NCBI GenBank assembly: GCA_043804895.1 | Contig: JAZDIN010000025.1 | Coordinates: 32,001-96,000, forward strand | DNA: 64,000 bases | Source: Candidatus Altiarchaeota archaeon | GTDB taxonomy: Archaea; Altiarchaeota; Altiarchaeia; IMC4; SCGC-AAA252-I15 | Reading direction: 5' to 3' | Part shown: piece after piece, positions 1-64,000 of the stretch | Layout of the letters: each line of letters starts with the position of its first letter | How positions within the stretch are numbered: position 1 is the stretch's first letter | Notes under the pieces: model-generated | What the model was told of the DNA's origin: nothing | Seen by the model: the letters and a program-made list of their open reading frames with translations, nothing else | Database searches by the model: none | Made by a program: the position numbers and the translations under genes

Positions 1-619
1 GCTCCGGGTGCTTCATCGGGAGTTCTATCATCTCCCTCACCTTGCTGACCTCATCCTTCAGCCCGCCCACATCCTCATACCTTACGGTCGAGCCTGCAAG
101 CGTAGTCTGTGTGAGAGGTTTCGCCTTGACTTCAACCTCAGTCTGCTCTGTTACAATGACTGAGTCGCCAGGTTTCGTCGACCCGATTGTGAACGAGATA
201 GGCTGGTTCAAGACGGTAATGTAGAATATGTCCCCGCTCACGACAGGCCTTCCCATCAACACTCTCTGTTTGACGTAGATGGCGAAATCGTTCCCGAATT
301 TAATCTGCTGCTCGGTCGGCGCGACCACTATCTTCTTCGCAGGTTTAACATCTGCCCTTTTGATCTTTACTTTATCGCCTAGAGATGAGCCGGAGTTCTG
401 CCTTATGAGGCCGTCCATCTGTATTATTCCTCGGCCGTCGTGTTCCTGGTGGCTTTGCCATACTTTAGCGGTTGTCGTCCTCTTGCCTGTTATCTCTATG
501 ATATCTCCTGTTGTGACGTCTATTTTCCTGGCTGATTCCGAGTCTATTCTCACTATGCCGCGGTTGACGTCGTTTTGCATCGCCTCCGCGACCTTCAATT
601 CTATGTCTCGTTCAGCCAT
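1..619 (-). CDS. cdc48: CDC48/VCP family AAA+ ATPase, N-terminal part (runs off window start)
   Basis: Not in ORF track. Manual translation from ATG 619: MAERDIELKVAEAMQNDVNRGIVRID...VRYEDVGGLKDEVSKVREMIELPMKHPE, i.e. CDC48 N-domain leading into D1. TATA-like TTTAAATG at 649-642. Confidence 0.92.
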   Translation of the reverse strand, partial: MAERDIELKVAEAMQNDVNRGIVRIDSESARKIDVTTGDIIEITGKRTTTAKVWQSHQEHDGRGIIQMDGLIRQNSGSSLGDKVKIKRADVKPAKKIVVAPTEQQIKFGNDFAIYVKQRVLMGRPVVSGDIFYITVLNQPISFTIGSTKPGDSVIVTEQTEVEVKAKPLTQTTLAGSTVRYEDVGGLKDEVSKVREMIELPMKHPE

Positions 620-729
620 GGTACATATATTGCGCATGTAGCATTTAAATACTTTGTGATTACTGATTGGTTAGAACGTATATCAAGAATCTGTCAACAA
701 AACCCAGTCAGTTAATATGACTTAAGATT

Positions 730-832
730 AGAAGAAGGGGTTGGGGCAGGACTTTGGGGGTGTCCTTTTGAATTGGTGTTCTTCTCTACTAGGGGGGTGA
801 GAAGGAAACGTCCATCACAATACCCCAACCTC
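730..832 (-). ncRNA. Candidate structured small RNA (three-way junction)
   Basis: 737-746 pairs with 823-832, enclosing hairpins 748-766 and 779-806. Minus-strand TATA-like TTAAATAT at 862-855. Confidence 0.45.
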
Positions 833-1082
833 AACCATAATTTAGCCTGTCGAGATATTTAATCTAAATAGATTTCAACGGTTCCTATGCCATAAAACCC
901 GCGTGTTTCAGTCAAATAGCGTCGGAACTTACGACACTCACTAAAACTGTCCGCAAGTGCCATAATCTAAGGTATTTCATAGTCAACAGGTGGTTGTAAG
1001 ACCTGGAATAGAGGCAAAACAGATGCAAACCACTGGTTCCTACGTTTTTTCTTCATATAAACCACGGTTGCATACGCTATTT

Positions 1083-2246
1083 TCAGTTTTTCATGAACTC
1101 CCTAATGTAGACTGTGGCGTAGCTTCCCTTACCTAATCCAAAGTCGAAAACGACGTCACTACCTCCCACCTCAAACTTGAAGTCAGAGGCAACAGCGTGG
1201 CACTCCCTGTACTCCCCCCTGCTTGTAAGCTCACTCACCCCCCGCACCTTAAAGTCGCCAGAAACTATGCCATCAGACTCCAACACCCTGGCTGATATGT
1301 CATCAGCTTCGATGTTCAGCCCCACAAGCGGAAGAGTCTCAACAATCAAACCCCTCCTAATGCACTCGCTGAGCGCCCGGTTGAACACATACCCCTGGTA
1401 GGCGTGGACGAACATCTTCTGCAGAGTCCTGGGCATGGTCAAGATTGCTCCAATCCAGTCGCCGCTATACTGGACAAGGTGGTTGAGCATCGCCTTCTCA
1501 TAGCCGAGGCTCGTTGGGAACTCCCTCAAGGCTGTATTGAAGTCACGAGTCCTGGCAAGATCATCCCTCAAATTCCGAATTCCCTCATCCTCAGCCGGGA
1601 AAGACTTGCTAAGATAGCACATCACAGCACCCTCAAAATTCCCCCTCAAAATGTGTAATCCAACCTCATGAGTCACAGGCCGAACCTCGCCGAATCTTTG
1701 CATGCCGTAGTAGTTCGGGAATCCACTTGTAAGCTCAGAGGCCACGGCATCGATGCCTTCCCCCGCACCCTCGCAAACGTCGCGGACCCTTACAGTAAAC
1801 ATGTTGCCTTGCAAGGAACCCAACCCTATGTTCTCGTCGCTGTAGCAGAAATCCTTGAGCCTTATGTCCTTGATGTCAACTTCCTTCAGCCTCTCGACGG
1901 GCACCTTATACGCACTCACGCGCTGCGCAGTGATGGCCCTCCGATCCTTCGTCCCTGCGAACGCGAACCTGTTCCTGCTAACACCAACCCTCTTTGAAAT
2001 CTCCTTGACGGCTCTCATGGTGTCCCAATTCTCCTTCACGAGTGTGAAATGCGTGTAGTCTCCGGGAATCAAATCCCCGTCAACATCACCACCCAAATCA
2101 AGAACCAGACCCTCGGGTGTGACCTCTCTTACGACAAAATCTCCAACCTCTTCCTTAAGCGTCCCACCAATACCAGGGCTTCCGCTGCCATACTTCTCCA
2201 AGCCTACATACGCCTCATTGGCTGGCGGTTTTATTGGCGCCATCAC
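1083..2246 (-). CDS. truD: tRNA pseudouridine(13) synthase TruD
   Basis: DFVVRE, FAGTKDRRAITAQ, GNMFTV, FPNYYGMQRFG and KGSYAT motifs. Confidence 0.93.
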   Translation of the reverse strand: MMAPIKPPANEAYVGLEKYGSGSPGIGGTLKEEVGDFVVREVTPEGLVLDLGGDVDGDLIPGDYTHFTLVKENWDTMRAVKEISKRVGVSRNRFAFAGTKDRRAITAQRVSAYKVPVERLKEVDIKDIRLKDFCYSDENIGLGSLQGNMFTVRVRDVCEGAGEGIDAVASELTSGFPNYYGMQRFGEVRPVTHEVGLHILRGNFEGAVMCYLSKSFPAEDEGIRNLRDDLARTRDFNTALREFPTSLGYEKAMLNHLVQYSGDWIGAILTMPRTLQKMFVHAYQGYVFNRALSECIRRGLIVETLPLVGLNIEADDISARVLESDGIVSGDFKVRGVSELTSRGEYRECHAVASDFKFEVGGSDVVFDFGLGKGSYATVYIREFMKN

Positions 2247-2258
2247 ATAATATTCTAC

Positions 2259-2543
2259 ATGGCATTAAATGAGCTTCAAAGAGAGGTCGCCTCCTATGAC
2301 GTCAGGTTCGGATGGACTCATGACAAGCCTGAAGAGACTGTCCTGCACATGCAGGAGGAAGTCGGTGAAATCTCGCGGAACATGCTCGCCATGCTGAAAT
2401 ACAAGAAGCAGAAATACGACAGAGAGGAGATGAACGACGAAATCTCAGACCTACTCTACCTCACCCTAAAATTAGGAAACTTACTCAAACTAAACCTTGA
2501 CGACGGCTGGGCGAGGATTGGAAGAAGATACAAGACAAAATGA
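2259..2543 (+). CDS. MazG-like nucleotide pyrophosphohydrolase
   Basis: EEVGE and DEISDLL motifs. Likely start is ATG 2259 (MALNELQ). Stop overlaps the trpS start (ATGA). Confidence 0.8.
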   Translation: MALNELQREVASYDVRFGWTHDKPEETVLHMQEEVGEISRNMLAMLKYKKQKYDREEMNDEISDLLYLTLKLGNLLKLNLDDGWARIGRRYKTK

Positions 2544-3646
2544 ATGCGCTCGACCCATGGACTGTGCGGGAGGTAGGTGACTACGATAAGCTGATGAAGG
2601 ATTTCGGCATAGAGTCGTTCGAAAAATACGGGACAAAGTTTGACACATTCAGGTACGTCCGCCGTGGCATAATATTCGGACACCGCGACTTCCAGCGTAT
2701 TGTCAGCGCAATCGATGCGAAGAAACCATTCGCGATGATGACCGGACTCATGCCCTCAGGTCCACTTCACTTCGGCCATAAGATGGTGGCTGACGAGATG
2801 ATATGGTTCCAGAAGCAGGGGGCAGATACTTTCATCTGCGCTGCAGACACTGAAAGCTACCTGATGAGGGACATAGGATTCAACGAGGCAAGGCGCATAG
2901 CAACCGAGGAATACCTGACCAACTACCTGGCACTCGGCCTGAAGGTGCGGAAGCTGCACTTCTGGTTCCAGAGCGACTACATCAGCGAATACTACCGTCT
3001 CAGGGACATGGCATCCAAGAGGGTCACTTTCAACGAACTACAGGCCATATACGGGGAGCTATCCCCTGGGAAGATAATATCGGTTCTCACCCAGGTTGCT
3101 GACATACTCCACCCGCAGCTTGAACAATTCGGAGGCCCGAAGCCAGTAGTGGTGCCCGTTGGCATTGACCAGGACCCTCACATACGGCTGACACGGGATA
3201 TAGCCTCAAGGCTTAACGCAACAAGAGAAGACGGCAAAGCCGACCTCACATGCATCCCCCCCTCATCCACATACCACAAGTTCATGGCGGGACTTCAGGG
3301 CGGCAAGATGAGCTCATCGGATCCGAAGAGCCACATAGCGTTGAACGAGAGCCCGGAGTCAGCGAAGAAGAAGATAATGTCAGCCAAGACTGGGGGGAGA
3401 GCAACAGTAGATGAGCAGAAGAGGCTCGGAGGCGAACCAGGAAACTGCATGATTTACGAGCTATACCTCTACCACCTAATAGAAGACGACCTAGAGCTCA
3501 GCAGGGTATACCACGAGTGCAAGGAGGGGAAACTCCTATGCGGCGAAGATAAAAGACGATGCGCTGAGCTCATGGAAAAATTCCTCACAAAACACCAGAA
3601 GAAGATTGCCTCAGCACGGAAAAAGGCAGAGAAGCTGATAAGATGA
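2540..3646 (+). CDS. trpS: Tryptophanyl-tRNA synthetase (archaeal type)
   Basis: PSGPLHFGH (HIGH-like), GIDQDPH and KMSSS motifs. Confidence 0.96.
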   Translation: MNALDPWTVREVGDYDKLMKDFGIESFEKYGTKFDTFRYVRRGIIFGHRDFQRIVSAIDAKKPFAMMTGLMPSGPLHFGHKMVADEMIWFQKQGADTFICAADTESYLMRDIGFNEARRIATEEYLTNYLALGLKVRKLHFWFQSDYISEYYRLRDMASKRVTFNELQAIYGELSPGKIISVLTQVADILHPQLEQFGGPKPVVVPVGIDQDPHIRLTRDIASRLNATREDGKADLTCIPPSSTYHKFMAGLQGGKMSSSDPKSHIALNESPESAKKKIMSAKTGGRATVDEQKRLGGEPGNCMIYELYLYHLIEDDLELSRVYHECKEGKLLCGEDKRRCAELMEKFLTKHQKKIASARKKAEKLIR

Positions 3647-4452
3647 AGTATTTCATAAGCCTGACCTTCCTGTCATCAACCTACCTCCTAACCCTAATAT
3701 TGGGACTCAACACCGCAGCATTCATACTACCCTTAATGTATCCGCCGGAGGGGCAGGAGCAGGTGATAGCGCCGGTAGTCTCAAACCCAGAGAGCATGGG
3801 GTCGTCGCTGCAACTATTCCTCTACATAATAATCGGGACAGCCGTGATGCTCATCCTCATAAAGAAGAAACTCAACATAATCATACAGGCTGCAGTAGGC
3901 TTCTCCCTTCTGATCGGCACGCTCTTCACATACTCAGCAATCTTCGGCGACCTAGCGCTGCTGCTCACACCCCTAAGCCTGATACTCGCCTACCTGAAAC
4001 GCGACACAATAGTGGCCAACAACATGCTCCTCACATTCGGAATAGCGGGCATAGGCTCGCTCCTTGGCGCATCCCTCGGGATACTCCCAGCCCTCGCGCT
4101 CATACTGATAATGTCAGCATACGACCTAATCGCAGTATTCGTCACAAAACACATGGTAACCCTCGCAAAGGAAAGCCAAGGGAAATTCACCCTCATGTTC
4201 ACCATACCCGTCGGAGACAGGGCCATACACCTCGGCGCAGGCGACATAGCAATACCCCTCACATTCTCAGCCTCAGTACTGGCCGCCAAAGGCGCAGGCT
4301 ACGCAATACCAACCGCACTCGGCGGCCTACTCGGCCTCATAGCCCTCTTCTACTACATACTCGGAAGAGAGAAGGTAACACTCCCAGCACTACCACCGAT
4401 AACGGCAGGACTAATATTCGGCTACGCATTATGCCTCCTGACACTCGGATGA
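3643..4452 (+). CDS. Presenilin/SPP-family intramembrane aspartyl protease
   Basis: Polytopic membrane protein with YD (SAYDL), GxGD (LGAGD) and PAL (LPALP) motifs. Confidence 0.9.
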   Translation: MKYFISLTFLSSTYLLTLILGLNTAAFILPLMYPPEGQEQVIAPVVSNPESMGSSLQLFLYIIIGTAVMLILIKKKLNIIIQAAVGFSLLIGTLFTYSAIFGDLALLLTPLSLILAYLKRDTIVANNMLLTFGIAGIGSLLGASLGILPALALILIMSAYDLIAVFVTKHMVTLAKESQGKFTLMFTIPVGDRAIHLGAGDIAIPLTFSASVLAAKGAGYAIPTALGGLLGLIALFYYILGREKVTLPALPPITAGLIFGYALCLLTLG

Positions 4453-4559
4453 ACTGAAATGTTGCCTTAAAATGCCCGTCTATCACACTCATATCAAATC
4501 TACACTAAAAAAAATTAGCCTCTTTTATACAAAGACAACGTATAAACTACCCGTTATAA

Positions 4560-4704
4560 AGCGGGGTTGAGCAGTCAGGAGTGCTCGTCGGACGCGCAAG
4601 AGGAACATTTGCTCGGTGCGGGCGAAGCTCATAAGAGGTACGTCCTCATGAGGAACGCACTCTAAGACACCCGAAGGTCGGTAGTTCAAATCTACCCCCC
4701 GCTA
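4560..4704 (+). tRNA. Initiator tRNA-Met(CAT) with two introns (4592-4626 at position 30/31; 4634-4668 at 37/38)
   Basis: Removing both 35-nt segments gives a 75-nt cloverleaf AGCGGGGTTGAGCAGTCAGGAGTGCTCGTCGG/GCTCATA/ACCCGAAGGTCGGTAGTTCAAATCTACCCCCCGCTA with A1-U72 and three G-C pairs in the anticodon stem. Both introns show BHB-like geometry. Confidence 0.92.
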
Positions 4705-5423
4705 TTTCTTATCTCTAGTTTGGACAGCATATCTACCCTCTCTCTAAGTGACATACGTTTCGGACAGTAACCGAGTCTTTTCCATAATAAATATTTTGTT
4801 TTGTGTTTCGGATTATTAAAGCCAATCATACTGGCCCACTCTTCTAGTTGCTCTTTACCATTAATCTGAATTCTAACAACTTTATCTGAATAAATTCGTG
4901 GGGCTAACATGATATCAAACCCAGATTGTACTAGCATATTGATAAATTGATTACGCATAGGAGACGGTAGCATCTTGATTTCAAGCCTTGGGTAATAATG
5001 TCTATCCGTATGTTGCTTATCAAACACTAAACAGCCATCAGTGTCAAAAAGACCACGCATAAAATCTCGTTCAAGATTTTCAGTCGTTATAAACTCAGGA
5101 ATACTTGCATTATCCCTTTTTGGGGCAGGTTTTAACCCTAAACTAATCAGCGAATAGTAATATTCTCTACCAAATAGTAGCAACTCCACTACTCTCTCGG
5201 TGGTTTTAAACCTAAGTAGTGGCTCTTTTTTGAATACTCGCTCCATCAAAGGAGAAACAAAGTTCATAATATACGGTAAATCTTCATCCGAGTCACATGT
5301 TATCTTAACTCTATACTGGGTTTTTATCCCCTTTTCAGAATGACATTTGTACTTACCAAGTGATCCATCCCCCAACAGTATCCCAATAAACTCTGCTATT
5401 TCCTCAGTCCACTCAAAGATCAT
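4692..5423 (-). CDS. Free-standing two-motif LAGLIDADG endonuclease-like protein
   Basis: IAEFIGILLGDGS and FMRGLFDTDGC motifs. Visibly AT-richer than neighbours. Stop codon lies inside the tRNA-iMet gene. Confidence 0.88.
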   Translation of the reverse strand: MIFEWTEEIAEFIGILLGDGSLGKYKCHSEKGIKTQYRVKITCDSDEDLPYIMNFVSPLMERVFKKEPLLRFKTTERVVELLLFGREYYYSLISLGLKPAPKRDNASIPEFITTENLERDFMRGLFDTDGCLVFDKQHTDRHYYPRLEIKMLPSPMRNQFINMLVQSGFDIMLAPRIYSDKVVRIQINGKEQLEEWASMIGFNNPKHKTKYLLWKRLGYCPKRMSLRERVDMLSKLEIRNSGG

Positions 5424-5550
5424 ATAACCTAACCTTGGTGGCTGGTCTAAAACAATTCACCCCTGAGTAAAGGAAAAGTAATCCCTCATCCTGCTGTAGT
5501 TAAAACTCTTCTGATTTTTATATCTCACTACCCTATATATTGGCTGCATT

Positions 5551-5706
5551 ATGGCTAAGTTTAAGGAGGCTGAGGTCAGGTTTTTTAAGGGCGTTTGCAT
5601 GAGTTGCAACGCTAAGAATCCTGTTGATGCCACCAAGTGCCGCAAGTGCGGGAAGGTTAACAGGATTAGGCGCAAGCGTAGGAAGAAGGCTGTCAGCGCA
5701 GCTTAA
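5551..5706 (+). CDS. rpl40e: 50S ribosomal protein L40e
   Basis: Below ORF-track cutoff. Manual translation: [51 protein letters not shown]. Confidence 0.92.
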
Positions 5707-5782
5707 GGTATGTCCTGTACTACTCCTGTTTAATGTACTCTTTTTTAAGGCTCTACTGTCAGGTCAGATTAGGGTGGTCTAA

Positions 5783-6148
5783 TTGGCTGACAGGATGCTT
5801 TACGCGGCCTTGTTCGTCTCAGTATTGGGTTTGTTTTTGATTTCATTCATCTCTCCGTCGATTAAGCCTCCGCGTTCCAGCGTCTGTGATGTAACATCAT
5901 CCTCGCTTGAGAAGGTTGTCGTGGTAGGAGGCAACATCACAAGGGTTCATGAGTTCAAGGGCGGGAGTATGGCCTTGACTTTGTCTGACAGTGGTTGCGA
6001 CATTGAAGTCTACCTGTCATATGACGTTGCAGCATCACTCAACAGCACCACCCTACTTGGTAGGCGTGTGGAGTTGTCGGGGGTTGTGCAGATTTATCGG
6101 GGTAGGGTGGAGGTTGTGGTTGAGAAGCCTACTTTGGTGTTGAGATGA
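5783..6148 (+). CDS. Membrane-anchored OB-fold nucleic-acid-binding-like protein
   Basis: N-terminal hydrophobic helix followed by an OB-fold pattern (VVVGGNIT...LTLSDSGCDIEV...VELSGVVQIYRGRVEV). Confidence 0.7.
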   Translation: MADRMLYAALFVSVLGLFLISFISPSIKPPRSSVCDVTSSSLEKVVVVGGNITRVHEFKGGSMALTLSDSGCDIEVYLSYDVAASLNSTTLLGRRVELSGVVQIYRGRVEVVVEKPTLVLR

Positions 6149-6924
6149 TACGCGCGTCTGACCTTAGCAGGTTCACGTACTGTGCTCGCCTCATCTACCT
6201 ATACTCAGTGCTTGGCTTGGAAGAAGAAAAAACTCCAGAGCGGATTAGGGGCGTCGTAGGCCATGCAGTGAGGCGTGAATTGTCTATGAGGCAGGCTCGC
6301 CTATTGGGGGGTATTCGCTCAGAGGAGGATGTGTATCATATCCTGTGTATGGAGCTTGATTCAGCTTTCTCTGACCTGCCGTGCATATTTGCGCAGGAGT
6401 GGTCAGCACTGCATTCTATCTTAATACCTGAAGTCAAGGCTGAAGTGCTAGCTGAATTGGATACACTCCAGAAGGATTTGGAGGCTATGGTCGAGGACGT
6501 CGGCTTCGAGAGGGCATTGAAGATAGTCACCCCCTGGAGGATAGAATACAACCTGAAGTCCGACTCTCTGGGCCTTTCAGGCCGCGTTGACAAGATAATG
6601 TATAACAGTGGTCTGGTCCCAGTTGACATAAAGACCGGTGTTGCCTCTGAGTTGGGGTGGGAAAGCGACAGGATACAGTTGTGCGCCTACGGTATGCTCA
6701 TGGAAGACAAATTCAGCGGAAACATACCCTACGGTCTTTTAGAGTACACGAGAATTGCGAAGAGGAGGCCGGTCTTGTTCACAGAGGAACTGAGGCGACA
6801 GGTGTTTGACGCCCGTGACGGCGTTCAAGAAATCCTGGAGGGGGCGGCCCCAGACGTGTGCCCGCATGGTCAGCCGAGAAAATGTGAGTCATGCAATCTA
6901 AGGGATGAATGCTACAGGAATTAG
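6145..6924 (+). CDS. cas4: Solo Cas4-like PD-(D/E)XK nuclease with Fe-S cysteines
   Basis: N-terminal YC, GLSGRVD, PVDIKTG, QLCAY and C-terminal [11 protein letters not shown]. No other cas gene or array in the window. Confidence 0.82.
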
Positions 6925-7124
6925 TCCTTCTTCTTAGCCTTCTGCTTTATCTTCTTCGTGATGTATCCTGCGACCTTGTTCCTTATGCTCTTGCTCGTTA
7001 TGTCAGTGTAGTGTCCGACCTTCTTCTTGTTGTCCTGGAACTCTGACTTCGTGAAGGCGTCAGGATACTCCTTCAATAGCTTCTCCGCGATCCTCTTCAA
7101 GTACGTCTGCTTAATCCTACCCAT
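6921..7124 (-). CDS. rps17e: 30S ribosomal protein S17e
   Basis: [17 protein letters not shown]...[13 protein letters not shown]. Confidence 0.95.
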
Positions 7125-7257
7125 TGTCTTACCATAACGCATTAGGGGTTTAAAAAAGCAAGATATCTGTTCCCTTCAGGAACAGCACCTGTCCTGGTAT
7201 GGTTTGGCAAATATCAGCTTATCAAACCAGCGGCTTCAGCCGCTGGTCGTTGATACC

Positions 7258-8100
7258 TCAGGTTAGCAGGTCAGTCAGCTTGACCTTCTTTTCAGGCCGC
7301 TTAATCCCCGGTTCTCCTTTTATCCCGCCAAGCTCCGCTGCCATTTTAACAGCATCGTCCAATCCACCTAACTCATCAACTAACCCCAGCTCCTTAGCCT
7401 CACTCCCCAGGTAAATCTTCCCCTGTGATATGTTACTGACGTAAGCCATGCTCAGGTTGCGGTTCTTTGCGACATCAGAAGTGAAACTGTAATAAACCTT
7501 ATCCATCATACCCTGCAACTCTCCCTTCTCCTCCTCTGTCATAGGCCTGTAAGGGCTTGCGATGTCCTTGCTATCACCTGCCTTCAGCACTGTGACGTTG
7601 ACGCCAATCTTGTCCATGAGTCCATAGTAGTGGGTGACCGGCATGATAACCCCTATGCTCCCAGTCATCGAATCCTCGTCAGCCATGACCTTGTCCGCTG
7701 CGGAGGCCGCATAGTACGCCCCTGAAGCTCCAATTTCCCCTATCCATGCAACGGTTGGTTTCTCAGTCTTCTTCACAGCCCTCATAAGCTCCCTTGACGC
7801 TACGACGTTTCCACCGCCTGAGTAAACGTCCAACACTATAGCCTTAACGTTGAAGTCACTTTCAGCCTCCTTAAGCTGGGACTTTATCTCATCAACGTCT
7901 GCGCAGCTTTCAGTGAATAGGATGCTAGTTGGGCAGCCGCCTAATGTGATCTCACCGTGGATTGGGATGATGGCAACATCCCCCCCTCCAATGGTGGGCA
8001 TGTCGAATCCGCTCATCAGGCCGGCCATGATGAAAGCTATGATAAGCACAAACAGCCCCAACACCCCGAAGGTCACAACAACCTTCCAAAAAGTCCGCAC
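7258..8100 (-). CDS. sppA: Signal peptide peptidase SppA (S49, short type)
   Basis: N-terminal TM; SGGG, ASGAYY and TGSIGV motifs. Probable GTG start at 8100 after GAGGTG. Confidence 0.9.
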   Translation of the reverse strand: MRTFWKVVVTFGVLGLFVLIIAFIMAGLMSGFDMPTIGGGDVAIIPIHGEITLGGCPTSILFTESCADVDEIKSQLKEAESDFNVKAIVLDVYSGGGNVVASRELMRAVKKTEKPTVAWIGEIGASGAYYAASAADKVMADEDSMTGSIGVIMPVTHYYGLMDKIGVNVTVLKAGDSKDIASPYRPMTEEEKGELQGMMDKVYYSFTSDVAKNRNLSMAYVSNISQGKIYLGSEAKELGLVDELGGLDDAVKMAAELGGIKGEPGIKRPEKKVKLTDLLT

Positions 8101-8140
8101 CACCAACACCTCTACAACTATAATACGCAAGGCCTATAAA

Positions 8141-8317
8141 GAGCTGACGCGTCAGCTCGCACCGAAATGAATTGTGCCTTCTCCAGAAGGCACGAATGCA
8201 TTATCACGCCCAGTGCTGTCGAGCGTTAGCGATGTGACCGAGATTTTTGTCTCGGACACACACCCGACGCTTTGCGTCGGTTGTGAGACAGCACCTTCGC
8301 GAGCCTTAGTAAGGCTC
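8141..8317. repeat. Cluster of inverted repeats/palindromes between tRNA-Gly and sppA
   Basis: Perfect 18-bp palindrome 8141-8158; hairpins 8174-8193, 8233-8260, 8264-8280 and 8301-8317; long-range pair 8213-8220/8287-8294. Confidence 0.85.
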
Positions 8318-8319
8318 TT

Positions 8320-8393
8320 TGCGACTGCCGGGATTTGAACCCAGGTCGCGAGATTGGCAACCTCGAGTGATAGCCAGACTACACTACAGTCGC
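8320..8393 (-). tRNA. tRNA-Gly(GCC)
   Basis: Reverse complement GCGACTGTAGTGTAGTCTGGCTATCACTCGAGGTTGCCAATCTCGCGACCTGGGTTCAAATCCCGGCAGTCGCA folds as a cloverleaf. No intron, no CCA. Confidence 0.95.
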
Positions 8394-8424
8394 GTTTTTT
8401 GTGGATTTAATATATGCACTGATC

Positions 8425-9729
8425 TTAAATATACTCGTTTTTGAGCAGGTGTTTAACTGCTTCGTGTAGGTTTTTGAACGTGTAGTCTGGTTTGACATCG
8501 TATTTGCCGTCTCTGCAGGCGTGGCCTGTTTTCACGCCAACGGTCTTTATTCCCGCGTTTTTGCCGAGTTTTATGTCTCTTGTCGAGTCTCCGATTATGT
8601 ACGATTTTTTCAGGTCTATGTTGAACCTTCTAGCTGCCTCCCTTATCATCCCCGTCTTCGGCTTACGGCATTCGCAGTCTGTCTTGTATCTTCGATTTTC
8701 CCCGTTGTATCCTCTATCCGGGTGGTGGGGGCACCAGTAGATTGCATCTAGTTTTGCGCCTTCCTTGCCAAGGAGGGTTTCCATCTTCTTATGGACCTCC
8801 TCAACATCTTTGAAGGTGCAGAGGCCTCTTGCCACGACCGGCTGGTTTGTTACTACGATAGCAAGGTGTCCTGATTCGTTTATCCTTCTTATCGCCTCTA
8901 CCGAGCCTGGGATGAGTTCGAAGTTTATGGCTTCGTTGAGGAGGTGTCTTTCCACGTTTATGACTCCGTCTCTATCAAGAAAGAATGCAGGCCTCTTTTT
9001 CTCTAGGTTGTATTTTCTTGGCAGTCCCCTTGTGTAGTCCCTCCTCACCTGCCTCAGCCTTTCAGGGGTCCCCATGTCCTTTATGTATTCCGGCGTGTTG
9101 TATCCGAATACTCTTTCCTTTGCCTTAATCATCCTTGGGAACACTTCCCTGTAAAGGTCTGATTTTCCCCTTCTTGGTATATGCCTGAGTACTCTCTCAG
9201 ATAGAACGTGAACTCCGGCGTTGACAAGGTTAGTGTAGAATCTGCCATTCTGCATTGGTTTCCGGTGGAAGGCCGTTATCCTACACCGTGAATCCATTTC
9301 CAGGAGGTCTGAGTCATTTGGGTGGTTGTTCGGGTGTATTGTTAGCGTGGCGTTGGCTTTTTTTGCCTTGTGGAATTCCACAAGTTTTTTCAGGTTCATG
9401 TCCACCATTACGTCGCCGTTGAGGAGGATGAAGTATCCTTTGATTTTTCCTTCAATCAGTCTAAGGCAGCCTGCAGACCCAAGTGGTTTGTCTTCGATGG
9501 AGTATTCGATTCTGGCTTTGAATCCCCTCCCGTCTCCGAAGTGGTCCTCTATCCTCCCGGACACGTGGCCTGTGCAGAGTATTATGTCCTTGAACCCGTA
9601 TCTTGTGAGCAGTCTTATCTGGTGTTCTAGTAGTGGCTTACCACCCACTTCGATCATAGGTTTCGGGGTTTTTTCAGTCAGTTTCCCGAGTCTTTCACCT
9701 CTGCCGCCTGCGAGTATTACTGCCTTCAT
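8425..9729 (-). CDS. Fused sugar-1-phosphate nucleotidyltransferase (HddC-like) / heptose-1,7-bisphosphate phosphatase (GmhB-like)
   Basis: N-terminal ILAGGRGERL...PKPM; C-terminal HAD FLDRDGVIN, VTNQ, CPHHP, CECRKP and IGD. Confidence 0.88.
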   Translation of the reverse strand: MKAVILAGGRGERLGKLTEKTPKPMIEVGGKPLLEHQIRLLTRYGFKDIILCTGHVSGRIEDHFGDGRGFKARIEYSIEDKPLGSAGCLRLIEGKIKGYFILLNGDVMVDMNLKKLVEFHKAKKANATLTIHPNNHPNDSDLLEMDSRCRITAFHRKPMQNGRFYTNLVNAGVHVLSERVLRHIPRRGKSDLYREVFPRMIKAKERVFGYNTPEYIKDMGTPERLRQVRRDYTRGLPRKYNLEKKRPAFFLDRDGVINVERHLLNEAINFELIPGSVEAIRRINESGHLAIVVTNQPVVARGLCTFKDVEEVHKKMETLLGKEGAKLDAIYWCPHHPDRGYNGENRRYKTDCECRKPKTGMIREAARRFNIDLKKSYIIGDSTRDIKLGKNAGIKTVGVKTGHACRDGKYDVKPDYTFKNLHEAVKHLLKNEYI

Positions 9730-9777
9730 CTTTGGTAGTGATTTAATATTATAAGATAATATCTCTTGGAGGTTGAG

Positions 9778-10767
9778 ATGATAAGTCTACTTGCTGTTTT
9801 GGCGGTCTCGTTTGCGTTCACTTACCTGACTGTCCCCTGGTTCATTCCGCGGCTTTTGAAGGCTAAGATAGCAGGCAGGGACATGAACAAGCAGGGCAAC
9901 ATTGTTGTTCCTGAGATGGGCGGTTTCGCCATCATAGGCGGCTTTTTGGTCGGGGTGCTGTTCGCCATCGCCCTCACCACATTCAATGTGGTTGGCGTGG
10001 AGATGAACCTCACATACGTCCTGGCTTGTCTGTCAACCGTCCTCCTCATGGCATTGATAGGGGTCATAGATGACCTCCTACTCTTGGACCAGCGCGTTAA
10101 GGCAATCCTACCTGTCTTCGCAGCGTTGCCTTTGGTTGCAGTCAGCGCTGGGGTTCAATCGATGGAACTCCCTATTTTCGGCGTGGTCGACTTCGGTATA
10201 CTCTACCCGCTCATCGTAATACCTATCGCAATCACAGGGGCATCCAATGCGACTAACATGCTCGCCGGGTTCAACGGGCTTGAGGCCGGGTTGGGGATTG
10301 TCATGTGCTCGACCGTCGGGTTGGTGGCCTACAGTCTAGGTCGTGTCGAGGCTGTTGTCATCGTGTTCGCGATGCTTGGCGCCCTTTTGGCGTTCCTCAG
10401 GTACAATTGGTACCCTGCCAGGATCCTCATAGGCGATGTCGGGACTTTGAGCATCGGGGCTGTCGTCGCCTCGTCCGTGATTGTCGGCAACATAGAGAAG
10501 GTCGGCATCATACTGATAGCTCCATTCTTCCTCGAGCTTTACCTTAAGGCAAGAAGCAGGTTTAAGGCGCAATCATGGTGCGAGCTTAAGGGTGGCAGGC
10601 TCCTCTGCCCTAAGTTGAGCGAGGTTTATGGCATTGGTCGGCTTGTAATGTATATCAACGGGGGGGTATCGGAGAGGAAGCTTGTGCTGAGCATCATAGC
10701 GTTCGAGTGTCTCTTCGCATTACTTGCGTTGTATTCGTTTTCTGGGGTTTTATTGGCTACCATATGA
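9778..10767 (+). CDS. UDP-GlcNAc:polyprenyl-phosphate GlcNAc-1-P transferase (AglH/GPT, MraY family)
   Basis: VPEMGG, GVIDD, NATNMLAGFNGLEAG and YPARILIGDVG motifs; multiple TMs; GGAGGT upstream of the start. Confidence 0.9.
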   Translation: MISLLAVLAVSFAFTYLTVPWFIPRLLKAKIAGRDMNKQGNIVVPEMGGFAIIGGFLVGVLFAIALTTFNVVGVEMNLTYVLACLSTVLLMALIGVIDDLLLLDQRVKAILPVFAALPLVAVSAGVQSMELPIFGVVDFGILYPLIVIPIAITGASNATNMLAGFNGLEAGLGIVMCSTVGLVAYSLGRVEAVVIVFAMLGALLAFLRYNWYPARILIGDVGTLSIGAVVASSVIVGNIEKVGIILIAPFFLELYLKARSRFKAQSWCELKGGRLLCPKLSEVYGIGRLVMYINGGVSERKLVLSIIAFECLFALLALYSFSGVLLATI

Positions 10768-11888
10768 TGAAAGTCTGCATGGTTTCAAAGCACTTCCTCC
10801 CCTACTCTGGGGGTTTGGAGGTGAGGGTTCTGGAGCTGGCAAGGTGGCTTGTCGGCAAGGGAGAGAAGGTTCTGGTTTTGACCACTCACGAGCCCAGAAC
10901 CAAGTCATCAGAAGTTGTTGACGGCGTTGATGTGAGCAGGTCGAAGGTCTGGTTCAGTCTGTTCAACGGGCCATTCTCCCCAGGAGTGCTTCTTGACCTG
11001 TTAGAAAGAGAATATGACATTATTGACGTGAACCTTCCCGACCCTGTGGGTAGCGTCTGGGCTTACATCGCTTCTGTCATCAGGGGTAAGCCTCTATTCG
11101 TAACTTACCATGCCGACATATTGAAGGACGGGATAATCTTCCTACCTCTTAAAATAATATACGGCCCACTACACTGGATTCTGTTGCGGCGTGCTGTCAG
11201 AATCTTCGTAACATCCCCGAACTACGCACAGTCCTCGGCGGTGCTTTCTGGATTCATGGCCAAGGTCGTGGTCGCTCCAAGCTTCGTGGACCTTAAGAGG
11301 TACAATCCCTCGGTTGACAACTCAAAGGTCAGGGAGAAAATGGGTCTTTCAGGCAGGAAAGTTGTGTTGTTCGTAGGCAGGCTCGTGGAGTACAAGGGTT
11401 TAGATTACCTCGTCGAGGCAGCTGGAATGTTGAGCGATGCGGTTTTCGTGATTGTCGGCGACGGTCCCCTGAGAGGCAGACTGGAAAGGAAGGTATTGGC
11501 GTCTGGTGTCAAAAACGTACTCCTCGCAGGCCATGTCGGTGATGGCGAGCTTTCTGGCTACTACGGTGCTTGCGACGTCTTCGTCCTGCCTTCTGTCACG
11601 CGGCAGGAGGCGTTCGGCCTAGTCCTTGTTGAGGCGATGGCGTGCGGCAAACCCGTCGTCTCAACGAACTTCTCAGGGATGCCCTATGTCGTCGACGGCG
11701 GCGGCCTCCTGGTGGAACCCAGAGACGCTGTTGCATTAGCTGAGGCATTGGGCAAGATACTTGCGGACAGTGCCCTGGCATCTGACCTGGCGGAGAAGGG
11801 CGTTAAGAGGGTCAGGGATTTCTTTGCAAGGGATGTCGTGTGCTCTAAGATTAGTGAAATATATAAGTCTTCTGTTCGTAAGGGATAA
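10764..11888 (+). CDS. Glycosyltransferase family 4
   Basis: GGLE, LFVGRLVEYKG and EAFGLVLVEAMACGKP. Confidence 0.92.
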   Translation: MMKVCMVSKHFLPYSGGLEVRVLELARWLVGKGEKVLVLTTHEPRTKSSEVVDGVDVSRSKVWFSLFNGPFSPGVLLDLLEREYDIIDVNLPDPVGSVWAYIASVIRGKPLFVTYHADILKDGIIFLPLKIIYGPLHWILLRRAVRIFVTSPNYAQSSAVLSGFMAKVVVAPSFVDLKRYNPSVDNSKVREKMGLSGRKVVLFVGRLVEYKGLDYLVEAAGMLSDAVFVIVGDGPLRGRLERKVLASGVKNVLLAGHVGDGELSGYYGACDVFVLPSVTRQEAFGLVLVEAMACGKPVVSTNFSGMPYVVDGGGLLVEPRDAVALAEALGKILADSALASDLAEKGVKRVRDFFARDVVCSKISEIYKSSVRKG

Positions 11889-11891
11889 CCG

Positions 11892-12902
11892 ATGGTCATA
11901 CACACTCGCGCCCCTGTCAGGATAAGTTTCGGAGGCGGCGGAACCGACGTTTCACCATATACTGAAGAACATGGTGGATGCGTCGTCAGCGCCGCAATAA
12001 ACAAGTACGCATCGGGTAGTGTGGAGTTGAGGAAGGACAGGGAAATCCACCTGAAAGACAGCCACACCAAAGGTTTGACATTCAAGTCCACTGATGACAT
12101 AAAATACGGGACTCCACTCGACCTCCTTGCCGCAGTCGTCAAGAACATGCACTCCACTAAGGAAGGCCTCAACCTTAGGCTGCGTGGCGACGTGCCTCCA
12201 AGAAGCGGACTCGGGTCCTCGGCTTCGGCGTTCATAGCGCTGATAGGATTGTTCAATCACATGCGAAGGGAGTCGAGGATGACGGACTACGAGATAGCGG
12301 AGCTAGCGTACAACCTCGAACGCGAGGAACTCCACAACAAAGGCGGACGCCAGGACCAGTACGCGTCAGTGTTTGGGGGCATCAACTACATCGAGTTCCG
12401 CGGCCACGATTTCGTGAGGGTTAATCCAGTCCGGATGAGGAGGGCTCACCATCTTGAGCTTGAGAAAAACCTTGTACTCGTCCACATCATGGAACGCAGC
12501 AAATCAGGTGACATAATCTCAGACCAGATAGACTCCTATGTGAAGGGGAAGAAGGAAGTTGTGGCGGCTCTCCACAAAGTCAAAGCCCTAGCGGAGGAAA
12601 CCCACCACTCCCTCAGAAAAGGAGACCTCAACCGCTTCGGCGAGCTCCTGCACGAAGGATGGGTTGAGAAGAAAAAGTTCAGCCCGATGATGAGCAACGA
12701 ACACATAGACCGGCTGTACGAGAAGGCCCGCAAGCACGGCGCAATCGGGGGGAAGATAGGCGGAGCCGGCGGCGGAGGCCACATGATACTCTACTGCGAA
12801 TCAGGCAGGGAGGAAGAAGTCGCGAAGGTCTTCTCAGACGCTGGCTCGACAGTGAGAAGTTTCAGCTTTGACATGCACGGGCTTCAGACCTGGGAGGTGT
12901 GA
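11892..12902 (+). CDS. hddA: GHMP kinase, D-glycero-D-manno-heptose-7-phosphate 1-kinase (HddA-like)
   Basis: RAPVRISFGGGGTD, PPRSGLGSS, GGRQDQY and GAGGGG. Confidence 0.88.
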   Translation: MVIHTRAPVRISFGGGGTDVSPYTEEHGGCVVSAAINKYASGSVELRKDREIHLKDSHTKGLTFKSTDDIKYGTPLDLLAAVVKNMHSTKEGLNLRLRGDVPPRSGLGSSASAFIALIGLFNHMRRESRMTDYEIAELAYNLEREELHNKGGRQDQYASVFGGINYIEFRGHDFVRVNPVRMRRAHHLELEKNLVLVHIMERSKSGDIISDQIDSYVKGKKEVVAALHKVKALAEETHHSLRKGDLNRFGELLHEGWVEKKKFSPMMSNEHIDRLYEKARKHGAIGGKIGGAGGGGHMILYCESGREEEVAKVFSDAGSTVRSFSFDMHGLQTWEV

Positions 12903-14065
12903 GTTTGAGACTCGGCTACGTCAGCCAGTACTTCACCAGAGAGTACCGCGGCCCAGTCACTAACCTCCTTATTGAGCTTTCGAAGAAGGTTGACGTCGTC
13001 AACTACTCCTCAAAAGAAAGGCATGCCCAATACTACTCCGGCGGCGTCCACGCCATGGATTCCGAGAAAATCGGCGACCACCTCAGCCTGCGCAGGTATG
13101 AGGTTGGCTTGAAGTTGTCTGGTGTTCTCTTTCCGAAGAATCTCACCCCACTCATCTCGCAGGACAAGCTGGACATTATACAGTCTGAAGAATACTATCA
13201 GCCTGCGTCGCACATCGCATTCAAACATGCGCGGAAAAATGGCATACCATTTATATTCAACCACCGTGGAAGCGAGGAGCGGAAAAGAACGCTGAAGGAG
13301 CGCGTTTTCTTCACTATGGCGAATCCAATGAGTAGAGGCCTTGTCGAAGGCTCAGACGCGATTGTGTGCATCTCTGAGGCAGGGAAGAAGGCGTTGTGTG
13401 TTGTATTCCCCAAGGCACAGGACAAAGTCCACGTAATACCGAATTCAATAGACCCGCTATTATTCGACGGAGCAAATGGTCGCTCGTTCAGGTATGAATA
13501 CAGGATACCTGAAGCAAGCCCGCTCCTCCTATGTGTCGCCCGCCTACACTTCCAAAAGAGGATAGACCTCCTAATCAGGACATTCGCTGAGGTGAAGAAA
13601 CAGTCTCCTGATTCAGTCCTTTGCGTCGTAGGTCCGTGGTTTGATGAGGAGAAGAGGAAGGTCGATTCACTAATATCAAAGTTGAGGGTCGATGACGTGG
13701 TATTCACAGGACCTATACCAAACGACAACGTCAAGGACGCCTACGCGGCAGCCGACGTCGTCGCCATGACATCAGAATACGAACCGTTCGGCTACTGCCT
13801 CCTCGAGGCTATGTGCCTTTCCAAACCGGTTGTGGCATTCAACATAGGGGCGGTACCGGAGATAATAGAAGATGGCGTCAGCGGCTATCACATCCCATTT
13901 GCGGACACCAAAGGGTTGGGTATGAAAATCTCAACCCTCCTCAACGACAAGAAACTCTCAAAGAAGATGGGCAAGGAAGGTCTAAGGCGAGTGAACGAGA
14001 AGTTCAGCCTGAGCGACAACTCCAAACGACTGATCAAGCTTTACGAGAGAATGGTGAAAAGATAA
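12899..14065 (+). CDS. Glycosyltransferase family 4
   Basis: VARLHFQKR and EPFGYCLLEAM. Confidence 0.9.
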   Translation: MSLRLGYVSQYFTREYRGPVTNLLIELSKKVDVVNYSSKERHAQYYSGGVHAMDSEKIGDHLSLRRYEVGLKLSGVLFPKNLTPLISQDKLDIIQSEEYYQPASHIAFKHARKNGIPFIFNHRGSEERKRTLKERVFFTMANPMSRGLVEGSDAIVCISEAGKKALCVVFPKAQDKVHVIPNSIDPLLFDGANGRSFRYEYRIPEASPLLLCVARLHFQKRIDLLIRTFAEVKKQSPDSVLCVVGPWFDEEKRKVDSLISKLRVDDVVFTGPIPNDNVKDAYAAADVVAMTSEYEPFGYCLLEAMCLSKPVVAFNIGAVPEIIEDGVSGYHIPFADTKGLGMKISTLLNDKKLSKKMGKEGLRRVNEKFSLSDNSKRLIKLYERMVKR

Positions 14066-15612
14066 TGGCAGATGAGATATCCCTGAAGGACGTGATGCTG
14101 AAGGCAAGCGTCACAATGATGGCAATCATGGTAGCCTCAAGATTCCTAGGTTACTTATTCCACCTAATATTCGTCAGGTCATTCCCCCAAGAAGATTACG
14201 GCACATTCATCTTCGTCTGGTCCATGGGCCTCTTCCTGTGCGGTCTCATACCCAACATACCTGCTGCCATGGGCCGTTACGTCGCATTCTACCGCGGCGG
14301 AAAAGACAGTAAGGGGTTGGAGTCTACAATATCCACCGGCCTACTACTCAACACCGCTCTTTTAATCCTGGCTTTGGCCATCACCTCCACTATTTACCTG
14401 TCTGGATTATACTCATTCGGCATCAAAAACCATCCATCGTTCGCCTTCATGTTATCAGCCATGATACTGACCTCAGTGAGTTGCCTCTTTGGAGGCATAC
14501 TCACCGGCCACCGAAGGCCGGAGGTCTCGTCGTTCTTCAACTTCCTACAGAACCTGCTTAGAATATCAGCTGTTGTCTTAGCGGCACTGCTTTTGGCGTC
14601 CCTATGGGGTGTCATGGTCCTTGTGGCATTCTCATTCCTTCTTTCCACAATGCTCCTCATTATATACGAGCACAGGACCTACGGCTTCGGTCGCTCATTC
14701 GACGCTGGCATTGCGAAGAAACTCATCGGTTTCGGGTTTTTCAGCATCATCCACGTGACCTCAAACAACATGCTCTCCTGGGCTAACATATTCCTCCTGC
14801 AGTTCTTCCTAAGTTCGGCAGTCGTTGCGGTCTACAACGTCGCATGGCTTGCATCGACAGTCAATTTGCTCTTCTTCACAGCTGTGCTTCAGATATTCTC
14901 CCCCGTGGTGACTGAGCTGTTCGGTGCCAAGAAAAGTGAAAGGATATCCTACATCACCTCCTACCTCATTGAATCATTCTTCCTCCTGTTCCTACCCATT
15001 TTCCTCGCGGTGTTTATTTTCGCTCGTGAAATCCTTGTCCTGTTCGTAACTTCAGACTACCTCCAGGCAGCTGACCCCCTTCGAATACTCTCATTAAACG
15101 CGTTCTTCTTCGGCATAGCGATGCTATTCATAGAGCTTATCAACGCGGAAGGCAGGCCTGAGCTTAACGCCAGGAACATCGGATTCGGTGCACTGTTGAA
15201 TTTGGCCCTGAACCTGTTGTTAATACCTCCGTTAGGGATGTTTGGCTCAGCGTTGGCGACGCTCGCATCATCAGTCGCAATACTGCTTCTGTCATACGGT
15301 CACGTGAGGGGCGTAGTGCGACTGTCATACTCTCCCCTCAGGATATGCAAACTATTCGCATCCTCGATTCTAACCATCCTCTCCATCTCTGTCATCAAGG
15401 AGGCTGTTGAGGCCTCGGTAATATCACTCGTCTTGTCGTCAGTATCCCTCGTCCTCATCTACTGCCTGCTGGTTGTCGCATTGAAGTCCCTACGGCAGGA
15501 GGACGTGATGCTGGCATCGACTCTTATGGACAAGTTCAAGATCCCGACCGTACTCAGACATGGTATCTCACGCCTCCTAGGATACGGCGTCTACTCTAAG
15601 ACTTCCTCGTAA
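14065..15612 (+). CDS. Oligosaccharide flippase (Wzx/MOP family)
   Basis: Many TM segments with the polysaccharide-biosynthesis pattern (EDYG, VAVYNVA, LLIPPLGMFGSALAT). Likely start is ATG 14065. Confidence 0.85.
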   Translation: MADEISLKDVMLKASVTMMAIMVASRFLGYLFHLIFVRSFPQEDYGTFIFVWSMGLFLCGLIPNIPAAMGRYVAFYRGGKDSKGLESTISTGLLLNTALLILALAITSTIYLSGLYSFGIKNHPSFAFMLSAMILTSVSCLFGGILTGHRRPEVSSFFNFLQNLLRISAVVLAALLLASLWGVMVLVAFSFLLSTMLLIIYEHRTYGFGRSFDAGIAKKLIGFGFFSIIHVTSNNMLSWANIFLLQFFLSSAVVAVYNVAWLASTVNLLFFTAVLQIFSPVVTELFGAKKSERISYITSYLIESFFLLFLPIFLAVFIFAREILVLFVTSDYLQAADPLRILSLNAFFFGIAMLFIELINAEGRPELNARNIGFGALLNLALNLLLIPPLGMFGSALATLASSVAILLLSYGHVRGVVRLSYSPLRICKLFASSILTILSISVIKEAVEASVISLVLSSVSLVLIYCLLVVALKSLRQEDVMLASTLMDKFKIPTVLRHGISRLLGYGVYSKTSS

Positions 15613-16718
15613 AGCTGCATAGTCTTTGCTGCTATACTATCCCAAGAATGCGGCAGAGCGCTCTTTCTGGCTTTCGCGCTCATCCTGCCTAGGAGGTCAT
15701 CATCCAGCACGTGTCTGACCTTCTCTGCAATGTCCTTTCCCTCCCTCTCTATGAAGAATCCGTTCTCCCCCTCCCTTATCAAATCCTCAGTGCCGTTAAC
15801 GAGGGTCGCAAGGACTGGAAGGCCTGATGCAGCCGCCTCGAGCGTGGCCATGCTAAACCCCTCATATGCGGTCGGGAACACGAATAGGTCGGCTGATGCA
15901 TAGTACTTCCTGGCTTCACTTGAGTGTCCTGTGAACACGACTCTATCACTGACGCCCAATTCAGCAGCGCGTCTCTCATAAGGTTGTCTTTTGTCGCCGC
16001 CGACTGCGACCAGTTTCACGTCCTTCGGCAGGTGTGGTAAGGCCTCGATTACGTGCCTCAGGCCCTTTCTCTTGAACTCCCATCCAACGAATAGTAGGAC
16101 GATGTCGTTTTCATCGATTCCGTGCATTCTCCTGACGTCAGTCCTGTATAACTTCCTGTTCTCTGGTGTGAACTCCTCTATGTTGACACCGTTTGGTATC
16201 AGCCTAATGTACTCATCAGGGACCCCATAGTAATGTTGTACCTCCCTGAGGTTGCCCTTTGACAAGGCAATCAACTTCTTAAAGTTCCTGTGCGTTAGGT
16301 TGTACTTCTCTATTTGTAAGACGATGTTTGACGCGGGCTCGAAGGTCTTCAGCACCCTATACCCGAAGCCCCTCTCCCTCTTGAACTGTTCGACCGCAGC
16401 CTTATGGCAGCTTGGCGCCTTAAGTATGTTCTGGTAAAGCGACTCAGCCCCCTGACTGTGTATGATGTCGAATTTATGTTCCTTGTCGAGCTTCCTTGCG
16501 AACACCGTGTTCTTCACTGCATTGAGGCCGATTAGCATATAATACGGCCATCGTGGTATCGGGATCTTGTGGAATGTCACGCCGTCTATGTCGTGTTTCT
16601 GCCATGTAGTCAGGACGTGGACTTCATTGTCTTTCGCGAACCTTTCAGCCAGTTCGACAGCGTATTTCGCGACCGCGCCCTGCTTGAAAAAGCTTGCAGT
16701 CAGGAAAAGTATTTTCAC
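15591..16718 (-). CDS. Glycosyltransferase family 4 (WaaG-like)
   Basis: LFVGWEFKRKG and YEGFSMATLEAAASGLP. Confidence 0.9.
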   Translation of the reverse strand: MKILFLTASFFKQGAVAKYAVELAERFAKDNEVHVLTTWQKHDIDGVTFHKIPIPRWPYYMLIGLNAVKNTVFARKLDKEHKFDIIHSQGAESLYQNILKAPSCHKAAVEQFKRERGFGYRVLKTFEPASNIVLQIEKYNLTHRNFKKLIALSKGNLREVQHYYGVPDEYIRLIPNGVNIEEFTPENRKLYRTDVRRMHGIDENDIVLLFVGWEFKRKGLRHVIEALPHLPKDVKLVAVGGDKRQPYERRAAELGVSDRVVFTGHSSEARKYYASADLFVFPTAYEGFSMATLEAAASGLPVLATLVNGTEDLIREGENGFFIEREGKDIAEKVRHVLDDDLLGRMSAKARKSALPHSWDSIAAKTMQLYEEVLE

Positions 16719-18610
16719 CCCCCAGCCTCCTCCATGAAAATCTCATGCCATGTCTTAAAGCAGTGTAACAGCCCCCAAAGCCTACGACCGTTCTCGTATT
16801 CTGTGTCTTTCGCCCTGGATTTCATGTAATGTTCAAGCAACCTCATTGTATTGGCTTTCCTGAAGTACTCTGTTCTGTCAATGAACTTCAAGACATTATC
16901 GAAGTCTGCCTTCAGTTCCTCCTTCAGCCACGCATCGAATGGTATCTCGAACCCGTGTTTTTTCCGCCTGACTATGCTCTTTGGGAGAATGTCTTTCACA
17001 GCCTTCCTGAAGATCATCTTATCCTTGCCTGCAATGCCGACCTTCATATAGGATGGTATCGTGTAAGCGTGTTCCACGAGCAGTTGGTCCAAGAGCGGAG
17101 ACCTAGCTTCTACAGAATGTGCCATCGTCATCTTATCTACCTTCATTAGGAAGTCCTCAGCAAGCCATGTCTTCACGTCAAGATAAAGTATCCTGTTCAG
17201 GAAATCATTGCCTTTCGACTCCTTTGCATGTGATATGTGGGGCTCAACAGTCAGCTCATATGGATTCGACTCGAAGATATCACGAGCTAGGACATCTTTC
17301 TTATACTCCTCTGTGAGCACCCTCGAGCCCCTGATGTACGTCCCCTTTAAGTCTCTCGCACTCCTGATAACATTTCTAACGTCCCTTGAGTCAGCCATGT
17401 TATCCATGAGGTCGCCGACGTGTTTATTGTCAGCAGCAAGGTTCAAAAGACGTGAAGTGAGCGGGATGTTGAATAGGAACTCCCGCTTTCTAACCCACCT
17501 GTACTTCGAATACCCCCCATACAGCTCATCGCCTCCGTCGCCTGTGAGATACACCGTCGCATGCTTCTTCGCGTATTTGCTCATAAGGTATGTCGGGACA
17601 ATAGCATAGTCAGCAATCGGTTCGTCAATGTGCCATACAATATCCCTAAACGATTTCATCGCATCACCGCCAATCACGATTTCAGTATGCTCGGTGTTGA
17701 ATTTTTCAGCGACTATGCGCGAGTAGGGTCGCTCGTCAAGTCCGCCCCATTCAAACCCGATGGATATAGTCTTCACAGTCTCTTCCCCTAGTCTAGAAGC
17801 CAAAGCCACAATGGTGCTGGAGTCAAGCCCGCCAGAGAGGTATACGCCAAGCGGGACGTCGCTCACCAGCCTCATAGCGACCGCATCCTCAAGGAGCATC
17901 ATCATCCCAGATATGAACTGTCGTTCGCTCTTGGCCACATTACTCTCAAGGTCAATATCCCAATACTTTTCTAACATGACCCTACCTTCCCTCACAGTCA
18001 TATGGTGTCCAGGCCTCAGCTTGTGCACCCCATCGAACATAGTCAGAGGTGCTGGGACGTACTGGTGGGTCATGTAGGCGTTCAAACCTTCCAATGAAAC
18101 CTTCCTCACGAATCCAGGATACCTAAGCATCGCCTTTATCTCAGAGGCGAATATGAAATTGCCTTCCACTAGGGAGTAGTAAAGCGGCTTCTTCCCAAGT
18201 CTGTCCCTGGCCAGGAAAAGGCGTTCCCCCTTCCTGTCCCATATTGCGAATGCGAACATGCCTCTTAGTTTTTTCACGCAGTCTTTGCCGTATTCCTCGA
18301 AGCTGTGTATTATGACTTCCGTGTCTGTGTCGGTCCTGAACCTGTGTCCTTTGGCTTCTAGGTCTGCTCGCAGACTCTTGAAGTTGTATATCTCCCCGTT
18401 GTAGACTATCCATATGTCTCCGTCCTCGTTGCACATCGGCTGGCGGCCTCGTTCGCTCAGGTCTATGATGCTCAACCTAGTGTGGCCGAGGCTGATTCCC
18501 GCATCAGTGTATACTCCAGAATCATCCGGCCCACGATGCCTGAGAGATTCTCCCATCCTCTCAAGAAGTCCTCTGTCATCAACACCCAGTATGCCGAATA
18601 TCCCGCACAT
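16715..18610 (-). CDS. asnB: Asparagine synthase-like glutamine amidotransferase (AsnB family)
   Basis: MCGIFG Ntn start, HRGPD, RLSIIDL, LSGGLDSS and GDGGDEL. Confidence 0.93.
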   Translation of the reverse strand: MCGIFGILGVDDRGLLERMGESLRHRGPDDSGVYTDAGISLGHTRLSIIDLSERGRQPMCNEDGDIWIVYNGEIYNFKSLRADLEAKGHRFRTDTDTEVIIHSFEEYGKDCVKKLRGMFAFAIWDRKGERLFLARDRLGKKPLYYSLVEGNFIFASEIKAMLRYPGFVRKVSLEGLNAYMTHQYVPAPLTMFDGVHKLRPGHHMTVREGRVMLEKYWDIDLESNVAKSERQFISGMMMLLEDAVAMRLVSDVPLGVYLSGGLDSSTIVALASRLGEETVKTISIGFEWGGLDERPYSRIVAEKFNTEHTEIVIGGDAMKSFRDIVWHIDEPIADYAIVPTYLMSKYAKKHATVYLTGDGGDELYGGYSKYRWVRKREFLFNIPLTSRLLNLAADNKHVGDLMDNMADSRDVRNVIRSARDLKGTYIRGSRVLTEEYKKDVLARDIFESNPYELTVEPHISHAKESKGNDFLNRILYLDVKTWLAEDFLMKVDKMTMAHSVEARSPLLDQLLVEHAYTIPSYMKVGIAGKDKMIFRKAVKDILPKSIVRRKKHGFEIPFDAWLKEELKADFDNVLKFIDRTEYFRKANTMRLLEHYMKSRAKDTEYENGRRLWGLLHCFKTWHEIFMEEAGG

Positions 18611-19782
18611 TACCTAATGCACCCACCATAGACTTTGATTGTGTCGGCAACCATCTTCTCCCTGCTGAAGCCCTCCTCTATTGTCTTGCGTGCTGAACTT
18701 CCAAGTCGCCTTGCCAGTTTCTCATTTTCAAGGACTTCAATCAACCTATTAGCAAGCGTGTCAATGTCTTTAGGCTTGACCAGTAAACCGTTAACGCCGT
18801 CGGTGATTACTGACGGAATCCCCCCAATCTCAGAGGCTATTACCGGTTTCCCGCAGGCCATAGCCTCAAGTTCAATTAAAGGCAGACCCTCAACACGGAT
18901 GGTAGGTATTATGAAAGCTTCACAGGCGTTGTAGTAGTCTGCCAATCCCTCGTGTTGGACCTTTCCCATGAATGTGACATTTTTTCCAAGTTTCAGTCTG
19001 ATAGTCCGTTGTTCTAAACTCTTACGGTAAGGTCCGTCCCCGACTACTATGAGATGCGCGTTTGGAATCCTATCAACAAGCTTTGCGAGAGCCTCAATGA
19101 GGTACTGCACACCCTTCTGCCTGTGCAGGACCGAGACGCTAAGAATAATCCTCTCTCCTGGATACTCCCCCATAACCTTGCTAGCATACGATCTAAATAC
19201 TGTAGTGTCAATGCCATTGTATATGGTTTTAACCGTGTCCTTGGCTATGTTGAATTCTTTTGGTATATCCTCACTGAGTTCCTTGCTTATAGCTATCACC
19301 GCCTCGCTTTCCTTTATGAATTCTTTTGTCCAGTAATAGTGGTTAAAGGTATGGAACAGAATTTTCGGAAATAGCATCAGACTGAAACCCTGGTTGATGA
19401 TGCTTCGGATTTCGCTCAATGACGTTCCATGCATCGTCGTGATCAAAGGCACTCCCAGCCTCTTTTTGATTCCATCGCGCACGTAATAGAAGGCAGCTGT
19501 AGACTGGCTGTGTACGACGTCAAATTTCTTTTCCCTGTGTAGTTCTTCCAGTTTATTCAAGGCTTTCCTACCAAGTGGTTTCTTGCTTGTTGCATCGACG
19601 TCCGTATAATAGATTTCGACTCCGTCCACGGACTCATGCATAATCCCACTCGGGTGCCTGCTCGTTATGACTATAACCTCATGTCCGGATTTTGCTATAC
19701 CTTTCGCCAAATCCATGGCGTGTATCTCCATCCCACCCAGAACGTGAGACGGCAACAGCATCGTGAACATGCAAACTCTCAT
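18610..19782 (-). CDS. Glycosyltransferase family 4
   Basis: GGMEIH and EGLPLIELEAMACGKP. Likely start is ATG 19782. Confidence 0.9.
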   Translation of the reverse strand: MRVCMFTMLLPSHVLGGMEIHAMDLAKGIAKSGHEVIVITSRHPSGIMHESVDGVEIYYTDVDATSKKPLGRKALNKLEELHREKKFDVVHSQSTAAFYYVRDGIKKRLGVPLITTMHGTSLSEIRSIINQGFSLMLFPKILFHTFNHYYWTKEFIKESEAVIAISKELSEDIPKEFNIAKDTVKTIYNGIDTTVFRSYASKVMGEYPGERIILSVSVLHRQKGVQYLIEALAKLVDRIPNAHLIVVGDGPYRKSLEQRTIRLKLGKNVTFMGKVQHEGLADYYNACEAFIIPTIRVEGLPLIELEAMACGKPVIASEIGGIPSVITDGVNGLLVKPKDIDTLANRLIEVLENEKLARRLGSSARKTIEEGFSREKMVADTIKVYGGCIR

Positions 19783-19790
19783 TACAAATA

Positions 19791-19863
19791 CGCGAGGATA
19801 TTCGCTAGACTGCAGTCTAGCGAATGTGTGCGAGCATGGCTCGCCCACATTCCCTTTACTCGC
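19791..19863. repeat. Perfect 26-bp palindrome plus overlapping hairpin
   Basis: ATTCGCTAGACTGCAGTCTAGCGAAT at 19800-19825; GAATGTG-T-GCGAGC-ATG-GCTCGC-C-CACATTC at 19822-19852. Confidence 0.85.
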
Positions 19864-19935
19864 TTGCACCTCCTACGTGTTTTCGACTGTTTGACATTTT
19901 AAGTGTTAATACTGACGCCTTTAAGATTCGGTCAT

Positions 19936-20997
19936 TTATTTTATGCCGCTGAAACCTATGTCGTCCCTGAAGTTCTTCCTCCCAATATCGTCCTCCCTCC
20001 TCCTGTTAAGCTTTAGTTTGGAGTATCCTTCCCCCTCCAACCAACCCCTAACCTCGCCTTCGGTGTGGAAGTGCTCGTACTCTGGGCTCCACCAATCGAA
20101 GGTGTCAGCCCACCGCTCTTCCGGGTAAGGCCTCTTTGAAATGAAGAAGAAAAGCCTTCCCACCTGCAGCCTAAGCCATTCGTTACCTATACCCCTCACG
20201 AGCCCCCCCAGCGGAACCCCAACCCAAGAGAGCCTCCATAACATCCATATAGGCATCCGTGTAGTGAAGACCCTGATTACATTGTTTAAGAACATCGAAA
20301 GAGGACTCCTCTTACGGTAGACCCACACCGCTAGCAGGCCGCCTCTTTTCACCATCTTTGATATGCATTTGAACGCGCCTTTCGGGTCGGGTGTGTGGTG
20401 TAACACACCAATGCTATAAACGAAGTCGAATGTACCCTCCCTAAGTGGGATGTTGAAGAGGTCGGCTTGGACGACGTGCACCCTCCCGACCCCTCGTGTA
20501 TTCTCATAAGCGCTTTCAACTGCCTGGCTTAAGTCCACGGCCACGATCTCTGCCCCATGTTTGGCGGCTACTAGGCTGTATCTGCCGTAGCCGCATCCTC
20601 CATCCAGGCACAATTTTCCTTTTAGGAATTTCTCGTCAACCCCTGTCTTATCGAAGAATATGGGGCTTTCTTCCATTTCGTTTATAATTTTGTACTTGGT
20701 CCACTGGAATCCAAAGCTCTTGCTGGTGCTCTCCTTAAACTTCTTGAACTCCTGGATGTCTCTATCGGATACTATTCCCTCCGGTAGTTTGTCTCTGTAT
20801 CTCTCAGCAAAGGAAGGATGTTCCTTTAGGGTGTTGGGGAGAATTCTTGGAATCCCTCCGATAATGGGGTACCAGTTTCCGCAATTGCATGTGAGTAGCC
20901 CGTCGACAATCTCCTCCTTGTTATACAAAAATGGCGTGCACTTGAAATCTCCTTTGCAACTTGGGCAGGCCAAGAAATCAAGCAACCTACGGTCCAT
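19936..20997 (-). CDS. Trm112-like domain fused to class I SAM methyltransferase
   Basis: LDFLACPSCKG...LTCNCGNWYPIIGGIPRIL, then LDGGCGYG and GVLHHTPDP. Confidence 0.85.
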   Translation of the reverse strand: MDRRLLDFLACPSCKGDFKCTPFLYNKEEIVDGLLTCNCGNWYPIIGGIPRILPNTLKEHPSFAERYRDKLPEGIVSDRDIQEFKKFKESTSKSFGFQWTKYKIINEMEESPIFFDKTGVDEKFLKGKLCLDGGCGYGRYSLVAAKHGAEIVAVDLSQAVESAYENTRGVGRVHVVQADLFNIPLREGTFDFVYSIGVLHHTPDPKGAFKCISKMVKRGGLLAVWVYRKRSPLSMFLNNVIRVFTTRMPIWMLWRLSWVGVPLGGLVRGIGNEWLRLQVGRLFFFISKRPYPEERWADTFDWWSPEYEHFHTEGEVRGWLEGEGYSKLKLNRRREDDIGRKNFRDDIGFSGIK

Positions 20998-21032
20998 ACT
21001 AACTACATGTATTGTGTATATAATATAAGCCT

Positions 21033-22901
21033 CTACAGGCTCCCTGGTGGCATTCCATCGATGTACATCCTCTGCCACAGTTCCAGTGTGATGAGGGCCC
21101 ATATCTGGTGCCCCCTCCACAGGTTTTTTGGTTTTCCGAGGAGTGCTTGGACCTTATCGGGCCTAAGTATCCCTCGTCTTCTCACATTTTCCTTTGATAA
21201 TATGTCATGCGCAAACTCGCGCAGTTCGTTGAGCATCCAGTGGTGCATCGGCACCCGGAATCCCTGCTTTTTGCGTGCAAGTATCTCCTTAGGTAGCCTA
21301 TCCCTCATAAGCCTCTTGAGTATGTACTTGTCTGTGGAGCCCCTCAGCTTCATATGGGCTGGAAGCGACATGGTGTATTCGAGGAGTTTGTGGTCTAGGA
21401 GGGGTACGCGGCCCTCTATCGCCCACGCCATGCTAGTCTTATCAAGTTTCATGAGTAGGTCCTCTGGGACCCACGTCTTCAAGTCAACGTATTGTAAGCG
21501 GCTGAGGAACGTCGGCATGTTCCGTGCCCTGAAGCACTGGCGTACTGTGCTGAGGGAGTCGACGCTGGCGTTCGCCTTCTGGAACTCCCCAGTATAATAC
21601 TCACCCCTCTCCTCCTCGTCTAGGACGTGGCCCTGACCCAAGTAGACCTTTTCCTCGTCTGCAGCTGAGATATACCTTAAGTATCTTTTACCTCGTGTGA
21701 ATCCGGGGATATTTTTTATCGCGTATGGTATGACATTATCCTTCATCACAGGGGGCAGGATATTGCGCATGCGGTCGCCTACGTTGAGTAGTTTGTATGT
21801 TCTGTAGCCTGCGAATGCCTCGTCTCCGCCTTCGCCCGTGAGTACTACCGTCACCTTCCTTTTCGCCCGTTCAGACAGGAAATATGTCGGCACAGCCGCA
21901 GGGTCGCCGATGGGTTCATCCAGATGCCATATCACCAATGGAAGGGACTTCAGCGCATGATGGGAGTCGATAATGATCTCATGATGGTCTGTTCTATAGT
22001 GGTCTGCCACAGTCTTCGCGTATTTCACCTCATCAACGTCCTCGTACCCGAATCCTACGCTAAACGTCTTCACAGGTTCAGGCATCATCGACGTCATCAT
22101 GTCAACCATTGTGCTTGAGTCAAGGCCGCCTGAGAGATAGGCGCCGAGTGACACGTCGCTCATCAGGCGCATCCTCACGCAATCCGAAAGTAGCGCATCA
22201 AGTTCTTTAAGGCACTGGCTTTCGCTGACATCATGCAGTTGAGCCTTAAGGTCCCAGTATTGGGTGACGTTGGTCTTGCCACCCTCGCGCACTAGCATGT
22301 GGCCTGGCTGTAGTTTCATCACCCCCTCAAGTGCAGTTTGCATTCCTGGGACATACTGGAGGGTGAGGTAATAGTGGATTGCCTTCTTGTTCAACGCCGG
22401 ATTTAAGCCATCATACTCTAAAAGCGCCTTCACTTCCGAGGCGAACAGGAACGCTCCATCCTTTTCAAAGTAGTAGACTGGTTTTATGCCTAACCTGTCT
22501 CTTGCTAGGACGAGCCTCTTCTTGGACGCATCCCAGAGGGCGATTGCGAACATCCCCCTCAGGTGTTCGACAAAAAGTGGACCATGTTCCTCATACAGGT
22601 GCACGATGACCTCCGTGTCGGTGTTTGTCCTGAACTTGTGGCCTTCAGCCTCGAGTTCTCTCCTCAGTTCAAGGTAGTTGTAAATCTCCCCATTGTATAT
22701 CGTGACCACATCACCTTCCTCGTTGAATATCGGCTGCTTCCCTGTTGAAAGGTCTATGATGGAAAGGCGCAGGTGGCCGAGCATCACGTCTGAATCATGG
22801 TATTCGCCGCAGTCATCTGGGCCCCTATGGTGGACTGTATCCATCATATCCCTGAGCAGTCCCCTGTCCTCAAAACCCATTATCCCCACAATACCACACA
22901 C
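21033..22901 (-). CDS. asnB: Second AsnB-family glutamine amidotransferase
   Basis: GTG start at 22901 gives MCGIVG with the Ntn Cys at position 2; HRGPD, LSGGLDSS and GEGGDE. Confidence 0.93.
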   Translation of the reverse strand: MCGIVGIMGFEDRGLLRDMMDTVHHRGPDDCGEYHDSDVMLGHLRLSIIDLSTGKQPIFNEEGDVVTIYNGEIYNYLELRRELEAEGHKFRTNTDTEVIVHLYEEHGPLFVEHLRGMFAIALWDASKKRLVLARDRLGIKPVYYFEKDGAFLFASEVKALLEYDGLNPALNKKAIHYYLTLQYVPGMQTALEGVMKLQPGHMLVREGGKTNVTQYWDLKAQLHDVSESQCLKELDALLSDCVRMRLMSDVSLGAYLSGGLDSSTMVDMMTSMMPEPVKTFSVGFGYEDVDEVKYAKTVADHYRTDHHEIIIDSHHALKSLPLVIWHLDEPIGDPAAVPTYFLSERAKRKVTVVLTGEGGDEAFAGYRTYKLLNVGDRMRNILPPVMKDNVIPYAIKNIPGFTRGKRYLRYISAADEEKVYLGQGHVLDEEERGEYYTGEFQKANASVDSLSTVRQCFRARNMPTFLSRLQYVDLKTWVPEDLLMKLDKTSMAWAIEGRVPLLDHKLLEYTMSLPAHMKLRGSTDKYILKRLMRDRLPKEILARKKQGFRVPMHHWMLNELREFAHDILSKENVRRRGILRPDKVQALLGKPKNLWRGHQIWALITLELWQRMYIDGMPPGSL

Positions 22902-22903
22902 CG

Positions 22904-24013
22904 TCAATCACCAATCAACTCATCGTATATTCCTTCAAGCTTCGCAGCCTGTTTTTTAATGTTAAACTCCGATTCAACATGCTTCCTCCCCTCCACACCC
23001 ATCTTATCACATAGGTTGGTGTTATCTATAAGCCTGATCATTGCACTGCCAAGGCTCTTAATATCCCTCTCCTCAACCACAATGCCCGTTTTACCCTCCA
23101 ATACAAGCTCTGGTATCCCAGCGTGTCGTGTTGAGACAACTGGCATACCGGTTGCGGCGGCTTCCATAAGCACATTTGGTATCCCCTCCTTCTCTCCATC
23201 CGGTGTGGTGAATGATTGGAGCACGAAGATGTGGGATTTTAACATCTCTTCAATAACCTTATGATGCGGTAAAGCGCCGAACAAATCAACATCGTCTAAG
23301 ACACGGAGCTCCTTAGCCCTCCGTTCAATAACATCCCTGTAGGGGCCTTCGCCGACAATCTTCAGCCGCGTATTAGGGCGGCTCTCATGTACTTGTGCGA
23401 ATGCCTCGACTGCGTCTTGGACGCCCTTGTTTTCCGCCAGTCTTGCCACTGTCAGAAATACAGTCCTATCTGATGGTTGCCTCTTCACGTATTGGAATTC
23501 ATCCAAGTTTATCCCAGAGTGGTGGACCATTACCTTACCCTCAGGGCAGCCCATCCTGACAAGGTCCTTTTTCATGTCATACGAGCGAGCTAGGAAAATG
23601 TCCCCCTCCTTGAATAGCAGGTCGTACATTCCCGGCTTCCTTGACGGGAAAAGTGACGCATCAATGCCCCTGAACGACGTAACAAGCGGGATAATATGCC
23701 TCCTCTTTAGGGAAAGCATTCTCAACCCGGTGGGGCCGTAATGGGCGTGCAAAAGCCTTACATCCTCCCGCTCTATTACCTGTGAGAAGTGCGGGCACCC
23801 TAGGTGAAAATGCAGGTATGCGCCGTTAATGAGATAGCTTATGGGATTCAAGTCCGAAATGCTTCGCAAACCAGCGTAAGGGAAAGACTCCAGGTTCTTT
23901 TTTTGCGCGCAGAACACCAAAACCCTGTAAGATGTGATGCTAGTTATCTCGTTGTATATGAATGTTTCCGTCAGCGGCAGGTACCTGAGCCTCACGTGCG
24001 CTATGGTCTCCAT
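22904..24013 (-). CDS. Glycosyltransferase family 4 (WcaL-like)
   Basis: LPLTETFIYNE, HAHYG and EGIPNVLMEAAATGMP. Confidence 0.9.
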   Translation of the reverse strand: METIAHVRLRYLPLTETFIYNEITSITSYRVLVFCAQKKNLESFPYAGLRSISDLNPISYLINGAYLHFHLGCPHFSQVIEREDVRLLHAHYGPTGLRMLSLKRRHIIPLVTSFRGIDASLFPSRKPGMYDLLFKEGDIFLARSYDMKKDLVRMGCPEGKVMVHHSGINLDEFQYVKRQPSDRTVFLTVARLAENKGVQDAVEAFAQVHESRPNTRLKIVGEGPYRDVIERRAKELRVLDDVDLFGALPHHKVIEEMLKSHIFVLQSFTTPDGEKEGIPNVLMEAAATGMPVVSTRHAGIPELVLEGKTGIVVEERDIKSLGSAMIRLIDNTNLCDKMGVEGRKHVESEFNIKKQAAKLEGIYDELIGD

Positions 24014-24068
24014 CTTGGTTAACTATCCTCCGGATATTTTAAAAGGAGCGACTAAAGACTAAACTGAC

Positions 24069-24845
24069 ATGAAAGTTGTTATACTCTGCGGTGGCCGCGG
24101 AACTCGGCTAAGGGAGGAGACAGAGTACAAGCCAAAGCCCCTGGTTGAGGTAGGCGGCAGGCCCCTACTCTGGCACCTAATGCACATCTATGCGAAATAC
24201 GGGTTTAAAGAGTTTGTTCTGTGCCTCGGGTACAAGGGGAACTTGATCAAGGAGTATTTCCTTAATTACGATGCCATGAACAACGACTTCACAATACACC
24301 TTGGTGACCGGAAGGAGATTGCGGTGCACAGCATGCACCGCGAGCATGACTGGCGTGTAACCCTAGCTGACACCGACGAGGAGTCACTAACTGGCACAAG
24401 GATTAAGAAGATAGAAAAGTACATTGACAGCGACACGTTCATGTTAACATACGGAGATGGACTGGCAGACGTCGATATAAAAAAACTACTTGAATTCCAC
24501 AAATCCCATGGGAAGATCGGGACCATCACTGGAGTGCACCCCTCATCACGCTTCGGTGAGATACAAGCCGAGGGGGGCAGGGTATTGTCCTTCCACGAGA
24601 AACCAAGTTCATTCTCAGGGCTTATAAACGGCGGATTCTTCGTCTTCGATAAAAAGTTCTTCAGGTACCTAGACCTGGAAAAGAATCAAGCCCTAGAGGC
24701 AAAGCCCCTCGTTGAACTATCACGTGAGGGTGAGCTTATGGTCTTCAAGCATGAGGGGTTCTGGCAATGCATGGACACCTACCGGGAGGTCGAGATTCTG
24801 AACAACTTATGGAACTCTGGAAAACCTCCCTGGAAAATCTGGTGA
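24069..24845 (+). CDS. rfbF: Glucose-1-phosphate cytidylyltransferase
   Basis: ILCGGRGTRLREET..KPKP, LTYGDG, INGGFF and FWQCMDT. Confidence 0.93.
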   Translation: MKVVILCGGRGTRLREETEYKPKPLVEVGGRPLLWHLMHIYAKYGFKEFVLCLGYKGNLIKEYFLNYDAMNNDFTIHLGDRKEIAVHSMHREHDWRVTLADTDEESLTGTRIKKIEKYIDSDTFMLTYGDGLADVDIKKLLEFHKSHGKIGTITGVHPSSRFGEIQAEGGRVLSFHEKPSSFSGLINGGFFVFDKKFFRYLDLEKNQALEAKPLVELSREGELMVFKHEGFWQCMDTYREVEILNNLWNSGKPPWKIW

Positions 24846-24898
24846 AATGCCTTTAACTTCTCTTTAAAACCCTTAACTGTTAAATAATTTAAAGTAAA

Positions 24899-25897
24899 AT
24901 GGATGACAGGTTTTGGAGGGACAGAAATGTCTTCGTGACCGGTTGCACTGGCTTCCTCGGGTCGTGGCTTACGAAAGCATTGGTTGATCGAGGGGCTAAT
25001 GTCACCGGACTTATTCGTGACTGGATTCCAAAATCCAACCTGGTACTGACCGGATACAACGAAAAGGTTAGTGTCGTGAGGGGAGCGGTCGAGGATTATC
25101 CACTACTGGAAAGAACGCTGAACGAATATGAAATAGATACAGTATTCCACCTGGCAGCTCAGACCATAGTAACAATAGCTAATAGGGGCCCGTTATCGAC
25201 ATTCGAGACCAACATAAAAGGAAGCTGGAGCCTGCTCGAGGCCAGTAGGAGGGCTCCTCTTGTCAGGCGCATCATATGCGCCTCAAGCGACAAGGCATAC
25301 GGAAACCAGATACGGCTTCCCTACAGCGAGGACACACCTCTTGAGGGCAGGCATCCGTACGACGTCTCCAAGAGTTGCGAAGACCTAATCGCTAGATCAT
25401 ACTTCGAGACCTACGGCCTCCCGGTCTGCGTCACAAGGTGCGGGAACTTCTTTGGCGGCGGGGACTTGAATTTCAACAGGATCGTGCCCGGGACGATACG
25501 TTCTGTAAACTACGGTGAGAGGCCACTGATTCGAAGCGATGGAAAATCCACTAGGGATTACATATACATAGAGGACGCTGTAGAAGCCTATATGCTCTTG
25601 GCTGAGCGGATGGGCGACAAAAAAATCCACGGCGAGGCGTTAAACTTCAGCAACGAGAAGCCGATGACAGTCAAAGGGCTGGTGGAAAGGATAATCAAGA
25701 TTATGGGAAGTGACCTCAGACCGGTAATACTGGACGAGGCATCCAACGAGATACGGCACCAGTACCTTTCTTCAAAAAAGGCGAGGAAAATTCTGAATTG
25801 GAAGCCACACTACGACTTTGAGGCGGGTATGAAAAGGACGATAGAATGGTATGTCGGATTCTTGAACGATGGGGTAGTCATCGGGGAGAAACACTGA
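24899..25897 (+). CDS. CDP-glucose 4,6-dehydratase-like SDR
   Basis: [29 protein letters not shown] and GGGDLNFNR; directly follows rfbF. Confidence 0.85.
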
Positions 25898-25976
25898 TGG
25901 ACGAATGACTGTCCTCGCACGAAGACAACCCCCGGGAAGAATATTAAGGGATAATATACAAGTGTTGTGAAAGAAG

Positions 25977-27197
25977 ATGATTAAAGTTAAAAGGCGGGAG
26001 ACGTGTCGCATCTGTGGTTGCCATGACATGCGTAAGGTAATTAATTTTCCTGAATGCCCCCTAGTTGAGGATTTCAGGACAAAAAAGGATGTGGGTGGTG
26101 AATTCCTCTATCCTCTAACCATTTACGTGTGCGAAAGATGTAAGCAGATACAGACACTACACGATGTGGATGTGAGCGGCTACTATAAGGGTTTCATATA
26201 CTCCGTCGCAAGTTCGCCTTTCGCCAGACAGTTCATGAAGAATTTAGCAGGCTCACTCTTTGAGAGATACAACCTGAAGAAGGGAGCGTCCGTCCTTGAG
26301 ATAGGCAGCGGTGACGGTTTCCAGTTGTCTTGCTTCCAAGACATTGGGGCTAGGGTGTACGGTATAGAACCCTCCAAGCCTCTTGTTGATATAAGCTTGG
26401 AAAGGGGGGTCCCAGTCATACAAGCGCTTTTCTCCAATGATGTCCTTGACAGAATACCCAAAGAACTCTTCCCATTTCAGGTGGTCCTTCTGACCTACAC
26501 ATTCGACCACCTTACTGACCCCTTATCCTTCCTTGTCTCAATAAGAGATTTCATAGACCAGAAGAAGGGTCTTCTGGTACTTGAGGTGCACGATCTTCCG
26601 AAGATAATGGAACGAAGAGAGTACTGCCTTTTCGGTCACGAGCACCCATGCTATTTCAGCGTTGACACAATACGCAACGTCCTTGTTGAGGGTGGGTTCG
26701 AGCTTGTTGACTGCGAACTTCTACCTGAAAGCCAAAGACGCGGGAACTCGTTGCTTGTCGTGGCAAAGCCTGCCGCTGACCCACAAAAAACCCCGAAACA
26801 CCTAATCTATCCCAAATTACAACGACTAGAAGCCTATGATGCGTTCGGGCATCAGGTGGAGAATAGCCTGTACAATTTTAGAAACCAGGTAATCGAAGAT
26901 AAAAAAATAGGCACAACGTTCGCTGGATATGGGGCTGGAGGAAGGGGGGTTCTTACCCTGGCGATGACGGGTCTTAAGTCAGATGATATAGGATACCTAT
27001 GCGACAAGAATGAGAAATTCTACGGGTACTACACTCCCAAGTCACATGTGCCGATAGTGCCGCTTGAACACGCGCTTGAGAACATGGTCGATAAAATGAT
27101 CGTGTTTTCATACGGATACATGAAGGACATATCACAAGACATGTCAGGATTTACAAAAAGCGGGGGCATTCTGATACCCCTGCTGGAGCTACTCTAA
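25977..27197 (+). CDS. NDP-sugar C-methyltransferase-like protein
   Basis: N-terminal CRICG...CERC zinc region, LEIGSGDG, HEH and C-terminal GYGAGGRG. Confidence 0.82.
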   Translation: MIKVKRRETCRICGCHDMRKVINFPECPLVEDFRTKKDVGGEFLYPLTIYVCERCKQIQTLHDVDVSGYYKGFIYSVASSPFARQFMKNLAGSLFERYNLKKGASVLEIGSGDGFQLSCFQDIGARVYGIEPSKPLVDISLERGVPVIQALFSNDVLDRIPKELFPFQVVLLTYTFDHLTDPLSFLVSIRDFIDQKKGLLVLEVHDLPKIMERREYCLFGHEHPCYFSVDTIRNVLVEGGFELVDCELLPESQRRGNSLLVVAKPAADPQKTPKHLIYPKLQRLEAYDAFGHQVENSLYNFRNQVIEDKKIGTTFAGYGAGGRGVLTLAMTGLKSDDIGYLCDKNEKFYGYYTPKSHVPIVPLEHALENMVDKMIVFSYGYMKDISQDMSGFTKSGGILIPLLELL

Positions 27198-27198
27198 C

Positions 27199-28128
27199 AT
27201 GCGTGCTCTGATCAGCGGCGGAACAGGTTTTGTGGGCTCTCATCTGGTTCGCCGACTGGTCGGTGACGGATGGGATGTCTCGATTCTGGTCAGACGGGAA
27301 AGCGATACTTGGAGGATAAAGGATGTCCTGCGTGACGTTGCCGTCGTATATGGGGACCTGAGGAAACTAAGCGACTGCGAAGAGAAGATAAAATCGCTGA
27401 AACCTGAAGCACTCTTCCATCTTGCATGGCATGGCGCGGGCTCTAACAAGGATGCTAACAACATTGGACAGGTGTTCGACAACATCGATGGGAGCCTTAA
27501 GCTTGTGAAGGCTTGCGGTGAAACTGGATGCAGCTGCATGGTTGGGCTAGGTTCGGTCCTTGAGTACGGTAACTACAGCATCCCCGTCAAAGAGGATGGT
27601 ATAGCCACCCCAAAGACGCTATACGGAACAGCCAAATATGCAACAGGAGTTATCGCAGAGCGTTTATGTGCGCAATACGATATGAGATTCTCCTGGCTTA
27701 GGCTATTCTGGTCATACGGCCCAGCTGACATTGAGACCCGTATGATACCCTACGTGATAACGAGACTCCTTAAGGGTGAGACCCCCTCTCTGACTGAGGG
27801 GAGGCAGAAGTGGGACTACATCTATATTGACGACGCTGTGAACGCAGTGATTTCTGCAGCGGAAAATCAGAAGGCAAATGGATTCTTCAATCTCGGCTCT
27901 GGACAGGCTTATACAGTACGTCACGTCGCGGAAAAGGCAAGGGATCTCATTAACCCGAATCTGAAGCTTGGTTTGGGAAAGATACCCTACGCTCCCGGCC
28001 AGATTATGCACCTTGAGGCTGATATAAACTCCCTACGAACCGCGACAGGATGGAGTCCAAAAGTTGAGCTTGCCGATGGTTTGGCATCGACAATCTCATG
28101 GTATAAAAAACATATGGTGCGTTCATGA
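27199..28128 (+). CDS. NAD-dependent NDP-sugar epimerase/reductase
   Basis: GGTGFVG, HLAW and YGTAK (YxxxK). Confidence 0.88.
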   Translation: MRALISGGTGFVGSHLVRRLVGDGWDVSILVRRESDTWRIKDVLRDVAVVYGDLRKLSDCEEKIKSLKPEALFHLAWHGAGSNKDANNIGQVFDNIDGSLKLVKACGETGCSCMVGLGSVLEYGNYSIPVKEDGIATPKTLYGTAKYATGVIAERLCAQYDMRFSWLRLFWSYGPADIETRMIPYVITRLLKGETPSLTEGRQKWDYIYIDDAVNAVISAAENQKANGFFNLGSGQAYTVRHVAEKARDLINPNLKLGLGKIPYAPGQIMHLEADINSLRTATGWSPKVELADGLASTISWYKKHMVRS

Positions 28129-28982
28129 GCCTTAAGAGGAAGTCGTGTGACTCAAAAGCACTAGCCACGAGAGTGCGCGCGCATGCGCTCAACATGACAC
28201 ATAACGCCCGCGCCTCACACATCGGTTCGTCCCTTTCAGTCGCTGACATACTTACGGTACTTTACAGCAGAATACTCCGCATCGACCCGGCCAGACCAGA
28301 CTGGCCCATGCGTGACAGGTTCATACTAAGCAAGGGACATGCTGCCGCAGCACTTTACGCAGTGCTTTCAGAGTCAGGATTCCTTCAGAAAAACTCCCTG
28401 AAGACCTACTGCCAGGATGACTCGGCGCTTGGCGGCCACGCATCAATGAAGGTTTCGGGTGTAGACTTTTCAACTGGTTCACTTGGACACGGTCTTGCGA
28501 TAGGATCTGGGATGGCTCTTGCAGCCAAGCGGGATCGCTGCAGATACAGGGTTTTCGTTCTTTTAAGCGATGGCGAATGTAATGAGGGTTCAATCTGGGA
28601 GGCAGCAATGTTCGCTGCACACCACAGGTTGGATAATCTGACCGCTATTATAGACTATAACAAACTGCAGGCGTTTGGCCGAGTTGAGGATGTACTTGAC
28701 CTTGAGCCTCTCGCTGAGAAATGGAAGTCCTTCGGATGGTCAACCCAAGAGATTGATGGCCACAATCACGTTAAGATAGAAGGCGCTCTGAGTCGCGTTC
28801 CTCTCAAATCAGGTAAACCAAGCTGTATAATAGCGCACACAGTTAAAGGCAAGGGTGTCTCTTTCATGGAAGACCAACTTGACTGGCATTACAAGTCGCC
28901 TGACATAAAACAACTAACCTCAGCACTCATCGAGCTTGGGGTACCCAATAATGATCTCCCACCTTGGGGACAACGAAGATGA
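28125..28982 (+). CDS. Transketolase, N-terminal (TPP-binding) subunit
   Basis: SHIGSSLS, DRFILSKGH, TGSLGHG and SDGECNEG. Confidence 0.93.
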   Translation: MSLKRKSCDSKALATRVRAHALNMTHNARASHIGSSLSVADILTVLYSRILRIDPARPDWPMRDRFILSKGHAAAALYAVLSESGFLQKNSLKTYCQDDSALGGHASMKVSGVDFSTGSLGHGLAIGSGMALAAKRDRCRYRVFVLLSDGECNEGSIWEAAMFAAHHRLDNLTAIIDYNKLQAFGRVEDVLDLEPLAEKWKSFGWSTQEIDGHNHVKIEGALSRVPLKSGKPSCIIAHTVKGKGVSFMEDQLDWHYKSPDIKQLTSALIELGVPNNDLPPWGQRR

Positions 28983-28988
28983 AAAAAC

Positions 28989-30209
28989 ATGAACCAAAAA
29001 CTTAACTCAAAAAAGGCTACAAGAGTGTACATGTGGCAGAATGGGCTTTGCATAACCTACTTGTTGATTTTCAGAAAGTTCCAGGAATTCCTTAAGGCGA
29101 ATGGCTGGGAAATAGTCAACAAACCCGCCGATGCCGAGTGGATAGTGACCGGGGCATGCGGCAGCTTCCTACCAGTGATAGACGACTACCTCAGGCACAT
29201 CGAGTCCTACCTCCGCGGAGGTAAGAAGGTCTTAGTATACGGCTGCCTGCCAAAAATTACTCCGGAAAGATACCATGAGTACGAAAAAAGGGCGAATCTT
29301 CTAATACCTCCGGAAAGGCCAGAGCTTATAGAGGAACTTATCCCAAATGCTAGGGTCAGATGGTCTGACATCCCAAACAATGGAGAGTTCAGGAGAGAAG
29401 ACTACCGGAACTACGACCCCACGAGGAAGTATGTCCTAATACAATACGGTTGTAGCATAGAGTGCACATACTGCCCTCACGTGAAGGGTATAGGCAAGAA
29501 CGTCAGCAGGTCTAAAAAGGAAGTGATAAATGAGGTCAATTCTATGCTAAACAACGGGGCCAAGACCATATTCCTTGAAGGCAGAGACATAGGGTCCTGG
29601 GGTATCGATCTCAAACAGCAAGACTCCTTCCCCAGCATTCTAGAGGAAATACTAACTCTGCCAGGCAACTTCGACGTCTACGTAAACCAATTTGGAGCTA
29701 ACTGGGCAGTACACTACGGGAAAAGGCTATTCGAACTTTTTGAGAACCCGAAGATAAGGGACGTGCACATACCCATTCAGACGACAAGTGAACGGCTGTT
29801 GACGCTCATGGGACGTAACCCAAATGTTAAAAAACTCAGCCCACTCCTTAAGTCTTTGAGGGTGAACAGACCCAACCTCATGCTCAGGACCGACCTGATA
29901 ATAGGTTTCCCGACCGAGACAGAGGAGGAACTCAATGACACCCTAGAGTTCGTAAAGGAACATTTTGATGAGGTCGCATGTCACGGTCTCGAGCTTCACC
30001 CTAACACCAAACTCATGGAGATGAAGCTGCCCTTCTTCGACCAATCCTTAATCGAAGAGCGCGTAGAACGCGCGAGAAAATACCTTGAGGAAAGCGGTGT
30101 GGTGGCCCACCGCGGAGGCCAGGTCTTCAAGACTATGGTCAAGCGTGAGAGGGTGATGAAAAAGAAGAGGGGGAGGACACATCTGTCAAGGGGTGGCATT
30201 AAGAAATGA
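28989..30209 (+). CDS. Methylthiotransferase-like radical SAM protein (MiaB/RimO-like, no TRAM)
   Basis: N-terminal Cys21/Cys57/Cys86 (GLC, GAC, YGC), core CSIECTYC, HIPIQT and TDLIIGFPTETEEE. Confidence 0.78.
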   Translation: MNQKLNSKKATRVYMWQNGLCITYLLIFRKFQEFLKANGWEIVNKPADAEWIVTGACGSFLPVIDDYLRHIESYLRGGKKVLVYGCLPKITPERYHEYEKRANLLIPPERPELIEELIPNARVRWSDIPNNGEFRREDYRNYDPTRKYVLIQYGCSIECTYCPHVKGIGKNVSRSKKEVINEVNSMLNNGAKTIFLEGRDIGSWGIDLKQQDSFPSILEEILTLPGNFDVYVNQFGANWAVHYGKRLFELFENPKIRDVHIPIQTTSERLLTLMGRNPNVKKLSPLLKSLRVNRPNLMLRTDLIIGFPTETEEELNDTLEFVKEHFDEVACHGLELHPNTKLMEMKLPFFDQSLIEERVERARKYLEESGVVAHRGGQVFKTMVKRERVMKKKRGRTHLSRGGIKK

Positions 30210-31120
30210 GGCCCACATTTGCCAACACTCTTTACGACCTAGCTAAACGAGACAAAGGGGTCTACCTACTCACATCGGACGTAGGCTACTCAGTCTTCGA
30301 GAGGTTCATCGACGACCTACCCAAACAATACGTCAACGTCGGCATAGCTGAAGCCAATATGATTGGCATTTCCGCGGGCCTCGCGTCTTCTGGAAAGAAG
30401 GTTTTCGCCTACTCAATGTCGCATTTCCTAACCCTCCGGTGTTACGAGCAGATAAAACTTGACCTATGTTACCCAAAGCTCAACGTCAAGTTAATAGGTT
30501 CAGGAGGCGGTTTGACTTACGGCTCGCAGGGGCCAACTCACCAGTCGAATGAAGACATCTCGATAATGCGTTCCCTACCCAACATGTGCGTCATTTGCCC
30601 AGGAGATCCTATTGAGACAGGGTATGCAGTGAGAGAGGCGTTGAAACGAGGCGGACCTGTCTACATAAGGCTCAGTAAAAAAGATCCGATTGTGCACGCA
30701 TCTGATGACATAGACTTCCGGATTGGTAAGGGCATCATCCTGAATAATGGTTCAGACCTTACACTCATATCTACTGGCAACATGCTAGCTACGGCAAAGG
30801 AAGTGTGCGAGAGGTTTCAAGCCGATGGAAAAAAGGTGTGTCTTGTGAGCATGCACACTATCAAACCTCTTGACATTAGGTTGGTCAAGGAACTTGCTGA
30901 GACAGGCAGACCGATGTTTTCGCTTGAAGAGCACAGCTTAGTGGGTGGATTGGGAGGTGCAATCTCAGAAGTTCTTGCGGAACTAGACTGCAAGGTCCCA
31001 TTCCGGCGGATAGCCCTACCAGATGGTTTCTGCAACGTTATCGGAAGCCAAACCCACCTGCGGAGGAGTTACGGGCTAGACCCGGATAGTGTTTACAGGA
31101 CTATCAGAGATATCCTATAA
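30206..31120 (+). CDS. Transketolase, C-terminal subunit
   Basis: NVGIAEANM, GPTHQ, GPVYIRL and EEHSLVGGLG. Confidence 0.93.
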   Translation: MRPTFANTLYDLAKRDKGVYLLTSDVGYSVFERFIDDLPKQYVNVGIAEANMIGISAGLASSGKKVFAYSMSHFLTLRCYEQIKLDLCYPKLNVKLIGSGGGLTYGSQGPTHQSNEDISIMRSLPNMCVICPGDPIETGYAVREALKRGGPVYIRLSKKDPIVHASDDIDFRIGKGIILNNGSDLTLISTGNMLATAKEVCERFQADGKKVCLVSMHTIKPLDIRLVKELAETGRPMFSLEEHSLVGGLGGAISEVLAELDCKVPFRRIALPDGFCNVIGSQTHLRRSYGLDPDSVYRTIRDIL

Positions 31121-31156
31121 TCAAAAGTTATTAAGGGGGGGCACAGAATCTATACC

Positions 31157-31879
31157 ATGCCAGAAAGTGGATTCAAAGGTCCGATATTCTCGATAATCAT
31201 CCCCTCATACAACGAAGAGGAAACATTGCCAATATCGATTCCCGATTTATTAAAGCATCTTGGAGAGGCGGAAATATCAGATTTTGAGCTCTTGATAGTA
31301 GATAATGGCTCCTTTGACAAAACAGGTGACGTAATACGCGAGCTAATGGGAAAAGACAGGAGGATAAGGTCCGTAAGGGTTCCTTTCAACCAGGGGTGGG
31401 GGTTAGGCGTGATGTCAGGGTGCTCTCAGGCGTTGGGCAGGTACGTCGTGTATATGTGCGCGGACCTGCAGGTGCCTCACAAAGCCCTGGTTGAGGTGTG
31501 CGAGAGGATTGCCAGGGAAGACTCTGACAAAGTTATCGTCAAGGTGAATAGGGTTGTTAGGGATGACGGGGTAGCCAGGGGGATATCATCCAACCTCTAC
31601 AACCTTTTTATTAACCTCATGTTCCTTGGGGTTTCACCAGACGTTAACGGCACACCCAAGGCACTTTCCCTGAAGTTGTGGAGGCAGCTTGACGTGAGGA
31701 ACAGGGGTTCGTTTACTGACACTGAGGTCTTGATTAAGGCTAAGAGGGCTAATGCGAGGATTATCGAGATAGAAACAGTTTCAGTTAAGAGGATATGTGG
31801 TTCGTCCACTGTTAGGATATCCCAACTTCCTTTTGAGATGTTTTTTGACGCCATCAAATTCAGGCTAAACATTACCTAG
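31157..31879 (+). CDS. Glycosyltransferase family 2 (DPM1-like)
   Basis: SIIIPSYNEE, VDNGSFDKT and ADLQ. Confidence 0.88.
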   Translation: MPESGFKGPIFSIIIPSYNEEETLPISIPDLLKHLGEAEISDFELLIVDNGSFDKTGDVIRELMGKDRRIRSVRVPFNQGWGLGVMSGCSQALGRYVVYMCADLQVPHKALVEVCERIAREDSDKVIVKVNRVVRDDGVARGISSNLYNLFINLMFLGVSPDVNGTPKALSLKLWRQLDVRNRGSFTDTEVLIKAKRANARIIEIETVSVKRICGSSTVRISQLPFEMFFDAIKFRLNIT

Positions 31880-31926
31880 ATGTCATAGACTGACTTGATG
31901 TCAATGTGATTGGTGTGGGCGTTAAT

Positions 31927-33765
31927 ATGGTAAGGAAAATCAATGTAACGGATCATTGGCTTGTACTGGTAGTATTCCTTTTGTCTATAGTCTACATTAC
32001 GGGATACGATTTCTCACTCAACTCAAATGACCCGAATGAGCAATTACCCCTTATCAAGAGGGTATTGGATAAGGAGTATCTCACCAATGACTGGTATGTA
32101 AACAGCTCTCAGGCATTTTCTATACGGTCCTACTACACATACGTGGTCGCTTTTTTCCCCGAATTCATCGGGCTGGCTAATGTGTACTTCATACTCTACT
32201 TACTGTCCTATTCACTCACAATCTATGCTTCCTATCGCATATCCAAAATGATGCTAAAGGACAACCTTGCAACACTCCTAGTCATGTTCATGGTAATCTT
32301 CGGACCAAATGCTTCCCTTGGCAGCTTCAGACTAGTGGAATGGGAGTTCATACCAAGGTCGCTAGCTAACCCCCTGATACTCTTAGGGATATATTTCATC
32401 CTCAATGGTAGTTTGCCCGTTTCCGGATTCCTATTCGGCCTTGCAAGCATATTCCACCCGTCTATGGGCATACTAATGGGTGTGGTGTTCTTGACATACC
32501 TACTCTTTAATGCGCGAAGTATCGGGCTTCGTGAAGTCCTAAAATCATCGGCATGTTTTATAGTGGTCAGCCTCTTCGTCATAATCCCAACAATACTCCT
32601 GGGCTCATCGGTTTCAGACCCGGAGGCCATTGCCATATTTACTAAGGTGGTTAGTCCTCACATCTTCTTCCCCACATACTTCGGGTTAAATCAGTACCTA
32701 ACGTTCATGTCACTTGCAGCTTTGGTCGCACTCGCAATAAAATATGGATCTAAGCTTGATAATACTAAGGCCGCATTTTCTTTGATTGCACTTATTTTAA
32801 TGCTTGCATTAACTGGCGCATTTTTCACGGAAATCGTTCCATTGCCTTGGATTTACATATTCAACCTCTTCAGGCCAATGCAGTTCGCCTACCTATTTGG
32901 ATTCATATTTGTCTCTGGTTTTCTGGCGCATGAAATTAATCGCTCGACAAGTCCGGTCAATCGGATAATCCCCCTCGCCGTTGCATCTTCATTTGCAGCA
33001 TCTTATGTGATGTCTGCCACCACGATACTCTACCTTGTGTATGTTAAGTACCTCAGGAACAGGATAGAATCATTAGCCCCGAAAAAAGCATTGGTTGGAA
33101 TAGTAGCTGTGTTAGTTCTAGCTACTGCATCCATTACCATATACCTGTTCCATCTAGAAGGGTCGTCCTTATATTTAAATTTGTCAAAGACATTGCGTCT
33201 TTTGGGCATATTTGTCTTTTTAGCATCTGCCTCTTCAAAGGTTATCGTATCGTACTCTAAACGTGTAATGGATGGGTACATAGAACATTTAATATCGATA
33301 TTCATCGCCATGTTAGTACTATTCTCCGTATACCAGTCTGGTGGTCTAAGTACTGAAAGAATGCCGCGCGATCCAATGACAGCCAACCTTTATCAATGGG
33401 TAAAGGTCAATACACCCAAGGATGCGGTTTTTATAATACCCCCACACCTATATACATTCCGCATTGGAGCTTCTAGAGCGGTTTTCGCCGATTCATTTTC
33501 AAGGCCTTTCACTGATGAAGGTATTATCGACTGGAGCAGCAGAATGAAGCAGTTTGCAAAAAACTTCGACACGAGGTTAGGCTATGACCTCTCCAATGAC
33601 TTGAAAGCTGGTTACAACTCAACAAACACCTTAGAATTTGAGCGTATTGGAAAAACGTACGGTGCGTCCTACGTACTTACTGAAAAACCGAAAGTGCTCG
33701 AAATTGATCCGGTATTTGAGAATGAAAAATACGTACTCTACAATCTAAGCCAATATTCAAACTAA
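31927..33765 (+). CDS. Polytopic membrane protein, probable GT-C-fold glycan transferase
   Basis: More than 12 TMs, early loop with NDWY, C-terminal soluble WVKVNTPKDAVFIIPP...FR...RA domain. AT-rich. Confidence 0.55.
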   Translation: MVRKINVTDHWLVLVVFLLSIVYITGYDFSLNSNDPNEQLPLIKRVLDKEYLTNDWYVNSSQAFSIRSYYTYVVAFFPEFIGLANVYFILYLLSYSLTIYASYRISKMMLKDNLATLLVMFMVIFGPNASLGSFRLVEWEFIPRSLANPLILLGIYFILNGSLPVSGFLFGLASIFHPSMGILMGVVFLTYLLFNARSIGLREVLKSSACFIVVSLFVIIPTILLGSSVSDPEAIAIFTKVVSPHIFFPTYFGLNQYLTFMSLAALVALAIKYGSKLDNTKAAFSLIALILMLALTGAFFTEIVPLPWIYIFNLFRPMQFAYLFGFIFVSGFLAHEINRSTSPVNRIIPLAVASSFAASYVMSATTILYLVYVKYLRNRIESLAPKKALVGIVAVLVLATASITIYLFHLEGSSLYLNLSKTLRLLGIFVFLASASSKVIVSYSKRVMDGYIEHLISIFIAMLVLFSVYQSGGLSTERMPRDPMTANLYQWVKVNTPKDAVFIIPPHLYTFRIGASRAVFADSFSRPFTDEGIIDWSSRMKQFAKNFDTRLGYDLSNDLKAGYNSTNTLEFERIGKTYGASYVLTEKPKVLEIDPVFENEKYVLYNLSQYSN

Positions 33766-35538
33766 TCTGTAGACGCTGAATCTCTCGTTCTCCCAGACGA
33801 GTTCACCAACTCCTCCCAATTTTTCCTTGTCGACATCCCTCAGACTACCATCCGACTGGGTGAAAATATAATAACTGACGTTCTGTGCCCTGGCAGTCTC
33901 AACTATCCTGTCCCACCCCTCATACGGCGGTATAACCGCCAGTAGTCCTGTGTAGAAGTTGACGCGTTGACCGTCCTCTGACATTATGATACTCCCTTCA
34001 GGCACTGTCTCTCCAATCATATTCATCGCCTTAAGGTCAGGCCTTTCAGATATTCTTACGCCTGAGAGTAATGCAGTCTGAGCGACCATAGAAAGTACAA
34101 TAACCGTTAAGAGTACACCCCTCCTCCCCACAATATATGCTGCTGCATATGCTAAAAATATTGGGGTTAAGGGGCTTAGGAAGTCCACGCTAACTCCGTC
34201 CGACTTCGGGTAGCCAGTCCACAATGGGCCCACAAAGCTGGAGAATGCTAGAACAAAAAACAGTAATGTGCCACTCACATGCCTTAGGTTGGATAGTATG
34301 TAAAGGATGGCGGCCGTGAAGGCCAATAAGCTAACTAGGTTCATAACAGAATTGCTCATAGTCCAAATAAACCCATACTCCTGCATCTTGTTCGGTGGCG
34401 GGACGTACGTTGTCACCATATTTATCAGCCGATACATCACGGCCTTCAATACCCCGAGAACACCGCCCCCCAACCTTTCAAGATAGGATGTTGGTGTTGG
34501 GGGGGTTAGTGACTGGTATTCATCCCACTTCGTCATGAACGGCACATACCTTGCCGTCGTATACAACGGATTGCCAAACAGGGTATAGTTTCTGACAAAC
34601 CACGGTGTCAACACAACAATGAAAATCAAAGCAGCCATAATATTCTCCCTCGCGAATATCTGATACTTATTCCTTATGGCCTGATAAACGACCACTGCAA
34701 TTATAAACCATACTGCCGTATAGTGCGTCAGATAAGCGAATGCGGCAGATAGTGCCGCATACGCACTGAAACCCCTACCCCTCACTGTGAAATAAACCAT
34801 CATCGTTACGAAAAAAGAAACCATTACTCTCGGTTCAAGCTCTATAGAACGCGAGATAAGGAAAAAATTCACAGAAACCAGCAATCCACTTATCCACCCT
34901 ACCTCATGATTGAACAGCCTAGTTGCCAGAAGATAAATACCTAATACCAGGAAAACCCCGAAGAATACATTAATTGAGACTGCTGAGGCGTAGTCTACTC
35001 CATTAAACACCATGCCAAGAGCGTGCAGAAAATCCTGAAGTGGTGGCCTATAATTGCCAGGAAACGGGAATCTAGTGTATGGTGTCCAGTAATTGTCTAT
35101 AACATCAGTTGTGAACCATTCAGCGGTGAGGAAGCTTCTAGCATAAGAATAGTGGGCGTATGAGTCGCCGACAACGGGATTGGGGTTTAGTTCAAACAAA
35201 GCTACTCTCAAGGCCAATGCCAATACCAGTACCACAATAAACTTATCTAATCCACTGCTAACTCCTGCCGCCTCCCGACGTTTGAGCCCCTCTGGCCTCC
35301 ACTTTCTTGCGGACAGATACACTACTACTGTGGCAAATGTAACCGCTCCCAACAGTGCATCGAACCCAAGCTGGACCCCAATGGCGTGAAGTACAAGGGC
35401 GCATGAACCGTACAAGAGGGTCGAAGCCAAGACTGCAGCACAGAACCGTTCGACAGCGTCAAGCCTCCTGTCAAGGCCAGACAGAACGTAACCGGGGGCA
35501 TAAAAGAACACCACTGTCCTTAGAAATTCTATTATCAT
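33757..35538 (-). CDS. GT-C glycosyltransferase (ArnT/PMT-like)
   Basis: GDSYAH..YARS, YRPPL, AYLTHY and PWFVRNYTLFGNP; many TMs. Confidence 0.75.
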   Translation of the reverse strand: MIIEFLRTVVFFYAPGYVLSGLDRRLDAVERFCAAVLASTLLYGSCALVLHAIGVQLGFDALLGAVTFATVVVYLSARKWRPEGLKRREAAGVSSGLDKFIVVLVLALALRVALFELNPNPVVGDSYAHYSYARSFLTAEWFTTDVIDNYWTPYTRFPFPGNYRPPLQDFLHALGMVFNGVDYASAVSINVFFGVFLVLGIYLLATRLFNHEVGWISGLLVSVNFFLISRSIELEPRVMVSFFVTMMVYFTVRGRGFSAYAALSAAFAYLTHYTAVWFIIAVVVYQAIRNKYQIFARENIMAALIFIVVLTPWFVRNYTLFGNPLYTTARYVPFMTKWDEYQSLTPPTPTSYLERLGGGVLGVLKAVMYRLINMVTTYVPPPNKMQEYGFIWTMSNSVMNLVSLLAFTAAILYILSNLRHVSGTLLFFVLAFSSFVGPLWTGYPKSDGVSVDFLSPLTPIFLAYAAAYIVGRRGVLLTVIVLSMVAQTALLSGVRISERPDLKAMNMIGETVPEGSIIMSEDGQRVNFYTGLLAVIPPYEGWDRIVETARAQNVSYYIFTQSDGSLRDVDKEKLGGVGELVWENERFSVYRLV

Positions 35539-35618
35539 TGGTCTGCTAAGACTATTGTTAAGTAATATATTTATCCTCAATCCAACGGTTTTTAGCATAC
35601 ACTGACATAGCATAAACC

Positions 35619-36398
35619 ATGGGTTCACCCGCAGGTAACGGCTGCCTAGTTGACCGAATCTTGAAGAAATGCGGGGCATTGGGCATTGTGGACTTGTGGG
35701 CTTCCACAGACAAGAAGTACATAGACCATCACGAGAATTTCCTGAACCTCACAGAGGAGGGGTACTCCGATGACCTCATAAAACATATGCGTGATGTCAG
35801 CGGACTTATTGGTGTGGACATAGGCTCCGGTGGCGGCGTGGTTGCAAATAGGCTGGCATCTTTGGGCGCGTCAGTCAATGTGATGGACATATCATTAAAC
35901 GCTGTGAGGCATGCTACGTCATCTGGTCGCGTTCTTGGGGTTCAGGCTAATGTAGAGCATATGCCCTACAAGGATGATGCGTTCGATTTCTGTGTCTGCA
36001 CGGATGTTGTGGAGCATGTGGTTGAATATCATCAGCTAGTTAGTGAGATACAAAGGGTATTAAAACGAAGTGGTGTGGCTTATCTAACAGTACCAAACGC
36101 GTACAGTTGCAAGAACTTACTTCTTGATCTCATATTTCCTATCCTCACAGGAGTATCTCGAAAGGTCACTGGCCACAAGCCTCAACTACCCTCCCGGGGC
36201 CATATAAACCTCTTCAGCAGGAAGAGCTTTGCAACCTTTTTGTCCGAGAGTGGTTTCATCATAGAGGCTGTTGAGGGCAGTAAGGTCAAGGATATCTCCA
36301 GGTACCGTCTTGTGGTGAATCCTCTATCAACTCTAGCTGGCTTTATCATACCCTCGATGGTGGTTGATGAGCTCATGTTCATGGTAACACCCGAATGA
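35619..36398 (+). CDS. Class I SAM-dependent methyltransferase
   Basis: DIGSGGG, DVVEHV, LTVPN and GHINLF. Start position uncertain. Confidence 0.85.
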   Translation: MGSPAGNGCLVDRILKKCGALGIVDLWASTDKKYIDHHENFLNLTEEGYSDDLIKHMRDVSGLIGVDIGSGGGVVANRLASLGASVNVMDISLNAVRHATSSGRVLGVQANVEHMPYKDDAFDFCVCTDVVEHVVEYHQLVSEIQRVLKRSGVAYLTVPNAYSCKNLLLDLIFPILTGVSRKVTGHKPQLPSRGHINLFSRKSFATFLSESGFIIEAVEGSKVKDISRYRLVVNPLSTLAGFIIPSMVVDELMFMVTPE

Positions 36399-36448
36399 TG
36401 CACCATGCTATCTCAGAGGTGTTACTCACAGGGCGCAGAAAAAAGGTT

Positions 36449-37159
36449 TTACCTTCGCCTACTCTTGTATGTCAACCTCAGCGCAAAAAGGCTCACATAT
36501 CGTATTCCCATCCGGATTAAGTTGAACTTTGTCTTTCCGAATCGCCTGTTGAAATAGGTCGTTGGTATCTCGCCGAGTTTGTAACCGTTCATATGGGCTT
36601 TTATCGCAAACTCTGGGCTGATGGAAAAGTCGCCTGCCTCAGGCATGGCGTGGTCGAAGACCTCCCTTTGAAATCCCCTATAGGCATTTGTTATGTCATG
36701 TATAGGTATCCTAAAAATCAACCTAGCAAGCCTTGTGTAAGTGGAGCCGTAAATCGCCTTATCAGTTCCGAGTTCCCCCCTTGAGCCGCCCCTCATGTAA
36801 CGGGAGGCCATCACCATGTCGTAGCCTCTGTCGAGTTTGCCGACCATCTCCCCTATTATGTCTAGTTTGTCTGACCTGTCTGCCATAACCCAGATTACGT
36901 ACTCTCCTCTTGAGCTTCTTGTGCCTTCAATCAGGGCGTATCCCATGCCATTATCTCCCCTCCTCCTGTGGATACACCTTATCCTGGGATTACTCTTAAC
37001 TAGTTTGTCGCATATTTCCGGTGTCTTGTCGCTGCTGTTGTCATCAACGATTACAATCTCCCAGTCATCATCTGAAATGACTCCCAATAAATTTTCAACA
37101 AGGGGTGTGAGGTTGTCATCCTCGTTGTAGGCTGGAATTATGACAGAATACTTCACCAT
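36449..37159 (-). CDS. Glycosyltransferase family 2 (DPM1-like)
   Basis: SVIIPAYNE, VDDNSSDKT and ASRYMRGG. Confidence 0.88.
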   Translation of the reverse strand: MVKYSVIIPAYNEDDNLTPLVENLLGVISDDDWEIVIVDDNSSDKTPEICDKLVKSNPRIRCIHRRRGDNGMGYALIEGTRSSRGEYVIWVMADRSDKLDIIGEMVGKLDRGYDMVMASRYMRGGSRGELGTDKAIYGSTYTRLARLIFRIPIHDITNAYRGFQREVFDHAMPEAGDFSISPEFAIKAHMNGYKLGEIPTTYFNRRFGKTKFNLIRMGIRYVSLFALRLTYKSRRR

Positions 37160-37164
37160 TCTAC

Positions 37165-38289
37165 TCACTTCTCGACGAGGTTCCTGTCCTCAAGCTCCTT
37201 CAGGGCATCTTGGCTTCTGTCTTCTGCCTCCTGTTTTGCGCCCCATTTCACCAGGTCTCTCATCCCGTCCTCGAACTTCACGTTCGGTTTGAAGCCTATC
37301 TTCCTTATCTTAGTGATGTCAGCGTAGCAGTGCCTTATGTCGCCTGCCCGGTATTTGTTCTTGATTTCAGGCTTGATTCTTTTGCCGTATAGCTTGGCAA
37401 ATGTTTCGGCTATGTGCAACACAGTGACTGGTTTGCCTGTGCCGACGTTGAACATCTCATAATCTGCCTTCCTGCTATCCAACACCAGCATGTTGGCTGC
37501 GACGATGTCCCTAACATCTATAAAGTCCCGGCTCTGCAGCCCGTCCTCATAGATGACTGGGGGGTTGTCGTTTTTTATATTGGATTGGAATATCGCGCAC
37601 ACTCCAGTGTATGGATTGGAAAGTGACTGCCTTGGGCCATATACGTTGAAATACCTCAAGGCAACGGATGGTATGCCATATGCTTTCCCAACGGACAGGA
37701 CCATCTCCTCCTGGTCGCGCTTGCTGACGGCGTAAACTGAAGTTGGCCTAAGCGGTTTATCCTCCGGTGTCGGGGTAGATATTGCCTCACAACCACAGCA
37801 TGGGCATCTCATCTCCCACTCATGCGATTCAAGCTGCTTCTGCTGCCGGTAGTCTGGTATTATCCTTCCACATTTGCTGCACTCGTACACGCCTTCACCG
37901 TATATGCTCATGGAACTTGCCACAACAATCTTTTTTATGTCGTATTCTCCATTCACTATCTCGTCGAGGAGAAGTCCAGTGCCCCTGCAATTGACGTCAA
38001 CATAATAGTCTATGAGGTACATGGACTGGCCTACCCCGACAGCCGATGCTTCGTGGAAGACGACATCAACATCTGATAAGGCGCGTTTTAGGTCGTCTCG
38101 GTTTCTAACGTCCCCCCCGATGAACTTGGCCTTCTGGTTCAAGTAATCTGGATTCTTCCGGTCTTTGCCATGGACTTGCGGGTCAAGGTTATCGAGTATC
38201 CTCACATCGTTTCCGCGTTTTATAAGTTCGTCGACTATGTGGCTTCCTATGAAGCCAGCGCCGCCAGTGACAAGAACAGAATGTTTCAT
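37165..38289 (-). CDS. NAD-dependent epimerase/dehydratase with Cys-rich insertion
   Basis: GGAGFIG, YAVSK, LRYFNVYG; insertion containing CSKC...CPCC. Confidence 0.88.
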   Translation of the reverse strand: MKHSVLVTGGAGFIGSHIVDELIKRGNDVRILDNLDPQVHGKDRKNPDYLNQKAKFIGGDVRNRDDLKRALSDVDVVFHEASAVGVGQSMYLIDYYVDVNCRGTGLLLDEIVNGEYDIKKIVVASSMSIYGEGVYECSKCGRIIPDYRQQKQLESHEWEMRCPCCGCEAISTPTPEDKPLRPTSVYAVSKRDQEEMVLSVGKAYGIPSVALRYFNVYGPRQSLSNPYTGVCAIFQSNIKNDNPPVIYEDGLQSRDFIDVRDIVAANMLVLDSRKADYEMFNVGTGKPVTVLHIAETFAKLYGKRIKPEIKNKYRAGDIRHCYADITKIRKIGFKPNVKFEDGMRDLVKWGAKQEAEDRSQDALKELEDRNLVEK

Positions 38290-38306
38290 ATTAGGGCTAA
38301 TATTAT

Positions 38307-39248
38307 TTACTGGTTTTTATAAATGCCTTCCACCCACTCCACTGTCCCTTTGAGGCCGTCGTCGAACTTGACCTTAGGGGTCCAGTCCAACTCCCCCCTA
38401 GCCTTCGTAGTGTCCGAGGATGTGTGCTCTACGTCGCCTTTCTGGTCCTCTACGTACTTTATCCTCCCCTTACCCGTTAGTTCGATTATCCTCTCAGCCA
38501 ACTCTTTCACTGTTATTGTCGTGCCTCCGCCTATGTTGTATGCGCCGCTACCCCTCGTCAAGGCAAGTGTCGTGGCCTCCACAGCGTCCGAGACATGGGT
38601 GAAGTCGCGGCTTTTGCTACCGTTCCCATAGACCTCCAATTCTCCGCCTGCAAGAGCCAACCTCGTGAACTTTGAAATCGCAAGGTCAGGCCTAATCCTC
38701 GGTCCGTACACGGTGAAATACCTCAGCGCAACATACTTCATACCATAAAGCTCCTCATAGACTCTGAAATAGTTTTCACATGCCAGTTTGCTGACACCAT
38801 ACGGTGATATTGGGGTTTTCGGGTGTTCCTCGTCGAAGGGCAGGTACTCGACCCTGCCGTATACTGATGAAGAAGAAGCGAAGACAGTCTTTTTCACATC
38901 CGAATCCCGCGTTGCCTCAAGCAGGTTCAGCGTTCCCGTGACATTGACTTCGTTGGTTTTCACAGGGTTGTCGACTGATGCCCTCACACCCGCTTGCGCA
39001 GCCTCATGAACCACGTAATCTGGTTCCTCCTGCGATACTACCCTCTTGAGCCTCTCCAAATCCCTTATATCTGCCTTAATCAGCTTGAACTCCCCAACTA
39101 TAGGCCTGATGTTGTCTCTTTTTATTTTTTTGCTGTAGTAGTCGTCAAAGTTGTCAATGCAGGTCACATCATGCCCGTCTTTAACCAACCTCTCGCACAA
39201 GTGTGAACCTATGAAACCCGCCCCTCCAGTAACAAGAACCCTACTCAT
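38307..39248 (-). CDS. NAD-dependent epimerase (UDP-glucose/glucuronate 4-epimerase-like)
   Basis: GGAGFIG, AAQAGVRAS, SPYGVSK and RYFTVYGPR. Confidence 0.9.
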   Translation of the reverse strand: MSRVLVTGGAGFIGSHLCERLVKDGHDVTCIDNFDDYYSKKIKRDNIRPIVGEFKLIKADIRDLERLKRVVSQEEPDYVVHEAAQAGVRASVDNPVKTNEVNVTGTLNLLEATRDSDVKKTVFASSSSVYGRVEYLPFDEEHPKTPISPYGVSKLACENYFRVYEELYGMKYVALRYFTVYGPRIRPDLAISKFTRLALAGGELEVYGNGSKSRDFTHVSDAVEATTLALTRGSGAYNIGGGTTITVKELAERIIELTGKGRIKYVEDQKGDVEHTSSDTTKARGELDWTPKVKFDDGLKGTVEWVEGIYKNQ

Positions 39249-39335
39249 ACTACGTACTTATCTAATGCGAGCCTTTATAAGACCGCTTTATCCACATCCT
39301 AATTAACACGCCCTCAAATAACTACCTGAAGTTAG

Positions 39336-40400
39336 GTGTCCAAAACGAGTCTAATACGTCGGATAACGCGGTTTATGGTGAATCTAAGGTATGTGCTGAA
39401 GGTTTGCAAGCCGCGACTCTATTTACGTCTGATAAAAACTTACATACTCATAGCCTTCGGCGCAAGACCGCTGCGTTACGTTGACTTCGCTCTTGATTAC
39501 CGCTGCAACCTGAAGTGCGAGCACTGTTTCGCCACCGTATTGGAGAAGCCCAAGGGCGCTCGGAAGATGACACTCGAAGACTATCGCAGGGTCGCTGACG
39601 AGTGCATGAGTGAAGGGGCGATACAGTTCTCATTCCAAGGCGGCGAACCCCTCCTAATCAACAACCTGGCCGAAATAATAGCATGCTTCAAACCAGACTG
39701 GAACCTAATCTCTGTGACAACGAACGGAACACTCCTCAACGAGGATAGGCTAAAATACCTCAAGAAGGCAGGAGTCGACATACTGACTGTGAGCCTCGAC
39801 AGCGGCATACCCGATGAGCACGACTCATTCAGAGGCCTCAAAGGAGCATTCGACAAGACTGTCTCAGGCATAGAGCTAGCATTGAAATCAGGCTTGAAAG
39901 TAACTGTCGGGACAGTGGTCTCTCACAGCAACCTCCGCTCCGATGGACTTAGGAAGCTATTAGAATGGGCTAAGGGCAGGAAACTCCTAGTGACACTCGC
40001 ACTGGCCGTTCCAGCGGGACGGTGGCTTGACAACAAGGGCATACTCCTGACAGAGCAGGACATGACATATGTCCATAAGCTTTCGTCAGAAAGCCAGTTC
40101 ATAACAACGGATATCGAAGCAAATTTCATATCATACGGGTGCGGGGCAGGGAAGGAGATACTTTACATCACCCCCTATGGTGATGTGTTCGTATGCCCGT
40201 TCATACACATAAGATTCGGCAACGTGTTCGAGGAGAGCATAAAGGCCATACGTGCAAGGGCGCTTAGGAACAAGTATCTAGACCACTACCACGACAAATG
40301 TCTCGCAGCACAGGACAGGGAATTCATCGAGAAATACCTCTCCAAGACGTTCGGACAAAAACAACTACCACTAGACTACAAAGAAGTCTTCAGTGATTAA
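39336..40400 (+). CDS. Radical SAM protein with C-terminal SPASM/twitch-like domain
   Basis: CNLKCEHC, GGEPL and C-terminal CGAG...ITPYGDVFVCPF...C. Confidence 0.85.
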   Translation: MSKTSLIRRITRFMVNLRYVLKVCKPRLYLRLIKTYILIAFGARPLRYVDFALDYRCNLKCEHCFATVLEKPKGARKMTLEDYRRVADECMSEGAIQFSFQGGEPLLINNLAEIIACFKPDWNLISVTTNGTLLNEDRLKYLKKAGVDILTVSLDSGIPDEHDSFRGLKGAFDKTVSGIELALKSGLKVTVGTVVSHSNLRSDGLRKLLEWAKGRKLLVTLALAVPAGRWLDNKGILLTEQDMTYVHKLSSESQFITTDIEANFISYGCGAGKEILYITPYGDVFVCPFIHIRFGNVFEESIKAIRARALRNKYLDHYHDKCLAAQDREFIEKYLSKTFGQKQLPLDYKEVFSD

Positions 40401-40401
40401 C

Positions 40402-41379
40402 ATGGCAAAGGTCTTCGTCACAGGCGCTTCAGGGTTCATCGGCTCAAACCTTGTTCGTAGGCTTGTTGAAGACGGCCATGACGTCTCTGCCATGATGAAT
40501 AGGCACCCCTACCATCCACTTCTTGAAGGCGTAAAGTTCGAACGCGTTGTCGGAAACCTAACTGAGCCGACCTCCTTCAGGGAGGCTCTTGCAGGATGCG
40601 ACACCGTCTACCACTGCGCTGCGTTGATAACGTTCCGCGGAGGCTACAATGAACCCTACAAGGTCAACGTCGAGGGGACCCGTAATATCCTGGATGTTTC
40701 ATTGGGTGCTAGAGTAAGGAGGTTCGTGTTCACCAGCGCATGCGTCACCCTAGGCATATCAAAGTCGCCGGATGTCGTGCTTGACGAGTCCTCCAAATTT
40801 GCGCCGCCGAAGTCCTGGGTCTACGCTAACACGAAGCACTTGGCTGAAGAGATGGTGATGTCCTACTCAAAGAAAGGAATGGATACAGTCTCTTTGAACC
40901 CTTCCACAGTATACGGTGCCGGAGACCATTCCCTAAACAGCGGGTTCACAATAAAGAAGGTTGCTGAAGGTAAGGCAATTTTCGCACCACCAGGCGGAAC
41001 AAGCTATGTCTCAGTCAACGACGTCGTAGATGCTCACATCCTAGCCATGAACAAGGGAGTGTCTGGTGAGCGTTACATAATCTCAAGAGAGAACCTCACA
41101 TATAAAGAACTCTTCAACCGTATAGCCGACGCAGTCAAATCCACCCGGGTTAAGTATGTGTTGCCAAAAATACTACGATATCCTGCATACTATCCCATGG
41201 TTGCTATTGAACAACTCATAACTCCCCCAATTCCATCACGCCTAATTGATGAGCTTTTCATCTTCAAATACTATAACAACCAAAAGGCCGTCCGTGAGCT
41301 TGTTTGGGCTCCAAAAGAGGATTTAGGCGCAGCAGTGCTTGAAGCCGTAGAATATTACAGAAAGTACAATTTGTTTTGA
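40402..41379 (+). CDS. Dihydroflavonol-reductase/HpnA-like SDR
   Basis: VTGASGFIG, YHCAA, YANTK, VNDVVDAH and GVSGERYI. Confidence 0.82.
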   Translation: MAKVFVTGASGFIGSNLVRRLVEDGHDVSAMMNRHPYHPLLEGVKFERVVGNLTEPTSFREALAGCDTVYHCAALITFRGGYNEPYKVNVEGTRNILDVSLGARVRRFVFTSACVTLGISKSPDVVLDESSKFAPPKSWVYANTKHLAEEMVMSYSKKGMDTVSLNPSTVYGAGDHSLNSGFTIKKVAEGKAIFAPPGGTSYVSVNDVVDAHILAMNKGVSGERYIISRENLTYKELFNRIADAVKSTRVKYVLPKILRYPAYYPMVAIEQLITPPIPSRLIDELFIFKYYNNQKAVRELVWAPKEDLGAAVLEAVEYYRKYNLF

Positions 41380-41401
41380 CTGATTGAAATGGGGTGTTGG
41401 T

Positions 41402-42799
41402 ATGTCTCTTAGGATATGTCTGGTGATGCCGAAGATAGATGACAACAACTTGACTCCGCCCCTTGGTCTCCTGTACATAGCCGCTGTGTTGGAAAAGGAA
41501 GGCCACACGGTAAAATACTTCGACGCCAGGATAGAAGGCGACGTCATAGGTAAGCTAAAGGAATTCAGGCCTGATGTCCTCGGCGTTACAGCAGTCACTC
41601 CGTCTTTTCTTTCAGCTGTGGAGATAGCGGAAAACGCAAAGAAGGCACTGCCAAAATTAAAGGTAGTGTTTGGCGGGCCGCATCCCTCAGCCCTACCTAA
41701 GGAGACCCTTGAATCTGGGCCGGTAGACTTTGTTGTGATAGGCGAGGGGGAGTATCCGATGCGGGATCTCTGCAGGCTACTTGGGGAGGGCGAGGATCCT
41801 TCAACGGTCGCGAATCTAGCCTACATGAAAGACAGAAGATACGTGCGAAACGCCAGAGTCAGAATACTCACCGAGGAGGAGTTGAATTCGCTACCCTTTC
41901 CAGCACTACACCTGCTTGATGTTGAGAGATACTTCACAGTGGACAAGTCGTATGGCGTGTTCCTCAAAGACCGCCGCAACCTGCCGATCATATCGAGCCG
42001 CGGATGCCCTAGTTCATGCACCTACTGTAGCAGGATGATGGGAGCAAAGTTCAGGGGTCGCACTCCAGAGAGCGTATTAGCTGAGATGGAGCATCTAATC
42101 AGGGACTTCAATGTGGGGGAAATACACATAGTCGATGACAATTTCACCCATGACCGTTCGAGGGCGATGAGGATACTAGATGGCATAATAGAGAGGAAAT
42201 TCAACATAGCAATAAAGTTCCCCAATGGTATGCGTGCCGACAGGACCGACCCGGAGCTCTTCATGAAGATGAAGCTGGCCGGGGTGTACTCTATAGGATT
42301 CGGGATAGAATCTGGTTCTCCGAGGATTCTGGAGTTGATGAGAAAAGGTGTAAAAATAGAAAGGGTCGCCCAGGCCATAAGGGATGCGAAGGAAGCCGGC
42401 TTATTGGTCGGGGGGGCTTTCATCATAGGATACCCTGGAGAAAACAAGGAGAGCATACTGGAGACCATAAAATTCGCAACAAGCGTGCCGCTTGACACGG
42501 CAAGCATAGTGACTATTGTCCCGATGCCTGGCACAGAAGTCAGGAGGATATGCGAGGAGGGGGGGTATCTTACCGAAGACGCCAAGGACTGGAGCAAATA
42601 TTTATTCATTAGAAACCGTCCATACAAGCTATTCGAAACAGAGCATCTCAGCTTCGAGGACATAAAGAAATACACTGACTTGTTCCACAAGCGATTCTAT
42701 ATGCGTCCAACATACGTTTTGAGGATGCTTAAGGTGCTGAACATAACCCAGATAATAAGGGGTGTGAAGACCGTATTCTTTCCCTTCCTTGACCATTAA
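41402..42799 (+). CDS. B12-binding radical SAM protein (class B methyltransferase-like)
   Basis: PPLGLLYIAA, GGPHPS, IGEGE, SRGCPSSCTYC and GIESG. Confidence 0.9.
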   Translation: MSLRICLVMPKIDDNNLTPPLGLLYIAAVLEKEGHTVKYFDARIEGDVIGKLKEFRPDVLGVTAVTPSFLSAVEIAENAKKALPKLKVVFGGPHPSALPKETLESGPVDFVVIGEGEYPMRDLCRLLGEGEDPSTVANLAYMKDRRYVRNARVRILTEEELNSLPFPALHLLDVERYFTVDKSYGVFLKDRRNLPIISSRGCPSSCTYCSRMMGAKFRGRTPESVLAEMEHLIRDFNVGEIHIVDDNFTHDRSRAMRILDGIIERKFNIAIKFPNGMRADRTDPELFMKMKLAGVYSIGFGIESGSPRILELMRKGVKIERVAQAIRDAKEAGLLVGGAFIIGYPGENKESILETIKFATSVPLDTASIVTIVPMPGTEVRRICEEGGYLTEDAKDWSKYLFIRNRPYKLFETEHLSFEDIKKYTDLFHKRFYMRPTYVLRMLKVLNITQIIRGVKTVFFPFLDH

Positions 42800-42843
42800 A
42801 CCGGTGCTACTGGAATATTATATGTCAAACAATATGTCTTAAG

Positions 42844-43590
42844 ATGGCAACAGCCGACGACGTAAAGGATGCGAACAGGCGATTTTTCGACTTAGCAGCC
42901 GACGTCTACGAGGGTGTTGACAAACGGCGTGGCGATAAGGTTAGCAGATGGCTTGACGACGGCATAGGTGAGTTGAGTAAGAGAGCTACTGGTGGCGCGT
43001 TACTCGACATCGGATGCGGGACGGGATTTGTGATGCGAAAGTCAAATGGCAAGTTCAACCTCATAGTCGGCGTTGACATAAGCCCGAACATGCTAAAGCA
43101 GACTAATGTCGGTTATCCTGTCTGCGCTGACACCGATTACCTCCCATTCAAGGGCGGAGTCTTCGATGCCGCGGCGTCTGTGGCTGTGCTACATCACATA
43201 CTCGACCACAAGTCTATGTTCCAAGAAGCGCAGAGGGTCCTCAGGAAAGGTGGTGTATTCTACAGCGACCATGACATAGACTCCGAGTTCGTTAAAAAGT
43301 TCGGCTGGCTTGTAAGGTTGAGGCGGAGATTCTGCGACAATAGCATAGCCTATCTCAGGGCTAAAAAAGACCTCACCAAGGAACTGTATGAGAAATCAGA
43401 GATACACCACGACGGAGTTGACTCCCCTCTGCTCAAGACTCAACTCCAAGATGCAGGATTCTCAAAAGTGAAAGTCAGATACCACTGGCTCGGCCTAAAC
43501 ACAGCCCTGAATGTTATACTATCACTTCCCCCCCTCAAATATCTGCCTCACGGATTCGCACCGAACGCATCATTTTGGGCTGTAAAATGA
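42844..43590 (+). CDS. Class I SAM-dependent methyltransferase
   Basis: LDIGCGTG, VDISPNML and VLHH. Confidence 0.88.
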   Translation: MATADDVKDANRRFFDLAADVYEGVDKRRGDKVSRWLDDGIGELSKRATGGALLDIGCGTGFVMRKSNGKFNLIVGVDISPNMLKQTNVGYPVCADTDYLPFKGGVFDAAASVAVLHHILDHKSMFQEAQRVLRKGGVFYSDHDIDSEFVKKFGWLVRLRRRFCDNSIAYLRAKKDLTKELYEKSEIHHDGVDSPLLKTQLQDAGFSKVKVRYHWLGLNTALNVILSLPPLKYLPHGFAPNASFWAVK

Positions 43591-45014
43591 AGATACTCCT
43601 CATTAACCCGCCGAACTACCACATAGCCAAATCCTCCTCAGGCTGGGACATGGAAATAGACAACATCGGACTTTACCCCCCCATCGGCCTCATGTACATC
43701 GCTGCATACATGAGGAAGAACACAGACTATGAAATCAGGATTCTTGACACGCTAGTTGACAGATTAAGCTACGATGAGATAGGCGAACACGCCAGAAAAT
43801 ACAACCCAAACCTTGTGGGAGTAACCTCCTTCACCCTAACATTCTACGACGTTATGGAAACCATCAAATCCGTACGGAAGGCCTGCCCGGGGGCGCACAT
43901 AAACGTCGGAGGCCCACACACTTTCCTCTGGTGGGAGGATACGATCAAGAAACCAGAAGTAGATTCAGTGCTCCTGGGTGAAGGTGAAGTTTCCTTCACC
44001 CAGCTTGCAGAAACGCTTGAAAGAAAAGGCGAACTGAAGGGTGTTAAAGGTATTGTACTTAAGGATGGCGACAAAATCATAAAGACCGGGAACGGTGAAC
44101 TAATCAGGAATCTTGATGAACTGCCTTTCCCAGCATTTGATCTGGTCCCGTATAAGAGGTACAACTCCATCAATTCACGCGAAAAATCACTGGCAGTCAT
44201 ATTCAGCTCTAGGGGGTGTCCATTCCAATGCACATACTGCGACAAGACCAACTTCCTCTACAGGGGCAGGAGCGTCGAGAACATACTGGATGAGATGCAA
44301 CAGTACTATTCTGCCGGAATCCGCGAGTTCCTCTTCTTCGACGACCTGTTCAACATAAACCCCAAAAAGGTCATCGACGTCTCGGAGGGGATAATGCGCC
44401 GCGGATTCAAGATACGCTGGACGTTCAGGGCTAGGGTGGACCAGGTCACAGACGAAATGGTGAAGGCAGCGAAAAAATCAGGGTGCACCCTAATATCATT
44501 CGGGGTCGAAGACTGCACAGACGAAGGCCTGCGGATGATAAAAAAGGGGATAACGACAGAGCAGGTACTGGAGGCGGTCGAGACTGCCAAAAAGCATGGC
44601 CTTGAGACGAGCACCAACTGGATTATTGGCCTCCCACGGCACAAGAGCGAGAAGGATGTGATGGAGCTTTTGGATTTCGCGAAGAAGGTCGATTCCACAT
44701 ATGCTGAATTCACCATACTAGTGCCCTATTACGGCACGCAAATATACTGGGAGGGTATAACGAAGGGGGTTATCAAGGCCGGCATATGGGAGGGTTTCGT
44801 TAGGAGTCCACAACCAGACTTCCTCCTGCCCATGTGGGAAGAACACCTAAGTCGTGAAAAACTAAGCGAACTATATCACAAATGCTACAAAGGCTACTAC
44901 TGGAGGTCGAAATACGTGCTAAAAAGCCTCCTTAACACAAAAAACCTCAACGAACTATGCAAGAAAGCAATCGCAGCCATGAAGATACTGGGTGTGGCGT
45001 CAAAGAAAAAATGA
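43587..45014 (+). CDS. B12-binding radical SAM protein (class B methyltransferase-like)
   Basis: KILLINPP, PPIGLMYIAA, GGPH and SRGCPFQCTYC. Confidence 0.9.
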   Translation: MKILLINPPNYHIAKSSSGWDMEIDNIGLYPPIGLMYIAAYMRKNTDYEIRILDTLVDRLSYDEIGEHARKYNPNLVGVTSFTLTFYDVMETIKSVRKACPGAHINVGGPHTFLWWEDTIKKPEVDSVLLGEGEVSFTQLAETLERKGELKGVKGIVLKDGDKIIKTGNGELIRNLDELPFPAFDLVPYKRYNSINSREKSLAVIFSSRGCPFQCTYCDKTNFLYRGRSVENILDEMQQYYSAGIREFLFFDDLFNINPKKVIDVSEGIMRRGFKIRWTFRARVDQVTDEMVKAAKKSGCTLISFGVEDCTDEGLRMIKKGITTEQVLEAVETAKKHGLETSTNWIIGLPRHKSEKDVMELLDFAKKVDSTYAEFTILVPYYGTQIYWEGITKGVIKAGIWEGFVRSPQPDFLLPMWEEHLSREKLSELYHKCYKGYYWRSKYVLKSLLNTKNLNELCKKAIAAMKILGVASKKK

Positions 45015-45964
45015 TAAAGAAAAAATACCTTGCATTAGTGAGCGTAGCACTAATACTCATAATAATCTACTCGAGCAATCCTTCATCTCTGGTCGAGAAT
45101 ATACTTAAGATTAAGGTTGAAGTCCTACCCAAACTTGCCGCCCTCCTTATCATCTCGATTTTCTTGAGGACATTAAAGTGGCAGTTTGTCTTGAACAAAA
45201 CAAAAAGGGTCTCGTTTGCATCGCTCCTCCCCGTTAACCTATCTGGTGTGCTTTTGCGCGATACACTGCCTGCAAAGGTCGGTGAGCCACTTAAGGCGTT
45301 GCTTTTGAAGGATATCTTCAGCATACCAATCTCCAAGGGTATAGTATCTGTGGTGTGGGATCGACTCATTGACTTCATAGCGCTTGCATCGCTTACAGTC
45401 CTGTTTCTCGCATTAACTCTGGGAAATTTTGGAAGTAGCGGTGTCTTAGCAGGGTTGGGTGGAATTGCAATCGTACTTATTGCATGCGTTGTGGCCGTTT
45501 TCGGGCTGATTGATAAGAAAGTCGGAGCCATAGTCATAAAACCCTTCTCAAAAACCCTGTTCTTCAGGAGGTTTCTTACTGTAGATGCGGTGGATTCATT
45601 TTATTCGACCAGCGTAGGATTGACTAATGTTGTAATCAACTACATATTAACTCTTTTTTCAGTATGTGTGGAGGGCCTTATGTTCTATGTTGTGTTATTG
45701 TCGATGGGTGTTAACATTAATCCACTATACGTTGTATCTGCCTTTTCCTTCTCTGTAATCTGTGGTTCTGTCAGTTTCCTCCCAGCAGGCATAGGTTCAC
45801 TTGAGGCGGTCTTCATATTGTCTCTGATGTACGACGGCGTAAACCAAAGTCAGGCTGCTGCTTGCATAATATCTGTCCGGTCATTCAGCATACTATCAAT
45901 GTATCTACTTGGACTTCTATCCTCCACAGTATGTATAAAAAAAGGCTCCAGCTTAGAATCCTAG
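45011..45964 (+). CDS. Lysylphosphatidylglycerol-synthase TM / flippase-like membrane protein
   Basis: LRTLKW, LPAKVGE, DRLID and PAGIGSLE pattern. Confidence 0.8.
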   Translation: MIKKKYLALVSVALILIIIYSSNPSSLVENILKIKVEVLPKLAALLIISIFLRTLKWQFVLNKTKRVSFASLLPVNLSGVLLRDTLPAKVGEPLKALLLKDIFSIPISKGIVSVVWDRLIDFIALASLTVLFLALTLGNFGSSGVLAGLGGIAIVLIACVVAVFGLIDKKVGAIVIKPFSKTLFFRRFLTVDAVDSFYSTSVGLTNVVINYILTLFSVCVEGLMFYVVLLSMGVNINPLYVVSAFSFSVICGSVSFLPAGIGSLEAVFILSLMYDGVNQSQAAACIISVRSFSILSMYLLGLLSSTVCIKKGSSLES

Positions 45965-46945
45965 CTTCTCCTTCAAGATTAAGATAATGCCCTCAACCAT
46001 GCCAACACCCATGGCTAGGCTTCTGTATATCATGAGTGGGAATACTAGGAGTGTCTCAGTTTTTTGAAATTTCTTAGATATTGTTATAGTGTAGTTGAGC
46101 ATGAGCGCCAGGTAGAAGATGAGAAGGAGGATATATGGTGTGGTTAGTTGTGGCTCTACTACTACTGGCAACAGACTTAAAATAAGAACCCACACGAGCG
46201 GCGGTGTTATCATTAGCGTCGGATTCGCCAAGTTGTCTCCTTTGATGCCGTGCGGGTGTTTTATAAGTATCTGGAACCTGGACTTTGAGGTTTGGGATTG
46301 CTGCCTCCAGTATGATTTAAGGCCCGCCCTGTGGTAATGCCAGACCCTTGCTTTAGGGTTGAATTCTATCTTGTAGCCTGCCTCGTTGACCCTGTATCCT
46401 ATGTCTACGTCGTAGCCTGTCCTGAACTGAGTGTCATAGCCCCCAACCTCTTCAAGTACTTTCCTCCTGTATGCTAGGTTGCTGTCCTGCGGCGAGAGGA
46501 TGTATCTTGGGTATCTTGAGTATCTGTATTCCAGCTCGTATCCTATTAGTCTCTGGAGGATGTTCATACCATCCGGCGTTATCACATTCCCCGTGGCTCC
46601 GCCCACCGCGGAATCCTGGAAGGGCTTTAGTATCTCAGTCAGCCAGTCTTTCGCGACGACGCAGTCTGCATTGGTCACCGCAACCAAATCGGACTTAGCG
46701 GCCTTCCACCCGATGTTGATTGCGTTTCCAGCCCCGAGGACGCCACCCCCCTTCAGTATCGTCGTCTCTATCCTAAGGTGTTCCCTCTTGAACTTTCTCA
46801 TAATCTCGAAAGTCTTGTCTGTGCTGCCGTCATCAATCAGAATCAATTCGAACCCATCTGGGAATTCCAACTCGGCTATCGACTTAAGGCACATCTCTAA
46901 TGTGTCTTGCCCGTTCTTGCATGGTATCACAATGCTTGCCTTCAC
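45953..46945 (-). CDS. Glycosyltransferase family 2 with C-terminal TM helices
   Basis: SIVIPCKNG, IDDGSTD, ADC and VGGYD. Confidence 0.88.
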   Translation of the reverse strand: MKASIVIPCKNGQDTLEMCLKSIAELEFPDGFELILIDDGSTDKTFEIMRKFKREHLRIETTILKGGGVLGAGNAINIGWKAAKSDLVAVTNADCVVAKDWLTEILKPFQDSAVGGATGNVITPDGMNILQRLIGYELEYRYSRYPRYILSPQDSNLAYRRKVLEEVGGYDTQFRTGYDVDIGYRVNEAGYKIEFNPKARVWHYHRAGLKSYWRQQSQTSKSRFQILIKHPHGIKGDNLANPTLMITPPLVWVLILSLLPVVVEPQLTTPYILLLIFYLALMLNYTITISKKFQKTETLLVFPLMIYRSLAMGVGMVEGIILILKEKLGF

Positions 46946-47847
46946 TTAAGCTGCCTCCTGATAAGCTGGTCTAAGAGTATGTTCTGGCTTCTTATGGAGT
47001 GTAGTATAAGGCCGATTGCTATGAACTGTATGCCAAGGATTATGAAGGAGAGGGATGCGATTAGGCTGAGCATCATCATCTGGCTGTATGGAGTCGACGT
47101 CAGTGAGAGAATCGATATTATGAGGCCAATTGTGAGGGACACTATCGACAGTATCGAGAACAGGAACATCGGCCTATAGTCCCTCAACAGGGTTATTATC
47201 GTCCATAGTATTATGAAGCCGTCACTGAAGGAGTCGAGCTTGGATTCGCTACCTTTCGGGCGGGACCTGTATCTTATCGGAACCTCCTTTATTCTGAAAT
47301 TCTCTATTAGGGTCCTTATCGTCAGTTCAGTCTCTATCTCAAAGCCACTTGATATAAGGTTAAGGTGTTTGGCAAGGTTCCGGTTCAACACCCTGTATCC
47401 AGAGAGCACGTCCTCAAGTTTCATGCCGAAGGAAGTGTTTATCATGGTGACTATAGCCCAGTTGCCAAAGACATGGAGCCTCTTCATCGAATCCGATTCC
47501 TTGTCCCCAATCCTTGAGCCTACTGTCATGTCACATTCGCCGTCCAAGACTGGCTTTAGAAGATTCTTAACGTCCTCTGCAGGGTACGTGTCGTCCCCGT
47601 CAACAAATACGTAGTAGTCTGCATCGATGTTGTCAAGGGCGGATTTCATCACGAAACCCTTGCCTCTGCGCGTTTCAGTCAGGACCTTGGCCCCGGCTTT
47701 CTTTGCAGCCTCCACAGTCCCATCGGTTGAGTTGTTGTTGTAGACTATTATGTCGGCGTCTGGAATCTCCCTCCTGAAATCCTTCACCACCTTTCCTATA
47801 CTCTTCTCCTCGTTCAAGGCCGGGATTATTACTGCTGTCCTCACCAT
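46942..47847 (-). CDS. Glycosyltransferase family 2 (AglJ/DPM-like) with two C-terminal TMs
   Basis: IPALNEE, GKG, DGDDTY and GFEIETE. Start is ATG 47847. Confidence 0.88.
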   Translation of the reverse strand: MVRTAVIIPALNEEKSIGKVVKDFRREIPDADIIVYNNNSTDGTVEAAKKAGAKVLTETRRGKGFVMKSALDNIDADYYVFVDGDDTYPAEDVKNLLKPVLDGECDMTVGSRIGDKESDSMKRLHVFGNWAIVTMINTSFGMKLEDVLSGYRVLNRNLAKHLNLISSGFEIETELTIRTLIENFRIKEVPIRYRSRPKGSESKLDSFSDGFIILWTIITLLRDYRPMFLFSILSIVSLTIGLIISILSLTSTPYSQMMMLSLIASLSFIILGIQFIAIGLILHSIRSQNILLDQLIRRQLK

Positions 47848-49226
47848 TTTTTCCAAAACATCGCAGGCAACGCATACCTTGCCGCACTCAAAATGTGCTC
47901 CAATTCCCCGGGGTTCCTGAGGGTCCTCAGCATATACTTGGGTCTCAGGTAATAAGACCTGACGCCCCTTTTCGCCCACTCCCTGATTTCCTCGTTGCTC
48001 ATGTGCGGGTAGCTAACTTCGCCGTTTTTTAGGCAGCCTCTTGAATTGAGCTCCGCATACATCGGGGCTGCCTTCGTGATTACTGGTATTGAGTACTGTA
48101 TTGTCTCCACGTCAAGCGAATTAGCCCAATTTACCGTGTTTTTTATCGTCTCCTCCGTCTCTCCTGGCAGTCCGACTACGAAGTCTGCGTGTATCTCAAG
48201 GCCAGCTTTTTTAGCGTCTTTCGTGAACCTCTCCATAGTCTCCCTTGTAATGCCTTTCCTTATGTTTTTCAGTATCGTCGGGTCAGCGGATTCATACCCT
48301 ACATGCAACACCCTACATCCCGCCTTCTTCATCTTCTCCATCGTCTCAAGCTTCAGGTCGCCTTTGGCGTAGCAGCCCCATGTCACATCCAGCTTTTGCC
48401 TTATCACCTCCTCAGAAATCTCATCAGCCCACCATCCTGGCAGCATGTCATCTTGGAAGAACTGCTCCTTAATCTGCGGGAGGTTCTCCTTCACCCATCT
48501 CATCTCCTCCACGACATTGCTGGCGCTCCTGTGCCTGTACACTCCGGCCTCAGTTAGGGTGTTAACCCACAGGCAGAAGGTGCACATACCCCACACGCAC
48601 CCGCGGCCTGTGAACATGTCAATGAACGGGTGCTTTTGCGCCACGACATGGTAGTTCCTGAAGTCCAGGTTCCTGCTGTAGAATTCGGTCACGAATGGGA
48701 AACTGTCTAAGTCTCCCTCAGGAATAGGAGGCCTCGGCTTGTTCTTAACGATTTTTCCGTTCCTCCTCCACATCAACCCCTCGATTTCAGCCGAGTTTTT
48801 GCCTGCAGCCAGGTCCCGTATGGTGTAGTCGAACTCACCGTATGCGACGTAGTCTATCTCATCAGAGGAGTTCATGACAGCGTCCGTGTCAATCGTAACC
48901 CAAGGGCCTGCGTAGACGATTCTCGAGCCAGTCTGCGACTTTATCTCATCGGCCAGTTTGGAGTCGTCTTTGAGGCTTCTCGTCGAACTATACAGTAGCG
49001 TCAAATCAGGCGATAACTTCTTAGCCTTCTCAAGTACCTGTTCAGGCGTCAGGTTCTCTGGTGGGGCGTCGACAAGCTTGACATTATGTCCCTCACGTTC
49101 AAGCAGGGCTCCGCAGTATCCGAGCCATATGGGGTACCATTGCGTGCCTGAGATTGACACTCCTTCACATCGCGCGTTCCGCATGAAATACTTCACGTAC
49201 GGCGGATTCAGTAACAAGACATCCAT
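47841..49226 (-). CDS. HpnJ-like B12-binding radical SAM protein
   Basis: WYPIWL, FPFVTEFY, TGRGCVWGMCTFCLW (CX4CX2C), VGYES and VSYPHMS. Confidence 0.78.
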   Translation of the reverse strand: MDVLLLNPPYVKYFMRNARCEGVSISGTQWYPIWLGYCGALLEREGHNVKLVDAPPENLTPEQVLEKAKKLSPDLTLLYSSTRSLKDDSKLADEIKSQTGSRIVYAGPWVTIDTDAVMNSSDEIDYVAYGEFDYTIRDLAAGKNSAEIEGLMWRRNGKIVKNKPRPPIPEGDLDSFPFVTEFYSRNLDFRNYHVVAQKHPFIDMFTGRGCVWGMCTFCLWVNTLTEAGVYRHRSASNVVEEMRWVKENLPQIKEQFFQDDMLPGWWADEISEEVIRQKLDVTWGCYAKGDLKLETMEKMKKAGCRVLHVGYESADPTILKNIRKGITRETMERFTKDAKKAGLEIHADFVVGLPGETEETIKNTVNWANSLDVETIQYSIPVITKAAPMYAELNSRGCLKNGEVSYPHMSNEEIREWAKRGVRSYYLRPKYMLRTLRNPGELEHILSAARYALPAMFWKKW

Positions 49227-49318
49227 TGCTGTTCATCTCATGTTTGCCAGCATTTATCCCCTACCCTTGCTGTCGTACTCTATGTATGGCTTTATCCCCT
49301 TAAAGCGGTCGCATACTC

Positions 49319-50038
49319 TCATCTTAACCTTAGGATTTTGGCAACCCTTGAAAGGAACCCTAAGGCGAGGACTCTCGAATATCCTGGGCCTATGTTCATG
49401 TAGTTGAGCTTTGACTTTCCCTGCCTGCGGTCGACGTAGCTGATGGGTATCTCGCCTATTCTATAACCTTCTATCGTGGCTTTCACCACAAGTTCGGAGT
49501 GTATCTCAGGCCCCGTTGACTTCAGATTCAGGGATTCGAACGTTTTTTTGTGGAATCCCCTGTAGCCGCTTGTTATGTCAGCCACTTTGACACTGATGAG
49601 CGCTCTGGAGACTATGTTGTAGGTGCCTGATATAACATTCCTTGTGGTCCCCCTCTTGAGGTTACCCCCGCTCATGAACCTTGAACCAACTACCACATCA
49701 TGCTCCTTCAAACTATTAACGAAGTTTGCTATCTCCTTTGGGTCATGGCTTAGGTCAGCATCCATGAAAACCACCAATTCGTTTGATGCAACGCCGACAC
49801 CCTCCCTGAGTGCATTGCCGAGGCCATTTCTGACCTCTCTAGCAAGCACTTTAACATTCCCGTATACGGAGTTCATCTTCCGCGCCAGTTCTGGTGTCCC
49901 ATCAGTTGATAAGTCGTCCACGACAATAACCTCACCATGTAAGCCTGCAGCATCGAAAATCCTCTCTACCCTTGGTATCAGCTCTTTTATGTTTTCAGCC
50001 TCGTTTATGGTCGGTATAACAACTGAAACTGAGTCCAT
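49319..50038 (-). CDS. Polyprenol-phosphate glycosyltransferase (GT2, DPM1-like)
   Basis: VDDLSTDGT, MDADLSH and GSRF. Confidence 0.9.
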   Translation of the reverse strand: MDSVSVVIPTINEAENIKELIPRVERIFDAAGLHGEVIVVDDLSTDGTPELARKMNSVYGNVKVLAREVRNGLGNALREGVGVASNELVVFMDADLSHDPKEIANFVNSLKEHDVVVGSRFMSGGNLKRGTTRNVISGTYNIVSRALISVKVADITSGYRGFHKKTFESLNLKSTGPEIHSELVVKATIEGYRIGEIPISYVDRRQGKSKLNYMNIGPGYSRVLALGFLSRVAKILRLR

Positions 50039-50042
50039 ATGT

Positions 50043-50933
50043 TCAACCGCCAGCCTCCTTTATCCTCCCTAACCCCTCTGCCATACTGGTTTTTGGTTTC
50101 CAACCTAATGCGCAGAGTTTTGTGTTGTCTGAGCGTATATCCTTACTCTCCTTCCTCAACTTAGCTGAATCCAGATTAACCTCTGGTCTGCGTCCGTATA
50201 ATCCAGCCGCTGTCTTAACAACGTCGCCTAATTGCATGCTTTTTCCGCCGCCGACGTTGAAGATGTTTAATCCCCTGACTCGTTTTTCTATGAGTATCAT
50301 GTATGCGTCCACTAGGTCGTCTACGTATAGAAAGTCCCTCTTAACTGTGATGTTTCCCAACTTGAGTTTATTGCCTTCTGAAAGCTGATTTAAAAGTGTG
50401 GGTATGAAAAAGTCGCCCGCCTGTCCTGGCCCGTAGATATTAAACTGTCGAAGTATTATGAAAAATCCTCCCCGTTCCTCGTGGAATACTCTTATTAGGT
50501 CTTCAGCAGCCTTTTTAGACCTACCGTAGCTGTTCGTCGGATTTGTTGGGTGTTTTTCGTCAACAGGCAGATACTTCGGTTCACCATAAACCTTCGAGGA
50601 TGATGCGAAGATGTAATTCGCATTCTCGCACTTGGTATGGAACTTAAGCGTATTGTATGTTCCAATGACGTTTATATCGTACGTCTTAAGCAAATCTTCC
50701 TCTGCTTCGGGTATAAATGAAATTCCTGCAAGATGCACGACACAGTCTATGTCCAAGGGCAGGCTCCTGAAACTCCGGAAGTCCGATACATCAACACTGT
50801 GGTGTTCCACACCTGCCAATCCGGCACGCTTGATGTCGGCGCCGACAACTGCATACCCGCCCTCGACAAGGCGTTTGCACAGGTTGGCTCCTATGAATCC
50901 AGAGTAGCCGGTGACCAGAATGTTACCAGTCAA
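50043..50933 (-). CDS. NAD(P)-dependent SDR, GDP-4-keto-6-deoxy-sugar reductase (Rmd)-like
   Basis: VTGYSGFIG, YGRSK and RQFNIYGPGQ. Probable TTG start at 50933 overlapping the upstream gene. Confidence 0.75.
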   Translation of the reverse strand: MTGNILVTGYSGFIGANLCKRLVEGGYAVVGADIKRAGLAGVEHHSVDVSDFRSFRSLPLDIDCVVHLAGISFIPEAEEDLLKTYDINVIGTYNTLKFHTKCENANYIFASSSKVYGEPKYLPVDEKHPTNPTNSYGRSKKAAEDLIRVFHEERGGFFIILRQFNIYGPGQAGDFFIPTLLNQLSEGNKLKLGNITVKRDFLYVDDLVDAYMILIEKRVRGLNIFNVGGGKSMQLGDVVKTAAGLYGRRPEVNLDSAKLRKESKDIRSDNTKLCALGWKPKTSMAEGLGRIKEAGG

Positions 50934-51993
50934 TCCTACCCCACCATTTATCCTTGTTTTCTGCGTAGTATTTGATGGTCTCCTTAACACTTTCCCTTCT
51001 GTCATGCCGGGGTATCCATCCTGTCTCTCTCCTCATCTTCGTATAATCCACTCCAAGCCTCATCAAGTCGGTCTTACCTGGTCTGTACCTCACTTTATCC
51101 TCCCTCACCTTGACAGTACCCCAATACCCTTCCTCCTGTCCACATTCTATTATGAATTTGGCCCAGTCGCCAATGCTAATGTCCTTGCCGTAGCCGTAGG
51201 AGTATGTCTGCCCTGGCTTCCCTTTGAGTGTCGCGTAGATGTGTCCTCTCACGCCATCTAGGACGTAGGTGAAGTCTCTCGTAGGCTTAAGTGCCCCCAA
51301 TAGCACCTCCTTCTTGTTCAGGGCCTGCGTTATAATTGTCCCTGTCACATACCTGGGACTCTGCCTTGGGCCGTAGTTGTTGAACATACGGGTTATAACC
51401 GTCGGCACGCCATAGGCGTTGTAGAAGTTCTTGCATAGGAAGTCTCCCGCGACTTTAGAGACTGCATAAGGGCTTTCGGGATTGATAGGGCTTCTCTCGT
51501 TGAATATGATTATGCCATCCTTGTTGAACGTGTACAGGTCTTTCATCTCCTCTACCATGTTGCCGAATTCTTCGCTCGTGCCTGCAAAGTCCATTTTCAA
51601 CAGGTCAAGGTCCTCATCGACTACCGATTGTAGGATGTTTAGCGTCCCGATGGTGTTCGCTTGGAATGTCTCATAAGGGCGCTGCCAGCTTTCCCCTACG
51701 TGTGCCTGCGCCCCAAGGTGGAAGATTATCGGCTTGTCTTTTGCCTCAGCCTTGAGCCTCCTGATAGTCAACCTCACTGACAAGGGGTCGGCTAGGTCTC
51801 CTCTGTGCACCTTGACTTTCCTCAGGAGATGCCCGATGTTCTTCATCTCCCCGCTTGATGTCGCCCTAATGAACACATGAACGTCGCTTCCGTATTCAAC
51901 AAGCTTCTCTGTCAGGTGGCTTCCCATGAAGCCGTCAGCTCCCGTCACAAGGATCGTCCTATCCCTCAACTCCCCCACAAGCCTGTCTTCCAT
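50923..51993 (-). CDS. GDP-mannose 4,6-dehydratase-like SDR
   Basis: TGADGFMG, HLGAQAHVGESW, TSEEFG and SPYAVSK. Confidence 0.82.
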   Translation of the reverse strand: MEDRLVGELRDRTILVTGADGFMGSHLTEKLVEYGSDVHVFIRATSSGEMKNIGHLLRKVKVHRGDLADPLSVRLTIRRLKAEAKDKPIIFHLGAQAHVGESWQRPYETFQANTIGTLNILQSVVDEDLDLLKMDFAGTSEEFGNMVEEMKDLYTFNKDGIIIFNERSPINPESPYAVSKVAGDFLCKNFYNAYGVPTVITRMFNNYGPRQSPRYVTGTIITQALNKKEVLLGALKPTRDFTYVLDGVRGHIYATLKGKPGQTYSYGYGKDISIGDWAKFIIECGQEEGYWGTVKVREDKVRYRPGKTDLMRLGVDYTKMRRETGWIPRHDRRESVKETIKYYAENKDKWWGRIDW

Positions 51994-52147
51994 AACCAAG
52001 ATATTATTTTCCCCCGTTAAAATATAGCGGATAGGGAATACTTTGGAATTTCGGTTTTCCCTATCCAATATATCTAATAATCCTGGGGTTTGGTGAATTC
52101 TATTCTATGAAAGTTTAATTCTCAGGATTATTCGCTATAGCCAAAGT

Positions 52148-52495
52148 TCACTGGCCAAATCCTATGAGGGTGACACCCAGGATGATGAACGCTATCCCTG
52201 CCCACTTTAATGTAGTCATCCTCTCCCCAAGGTATTTTTGTGAGAGTACGCACACCCAGATGTAGCCTGTTGAGACAAGCGGGAAGAGCACCGAAAGTTC
52301 ACCGCCTTTTATGCCGATGACGTAGAAAACCGTGGATGACCCGTATATCAGCACTCCCTTCATCAGGTCGAAGTTCGTCAATATGGACTTGATGTTGGGT
52401 TTCAGCTTTCCTGCTCCTTTCTTGAAGTAGAGCGAGCCAAACGAGCCAACGAATGCTGCAAGCAAGACCATAGCTGCAGCCCACGCCTCTGTCAT
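52148..52495 (-). CDS. Small 4-TM DMT/SMR transporter (ArnE/ArnF-like)
   Basis: Four TMs; GELSVLFP; LGE. Confidence 0.8.
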   Translation of the reverse strand: MTEAWAAAMVLLAAFVGSFGSLYFKKGAGKLKPNIKSILTNFDLMKGVLIYGSSTVFYVIGIKGGELSVLFPLVSTGYIWVCVLSQKYLGERMTTLKWAGIAFIILGVTLIGFGQ

Positions 52496-52860
52496 TTACC
52501 CCCCTCCGTGCTGCCGTAACCTATCAGGATGACTCCAACGACTATCGAGAATATCCCCGCCCATTTCAGGGGGTTCATGCTGTCTGTTGCGAAGAACATC
52601 GGTGACATGATTGCTACCCAGATGAAGTTCATAGCATATATCGGGTAAAGCACAGACAGCTCACCGTACTTTAATGAGACTACAAGTATCGCGGCGCTGA
52701 GGCCGTAGAGACAGTAACCGATTATTAGTGGTATGTTCGTTGCTACTGACATTATGTCAAGTACTGTGCTGTTTACTCCGGTCTTGATGAGTATCTGACC
52801 TGACGCTGCGAACAATGTGGATAGGAACACCAGCCCCATAGCCCATCGTCTAGTCTTCAT
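52492..52860 (-). CDS. Small 4-TM DMT/SMR transporter (ArnE/ArnF-like)
   Basis: GQILIK and GELSVLYP; paralogous to and overlapping its neighbour. Confidence 0.8.
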   Translation of the reverse strand: MKTRRWAMGLVFLSTLFAASGQILIKTGVNSTVLDIMSVATNIPLIIGYCLYGLSAAILVVSLKYGELSVLYPIYAMNFIWVAIMSPMFFATDSMNPLKWAGIFSIVVGVILIGYGSTEGGK

Positions 52861-53537
52861 CCCAAACCCAGCCTATATCTGTACAACCTATACAGGTGTC
52901 TGAGGTAGTTTATGTACTCCCCTAAGTTCAGTTTGCTTTCGCCAACCCTGCGGTCGCGGAAAATGTAAGGCACCTCAACGACTCTCCCATACTTCCCCTT
53001 TACCAATATCTCAAGCCCAATCTTGAAGCCGACTGCATCCAACTTTACACCCTCAATAACCTCCCTTCTGAGGAAGAAATATCCTGACATGCAGTCTCTC
53101 ACACCAGTTAGAGGTCTTGCAAGCATTTTCGCCCCCCTTGAGGTGAGTCGCCTCATAATAGGCCAGTTCTCGACTCCTCCTCCTTCAATGTATCGGCTTG
53201 CGAACACCATCCCCGCATCCCCATTCAGGATTGGCTGTATAAGTTTCGGAATAAGTCTCGGGGGGTGGCTGAAGTCAGCGTCCATGACACCGATTATCTC
53301 ACCTGATGATGCATTGAGCCCGTCAAGTATAGCCGAAGACAATCCCAGCTTACCTTTCCTGTGGATGACCTTAATCCCGTATGTGACAGCTAGCTGGTCC
53401 GCCAACTCCCCCGTCCCATCCGGGCTTCCATCATCTACCACGACGACTTCGACATCTGCATTCGAGAGTATGTCCTCTACAAGCCCCTTAAGGTTCTTCA
53501 CTTCATTGTATGTTGGCACGACGACTGAAGCACGCAT
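52857..53537 (-). CDS. Polyprenol monophosphomannose synthase (DPM1-like GT2)
   Basis: [24 protein letters not shown] and GFKIGLE. Confidence 0.92.
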
Positions 53538-53593
53538 TTTTATGGTTAATGCATATAATTAGTGGAATATATTCGGTTTTGAGGTGGTTTCAG

Positions 53594-54250
53594 GTGAAAT
53601 TCTTCATAGACACAGCCAATGTGGATGAGATAAGGACTGCCAAGTCCTGGGGCATACTAGACGGGGTCACAACCAATCCGACGCTACTTGCTAAGGAGGA
53701 ATGCGACTTCAAGACAGCAGCAAAGGAGATACTATCCCTCGTCGAAGGCCCAGTAAGCCTTGAGGCGGTAAGCGCAGACGCTGAGGGGATGGTGAAGGAG
53801 GCCAGGGAACTCTCCAAGCTCGGCAAAAACGTCGTGGTTAAGATACCCATGACCCCCGAGGGGATTAAGGCAGTGCAGAAACTAAGTTCAGAGGGAGTGA
53901 AGACGAATGTCACGCTCCTCTTCAGCGCCAACCAAGCCCTCATAGCTGCGAAAGCAGGGGCAACCTACGTAAGCCCGTTCATAGGCCGCCTTGACGACCA
54001 AGGATGGGATGGTGTTCAACTCATAGCCGACATTCTTGAAATATACTCAAACTTTGGGTTCAAGACCGAGGTCATAGCTGCGAGCATCAGGGACCCGGTT
54101 CATGTGGCAGACTGCGCGAGGCTCGGCTGCCATGTCGCGACAGTGCCCTTCGGAGTCCTAAAGAAGATGTTCACACACTCTCTCACTGACGTCGGAGTAC
54201 AGAAGTTCCTTGAGGACTGGAAGAAGGTCGAAGGCAGGTGCAAAAAATAG
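53594..54250 (+). CDS. Transaldolase / fructose-6-phosphate aldolase family
   Basis: FFIDTAN, GVTTNPT, VVKIP and [11 protein letters not shown] start after GAGGTGG. Confidence 0.92.
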
Positions 54251-54251
54251 G

Positions 54252-54809
54252 ATGGACAGAATATCAAAGGAGATTGAGGAAAGCGTTGTAGTGAAGAGAA
54301 CGCTCAAAGTAAAGGACATCGAGGAAGCAACCAAGCTGATAGTGGACGCACTCAAATCAAAGCGCAAGATTCTCCTTTGCGGAAACGGTGGAAGCGCCGC
54401 TGACTGCCAGCACATCGCAGGCGAATTCGTAGGCAGGTTCAAGAAGGAGCGGCAGGCCCTGCCTGCAATAGCGCTCTCGACTGACACGTCAATCCTCACC
54501 GCCCTCACCAACGACTACGGCGGAGACATAATATTCTCACGGCAGGTCGAGGCCCTCGGGAATGAGGGGGATGTGTTGGTTGCGATATCAACCAGTGGAA
54601 CCTCCTCCAACATACTCAAAGCAGTCGAGGCAGGAAGGAAGAAGGGGATGAAGGTCGTCGGATTCACAGGAGCCAAAGGCCAGAAACTGAAAAGCCTCTC
54701 AGACGCCTGTATCATGGTCGGCTCAGACGACACCCCACGGATACAGGAAGCCCACATCACCGCAGCACACATAATATGCGGACTGGTCGAGGAAAAAGTT
54801 GGTAACTAA
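54252..54809 (+). CDS. gmhA: Sedoheptulose-7-phosphate isomerase
   Basis: CGNGGSAADCQH, NDYG, ISTSG and RIQEAH. Confidence 0.93.
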   Translation: MDRISKEIEESVVVKRTLKVKDIEEATKLIVDALKSKRKILLCGNGGSAADCQHIAGEFVGRFKKERQALPAIALSTDTSILTALTNDYGGDIIFSRQVEALGNEGDVLVAISTSGTSSNILKAVEAGRKKGMKVVGFTGAKGQKLKSLSDACIMVGSDDTPRIQEAHITAAHIICGLVEEKVGN

Positions 54810-54894
54810 AAAGTAGAGAATTATGCGTCTTTCTCGAGAAACTTAAAAAATTAAGGCAGGGCCATATTTCTTTATAAAGTCCCATATTCTACCA

Positions 54895-56286
54895 ATGGCT
54901 TCAGATTACAGGCAGCAGATGCCGACACCGCTTTCTGAGATTAGGACGACCAAGGACGTAAGGATACCAAAAGACATACTGAATCAGGTCATCGGCCAGC
55001 CTAAGGCTGTGAAGAAGGTGAGACTTGCGATAATGCAAAGACGCCACCTTCTCCTCGTCGGTCCGCCGGGGGTGGGGAAGAGTATGCTCGCCCAAGGTCT
55101 TGCAGTGCACCTTCCCAAGTCGACTGAGCAAATCAATGTAGTGCATAATCCTCAGAACATGAACAAACCCTACGTCGAGGTCGTGAAAAACAAGAGCGAC
55201 GAGAAGATAGTCGACCCCACCGAGATACCGGCGTACGTCGCAGAACAGCTCGGATTCAAGTGCCCGGTGTGCGGCGCGTTCGGGAAGTACAACGTGAACA
55301 TATGCGGCAAATGCGGGGAGGACAAGTTCAAGCGAATAACAAGGAAGGACGAGATAAGGGCCTCCTGCTACGGGGCAGACGGCATCGAGCACTCGATACT
55401 CTACGAGAGGAAGGGTTTAATGGTCGCCATAACCGGGCAGGACCCCGATGCTGCTGTCAAAGACAAAGACAAGGTCAAAAGGCACACGATAGTACCCCTG
55501 GTCAGGAAGAATTTCGTGCACGCGACGGGCGCGAGCGAAGTAGAGCTTTTGGGCGACGTCAGGCACGACCCATACGGCATGCACCCTGAGATAGGGACTC
55601 CGGCGTACATTCGAGTCGTACCAGGGGCAATACACGAGGCCCATGAGGGTGTGCTGTTCATAGACGAACTCCCGCACCTCGGGGAGATACAGAACTACAT
55701 ATTGACTGCTATGCAGGAGCGGAAGTTCCCGATAACAGGACGGAATCCGCAATCCGGGGGGGCGTCGATCAAAGTCGATGACGTGCCTTGCGACTTCGTC
55801 TTCGTCGCGGCGTGCAACATAAAGGACGTACAGAACATACTGCCGCCTCTGCGCTCAAGGATACTCGGCAACGGCTATGAGATACTGCTTGAGACCTCCA
55901 TGGACGACAACGAAGTCAATCAATCCTACCTGGCGCAGTTCATGGCGCAGGAGATTGTGAAAGACGGGAAGATACCGCATGCGACAAGGGAGTCCGTGGA
56001 GGCTGTGATAGAGGAGGCTAGGAAGAGGGCGAGGATAATAGACGACAAACGCAACTCCCTGACCTTGCGCCTCAGGGACCTGGGCGGCGTGATACGGCTT
56101 GCCGGAGACCTCGCGCATGATGAGGGTTCGAAGCTGATCGAGCTCAAACACATAGTCTCGGCAATCGAAGAGTCGAAGCCCATAGAATACCAGCTGCAGG
56201 AGAGGTACGGCAGCGTCTGGAAGGGCATAGAGAAAGACCAGGTAATAAATCCAGAGTACGGCAAGATAGGGTCAAGCTACCAATAG
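54895..56286 (+). CDS. LonB-like AAA+ ATPase lacking the protease domain
   Basis: QVIGQ, GPPGVGKS, LLGDVRHDPY, GAIHEAHEGVLFIDE and LRLRDLGG. Ends at 463 aa. Confidence 0.82.
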   Translation: MASDYRQQMPTPLSEIRTTKDVRIPKDILNQVIGQPKAVKKVRLAIMQRRHLLLVGPPGVGKSMLAQGLAVHLPKSTEQINVVHNPQNMNKPYVEVVKNKSDEKIVDPTEIPAYVAEQLGFKCPVCGAFGKYNVNICGKCGEDKFKRITRKDEIRASCYGADGIEHSILYERKGLMVAITGQDPDAAVKDKDKVKRHTIVPLVRKNFVHATGASEVELLGDVRHDPYGMHPEIGTPAYIRVVPGAIHEAHEGVLFIDELPHLGEIQNYILTAMQERKFPITGRNPQSGGASIKVDDVPCDFVFVAACNIKDVQNILPPLRSRILGNGYEILLETSMDDNEVNQSYLAQFMAQEIVKDGKIPHATRESVEAVIEEARKRARIIDDKRNSLTLRLRDLGGVIRLAGDLAHDEGSKLIELKHIVSAIEESKPIEYQLQERYGSVWKGIEKDQVINPEYGKIGSSYQ

Positions 56287-56288
56287 AG

Positions 56289-56780
56289 ATGATACATTAC
56301 ACAGACGTCGAAAAGACCTACAGGCAGGAGAGGACAAGTCCGTTACTCCAGAGGATACCGCGCGACTTCTACGCCGAGGCGAGGAAACTCGCCCAAAGCC
56401 CAGAGGTCGGCGCCTACAGGGAAACAGTGCTTGAGCACCTGAAGAAGACATACTACCTTCGCGCGAACAAGATAATACACTACGCAGGCCGTGCCGCGGA
56501 TGACACCAAACCCCCAGAGAACATACTACTAGAGGAACTACCCCTATATGAAAGGATATTGCAGGCTGTTAACGATAACAAAGCACTCATAGTCGACAAG
56601 CCCCCAGAGCCTGAAATAGAGAAGAAACCGACAATCCGCGTCAGGATGAAACACGCGCTCCCAGCCATAATCGGCTCAGACTCTAAGGAATACGGGCCCT
56701 TCAAGGAGGATGACGTCGTCGAACTACCGAAGGACAGCGCAAACCTACTCATAGAACGGGAAGTCGCTGAAAGCGCGTGA
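56289..56780 (+). CDS. DNA replication GINS subunit (Gins51-like)
   Basis: QER...LQRIPRDFY, R..KI and C-terminal IIGSDSKEYGPFKEDDVVELP..A.LL. Lies upstream of L44e-S27e as in the conserved archaeal cluster. Confidence 0.85.
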   Translation: MIHYTDVEKTYRQERTSPLLQRIPRDFYAEARKLAQSPEVGAYRETVLEHLKKTYYLRANKIIHYAGRAADDTKPPENILLEELPLYERILQAVNDNKALIVDKPPEPEIEKKPTIRVRMKHALPAIIGSDSKEYGPFKEDDVVELPKDSANLLIEREVAESA

Positions 56781-56820
56781 AAGCGCTTTTATAGGATGTC
56801 TGCATATTATATTGCTACCG

Positions 56821-57105
56821 ATGAAAATCCCGGACAAAATCAGGACCAACTGTCCCTCATGCAACAAGCACACCGTCCACGCCGTGAAGGTGAACCGAAA
56901 GGGCAAGGAGAGGAGCATGAACATGGGAAGGCGCAAATACAAGGCAGTGAAGGCCGGGTACGGTGGAAGTCCGAGAACCCCGAAGAAACCCTGCTTCAAG
57001 ATAGGTAAAAGGACTGTACTAATACTCGAATGCTCAGTGTGCAAGAAAAAGCACCAGAGGGCGTATGCCGCAAGAACCAAGAGGGCGGTGGAGGTCGGAG
57101 GATGA
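56821..57105 (+). CDS. rpl44e: 50S ribosomal protein L44e
   Basis: MKIP...CPSCNKHTVH...GYGG...LECSVCKK. Confidence 0.94.
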   Translation: MKIPDKIRTNCPSCNKHTVHAVKVNRKGKERSMNMGRRKYKAVKAGYGGSPRTPKKPCFKIGKRTVLILECSVCKKKHQRAYAARTKRAVEVGG

Positions 57106-57293
57106 TGGAAAATAAGACTAAAAGCAGGTTCCTTAAGGTGAAATGTAACGACTGCGGAAACGAACAGGTCATATTCGGCGCGGCAGCCTCAAGCATAAAA
57201 TGCCTTGTCTGCGAGAAGCCGATGGCCGAAAGCACTGGCGGGAAGACAAAAGTCAAGACGCAGATACTCTCCGTGGTTGACAAGGACCTTTAA
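57102..57293 (+). CDS. rps27e: 30S ribosomal protein S27e
   Basis: SRFLKVKCNDCGNEQVIF...CLVC...TGGK. Confidence 0.95.
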   Translation: MMENKTKSRFLKVKCNDCGNEQVIFGAAASSIKCLVCEKPMAESTGGKTKVKTQILSVVDKDL

Positions 57294-57298
57294 CTCTA

Positions 57299-57718
57299 AT
57301 GGCCTACGAATTCCTGGAGCACACGGCTGACCTGAAGATTAGGGCGACAGGCAAGACCCTTCCTGAAGCGTTAAGCGAGTCCGCCAAAGCCCTCTTCGAG
57401 GCGATAGCATCCAACAGCAAAATAGCCCCCACCCTCGAGAGGGAACTCACCATAAAAGTCAACAAACCAGAGATACTCGTCCACGACTTCCTCAGCCAGC
57501 TAATCTACCTGTTCTCGACAGAACACCTGCTCTTCAGCGAATTCAACCTAGACCTCAAGGAATCCATAGGATACAAGCTCACAGCCAAACTGAAAGGCGA
57601 AAAATACGACCCCAAAAAACACAAACTCGTGAAGGAAGTGAAGGCCGCAACATACCATGAGATGAAAGTTGAGGAAGGTAAAAATGGCTGGACGATAGAA
57701 GTCATATGCGATACCTAA
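57299..57718 (+). CDS. Archease
   Basis: YEFLEHTAD and VKAATYH. Confidence 0.94.
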   Translation: MAYEFLEHTADLKIRATGKTLPEALSESAKALFEAIASNSKIAPTLERELTIKVNKPEILVHDFLSQLIYLFSTEHLLFSEFNLDLKESIGYKLTAKLKGEKYDPKKHKLVKEVKAATYHEMKVEEGKNGWTIEVICDT

Positions 57719-57754
57719 TTCTATTTTTTAACGTCTGCGACCACTATCATTGTG

Positions 57755-58738
57755 ATGAACAGGCTCATCCTGACGCTGTTGGTGGTTGTTTTGTCCTTGA
57801 GTGCCTGCATATCTCAAAGTCCCACGTGCGTTGCACCATACATTTCTGTCGCCGGCTCATGCTGTCTTGACGAGAACGCTGACGGCATATGCGACCGGGA
57901 TAAGCCAGTATGCCGCAGGCCGTACTCTCTTGTTGGTTTGTCATGCTGTCTTGATGAGAACGCTGACGGCATCTGCGACTCAGACAGGCCTGTGACGACC
58001 ACATCCATAATGACGACTTCGACTGTGGCTGCAACGACGTCGACTACCAGGCCCACCTTCAGGACTACTTCGACTACCACCCTGCTTGATGTAGAGTGTA
58101 TGAGTTTCGAGGACTGCTCCTCATCTGATGGCGTACAATGCGACGACGACGGCCGCGTGGTTCTAATTCACTATACTCCAACGTCCTGTTCTGGCGGAAA
58201 ATGCATCTACAGGAGCAGCCGGGACATAGCCGCCATCCACTGCTACGACTGGGAGCAGTGCGTCAGCGGGGTCGGTTGTGTCAGGAAGACTGACGTGACC
58301 TCCACGTCGACGACCTTGGCGCCGGATATACTGGTGCAATCACAGTTCCAGAAAATCCTCGACAGGGTCATTGAACGGAAGTCTGAGATTGCAGCTTCGA
58401 TGGCCTCAACGACAACAACACTACAGCCGTGCGTCGACCCCGACGGCGGGAAGAAATACGACATAAGGAGCGTGAACGTCTCAGGCTACTTCGACTACAA
58501 CAAAACCCAAGTCCTAAGCGGAAGCGAATACTGTTGGGACAACCTCAAACTAGTGGAATTCTATTGCGAAAAAACAGCTGGCGTGGAAAGCCTGGAGTCA
58601 GTGGTATACGACTGCACAAGCCGTTGCATAGACGGCCGATGCTGCAGCAGCGAAGGCCGGACGTGTGAGAGCTGGAGGGACTGCTGCAGTGGCTTATGCC
58701 AGGCCGTGGGTATGGCAAATTACTGCATAGCGACTTGA
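57755..58738 (+). CDS. Cys-rich putative surface lipoprotein with Thr-rich linkers
   Basis: Signal peptide ending LSAC; duplicated CCLDENADGICD; three Thr/Ser tracts; many Cys. Confidence 0.7.
   Translation: MNRLILTLLVVVLSLSACISQSPTCVAPYISVAGSCCLDENADGICDRDKPVCRRPYSLVGLSCCLDENADGICDSDRPVTTTSIMTTSTVAATTSTTRPTFRTTSTTTLLDVECMSFEDCSSSDGVQCDDDGRVVLIHYTPTSCSGGKCIYRSSRDIAAIHCYDWEQCVSGVGCVRKTDVTSTSTTLAPDILVQSQFQKILDRVIERKSEIAASMASTTTTLQPCVDPDGGKKYDIRSVNVSGYFDYNKTQVLSGSEYCWDNLKLVEFYCEKTAGVESLESVVYDCTSRCIDGRCCSSEGRTCESWRDCCSGLCQAVGMANYCIAT
57857..57979 (+). repeat. Intragenic direct repeat (2 x 39 nt, 84-nt period)
   Basis: TCATGCTGTCTTGA(C/T)GAGAACGCTGACGGCAT(A/C)TGCGAC at 57857 and 57941. Confidence 0.9.
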
Positions 58739-58778
58739 TAGGTACATTTAACCGAATACTGTTCAATATTATTCTGCT

Positions 58779-60263
58779 ATGGGCGGATTCGTAAAGACTA
58801 ACGGCGGGATCTGGGTGCCACCTAACACTCTAGGACTTGATTCTGCAATCGGAACTGAGGAGGTGAAGGAGGCTGGAGAAGGCAAGGGAATAAAGAATTT
58901 AAGACAACTCCAGATGACAGTGTTTAGGGAATTAAAGCGTCTGAAGGATGATAAGCCGGATGCGGTGGCAGCGGCTTTGCGCGGCATACTGTTTAAGGAT
59001 TCATTTACGCTTAGATGGGAATTGGTAGGCAAGGCTCCACTGGCAGTGGCAAGGAGCCTGGAACTGCCAGAAGGCACACAATTAGATGTTTACCAAGAAC
59101 AGCAGAGGCATAACCTCCAAGACATGCTGGTTTGTAAGGTCCCAGACGCTGTGGCCCCCACACTGGAACGTGATGACTCAGACGCTGCATGGGAACTCAG
59201 GGATAAGATGATGAAGGGGCGAATATATTCGAATGTGCTTAGGAGCCTAATCGGAGTCGGTTCAAAGCGTGCGGAGAAACTCTTGGATGCGTTGAAAGAT
59301 AAGGAACCAGAGGCTGTGATTGCGACCCGTAAGGGCGTGTTCACAGACCATGCGAAGAAACTCAGAATCGAGATGAAGGAAAGCTTCCCCGGGCCGGTGG
59401 CATTAAGCCTTGAAGGAGACGATTCAGAATTTTCGCGGAGCCTCTTGGATGAGTTGAAGGGTAAAGTGCCGTGGCAGACTGTTTACAGCCGCAGGCGAGT
59501 GTCCAGCGAACATGCGGACAATCTTAGGAAGGCGGGTATATTCGACAACTCCCATGCCGTGGCGGAGAGCTTGGATGGAGTACACACAGACCAAGCCTAT
59601 GATCTCATGGAGATGCTGTTAATCAAGGAACCCATGCTCATTGCCATCCGGTTGCGCAGGGATAACTCAGAGCGGGCGCAGGAAATCAGAAATAAGATAG
59701 AGAAGCGCGCTTATTCGGATCTTATTCTGGCTGTGAGCCTTGGGGGGGTAACCACGGAAGAGGCGCAGGACATGAGGGAGAGGATTTTAAGACGTGAATC
59801 AAAAGCCAACTCCCAGGCGTATCTGGATTTAGCCGAAAAAGAGAATAAACGGATTGAGCCTCTGCTCAACATTGAAGAAGGCAAAGGCGACATAGACAAT
59901 GAAAAAGGCGATAAGCGGCTTTTCGTTCATGGTGGTTCAACACTTAATAAGAGTTTGTTGAAAGAATTATACTCCGACAATTCATTATTTCGCAACGGTG
60001 TTGGGTTAGATTTGGACAGGTTGGATAGGGGGTGGAACGACTTGAATAAGAAGGAAATCCTGCTACAGTCTGTTGTCGTCCGTGGTTTGGAGGGAGTATT
60101 CACAGAAAGGGCGCAGAAAATCAGAAGAATGCTCCTGGCTATTATGCCTGGAGAGGTGGCTGAGAGTCTAAGCGGCTCACCACCTCAATATAAGCTGGAA
60201 CTTGCGGAACTGCTGTTGTACTTCAAAGATGACCCATACGTTCTCGCCTCCCTGTTGAAGTAA
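58779..60263 (+). CDS. Hypothetical protein with ~27-aa helical repeats (alpha-solenoid-like)
   Basis: Repeat consensus VAxSLxGVx(S/T)ExAxxLRxxLxxxxP recurs about 10 times. Confidence 0.65.
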   Translation: MGGFVKTNGGIWVPPNTLGLDSAIGTEEVKEAGEGKGIKNLRQLQMTVFRELKRLKDDKPDAVAAALRGILFKDSFTLRWELVGKAPLAVARSLELPEGTQLDVYQEQQRHNLQDMLVCKVPDAVAPTLERDDSDAAWELRDKMMKGRIYSNVLRSLIGVGSKRAEKLLDALKDKEPEAVIATRKGVFTDHAKKLRIEMKESFPGPVALSLEGDDSEFSRSLLDELKGKVPWQTVYSRRRVSSEHADNLRKAGIFDNSHAVAESLDGVHTDQAYDLMEMLLIKEPMLIAIRLRRDNSERAQEIRNKIEKRAYSDLILAVSLGGVTTEEAQDMRERILRRESKANSQAYLDLAEKENKRIEPLLNIEEGKGDIDNEKGDKRLFVHGGSTLNKSLLKELYSDNSLFRNGVGLDLDRLDRGWNDLNKKEILLQSVVVRGLEGVFTERAQKIRRMLLAIMPGEVAESLSGSPPQYKLELAELLLYFKDDPYVLASLLK

Positions 60264-60338
60264 TAAATCTAACTTTTCCCCTGCTCTAGGCCAGCTTCTT
60301 TAATCCTGTACAGCCATCAGATAATCGATTACACAACC

Positions 60339-60399
60339 ACTTGGAATCTGGCGGGCGGCTCACTTGTGAGTTCCTCACCCGCCCGCCGGACGCCCAAGT
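60339..60399. other. GC-rich stem-loop upstream of the PspC-domain gene
   Basis: TCTGGCGGGCGG (60347-60358) pairs with CCGCCCGCCGGA (60379-60390); inner CTCAC/GTGAG; outer ACTTGG/CCAAGT. Confidence 0.65.
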
Positions 60400-60427
60400 A
60401 TATAACCTCCACCTTCCTATCCTCTCC

Positions 60428-60634
60428 ATGGCAAATGAAAACGAGCCTAAGAGGCTGTTCAGAAGCCGCGAAAACAGGATACTCGGTGGAGTACTCGGCG
60501 GAGTAGGCGAATACCTGAACACAGACCCGGTGGCTGTCAGAGTAGCCTATGTCATAGCGGCGCTACTAACCGGCGTAGGCCCCCTACTTGTCGGCTATGT
60601 CATACTGTGGTTCATAATACCTGAGCGGAAATAA
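60428..60634 (+). CDS. pspC: PspC-domain membrane protein
   Basis: KRLFRSRENRILGGVLGGVGEYLNTDPVAVR...YVILWFIIP. Confidence 0.9.
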   Translation: MANENEPKRLFRSRENRILGGVLGGVGEYLNTDPVAVRVAYVIAALLTGVGPLLVGYVILWFIIPERK

Positions 60635-60636
60635 TA

Positions 60637-61905
60637 CTACCTGGATTTTCTTATCCACTCCTTGCCGGTGTTCACAAGCTCATCTAATCTCTTCCGCGTC
60701 TTCGCCTCAGCAGTTATCCTGACGTAATCCTCGGTGCCGGAAGGTCTGATGAGCACCCAACCGTAGTCGTATCCGACTCTTATGCCGTCGACGTCCGTGT
60801 AATCGAGTGTCTTGAGGTCCCTCCTCAGGTTGGCCATCACCTTCTCTTTCTCATCTATCCGGCAGGGTATCTTAACACGTTCCATAGGATACGATGGTAT
60901 TTCGGTAACAGTCTCGTAGAAATCGCCGTCAGCGACCATCCGAACTGCCTTCGCCACGGTCGCAACCCCGTCAGGGAAGATGTGGATGTCAGGGAAGATG
61001 TATGTCCCGCTTGGTTCGCCTCCGAATCCTGCTTTGTTCCTCCTTATCCCCTCCGCGACTGCGACGTCGCCGACCGCGACCCTGATGACCTTCCTACAGT
61101 ACTCCTCAACCCTCATCGAGGCGTCCACTGTCGTAACGACCTTGTCATACTGCGACGCCAGGGCAGTCAGGAACGTGTCCCACTCGATTAGACTGCCGTC
61201 AGGGCCTATGGCGCATGTCCTGTCCGCGTCCCCGTCATGGGCGAATCCGATGTCGACCTTATTTTTTCCGACAATCCTGCAGGTATCCTTAAGGTTCTCC
61301 GCAGTCGGCTCAAGGGGGTGGGGGAATACGCCGTCGCAGTTGTCATTCACAACCTTCGTCTCACAACCCATCCTATCAAGCAGCCTAGGCGTCACGACGC
61401 TTCCAGCCCCGCCTGCGCAGTCCAGAAGCACCTTCACTCCATCAGCATCCTTCACCCTCTTCCGTATCAACTCAATATGTCTTCTGACGTAATCGGCGTC
61501 TTTAACGCTGCCTCGACCATTCTTGAATTTTCCCGCAATAAAATTCTCCTCAACCTTTCCCTCGTCACCTGGCTTGAAGGCTCCCTCCTTGTTGAAGAAC
61601 TTGAACCCGTTGTATTCCGGCGGATTATGGGATGCAGTCACGACTACCCCCACACCTAACTTGGCAGTCGCGACCCCGACTGTCGGAGTCGGCACAACAC
61701 CCAGTCGGACAACATTCCTCCCGCTAGATAACACTCCTGATATGAACGCATCCTGAAGTCTCGGGCCGGACTTCCGCGTGTCCCTGCCGACTGCCACGTC
61801 AGATTTGATGCAGGAGCCGAGGGCCCTGCCGAGGTCAGATGCGAACCCGTCGGTGAGCTCCCCCTCCCTCCTGCGTATTCCTGATGTTCCGAACAAACCT
61901 GACAT
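60637..61905 (-). CDS. Phosphoglucosamine mutase / phosphomannomutase
   Basis: LFGTSGIR, TASHNP, HDGDADR, GGEPSG and IRPSGTE. Confidence 0.92.
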   Translation of the reverse strand: MSGLFGTSGIRRREGELTDGFASDLGRALGSCIKSDVAVGRDTRKSGPRLQDAFISGVLSSGRNVVRLGVVPTPTVGVATAKLGVGVVVTASHNPPEYNGFKFFNKEGAFKPGDEGKVEENFIAGKFKNGRGSVKDADYVRRHIELIRKRVKDADGVKVLLDCAGGAGSVVTPRLLDRMGCETKVVNDNCDGVFPHPLEPTAENLKDTCRIVGKNKVDIGFAHDGDADRTCAIGPDGSLIEWDTFLTALASQYDKVVTTVDASMRVEEYCRKVIRVAVGDVAVAEGIRRNKAGFGGEPSGTYIFPDIHIFPDGVATVAKAVRMVADGDFYETVTEIPSYPMERVKIPCRIDEKEKVMANLRRDLKTLDYTDVDGIRVGYDYGWVLIRPSGTEDYVRITAEAKTRKRLDELVNTGKEWIRKSR

Positions 61906-61947
61906 CTTTTGGGTTATAAGATAGTCTGTCCCGTTATTTAATATAAG

Positions 61948-62928
61948 ATGGTAAAGGAGCATGAAAAGCCTGATGAAACACTCACAAGAATGTTAGGCTT
62001 AACTCCAAAGAATAAGGGCGAGTTATCCTATGCGCGCGAATGGGAACCAGGCCTTAAGGCGGGCATAGATGACCTAATAGCTGACATTAAAAGGCGCAGT
62101 GAACTCCCTCTCCATGAGGAAGCGCGTATCCGGAAAACAGCCGAGCTCGTAATGGATGCGCATAAGTTCCAGACGAGGAAGGATGATATTACTCCATATT
62201 TCATGCACCAGCTCGATGTCACCAAAAAGTTAGTCAACCTTTTCGGCGTAACAGACCCGCTTGTGATACAAGTGTCCCTGCTCCATGACACCCGTGAGGA
62301 CCAGGTGGAGATATATGACAAGCTCATGGACGAGTTATACCCTGACTTGTCAGGAGAGGATAAGGCCAAACATCTCAGCCTCATACACCTTGGCGTAAGA
62401 CTGCTTTCAAAGCTGAAGGAGCCCAAGTACACGGAACAGTACGCTCACCTACCCGAGCCTGAGCGTAAGGCGAAACTACTTGACGAATATTTCGAGCGCA
62501 TGGTCAACCCACACGCATTCTACGACAAGGAGAAGACATCCGATGACCTTGCATATTCACCGTACGACGACGTTTTCATACGCAAAATGCAACTTGTGAA
62601 GTTGTCTGATATCCTCTCCAACACAGGTGATTTGATTCATCTCTTCAGGCCTGGTTTGGAATTAAGCGAGTCCGCGACTAATCACCCCGGACGCTTCTTC
62701 CCAGAGGTCGTCGGCGTAGCCATCCCCAACTTTGTCGAAGCTTCCAAGCAACTAACAGACCTTGACAAAAAAAAGTTCTATGACGAGCTAGTGTATAATA
62801 TGGGAAAGTATTCTAACCTCGATTTGGATGATTATCCGAATGCCACCCCTCTGAAGGAGGCGGTGCAGAAGGAGCTCAGGGACTGGAAACTGAATGAGTT
62901 GAAGGTGAAATACTCCACTGCGATATAA
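61948..62928 (+). CDS. Stand-alone RelA/SpoT-type HD hydrolase domain protein (Mesh1/SAH-like)
   Basis: AHKFQTRK...PYFMH, LLHDTRED and VKLSDILSN. Confidence 0.7.
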   Translation: MVKEHEKPDETLTRMLGLTPKNKGELSYAREWEPGLKAGIDDLIADIKRRSELPLHEEARIRKTAELVMDAHKFQTRKDDITPYFMHQLDVTKKLVNLFGVTDPLVIQVSLLHDTREDQVEIYDKLMDELYPDLSGEDKAKHLSLIHLGVRLLSKLKEPKYTEQYAHLPEPERKAKLLDEYFERMVNPHAFYDKEKTSDDLAYSPYDDVFIRKMQLVKLSDILSNTGDLIHLFRPGLELSESATNHPGRFFPEVVGVAIPNFVEASKQLTDLDKKKFYDELVYNMGKYSNLDLDDYPNATPLKEAVQKELRDWKLNELKVKYSTAI

Positions 62929-62933
62929 CCAGT

Positions 62934-63872
62934 CTACTTCAACAGGGCGAGCCTCGCCAGTAGTGCCTCAAGTTGTATTCGTTCGTTCGCGCCTTCCACC
63001 AGGGTGAAGTTCGCCTCCCCGACGAGGTCTATTATCCTCACCTTCACCTTGTCGTCTGCGTCGAGGTTCATGGCCTCCCGGTTCATCTGCAGGAGTATGT
63101 CTTCGCCGCTGAGGCCTACGTTCAGCATCAGTTTGTCGAGGAGGTTTCTGGCGTCCAGGAACTTCCCATCCAAAGCTAGCTTGAGTATCGTCTTTATGTC
63201 CTCAGGCCTCGCCCTTGTGGTTATCGCATACACGTTCTCCTCGTTGACAGCGCCTAAGGCGGCGGCGCTCTGGAGTATGTTTATGGCCTTTCTCATGTCT
63301 CCTTCGCTGACGTAGACTATCGCCTCAAGGCCGTTCTGGTCGTGTTTTATGTTCTCGTGTTTCAATATCTTCTCCAGGTACTTCTTCACCGACTCCTTCG
63401 TGAGTCTGGTGAACCTGAACACCGCGCACCTGCTTTGTATCGGCTCGATTATCTTCGATGAATAGTTGCATGACAGTATGAACCTGCACGTTGCGGTGTA
63501 CTGTTCCATCGTCCTCCTCAGGGCGTTTTGGGCGTCGCTTGTCAGCGAGTCTGACTCGTCCAGGAATATTATCTTATACTCCCCCATCAGCGGCTTCGTC
63601 CTTGCGAAATCCTTTATCTTGTTCCTGACGACGTCAATGCCACGCTCATCAGAGGCGTTCAACTCCAGGAAATCATGGCTTATGTCGCCGAATAGTTCCC
63701 TTGCAATGCACATCGCAGCCGTCGTCTTCCCGACGCCTGCAGGCCCTGCGAACATCAGATGAGGCATGCTCTTAGCCTTCACATAAGCCTCCAGACGGCC
63801 TACTATCCCCTCCTGGCCGGCTATCTCCGAAAGTCTCTTAGGCCGGTACTTCTCAGTCCAAGGCAGGTCCAT
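62934..63872 (-). CDS. rfcS: Replication factor C small subunit
   Basis: PWTEKYRP, GPAGVGKTT, ELNASDERG and SRC. Confidence 0.96.
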   Translation of the reverse strand: MDLPWTEKYRPKRLSEIAGQEGIVGRLEAYVKAKSMPHLMFAGPAGVGKTTAAMCIARELFGDISHDFLELNASDERGIDVVRNKIKDFARTKPLMGEYKIIFLDESDSLTSDAQNALRRTMEQYTATCRFILSCNYSSKIIEPIQSRCAVFRFTRLTKESVKKYLEKILKHENIKHDQNGLEAIVYVSEGDMRKAINILQSAAALGAVNEENVYAITTRARPEDIKTILKLALDGKFLDARNLLDKLMLNVGLSGEDILLQMNREAMNLDADDKVKVRIIDLVGEANFTLVEGANERIQLEALLARLALLK

Positions 63873-63945
63873 ATCCCTAATTAATGGTCATGGTAGTTAA
63901 AGAACATTCTATCCTGTTTTTTAATTTAGGTGAATAATACTTTCC

Positions 63946-64000
63946 ATGCCAATGAAACCCAGAAGGAGGGGGCTCGTTGGCCTGGATACTCTCATACTTT
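63946..64000 (+). CDS. Partial archaellin/type IV pilin-like protein (class III signal peptide)
   Basis: MPMKPRRRG|LVGLDTLIL... runs off the window end. Confidence 0.5.
   Translation, partial: MPMKPRRRGLVGLDTLIL

Follow-up and report, generated by a model that had tools for sequence, protein, structure and literature searches.

The window, a 64,000-nt stretch of a contig from a Candidatus Altiarchaeota archaeon, contains on its plus strand, at positions 4560-4704, an archaeal initiator tRNA-Met gene made up of three exons (32, 7, and 36 nt) and two introns, one at tRNA position 30/31 and the other at 37/38. A free-standing gene for a LAGLIDADG-type endonuclease converges on it, and the last codons of that gene overlap tRNA bases 4692-4704. 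The features of the locus are as follows.

4523-4529, plus strand: TTTTATA, resembling a TATA box and lying about 31-37 nt before tRNA position 1; a candidate archaeal promoter
4560-4591, plus strand: exon 1, 32 nt, tRNA positions 1-30 (acceptor 5' strand, D-arm, and the first four bases of the anticodon stem)
4592-4626, plus strand: intron 1 at 30/31, 35 nt; only one placement gives the 75-nt product described below
4593-4597 with 4616-4620, plus strand: inner helix of intron 1, CGCGC/GTGCG, 5 bp
4600-4602 with 4612-4614, plus strand: second helix of intron 1, GAG with CTC
4621-4624 with 4586-4589, plus strand: central helix of intron 1, GGCG with exon CGTC (C25-C28), three Watson-Crick pairs and one G-U
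4627-4633, plus strand: exon 2, the 7-nt micro-exon GCTCATA, positions 31-37, including the anticodon CAT
4634-4668, plus strand: intron 2 at 37/38, 35 nt, with GAGG at 4635-4638 and H' TAAG at 4663-4666
4644-4652, plus strand: box CCTCATGAG in intron 2, whose AUGAG complements exon-2 CUCAU (positions 32-36)
4657-4663, plus strand: tail GCACTCT of intron 2, with complementarity to GGAGTGC, the 3' strand of the D-arm (4578-4584)
4669-4704, plus strand: exon 3, 36 nt, positions 38-73, followed by TTTCTT
4692-5423, minus strand: free-standing gene for a LAGLIDADG-type endonuclease of 243 aa, converging on the tRNA gene

Exon 3 supplies the 3' strand of the anticodon stem, the variable loop, the T-arm, the acceptor 3' strand, and the discriminator A; CCA is not encoded. 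When both introns were removed in silico, ARAGORN recognized the resulting 75-mer as a tRNA-Met(CAT) cloverleaf with all four stems paired, and after removal of either intron alone it called a tRNA-Met with one 35-nt intron. Archaeal initiator tRNA-Met is marked by an A1:U72 end pair and by a run of three G:C pairs in the anticodon stem (29-31:39-41). In the ARAGORN drawing, the spliced product has A1:U72 and an anticodon stem UCGGG/CCCGA in which G29-G31 are paired to C39-C41. It is identical at 75/75 nt to the intronless initiator tRNA-Met gene at locus L034 of G001, a genome from the same genus, so its cloverleaf is not due to chance and the exon boundaries are fixed. Exon 1 matches exactly that of four same-genus genomes (G001-G004), and a similar TTTTATAC...ACAAC stretch is present upstream of the initiator gene in one of them (G004, locus L038). 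An earlier note on this DNA had described an initiator tRNA-Met interrupted at 30/31 and 37/38 by two introns, the first of which splits the G29-G30-G31 signature. We recovered all of this in the sequence, where the boundary of intron 1 is unique.

The gene is the single initiator-like locus in the assembly (88.7% complete, 71 contigs), where its exons and introns match only the contig studied here. The second intact initiator gene that the earlier note associated with a pseudogene was not found in that assembly. In the genome's two further CAT tRNAs, the end pair is G1:C72 and the GGG/CCC stem is absent, and a pattern on another contig (C35) that resembles a 5' end proved not to be a tRNA. 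The genome encodes EndA for cutting and RtcB for joining. Judged from its sequence, 4560-4704 is the organism's working initiator tRNA-Met gene. Before splicing, the gene went undetected by ARAGORN and Rfam, the latter giving no match on 4300-6200 at E values up to 1. Since standard tRNA finders miss the gene, genomes of this kind seem to be without an initiator tRNA.

Comparison with related copies indicates that intron 1 is a covarying two-helix hairpin. Its inner helix measures 5-7 bp across 13/13 genome copies, with three pairs that carry compensatory, both-side changes in RNAalifold, and within the inner stem-loop as a whole (P1 plus P2) four pairs are altered on both sides. The splice sites lie in two 3-nt bulges, GGA (5' site, after GG) and AAG (after AA), and GGCG, the central helix, and the bulges are invariant in 13/13 genome copies and 10/10 metagenome copies. 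Single-sequence ensembles gave the bulge-forming register of the central helix a P of only 0.07-0.49. An ordinary outer helix is impossible, as U24/C23 do not pair with C32/U33; because these flanking strands are unable to pair, the motif is relaxed (HBh'-like, in the Marck-Grosjean scheme as presented in PMC4090602). The relaxed motif reported earlier (CGTC/GGCG, bulges GGA and AAG, inner stem CGCGC/GTGCG) can be read in the sequence, and its inner stem covaries. The remark that went with it, that there is "no proper outer helix," is right in that the flanks cannot pair with each other and calls for revision in that exon 2 and the D-arm strand have conserved partners in intron 2.

Intron 2 could alternatively be placed at 38/39 (4635-4669) by a one-base slide, still with 35 nt. 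Its canonical central helix, CTCA/TAAG, consists of three pairs and a C-A mismatch here and of 4 bp in 8/13 copies; a mismatch in the terminal H' is shared with four other copies (5/13). The canonical inner helix, GAG/CUC, is present and is 3-5 bp long in 11/13 copies, and the outer helix, which is the anticodon stem, is predicted to be formable only once intron 1 has been removed. The mismatched CTCA/TAAG helix, the palindrome TCCTCATGAGGA inside the intron (4643-4654), and the 7-nt exon had been pointed out before and stand as described. The equal length of the two introns, which had also been remarked on, is real and carries no meaning: in the 12 relatives with both introns, intron 1 measures 32-38 nt and intron 2 measures 35-52 nt, so the shared 35 nt are a coincidence.

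We then turn to the box and the tail of intron 2. The box can also pair within its own intron, where its CCUC complements the 5' GAGG. An [A/G]TGAG core pairing with CUCAU is present in 13/13 genome copies, the full CTCATGAG box in 11/13, and a looser [A/G]TG[A/G]G core with the same partner in 10/10 metagenome copies. In the box helix (helix 5), 98.1% of cells are paired, and 10/11 primary transcripts give it a P of 0.53 or more. The tail overlaps the 3' strand (CTC) of the canonical intron-2 inner helix. Its duplex with the D-arm has an energy of -12.1 kcal/mol in this gene, with 0/200 shuffles as good; in family f1/f5 the energies run from -8.5 to -14.7 kcal/mol (11/11, with at most 5/200 shuffles as good), as they do in 10/10 metagenome copies. 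The mean is -10.9 kcal/mol for the 13 genes with a 30/31 intron, compared with -3.5 kcal/mol for 17 genes without one. At four tail positions, 5/5 changed cells still pair, as G-U. No true covariation was seen for the box and tail helices, because their exon partners are invariant.

A survey of initiator tRNA introns in relatives found the 30/31 intron in 13 of 61 Altiarchaeota genomes; an independent pattern scan gave the same 13/61 and also placed it on 10 metagenome contigs. Initiator exons were matched in 52/61 genomes, and 50 genes from 50 genomes were parsed (G027 and G054 were left out); the 30/31 intron is present in 13/50 of these genes, each time with a 37/38 intron (13/13). The partner is always of one 37/38 intron class carrying two conserved segments. 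In the 12 other genomes with this architecture, it is the sole initiator copy found. A phylum-wide pattern search covered the same 61 genomes as the search of relatives and thus added none. Given that the two introns lie 7 nt apart, their co-occurrence may reflect mere joint inheritance and joint loss.

A composite structure was tested across these sequences. With the structure in place, 92.9% of cells pair, compared with 30-50% when the partners are slid by 1-3 columns, a test that is favoured over its slid controls because the structure was derived from one of the tested sequences. Its covariation score was reached by 0/500 shuffles. RNAalifold, applied to 11 full-length two-intron genes, did not predict the box hairpin or the D-arm/tail helix; it kept the D-stem and gave an alternative 3-bp register for intron 1.

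Folding models of the primary transcripts bear on the order of splicing. A search for sequencing runs over 4300-5500, as a source of RNA evidence, listed none. The anticodon stem and the canonical intron-2 helix each had a P of about 0 in 11/11 two-intron primary transcripts. In this gene, the minimum-energy fold of the primary transcript combines the GGA bulge, the box hairpin, and the D-arm/tail helix, the last of which appears in the minimum-energy folds of 7/11 transcripts. Removal of intron 1 in silico turned this gene's minimum-energy fold into the cloverleaf, with an anticodon stem P of 0.91. The same switch was predicted for 6/11 sequences (this gene, L018, L019, L026, L085, and L088), and in 5/11 (L020-L023 and L089) the fold with box and tail persisted with a P of 0.68-0.99. 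When intron 2 was removed first, intron 1 was modelled as refolding into a register that lacks its bulge. The folding models thus support excision of intron 1 before intron 2 in this gene. An ordered pathway of this kind had been argued in the earlier note, and the modelled absence of the anticodon stem in all 11 transcripts agrees with it, while the switch is seen in only 6/11.

We propose that this is a working gene whose introns form one folding unit, with intron 1 removed first and ordinary 37/38 splicing following, and we regard this reading as probable, if not strongly so. Transcription would proceed from the upstream TATA-like box, EndA would cut out two archaeal-type introns, and RtcB would join the three exons. 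That the two introns act as a single folding unit is fairly likely. The box AUGAG would pair with the anticodon-loop CUCAU directly after the AAG bulge, and the tail GCACUC would pair with D-arm GAGUGC directly before the central helix; each bulge of intron 1 would gain a helix on both sides despite the missing ordinary outer helix. This arrangement would also hold the 7-nt micro-exon in place. Since the box and tail pairings flank the core of intron 1, the proposal has this intron removed first. In this gene, the anticodon stem and the D-stem would then form, the tail would switch to the 5' end of intron 2 (GAG/CUC), and intron 2 would be cut as an ordinary 37/38 intron.

The enzyme available for these cuts appears to be simple. 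It had been expected that such introns would need an endonuclease of the (alpha-beta)2 or epsilon2 type, an expectation that the genome does not bear out, as it holds one EndA gene, a 183-aa ORF at 19115-19663 of contig C1 whose N-terminal and catalytic C-terminal domains are matched by PF02778 plus PF01974, and no beta subunit was found. The ORF scores 133.8 bits against TIGR00324 (cut-off, 59.6) and is the one above-cut-off match in this genome; among the 61 genomes, 57 have a match, and each of them has one gene above the cut-off. In the 88.7%-complete assembly, searches for a beta subunit with NF007084, with NF007085, and with the EndA protein as the query all returned this one ORF and no other. 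There may be a very divergent beta subunit, or one encoded outside the assembled part. The protein is collinear with the alpha4 enzyme of Methanocaldococcus jannaschii (1a79), with one 1-residue gap over 163 residues and no gap against residues 84-166, the catalytic domain. The Tyr, His, and Lys that serve as the catalytic residues of EndA are aligned and conserved. No L1/L2 insert near the catalytic His and no L3 insert in the C-terminal region appeared in the EndA alignments, and the 5-residue insert that precedes the His in the ARMAN-2 enzyme (4fz2) is absent. By gene content, domains, and residues, we classify this EndA as probably alpha4-type, a single-gene enzyme without an insert and a putative homotetramer. 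The M. jannaschii EndA would itself be without the L3 insert, to go by the text of Kaneta et al. (2018, PMC5829648).

Alternatively, the gene may be functional with two introns that are independent substrates, cut in any order by a broad-specificity endonuclease. The box and tail would then serve intron 2's own fold or be baggage, and the 7-nt spacing would lead to joint gain and loss. This explanation is possible, though we lean away from it. It accords with the failure of RNAalifold to predict helices between the introns on full-length genes and with the lack of covariation in the box and tail helices, and the CUC/CUUC of the tail is already explained as part of the canonical intron-2 inner helix (3-5 bp in 11/13 copies). 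In addition, Kaneta et al. (2018, PMC5829648) are a source for the view that subunit type says little about specificity, and the motifs described for Cyanidioschyzon merolae are each able to fold independently (PMC3728597). However, a canonical 37/38 motif could do without the tail GCAC and the CUCAUGAG box, and yet three families have kept them, and the 37/38-region introns of 17 genes without a 30/31 intron show no such complementarity to the D-arm. Furthermore, since this EndA carries no insert when compared with that of M. jannaschii, broad specificity would be without a visible structural basis, and intron 2 needs an anticodon stem that, according to the models, does not form as long as intron 1 is there.

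It is also conceivable that splicing takes three nested steps, with intron 2 as an outer mini-intron enclosing an inner one. The central helix of the first motif would be the box helix CUCA/UGAG, with a 3' cut about 2 nt after UGAG, and the roughly 14 nt left over (ACGCACTCTAAGAC here) would be removed by a second cut via CUCA/UAAG. The box does complement CUCA perfectly, whereas the terminal H' is mismatched in 5/13 copies; in the models, the box fold persists in 5/11 sequences even when intron 1 is gone, and copies of family f9 carry additional 3' sequence past the apparent end of the intron. We nevertheless consider this reading very unlikely, as it has no direct support and as the 2-nt bulge or 3x1 loop of its 5' site, along with a 4-5 nt A-rich linker, falls short of a standard 3-nt bulge. 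Nested and single excision yield the same final product, so the sequence does not tell them apart. Finally, it is scarcely credible that the locus is a decaying pseudogene, with the true initiator in the unassembled 11% of the genome: the assembly is indeed incomplete and fragmented (88.7%, 71 contigs) and standard finders miss the gene, but the exons match a relative's intact gene at 100% identity, compensatory changes preserve pairing in the intron helices across 13 genomes, 12 other genomes have this architecture as the only initiator copy found, and the locus has a promoter-like box as well as a T-rich 3' end.

In the neighbouring endonuclease gene, the translation, read by eye, contains LLGDGSL-like and LFDTDGCL-like motifs; the best PDB match is I-DmoI, a weak one (E 0.011), and no Pfam family matched at E 0.01. 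Homologues with at least 50% identity adjoin the initiator gene in six relatives, and 6 of the 13 genomes with a 30/31 intron have no close homologue. A role as a required splicing helper (maturase) was rejected, as this protein, used as the query, has no match in 5/13 genomes with the 30/31 intron (G032, G033, G038, G043, and G059); in G058 the match is only distant and lies within a 1104-aa frame, and in G024 only a remnant is left. Collaborative homing is a feature of T4-like phages, in which a free-standing homing endonuclease acts together with a neighbouring intron inserted in its target site. The present locus is similar in having a free-standing endonuclease gene directly beside an intron-bearing gene, and unlike those systems in that the phage introns are of the self-splicing group I type and lie in protein genes. 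More tentatively than for the folding unit itself, the introns might be a co-folding device: guide segments of intron 2 would supply the missing helices of intron 1, letting an insert-free, single-gene EndA cut a site that such an enzyme should normally refuse, fixing the order, and holding the micro-exon, and the intron pair would split the LAGLIDADG target and spread with it. Copies of the introns elsewhere in the genome, as intron transposition might leave, were not found beyond chance 11-16-mers.

Multi-intron tRNAs, and position 30/31 among non-canonical intron sites, have already been published (Yoshihisa 2014, PMC4090602); the tRNA-Pro(UGG) gene of Pyrobaculum islandicum, for example, is interrupted at 25/26, 37/38, and 56/57 (Sugahara et al. 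2007, 2008, via PMC4090602). Like the multi-intron tRNAs of Thermoproteales, the present gene combines canonical and non-canonical protein-spliced introns and has relaxed HBh'/hBH motifs. Unlike the situation here, with one short, insert-free EndA, Thermoproteales have an (alpha-beta)2 EndA with a Crenarchaea-specific loop, and the account of them in PMC4090602 describes no intron segments that pair with the exon flanks of another intron. In the eukaryote C. merolae, a red alga, splicing of two to three BHB-type introns follows a fixed order, as shown by RT-PCR (Soma et al. 2013, PMC3728597), and there, as in our proposed order, the anticodon-arm motif comes last. However, the C. merolae motifs fold independently, with the order tied to motif free energy or position in that report, whereas the order suggested here comes from modelled, mutually exclusive pairings.

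With respect to the enzyme, alpha4 EndA with an L3 insert has been described in DPANN lineages rich in disrupted tRNAs (Kaneta et al. 2018, PMC5829648). Those systems resemble ours in placing a single-subunit-type enzyme alongside non-canonical introns and differ in that the EndA here has no L3 insert; the stem "altiarchae" is absent from the main text of that paper. Methanopyrus kandleri, with a loop-less (alpha-beta)2 EndA and a tRNA-Glu that has D-loop and canonical introns (Su et al. 2013, PMC3695527), is likewise reported to handle a non-canonical and a canonical intron with an enzyme that has no specific loop. Our literature search found no paper on Altiarchaeota tRNA introns. A multi-intron tRNA gene with a 30/31 intron is of a known kind, and the new aspect would be the putative co-folding of its introns together with a simple EndA. 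What goes beyond the earlier note is the pairing of intron classes, the box and tail segments in the 37/38 intron, and the single insert-free EndA.

By the accepted rule, tRNA introns that are non-canonical or multiple go with endonucleases that have additional subunits or loops. By contrast, one plain EndA was found in 57/61 genomes, and yet a 30/31 intron interrupts the sole initiator tRNA in 13/61. If a partner intron does supply the missing helices, substrate breadth could evolve in the RNA and not in the enzyme, and the survival of a 7-nt exon through two splicing events would be explained. As a census of introns in this genome, brute-force removal of segments followed by ARAGORN proved useless, with 23-697 solutions accepted per gene. 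No T-loop introns were found in a scan of the genome. A scan of T-arm/acceptor sequences for disrupted tRNAs gave 22 candidates under strict and 25 under relaxed settings, compared with 0 in shuffled genomes, and the Rfam tRNA model at E values up to 10 gave 21 matches in this genome.

We read the sequence at window positions 4560-4704 on the + strand as an archaeal initiator tRNA-Met (iMet) gene in three exons, a gene that the earlier note had described as interrupted by two 35-nt introns.

4560-4591, + strand: exon 1, joined by script with exons 2 and 3
4627-4633, + strand: exon 2, joined by script with exons 1 and 3
4669-4704, + strand: exon 3, joined by script with exons 1 and 2

When the exons were joined in silico, ARAGORN returned a 75-nt tRNA-Met(CAT) with every stem paired, including A1:U72 and the anticodon stem UCGGG/CCCGA, and deletion of either intron by itself gave a tRNA-Met with a single 35-nt intron. 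Once spliced, the sequence matches the intronless iMet at locus L034 of G001, a genome of the same genus, at every position, and this match, together with the ARAGORN call, confirms the two-intron description. When all two-intron placements were tried, intron 1 fitted at a single position (4592-4626), and intron 2 could lie at either 4634-4668 or 4635-4669; the exon boundaries are fixed by this exhaustive search and by the identity to L034. The unspliced gene is missed by ARAGORN at default settings and by Rfam at its gathering score, both of which detect just a tRNA-Gly at another place in the window, and Rfam at E values up to 1 gave no match across 4300-6200.

The source genome (G000) is assembled in 71 contigs totalling 1.58 Mb. 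No second iMet turned up within this 88.7%-complete assembly: the 145-nt query had one match, and exon and intron queries matched only C25, the contig carrying the window. The two other CAT tRNAs of G000 have G1:C72 and lack the GGG/CCC stem. A candidate promoter (TTTTATA box) lies 31-37 nt upstream of the tRNA, the sequence past the discriminator base is T-rich, CCA is not encoded, and the joining enzyme RtcB was found in the genome. We conclude that both introns are genuine, as is the iMet gene itself, which is almost certainly functional.

Genome-wide, G000 yielded 17 Rfam matches at E <=0.001 (16 above the gathering score), 26 ARAGORN tRNA predictions, and 25 candidates in which the T-arm and acceptor stem are intact. 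Sixteen of these candidates are at least 90 nt long; one of the sixteen, at C25:114097-114219, is probably a 79-nt tRNA-Leu that was extended spuriously. Several isoacceptors are either absent or so disrupted that they escape detection, and the odd calls made by ARAGORN include 'tRNA-Stop(tta)' at C56:7621-7786. A second RtcB match, C57:1385-2977, is interrupted, its two parts lying in a single 580-aa open frame, and may contain an insert such as an intein.

We searched 61 genomes of the phylum, G000 included, and found an iMet match in 52; leaving out two partial matches that were not fetched (G027 and G054), we parsed 50 genes.

Intron content of the parsed iMet genes
No intron: 18/50 genes
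One apparent insert, at 4/5 only (L048): 1/50 genes
One intron near 37/38: 16/50 genes
T-loop intron only: 1/50 genes
37/38 and T-loop: 1/50 genes
30/31 and 37/38: 8/50 genes
30/31, 37/38 and T-loop: 5/50 genes

The 30/31 intron thus occurs in 13 of the 50 genes, each time with a 37/38 intron, and a separate pattern scan likewise found it in 13/61 genomes. These comprise 10 genomes of family f5, two of f9 and, among 21 of f1, G000 alone; three of the four same-genus genomes have an intronless gene and the other a single unrelated 47-nt intron. Ten further contigs with the 30/31 and 37/38 architecture came from a metagenome scan, and one of these (L085) has exons of the G000 genus type. Multi-intron tRNA genes are already known as a kind: Yoshihisa (2014; PMC4090602) includes 30/31 among non-canonical sites and describes three-intron tRNAs. 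A literature search, its hits judged by titles and abstract openings, found no paper on Altiarchaeota/Altiarchaeales tRNA introns, and we regard a two-intron iMet in this lineage as a new observation.

Some relatives have three-intron initiator genes through a T-loop intron of 32-38 nt, at about 56/57 to 58/59, found in L024, L025 and L027 (f5), L028 and L037 (f9), L040, where it is the sole intron, and L057; L028, one of the five genes with all three introns, is truncated at a contig end. In L037 (G058), another of those five, and in L048 (G045), the first four bases, AGCG, sit 25 and 34 nt upstream of GGGTTGAG, respectively, a spacing that implies a further insert at about 4/5 in the acceptor stem. 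If this is counted, the number of inserts in L037 would rise to four, and L048 would be interrupted at this site alone. The f9-like 37/38 introns (L028, L037, L057, L082, L084, L086 and L090) carry 12-16 extra bases (e.g., UUAGGCCCUCGGUA) after a seemingly normal 3' end, which may represent a nested or adjacent mini-intron.

Intron 1 ends in GGCG followed by AA (UA in f9) in 13/13 genome and 10/10 metagenome copies, and this GGCG pairs with exon C25-C28 to leave the bulges GG|A and AA|G, as first read from the sequence. The same reading, that a proper outer helix is missing, also holds in the ordinary sense, since no pairs are possible between U24/C23 and C32/U33. The inner helix varies with compensation (CGCGC/GUGCG, CGCGC/GCGCG, CGCAU/GUGCG, CGUAU/GUACG, UGCGCG/UGCGCA); RNAalifold reports three of its pairs changed on both sides, our own count gives four for the stem-loop of inner and second helix, and none of 500 shuffles reached the covariation score of the stem-loop. 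This is good evidence that the inner stem-loop is a selected RNA structure.

For intron 2 a canonical 37/38 motif can be drawn, its central helix formed by CUCA with the four bases preceding the last two. All 4 bp of this helix can form in 8/13 copies; the other 5/13, among them the G000 gene, where the single mismatch had already been noted, form 3 bp and have one mismatch. The inner helix, GAG(G)/(C)UUC, is 3-5 bp long in 11/13. Two further conserved segments, which we call the box and the tail, are superfluous to this motif. The box is CUCAUGAG in 11/13 genome copies and UCGUGAG in 2/13; its AUGAG matches anticodon-loop CUCAU by perfect or G-U pairing in 13/13, and the 10 metagenome copies have a looser core, [A/G]UG[A/G]G, that likewise pairs with CUCAU. 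The CUC of the box pairs with the 5' GAG of the same intron. The tail, (G)CAC(U)UC, finds its complement in the D-arm strand GGAGUGC, with duplex energies of -8.5 to -14.7 kcal/mol in 11/11 f1/f5 genes, where at most 5 of 200 shuffled tails did as well, and in the same range in 10/10 metagenome copies. The mean duplex energy is -10.9 kcal/mol in genes with the 30/31 intron (n=13) versus -3.5 in those without (n=17), of which only L036 reaches -8.8. Where the tail differs between copies, with U replacing C opposite G or G replacing A opposite U, pairing is kept in 5/5 changed cells at four positions. In a composite structure itself derived from one of the aligned sequences, 92.9% of cells pair, versus 30-50% when partners are slid by 1-3 columns. 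Covariation is unobtainable for the box and tail helices because their exon partners never vary. RNAalifold predicted the box hairpin exactly on the first alignment; on 11 full-length genes it kept the D-stem, and both inter-intron helices were absent. With only 7 nt between them, the two introns would be passed on or lost as a pair in any case, and their co-occurrence could arise without functional coupling. The apparent conserved pairing of intron 2 with the flanks of intron 1 is a new observation.

The earlier note had also proposed that intron 1 is removed before intron 2, and the fold models are compatible with this order, for a fuller reason that includes the box and tail pairings. In the minimum free energy (MFE) fold of the G000 primary transcript, the D-arm strand pairs with the tail, continuous into the intron 1 central helix; the intron 1 5' site lies in a clean 3-nt bulge and the AA|G site at a junction, while exon 2 sits in the box hairpin, with the intron 2 5' site in a 2-nt bulge. 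Each intron 1 bulge would thus be flanked by helices on both sides along its own strand. Of 11 two-intron transcripts, 10 form the box hairpin at P >= 0.53; the D-arm/tail helix ranges over P 0.23-1.0 and belongs to the MFE fold in seven, and the anticodon stem and canonical intron 2 helix have P ~0 in all. Removing intron 1 from the G000 gene in silico gave a cloverleaf (anticodon stem P 0.91, canonical inner helix P 0.90), and with intron 2 removed first, intron 1 was modeled in a register that lacks the bulge. Against the model, however, the bulge-forming register of the intron 1 central helix has P of only 0.07-0.49, and the box and tail fold persists after intron 1 removal in 5/11 sequences. 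In the work of Soma et al. (2013; PMC3728597), introns were shown to come out in a set order in which the anticodon-arm motif is processed last, which the modeled order in G000 resembles; Su et al. (2013; PMC3695527) describe an opposite tendency in M. kandleri.

A broad-specificity (alpha-beta)2 or epsilon2 splicing endonuclease (EndA) had been expected, which does not fit the gene content of G000. The genome has a single EndA ORF, 183 aa long, which carries both Pfam domains and scores above the TIGR00324 cut-off, and beta-subunit models and an EndA self-search of the genome found no other ORF. One match above the cut-off is present in 57/61 genomes, mostly in open frames of 170-220 aa; what follows concerns the G000 protein. 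Its alignment to M. jannaschii EndA (1a79) spans 163 residues and contains a single 1-residue gap, the catalytic domain being gapless, and the G000 protein lacks the 5-residue insert that precedes the catalytic His of the ARMAN-2 enzyme. Given the single ORF and gapless catalytic alignment, we infer an alpha4-type enzyme by gene content, without known inserts. Kaneta et al. (2018; PMC5829648) link broad specificity to the inserts L1-L3 and describe alpha4 enzymes of DPANN that bear L3, unlike the G000 enzyme; the stem 'altiarchae' is absent from the main text of that paper. A plain single-gene EndA in a genome with a multi-intron iMet is likewise a new observation and, with the lineage and the inter-intron pairing, is worth an RNA-level test.

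The iMet locus also contains a candidate homing-type gene between conserved flanks.

3643-4452: flanking signal-peptide-peptidase-like gene
4692-5423, convergent with the tRNA: ORF with a pair of LAGLIDADG-like motifs, weakly matching I-DmoI
5530 onward: flanking conserved stretch

Homologues at >=50% identity occur in 6/60 relatives, each adjoining iMet. Five lie beside two-intron genes, the G035 copy with an in-frame TGA, and the sixth, stop-broken, lies beside an intronless iMet (G030 C26:55639-56309, L049), the sole case of the gene without introns; G024 has a remnant only, and two metagenome loci also carry a homologue. The protein is ruled out as a required splicing factor, since 6/13 genomes with the 30/31 intron lack a close homologue and the gene is therefore dispensable for splicing. 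Between the same flanking genes, the promoter and tRNA of G000 are inverted relative to all four same-genus genomes (L034, L038, L039 and L041), within 4453-5530, where the LAGLIDADG gene has been added, which points to a rearrangement at the iMet locus. The adjoining stretch of about 200 bp (5530-5747) has no Rfam or Pfam match, is 74-81% identical across families f1 and f5, and is overlapped by a 72-aa ORF on the minus strand (5457-5675).

Follow-up and report, generated by a model that had tools for sequence, protein, structure and literature searches.

The 64,000-nucleotide stretch analysed here (the window) holds a seven-ORF cluster at positions 24069–31120, all on the plus strand, encoding in order RfbF, SDR1, a C-methyltransferase, SDR2, TK-N, a radical SAM protein and TK-C. 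This gene content and the tight packing of the last five genes, both proposed in an earlier note on this DNA, were confirmed by ORF coordinates and profile matches; of the four junctions within this group of five, the first is a 1 nt gap and the third a 6 nt gap, and the second and fourth are overlaps of 4 nt. Inside the 55 nt divergent intergenic region 5' of the cluster, an A/T-rich TATA-like box (ATTTTAAAAG, 24036..24045, plus strand) was read directly in the sequence some 25–30 nt before the rfbF ATG and constitutes a putative promoter element.

The first gene, rfbF (24069..24845), encodes a glucose-1-phosphate cytidylyltransferase whose product is CDP-glucose (PF00483; TIGR02623 333.9 bits, above the cut-off of 300.25). 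SDR1 (24899..25897) has TIGR02622 as its top NCBIfam match at 217.6 bits, and because this lies under the cut-off of 278.45 the protein is aptly termed CDP-glucose 4,6-dehydratase-like; homologs with 56–58% identity come after rfbF at loci L001, L005 and L022. The third product (25977..27197) carries the complete domain set of an NDP-hexose C-methyltransferase of the TylC3/TcaB9 type, namely a zinc ribbon, a class I methyltransferase and a C-terminal C-methyltransferase domain, with matches to PF08421 (Methyltransf_13, 50.7 bits), PF13489 (Methyltransf_23, 60.1 bits) and PF08484 (Methyltransf_14, 72.6 bits) that all exceed their cut-offs. SDR2 (27199..28128) is an NAD-dependent epimerase/reductase of the Epimerase family (PF01370, 148 bits), probably a ketoreductase, and in L003 a homolog with 46% identity immediately precedes the radical SAM gene. 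The N-terminal, TPP-binding half of a transketolase (TK-N, 28125..28982; PF00456, 155 bits) and the C-terminal half, with its pyrimidine-binding and C-terminal domains (TK-C, 30206..31120; PF02779, 118 bits; PF02780, 84 bits), together complete the transketolase domain set and flank the radical SAM gene (28989..30209). Among the 52 window ORFs scanned there was no DegT-family match that would indicate RfbH, the E1 3-dehydrase needed for 3,6-dideoxy sugars.

The cluster had been taken to end at 31120, which now seems too early. A GT2 of the type that acts on polyprenyl phosphate, small and soluble (31157..31879, plus strand; PF00535, 85 bits; no hydrophobic segment), and a polytopic membrane protein with DUF6798 (31906..33765, plus strand; PF20604, 57 bits; 13 hydrophobic segments) follow after gaps of 36 and 26 nt, so that the operon probably extends further. 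The GT2 gives ArnC/AglJ-like matches (NF007986, 55 bits; TIGR04182, 30 bits), every one of them under its cut-off, and the DUF6798 protein is a candidate GT-C-type transferase. Convergent to them lies a second polytopic membrane protein, of the PMT_2 (GT-C) family (33757..35679, minus strand; PF13231, 38 bits; 12 hydrophobic segments).

Profiles, alignment, an AF2 model and a tree identify the 406-residue radical SAM protein, P0001, as an enzyme of the methylthiotransferase (MTTase) fold that has no TRAM domain. Like MiaB, RimO, MtaB and e-MtaB, it combines a three-cysteine UPF0004 domain at the N-terminus with a radical SAM core bearing CxxxCxxC. The core scores 53 bits against PF04055, above the cut-off of 29.5, while the UPF0004-type domain is matched by PF00919 in 33/33 relatives at E <= 1; P0001 itself reaches 22.1 bits, where the gathering score is 27. 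Both the auxiliary triad (Cys21, Cys57, Cys86) and the core cysteines (Cys155, Cys159, Cys162) lie at the positions first assigned to them, and all six are invariant in the 33 aligned relatives; Cys57 and Cys86 align with N-terminal-domain cysteines of RimO (4jc0). P0001 is predicted to carry two clusters. The absence of a C-terminal TRAM, also suspected earlier, holds for the whole alignment, where none of the 33 relatives matches PF01938 or PF18693 at E <= 1; the TIGR00089 match of P0001 reaches no further than position 361 of the 429 in the profile, and beyond residue 346 the AF2 model (pLDDT 92.5, pTM 0.90) shows a helix, a short strand and a helix in place of TRAM.

The top structural matches of this model are MtaB, MiaB and RimO (Z 30.0–31.6, rmsd 3.0–4.0 Å over 354–365 residues; Foldseek TM 0.70–0.75), which share with P0001 the 3D fold of the two catalytic domains, and after the methylthiotransferases come MgmA (Z 22.4) and AprD4 (Z 21.3). 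A cobalamin-dependent (class B) radical SAM enzyme was considered and rejected, since the B12-binding domain PF02310 has no match in P0001 or any of the 33 relatives and TsrM, CysS, OxsB and Mmp10 reach only Z 16–19. P0001 retains the motifs universal in MTTases (GC, S173, D207, PxQ, LxxMxR and GFPxET), but residues conserved in the canonical enzymes are substituted at N24, N55/T56, R168, E193, Q199, R231 and H260, and the methyl-to-sulfide step may therefore be lost. P0001 further differs from MiaB, RimO, MtaB and e-MtaB in a family-specific insertion near residues 134–143 (F134-R135..D138-Y139), in a CPH motif that follows the radical SAM cysteines, and in the HxGGQ motif (H374, G376, Q378) of its C-terminal helix-strand-helix, which ends in a basic tail. 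The C-terminus is rich in lysine and arginine in P0001 and its aligned relatives, and could bind nucleic acid or a membrane instead of a nucleotide sugar. P0001 has no hydrophobic segment.

The relatives of P0001 form a separate, small and sharply bounded group outside all four canonical methylthiotransferase classes. Scores run from 208 to 632 bits for 68 proteins, none of them with TRAM, and then fall to 156 bits. P0001 itself stays below the curated cut-offs of the family model and of the equivalog models (TIGR00089, 176.4 against 251; TIGR01578, 148.3 against 314.7; TIGR01125, 145.2 against 357; TIGR01579, 137.4 against 357; TIGR01574, 113.8 against 355), and no curated model covers the family. 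In an unrooted tree (quick IQ-TREE, LG+G4), 33 family members make up a single split with SH-aLRT 100 and a stem of 0.57, and 28 canonical rows from the four MTTase classes group apart with support of 99, which places P0001 outside the tRNA and S12 methylthiotransferase clades. Other TRAM-less MTTase-like proteins (P0070–P0075, P0101, P0103, P0106 and P0113, some from Bathyarchaeia) match only TIGR00089, with the match ending at about profile positions 357–381, and share 23–32% identity with P0001; their place in the tree is between the canonical classes and the family, from which they stay separate. The source genome carries a separate canonical e-MtaB (TIGR01578, 429.9 bits, above the cut-off of 314.7). 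No ortholog of P0001 was found in 40 related archaeal genomes, where the best match (117.5 bits, 27% identity) is at e-MtaB level. Databases name the relatives MiaB or tRNA methylthiotransferase automatically, and our literature search on the family returned nothing.

The homologs show a strong association with CDP-sugar clusters, and P0001 lies in such an operon and not beside translation genes. Of 23 full-length loci, all from different species, 16 have an rfbF gene (at least 41% identity) within 10 kb, and ORF clustering of these 23 loci plus the window gave a C-methyltransferase at 21/24 and rfbF at 18/24. The CDP-sugar context recurs in Planctomycetota, Omnitrophota, Thermodesulfobacteriota, Alteromonadales, Cyanobacteriota and Methanomicrobia; at L006 and L007 it is scant or absent within 10 kb. 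A TylF- or CmcI-type methyltransferase occurs within 1500 nt of the radical SAM gene at 19 of the 24 loci, the window not among them, with the metagenome locus L050 as one further case beyond the 24, and P0045 is a single fusion protein of CmcI, UPF0004 and radical SAM. The gene order of L003 is that of the window minus the transketolase halves, and represents a minimal five-gene module. Cultured carriers of the family are Bowmanella denitrificans (L020) and Fluctibacter corallii (L017). No sulfur-handling genes were seen near the radical SAM gene in the window or the inspected family loci.

The arrangement that had first drawn attention, a radical SAM gene between split transketolase subunits, is real in the window but proved to be local: split transketolase occurs at two of the 24 loci (the window and L004), and the nesting in the window only. 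The conserved partners of the family are the C-methyltransferase and the TylF/CmcI-type methyltransferase, not the split transketolase. A separate housekeeping transketolase is present in the genome of L004 and in the source genome, where a second split transketolase adjoins ribulose-phosphate 3-epimerase on contig C24; the best NCBIfam match of TK-C is the DXS model TIGR00204 (180.5 bits). At three substrate-binding columns the cluster TK-C proteins (window and L004) have Gly, Gln/Ala and Lys, where the housekeeping split transketolase and one full-length transketolase have His, Asp and Arg; these columns we take to be the sugar-phosphate-binding H461, D469 and R520 of E. coli TktA. The window transketolase is a cluster-specific second paralog with altered substrate-binding positions.

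L001, L002 and L005 have RfbH and an acetolactate-synthase-like TPP enzyme where the window has the split transketolase (RfbH in L002, 698 bits, above the cut-off of 423; homologs in L001 and L005), a layout of the yersiniose type. The yersiniose pathway consists of DdhA/RfbF, DdhB, DdhC/RfbH, YerE and YerF. Like it, the window starts from CDP-glucose and has a thiamine-diphosphate enzyme placed to branch a 4-keto sugar by two carbons; it differs in having no RfbH, in a split transketolase-type rather than ALS-type TPP enzyme, and in the extra C-methyltransferase and radical SAM enzyme. The two-carbon branch put forward in the earlier note thus gains indirect support from the sister loci and from the altered second paralog.

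With relatives in the CDP-sugar clusters of many microbes, P0001 is probably a sugar-modifying enzyme, and the earlier suggestion that the substrate of this MTTase-like enzyme belongs to a sugar pathway and is not tRNA is well supported by the separate clade and the CDP-sugar association. We propose that the family comprises two-cluster radical SAM enzymes of CDP-hexose pathways, which act on a CDP-6-deoxyhexose and most likely form a C–S bond, a reading to which we assign a probability of roughly 0.45. In the route we envisage, RfbF would supply CDP-glucose and SDR1 CDP-4-keto-6-deoxyglucose, the C-methyltransferase would methylate a carbon adjacent to the keto group, the dedicated split transketolase would branch the sugar by two carbons at the C-4 carbonyl, in the manner of YerE in the yersiniose pathway, and SDR2 would reduce a keto group. 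The radical SAM enzyme could then take a hydrogen off an unactivated carbon, the likeliest being that of a methyl group (C-6 or the C-methyl branch), to which a sulfur-based group (methylthio or thiol) would pass from the auxiliary [4Fe-4S] cluster. The GT2 may put the finished sugar on polyprenyl phosphate for transfer to a surface glycan by the GT-C membrane enzyme. What the data establish are the identities of the genes, the fold, the conservation of the cysteines, the separation of the clade and the association with CDP-sugar genes, whereas the substrate, the sequence of steps and the formation of a C–S bond are inferred. For sulfur transfer the prediction comes from the fold together with the auxiliary-cluster cysteines that P0001 retains. 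By chemical reasoning, a methylthio group placed at a carbinol carbon would yield an unstable hemithioketal, leaving few plausible sites for methylthiolation. More tentatively, these may be the first MTTase-type radical SAM enzymes of small molecules, installing methylthio or thiol at an unactivated carbon in a C-methylated 6-deoxyhexose linked to CDP, with a TylF/CmcI-type methyltransferase as obligate partner in most lineages.

The same class of substrate, a CDP-6-deoxyhexose or branched derivative, might instead undergo sulfur-free chemistry through the 5'-deoxyadenosyl radical, such as dehydration or deoxygenation, epimerisation, rearrangement or C–C bond formation, with the N-terminal cluster serving substrate binding or electron transfer. 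We regard this as less likely, yet it has several observations on its side, among them the substitution of many residues found only in canonical MTTases and the lack of nearby sulfur-handling genes. The methyltransferase-rich clusters and the TylF/CmcI pairing would likewise fit non-sulfur tailoring, or thiolation with separate S-methylation. AprD4 (PDB 6fd2), a radical SAM enzyme that serves aminoglycoside biosynthesis as a 1,2-diol dehydratase, tailors a sugar and has a similar two-domain layout (residues 8–370, 338 residues aligned); at 12% identity, however, its structural match is clearly weaker than that of the MTTases (Z 21 against about 31), and to our knowledge its N-terminal domain lacks a three-cysteine auxiliary cluster. 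The three auxiliary cysteines are invariant in P0001 and its relatives, and the only role we know for such cysteines in an MTTase fold, established for MiaB and RimO, is to carry the transferred sulfur. Deoxygenation by the radical SAM enzyme could make up for the missing RfbH in the window and L003, but since L001, L002 and L005 have both enzymes, the radical SAM enzyme does not simply stand in for RfbH.

We think it unlikely that the enzyme works at a later stage, with a sugar on polyprenyl phosphate, an assembled glycan or a glycoprotein as its substrate in place of a soluble CDP-sugar. The basic, amphipathic-looking C-terminal helix (residues 380–401) could rest on a membrane or polymer, L002 and L003, like the window, have a GT2 immediately 3' of the gene, and canonical members are generally known to act on macromolecules; the CmcI-type fusion and the close association with enzymes that tailor nucleotide sugars nevertheless point to the nucleotide-sugar stage, and the lack of hydrophobic segments also speaks against late action. 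It is highly improbable that P0001 modifies tRNA or a ribosomal protein as an ordinary methylthiotransferase, placed in a sugar operon by chance with its TRAM lost or diverged: relatives are automatically named MiaB and the basic C-terminus could in principle bind RNA, but a full-length e-MtaB that exceeds its cut-off is already encoded in the genome, the family separates from the four canonical classes with 100% support, its absence from the 40 related genomes is unlike the pattern of a housekeeping modification enzyme, and the CDP-sugar context recurs across bacterial and archaeal lineages.

The characterised methylthiotransferases known to us act on tRNA or ribosomal protein S12, and we know of no report of a methylthio 6-deoxyhexose in a prokaryotic glycan. 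In PMC10702137 archaeal MTTases are treated as e-MtaB tRNA enzymes, and the enzyme making methylthio-F430 is described as still unknown. Our analysis corrects the automatic annotation of the family as MiaB or tRNA methylthiotransferase, and the small, sharply bounded family, the five-gene module of L003 and the cultured carriers make the prediction directly testable. If a TRAM-less branch does work in nucleotide-sugar pathways, MTTase chemistry would reach small molecules and a new kind of sugar is predicted. Should the enzymes indeed attach sulfur to CDP-linked sugars, sulfur-bearing deoxysugars would be an unrecognised surface-glycan decoration in scattered bacteria and a few archaea.

The seven-gene CDP-sugar layout proposed in the earlier note was recovered in full as plus-strand ORFs at 24069–31120, with gene identities resting on Pfam and NCBIfam profile matches. 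The operon opens with rfbF (24069–24845; TIGR02623, 333.9 bits, above cut-off), followed by a CDP-glucose 4,6-dehydratase-like SDR gene (SDR1, 24899–25897; best match TIGR02622, 217.6 bits, below the cut-off of 278.45), a three-domain NDP-hexose C-methyltransferase (25977–27197; PF08421, PF13489 and PF08484), a second SDR gene (SDR2, 27199–28128), a transketolase N-half (28125–28982; PF00456), the radical SAM protein P0001 (28989–30209) and the transketolase C-half (30206–31120; PF02779 and PF02780). Of the four junctions among the last five genes, the first and third are gaps (1 and 6 nt) and the second and fourth are 4 nt overlaps. Upstream, a TATA-like ATTTTAAAAG lies ~25–30 nt before the rfbF ATG, inside a 55 nt divergent region, and is a putative promoter element. 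The operon probably continues past 31120: a small, soluble GT2 (31157–31879) directly follows the transketolase C-half, and after it comes a 13-segment DUF6798 membrane protein (31906–33765). A PMT_2 (GT-C) protein with 12 segments is encoded convergently at 33757–35679.

The translation of P0001 carries the cysteines attributed to it, namely Cys21, Cys57, Cys86 and Cys155/159/162, and in an alignment of 33 family sequences all six are invariant together with H164, giving CxxxCxxCPH; near-invariance extends to H374, G376 and Q378, close to the C-terminus. Among NCBIfam models P0001 best matches TIGR00089, that of the MiaB/RimO superfamily, with 176.4 bits (cut-off 251), and it falls far under the cut-offs of all four NCBIfam equivalog models (MiaB, RimO, MtaB and e-MtaB). 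PF00919 (UPF0004) scores 22.1 bits in P0001, below its gathering score, and is matched at E ≤ 1 by 33 of 33 aligned relatives. Since the TIGR00089 match stops at profile position 361 of 429, the TRAM part of the profile is unmatched, and the reported absence of TRAM is borne out by the relatives, as neither TRAM nor TRAM_2 matches any of the 33. A reading of P0001 as a B12-dependent methylase was discarded because it has no B12-binding domain.

AlphaFold2, given the 33-sequence alignment, yields a confident model of P0001 (pLDDT 92.5, pTM 0.90), which after residue 346 has a helix (352–368), a strand of three residues and a second, long helix (380–401), with no β-barrel. MtaB, MiaB and RimO rank top among its structural matches in Foldseek and VIA-align (TM 0.70–0.75, Z 30.0–31.6, over 354–365 residues), followed at much lower Z by MgmA (22.4), AprD4 (21.3) and cobalamin-dependent methylases (16–19). 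By sequence, the closest relative with a solved structure is RimO (4jc0; E 2.1e-31), whose N-terminal-domain cysteines align with C57 and C86 of P0001. In a column comparison the family keeps the scaffold universal to methylthiotransferases (MTTases), comprising both cysteine sets, G85-C86, S173, D207, P262-x-Q264, L271-x-x-M274-x-R276 and G306-F-P308-x-E310. In contrast, positions conserved only in the canonical enzymes are replaced (N24, N55, T56, R168, E193, Q199, R231, H260 and R337), and the family has an insertion with F134-R135..D138-Y139 that canonical MTTases lack.

Database searches and phylogeny set these proteins apart. A word-indexed search with P0001 gave 138 proteins at E ≤ 0.001 among 3359 candidates; P0002–P0069 (n = 68) score 208–632 bits and measure 373–440 aa, plus one fusion of 647 aa, and none of the 68 carries TRAM. 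The next scores are 156 and 140 bits, with TRAM-bearing proteins appearing only at ≤110 bits. Exhaustive search of 50%-identity representatives returned 12470 matches at E ≤ 0.001, of which just ~15 exceed 176 bits, above a continuum of MTTase-like proteins at 125–163 bits. No fused family form longer than 712 aa was seen at E ≤ 1e-30, which is weak evidence; the long MTTase-like proteins in the exhaustive search (P0138, P0151 and P0169) are tandem MTTase-like modules outside the family and are uninformative about function. The earlier note had set a phylogeny against MiaB, RimO and MtaB as a test, and we calculated an unrooted maximum-likelihood tree of 71 rows (quick search, LG+G4), with outgroups labelled by NCBIfam (11 e-MtaB, 2 MtaB, 12 MiaB, 3 RimO and 10 other TRAM-less proteins). 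The 33 family members form one split (SH-aLRT 100, stem 0.57) outside the canonical clades, the 28 canonical rows group by themselves (support 99), and the other TRAM-less proteins lie in between. These ten (P0070–P0075, P0101, P0103, P0106 and P0113) represent other TRAM-less MTTase-like groups, some in Bathyarchaeia; the giant P0151 and P0169 contain two or three modules of MTTase type, and one of them has a MurB_C domain.

The proposed association with sugar clusters recurs among homologs. A scan of one genome per species yielded 28 loci, 23 with a full-length relative at 30–49% identity, distributed over Planctomycetota, Omnitrophota, Thermodesulfobacteriota, Alteromonadales, Rhodospirillales, Cyanobacteriota, Oligoflexia and one Methanomicrobia MAG. 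When the window proteins were used as tblastn queries, 16 of the 23 showed an rfbF homolog within 10 kb at 41% identity or more; two have 27–29% matches alone and five have none, two of these five being on short or cut contigs. Clustered rough ORF calls over the 23 loci and the window (n = 24) place a C-methyltransferase in 21, an SDR in 19, rfbF in 18, a TylF-like methyltransferase in 13, and an RmlC-like 3,5-epimerase and a CmcI/rhamnosyl-O-methyltransferase-like gene (PF04989, 232 bits) in 12 each. The loci represent different species, yet some share an order or phylum, and the counts are therefore a pattern rather than a statistical test. In 19/24 loci the radical SAM gene has a TylF- or CmcI-type gene no more than 1500 nt away, mostly within 90 nt, the window, L003, L004, L007 and L010 having none at that distance; in the fusion P0045 a CmcI domain (50–250) precedes UPF0004 (263–343) and the radical SAM core (395–563). 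The minimal module, L003, reads rfbF, SDR, C-methyltransferase, SDR, radical SAM, GT2, that is, the window operon minus the transketolase halves. Scanned for closer relatives, metagenomes gave a single 3.4 kb contig (L050, 46% identity), which has an adjacent upstream TylF-like gene and no transketolase. Sugar-nucleotide context is little or absent in L006 and L007. A SPASM-domain radical SAM gene (cluster c9) occurs in 4/24 loci (L008, 11160–12125; L009; L014; L023), adjoining the MTTase-like gene in the first three. In the delta-proteobacterial L027, family fragments at 9780–10306 (query residues 9–50 and 247–348), between a C-methyltransferase and an SDR, are probably what is left of a gene after an internal deletion.

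The split transketolase does not share this recurrence. It stands beside a family gene only in the window and L004 (2/24 loci), which rules it out as a conserved partner. As the halves are adjacent in L004 and no other locus has a split transketolase, the nesting of the radical SAM gene between them, prominent in the earlier note, is peculiar to the window. The genome of the window has a second split transketolase on contig C24 (L043, 5797–8243), directly after a ribulose-phosphate 3-epimerase and with a nucleotidyltransferase, two SDRs and a gene of the UDP-glucose dehydrogenase family upstream, and this is likely the housekeeping pentose-phosphate copy; a transaldolase lies in the window itself (53510–54250). 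Apart from the copy in the cluster, the genome of L004 likewise encodes a full-length transketolase (441.8 bits). By alignment, housekeeping transketolases retain His in THDS, Asp in GxDG and Arg in TRQ, positions occupied by Gly, Gln/Ala and Lys in both cluster enzymes; we take these to be the counterparts of H461, D469 and R520 of E. coli TktA, which bind the sugar phosphate and the C2 hydroxyl. Profile scores for the window C-half slightly favour DXS over transketolase (180.5 vs 166.4 bits). The closest named relatives, in Planctomycetota (L001, L002 and L005), have no transketolase at their loci. Placed between their dehydratase and C-methyltransferase are RfbH (NF011936; 698 bits, above the cut-off of 423) and a TPP enzyme resembling acetolactate synthase (TIGR00118; 461 bits, below the cut-off of 538), an arrangement like that of the yersiniose pathway with its DdhC and YerE. 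Because two unrelated TPP enzymes occupy the same slot, the suggested addition of a two-carbon branch to a 4-keto sugar by the transketolase gains support, although the step is optional for the family.

The P0001 family therefore combines an MTTase fold and two cysteine triads with the absence of TRAM in a clade of its own, and an ordinary tRNA or protein methylthiotransferase is hardly credible as its function. It is embedded in CDP-6-deoxyhexose tailoring clusters, beside sugar methyltransferases and once fused to one, and the substrate of P0001 would be a CDP-linked, C-methylated 6-deoxyhexose. The auxiliary cluster is a sulfur carrier in this fold, as established for MiaB and RimO; since its ligands are invariant in the family, we consider C–S bond formation on the CDP-sugar the most likely reaction, at a probability of roughly 45%. 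Some other radical chemistry on the same class of substrate is less likely.

The GT2 and the GT-C-type membrane proteins encoded downstream suggest that the sugar reaches a surface acceptor via a polyprenyl-phosphate sugar; that P0001 acts on a later, lipid- or polymer-linked substrate is quite improbable. C–S bond formation would give a stable product only at a carbon other than a carbinol carbon, which makes the methyl group at C-6 or the C-methyl branch the most plausible target. The frequency of the TylF/CmcI partner makes a division of labour conceivable, in which the radical SAM enzyme may thiolate and the partner then S-methylate.

P0001 has no ortholog in any of 40 related genomes, of which 4 share the genus, 16 the family and 20 the order of the window genome, and the gene is therefore accessory. 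The best match there (117.5 bits, 27% identity) is at the level of canonical e-MtaB; the window genome's own e-MtaB, encoded elsewhere (429.9 bits, above 314.7) and included among the 11 e-MtaB outgroups, scores 93 bits against P0001. The nearest named relatives are bacterial and P0001 nests among bacterial sequences in the tree, which suggests transfer into the archaeon, although the tree is unrooted and the two nearest neighbours of P0001 carry no taxon.

The operon belongs to a single archaeal glycosylation island of ~45 kb (8425–53537), with an initiating transferase of the GT4 family (PF00953), nine or more GT1/GT2 genes, several SDRs, methyltransferases, two AsnB-like amidotransferases (16715–18610 and 21033–22907), a GHMP kinase and an NTP-transferase/HAD fusion. 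Four further radical SAM genes (39336–40400, 41384–42799 and 43575–45014 on the plus strand; 47841–49226 on the minus strand), three with a B12-binding domain (PF02310 and PF04055), sit among GT2, SDR and methyltransferase genes, which suggests that surface sugars or lipids are further tailored by radical, possibly C-methylating, enzymes. A class I methyltransferase (19936–21120, minus strand) bears an N-terminal Trm112-like zinc-ribbon (PF03966; NF038101, 57 bits, below the cut-off of 77), an unusual fusion of a methyltransferase to its usual activator partner. A PD-(D/E)XK/Cas4-like nuclease gene (6145–6924, plus strand) stands alone upstream of the island. Three matches speak for the archaeal origin of the DNA, namely an RFC small subunit (Rep_fac_C, 62934–63872), a Trm112_arch match below its cut-off and the canonical e-MtaB-type MTTase encoded elsewhere in the genome.

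No curated NCBIfam model captures the family, whose members are named MiaB or tRNA methylthiotransferase in databases, and in the open-access literature (Creative Commons PMC and bioRxiv) we found no report on it, nor on any radical SAM enzyme from clusters of the CDP-sugar or yersiniose type. In PMC10702137, archaeal MTTases are assigned to the tRNA-modifying e-MtaB class, and the enzyme for methylthio-F430 is reported as unknown. For the family of P0001, the fold and the probable chemistry are known, and what is new is the domain architecture and the proposed class of substrate.
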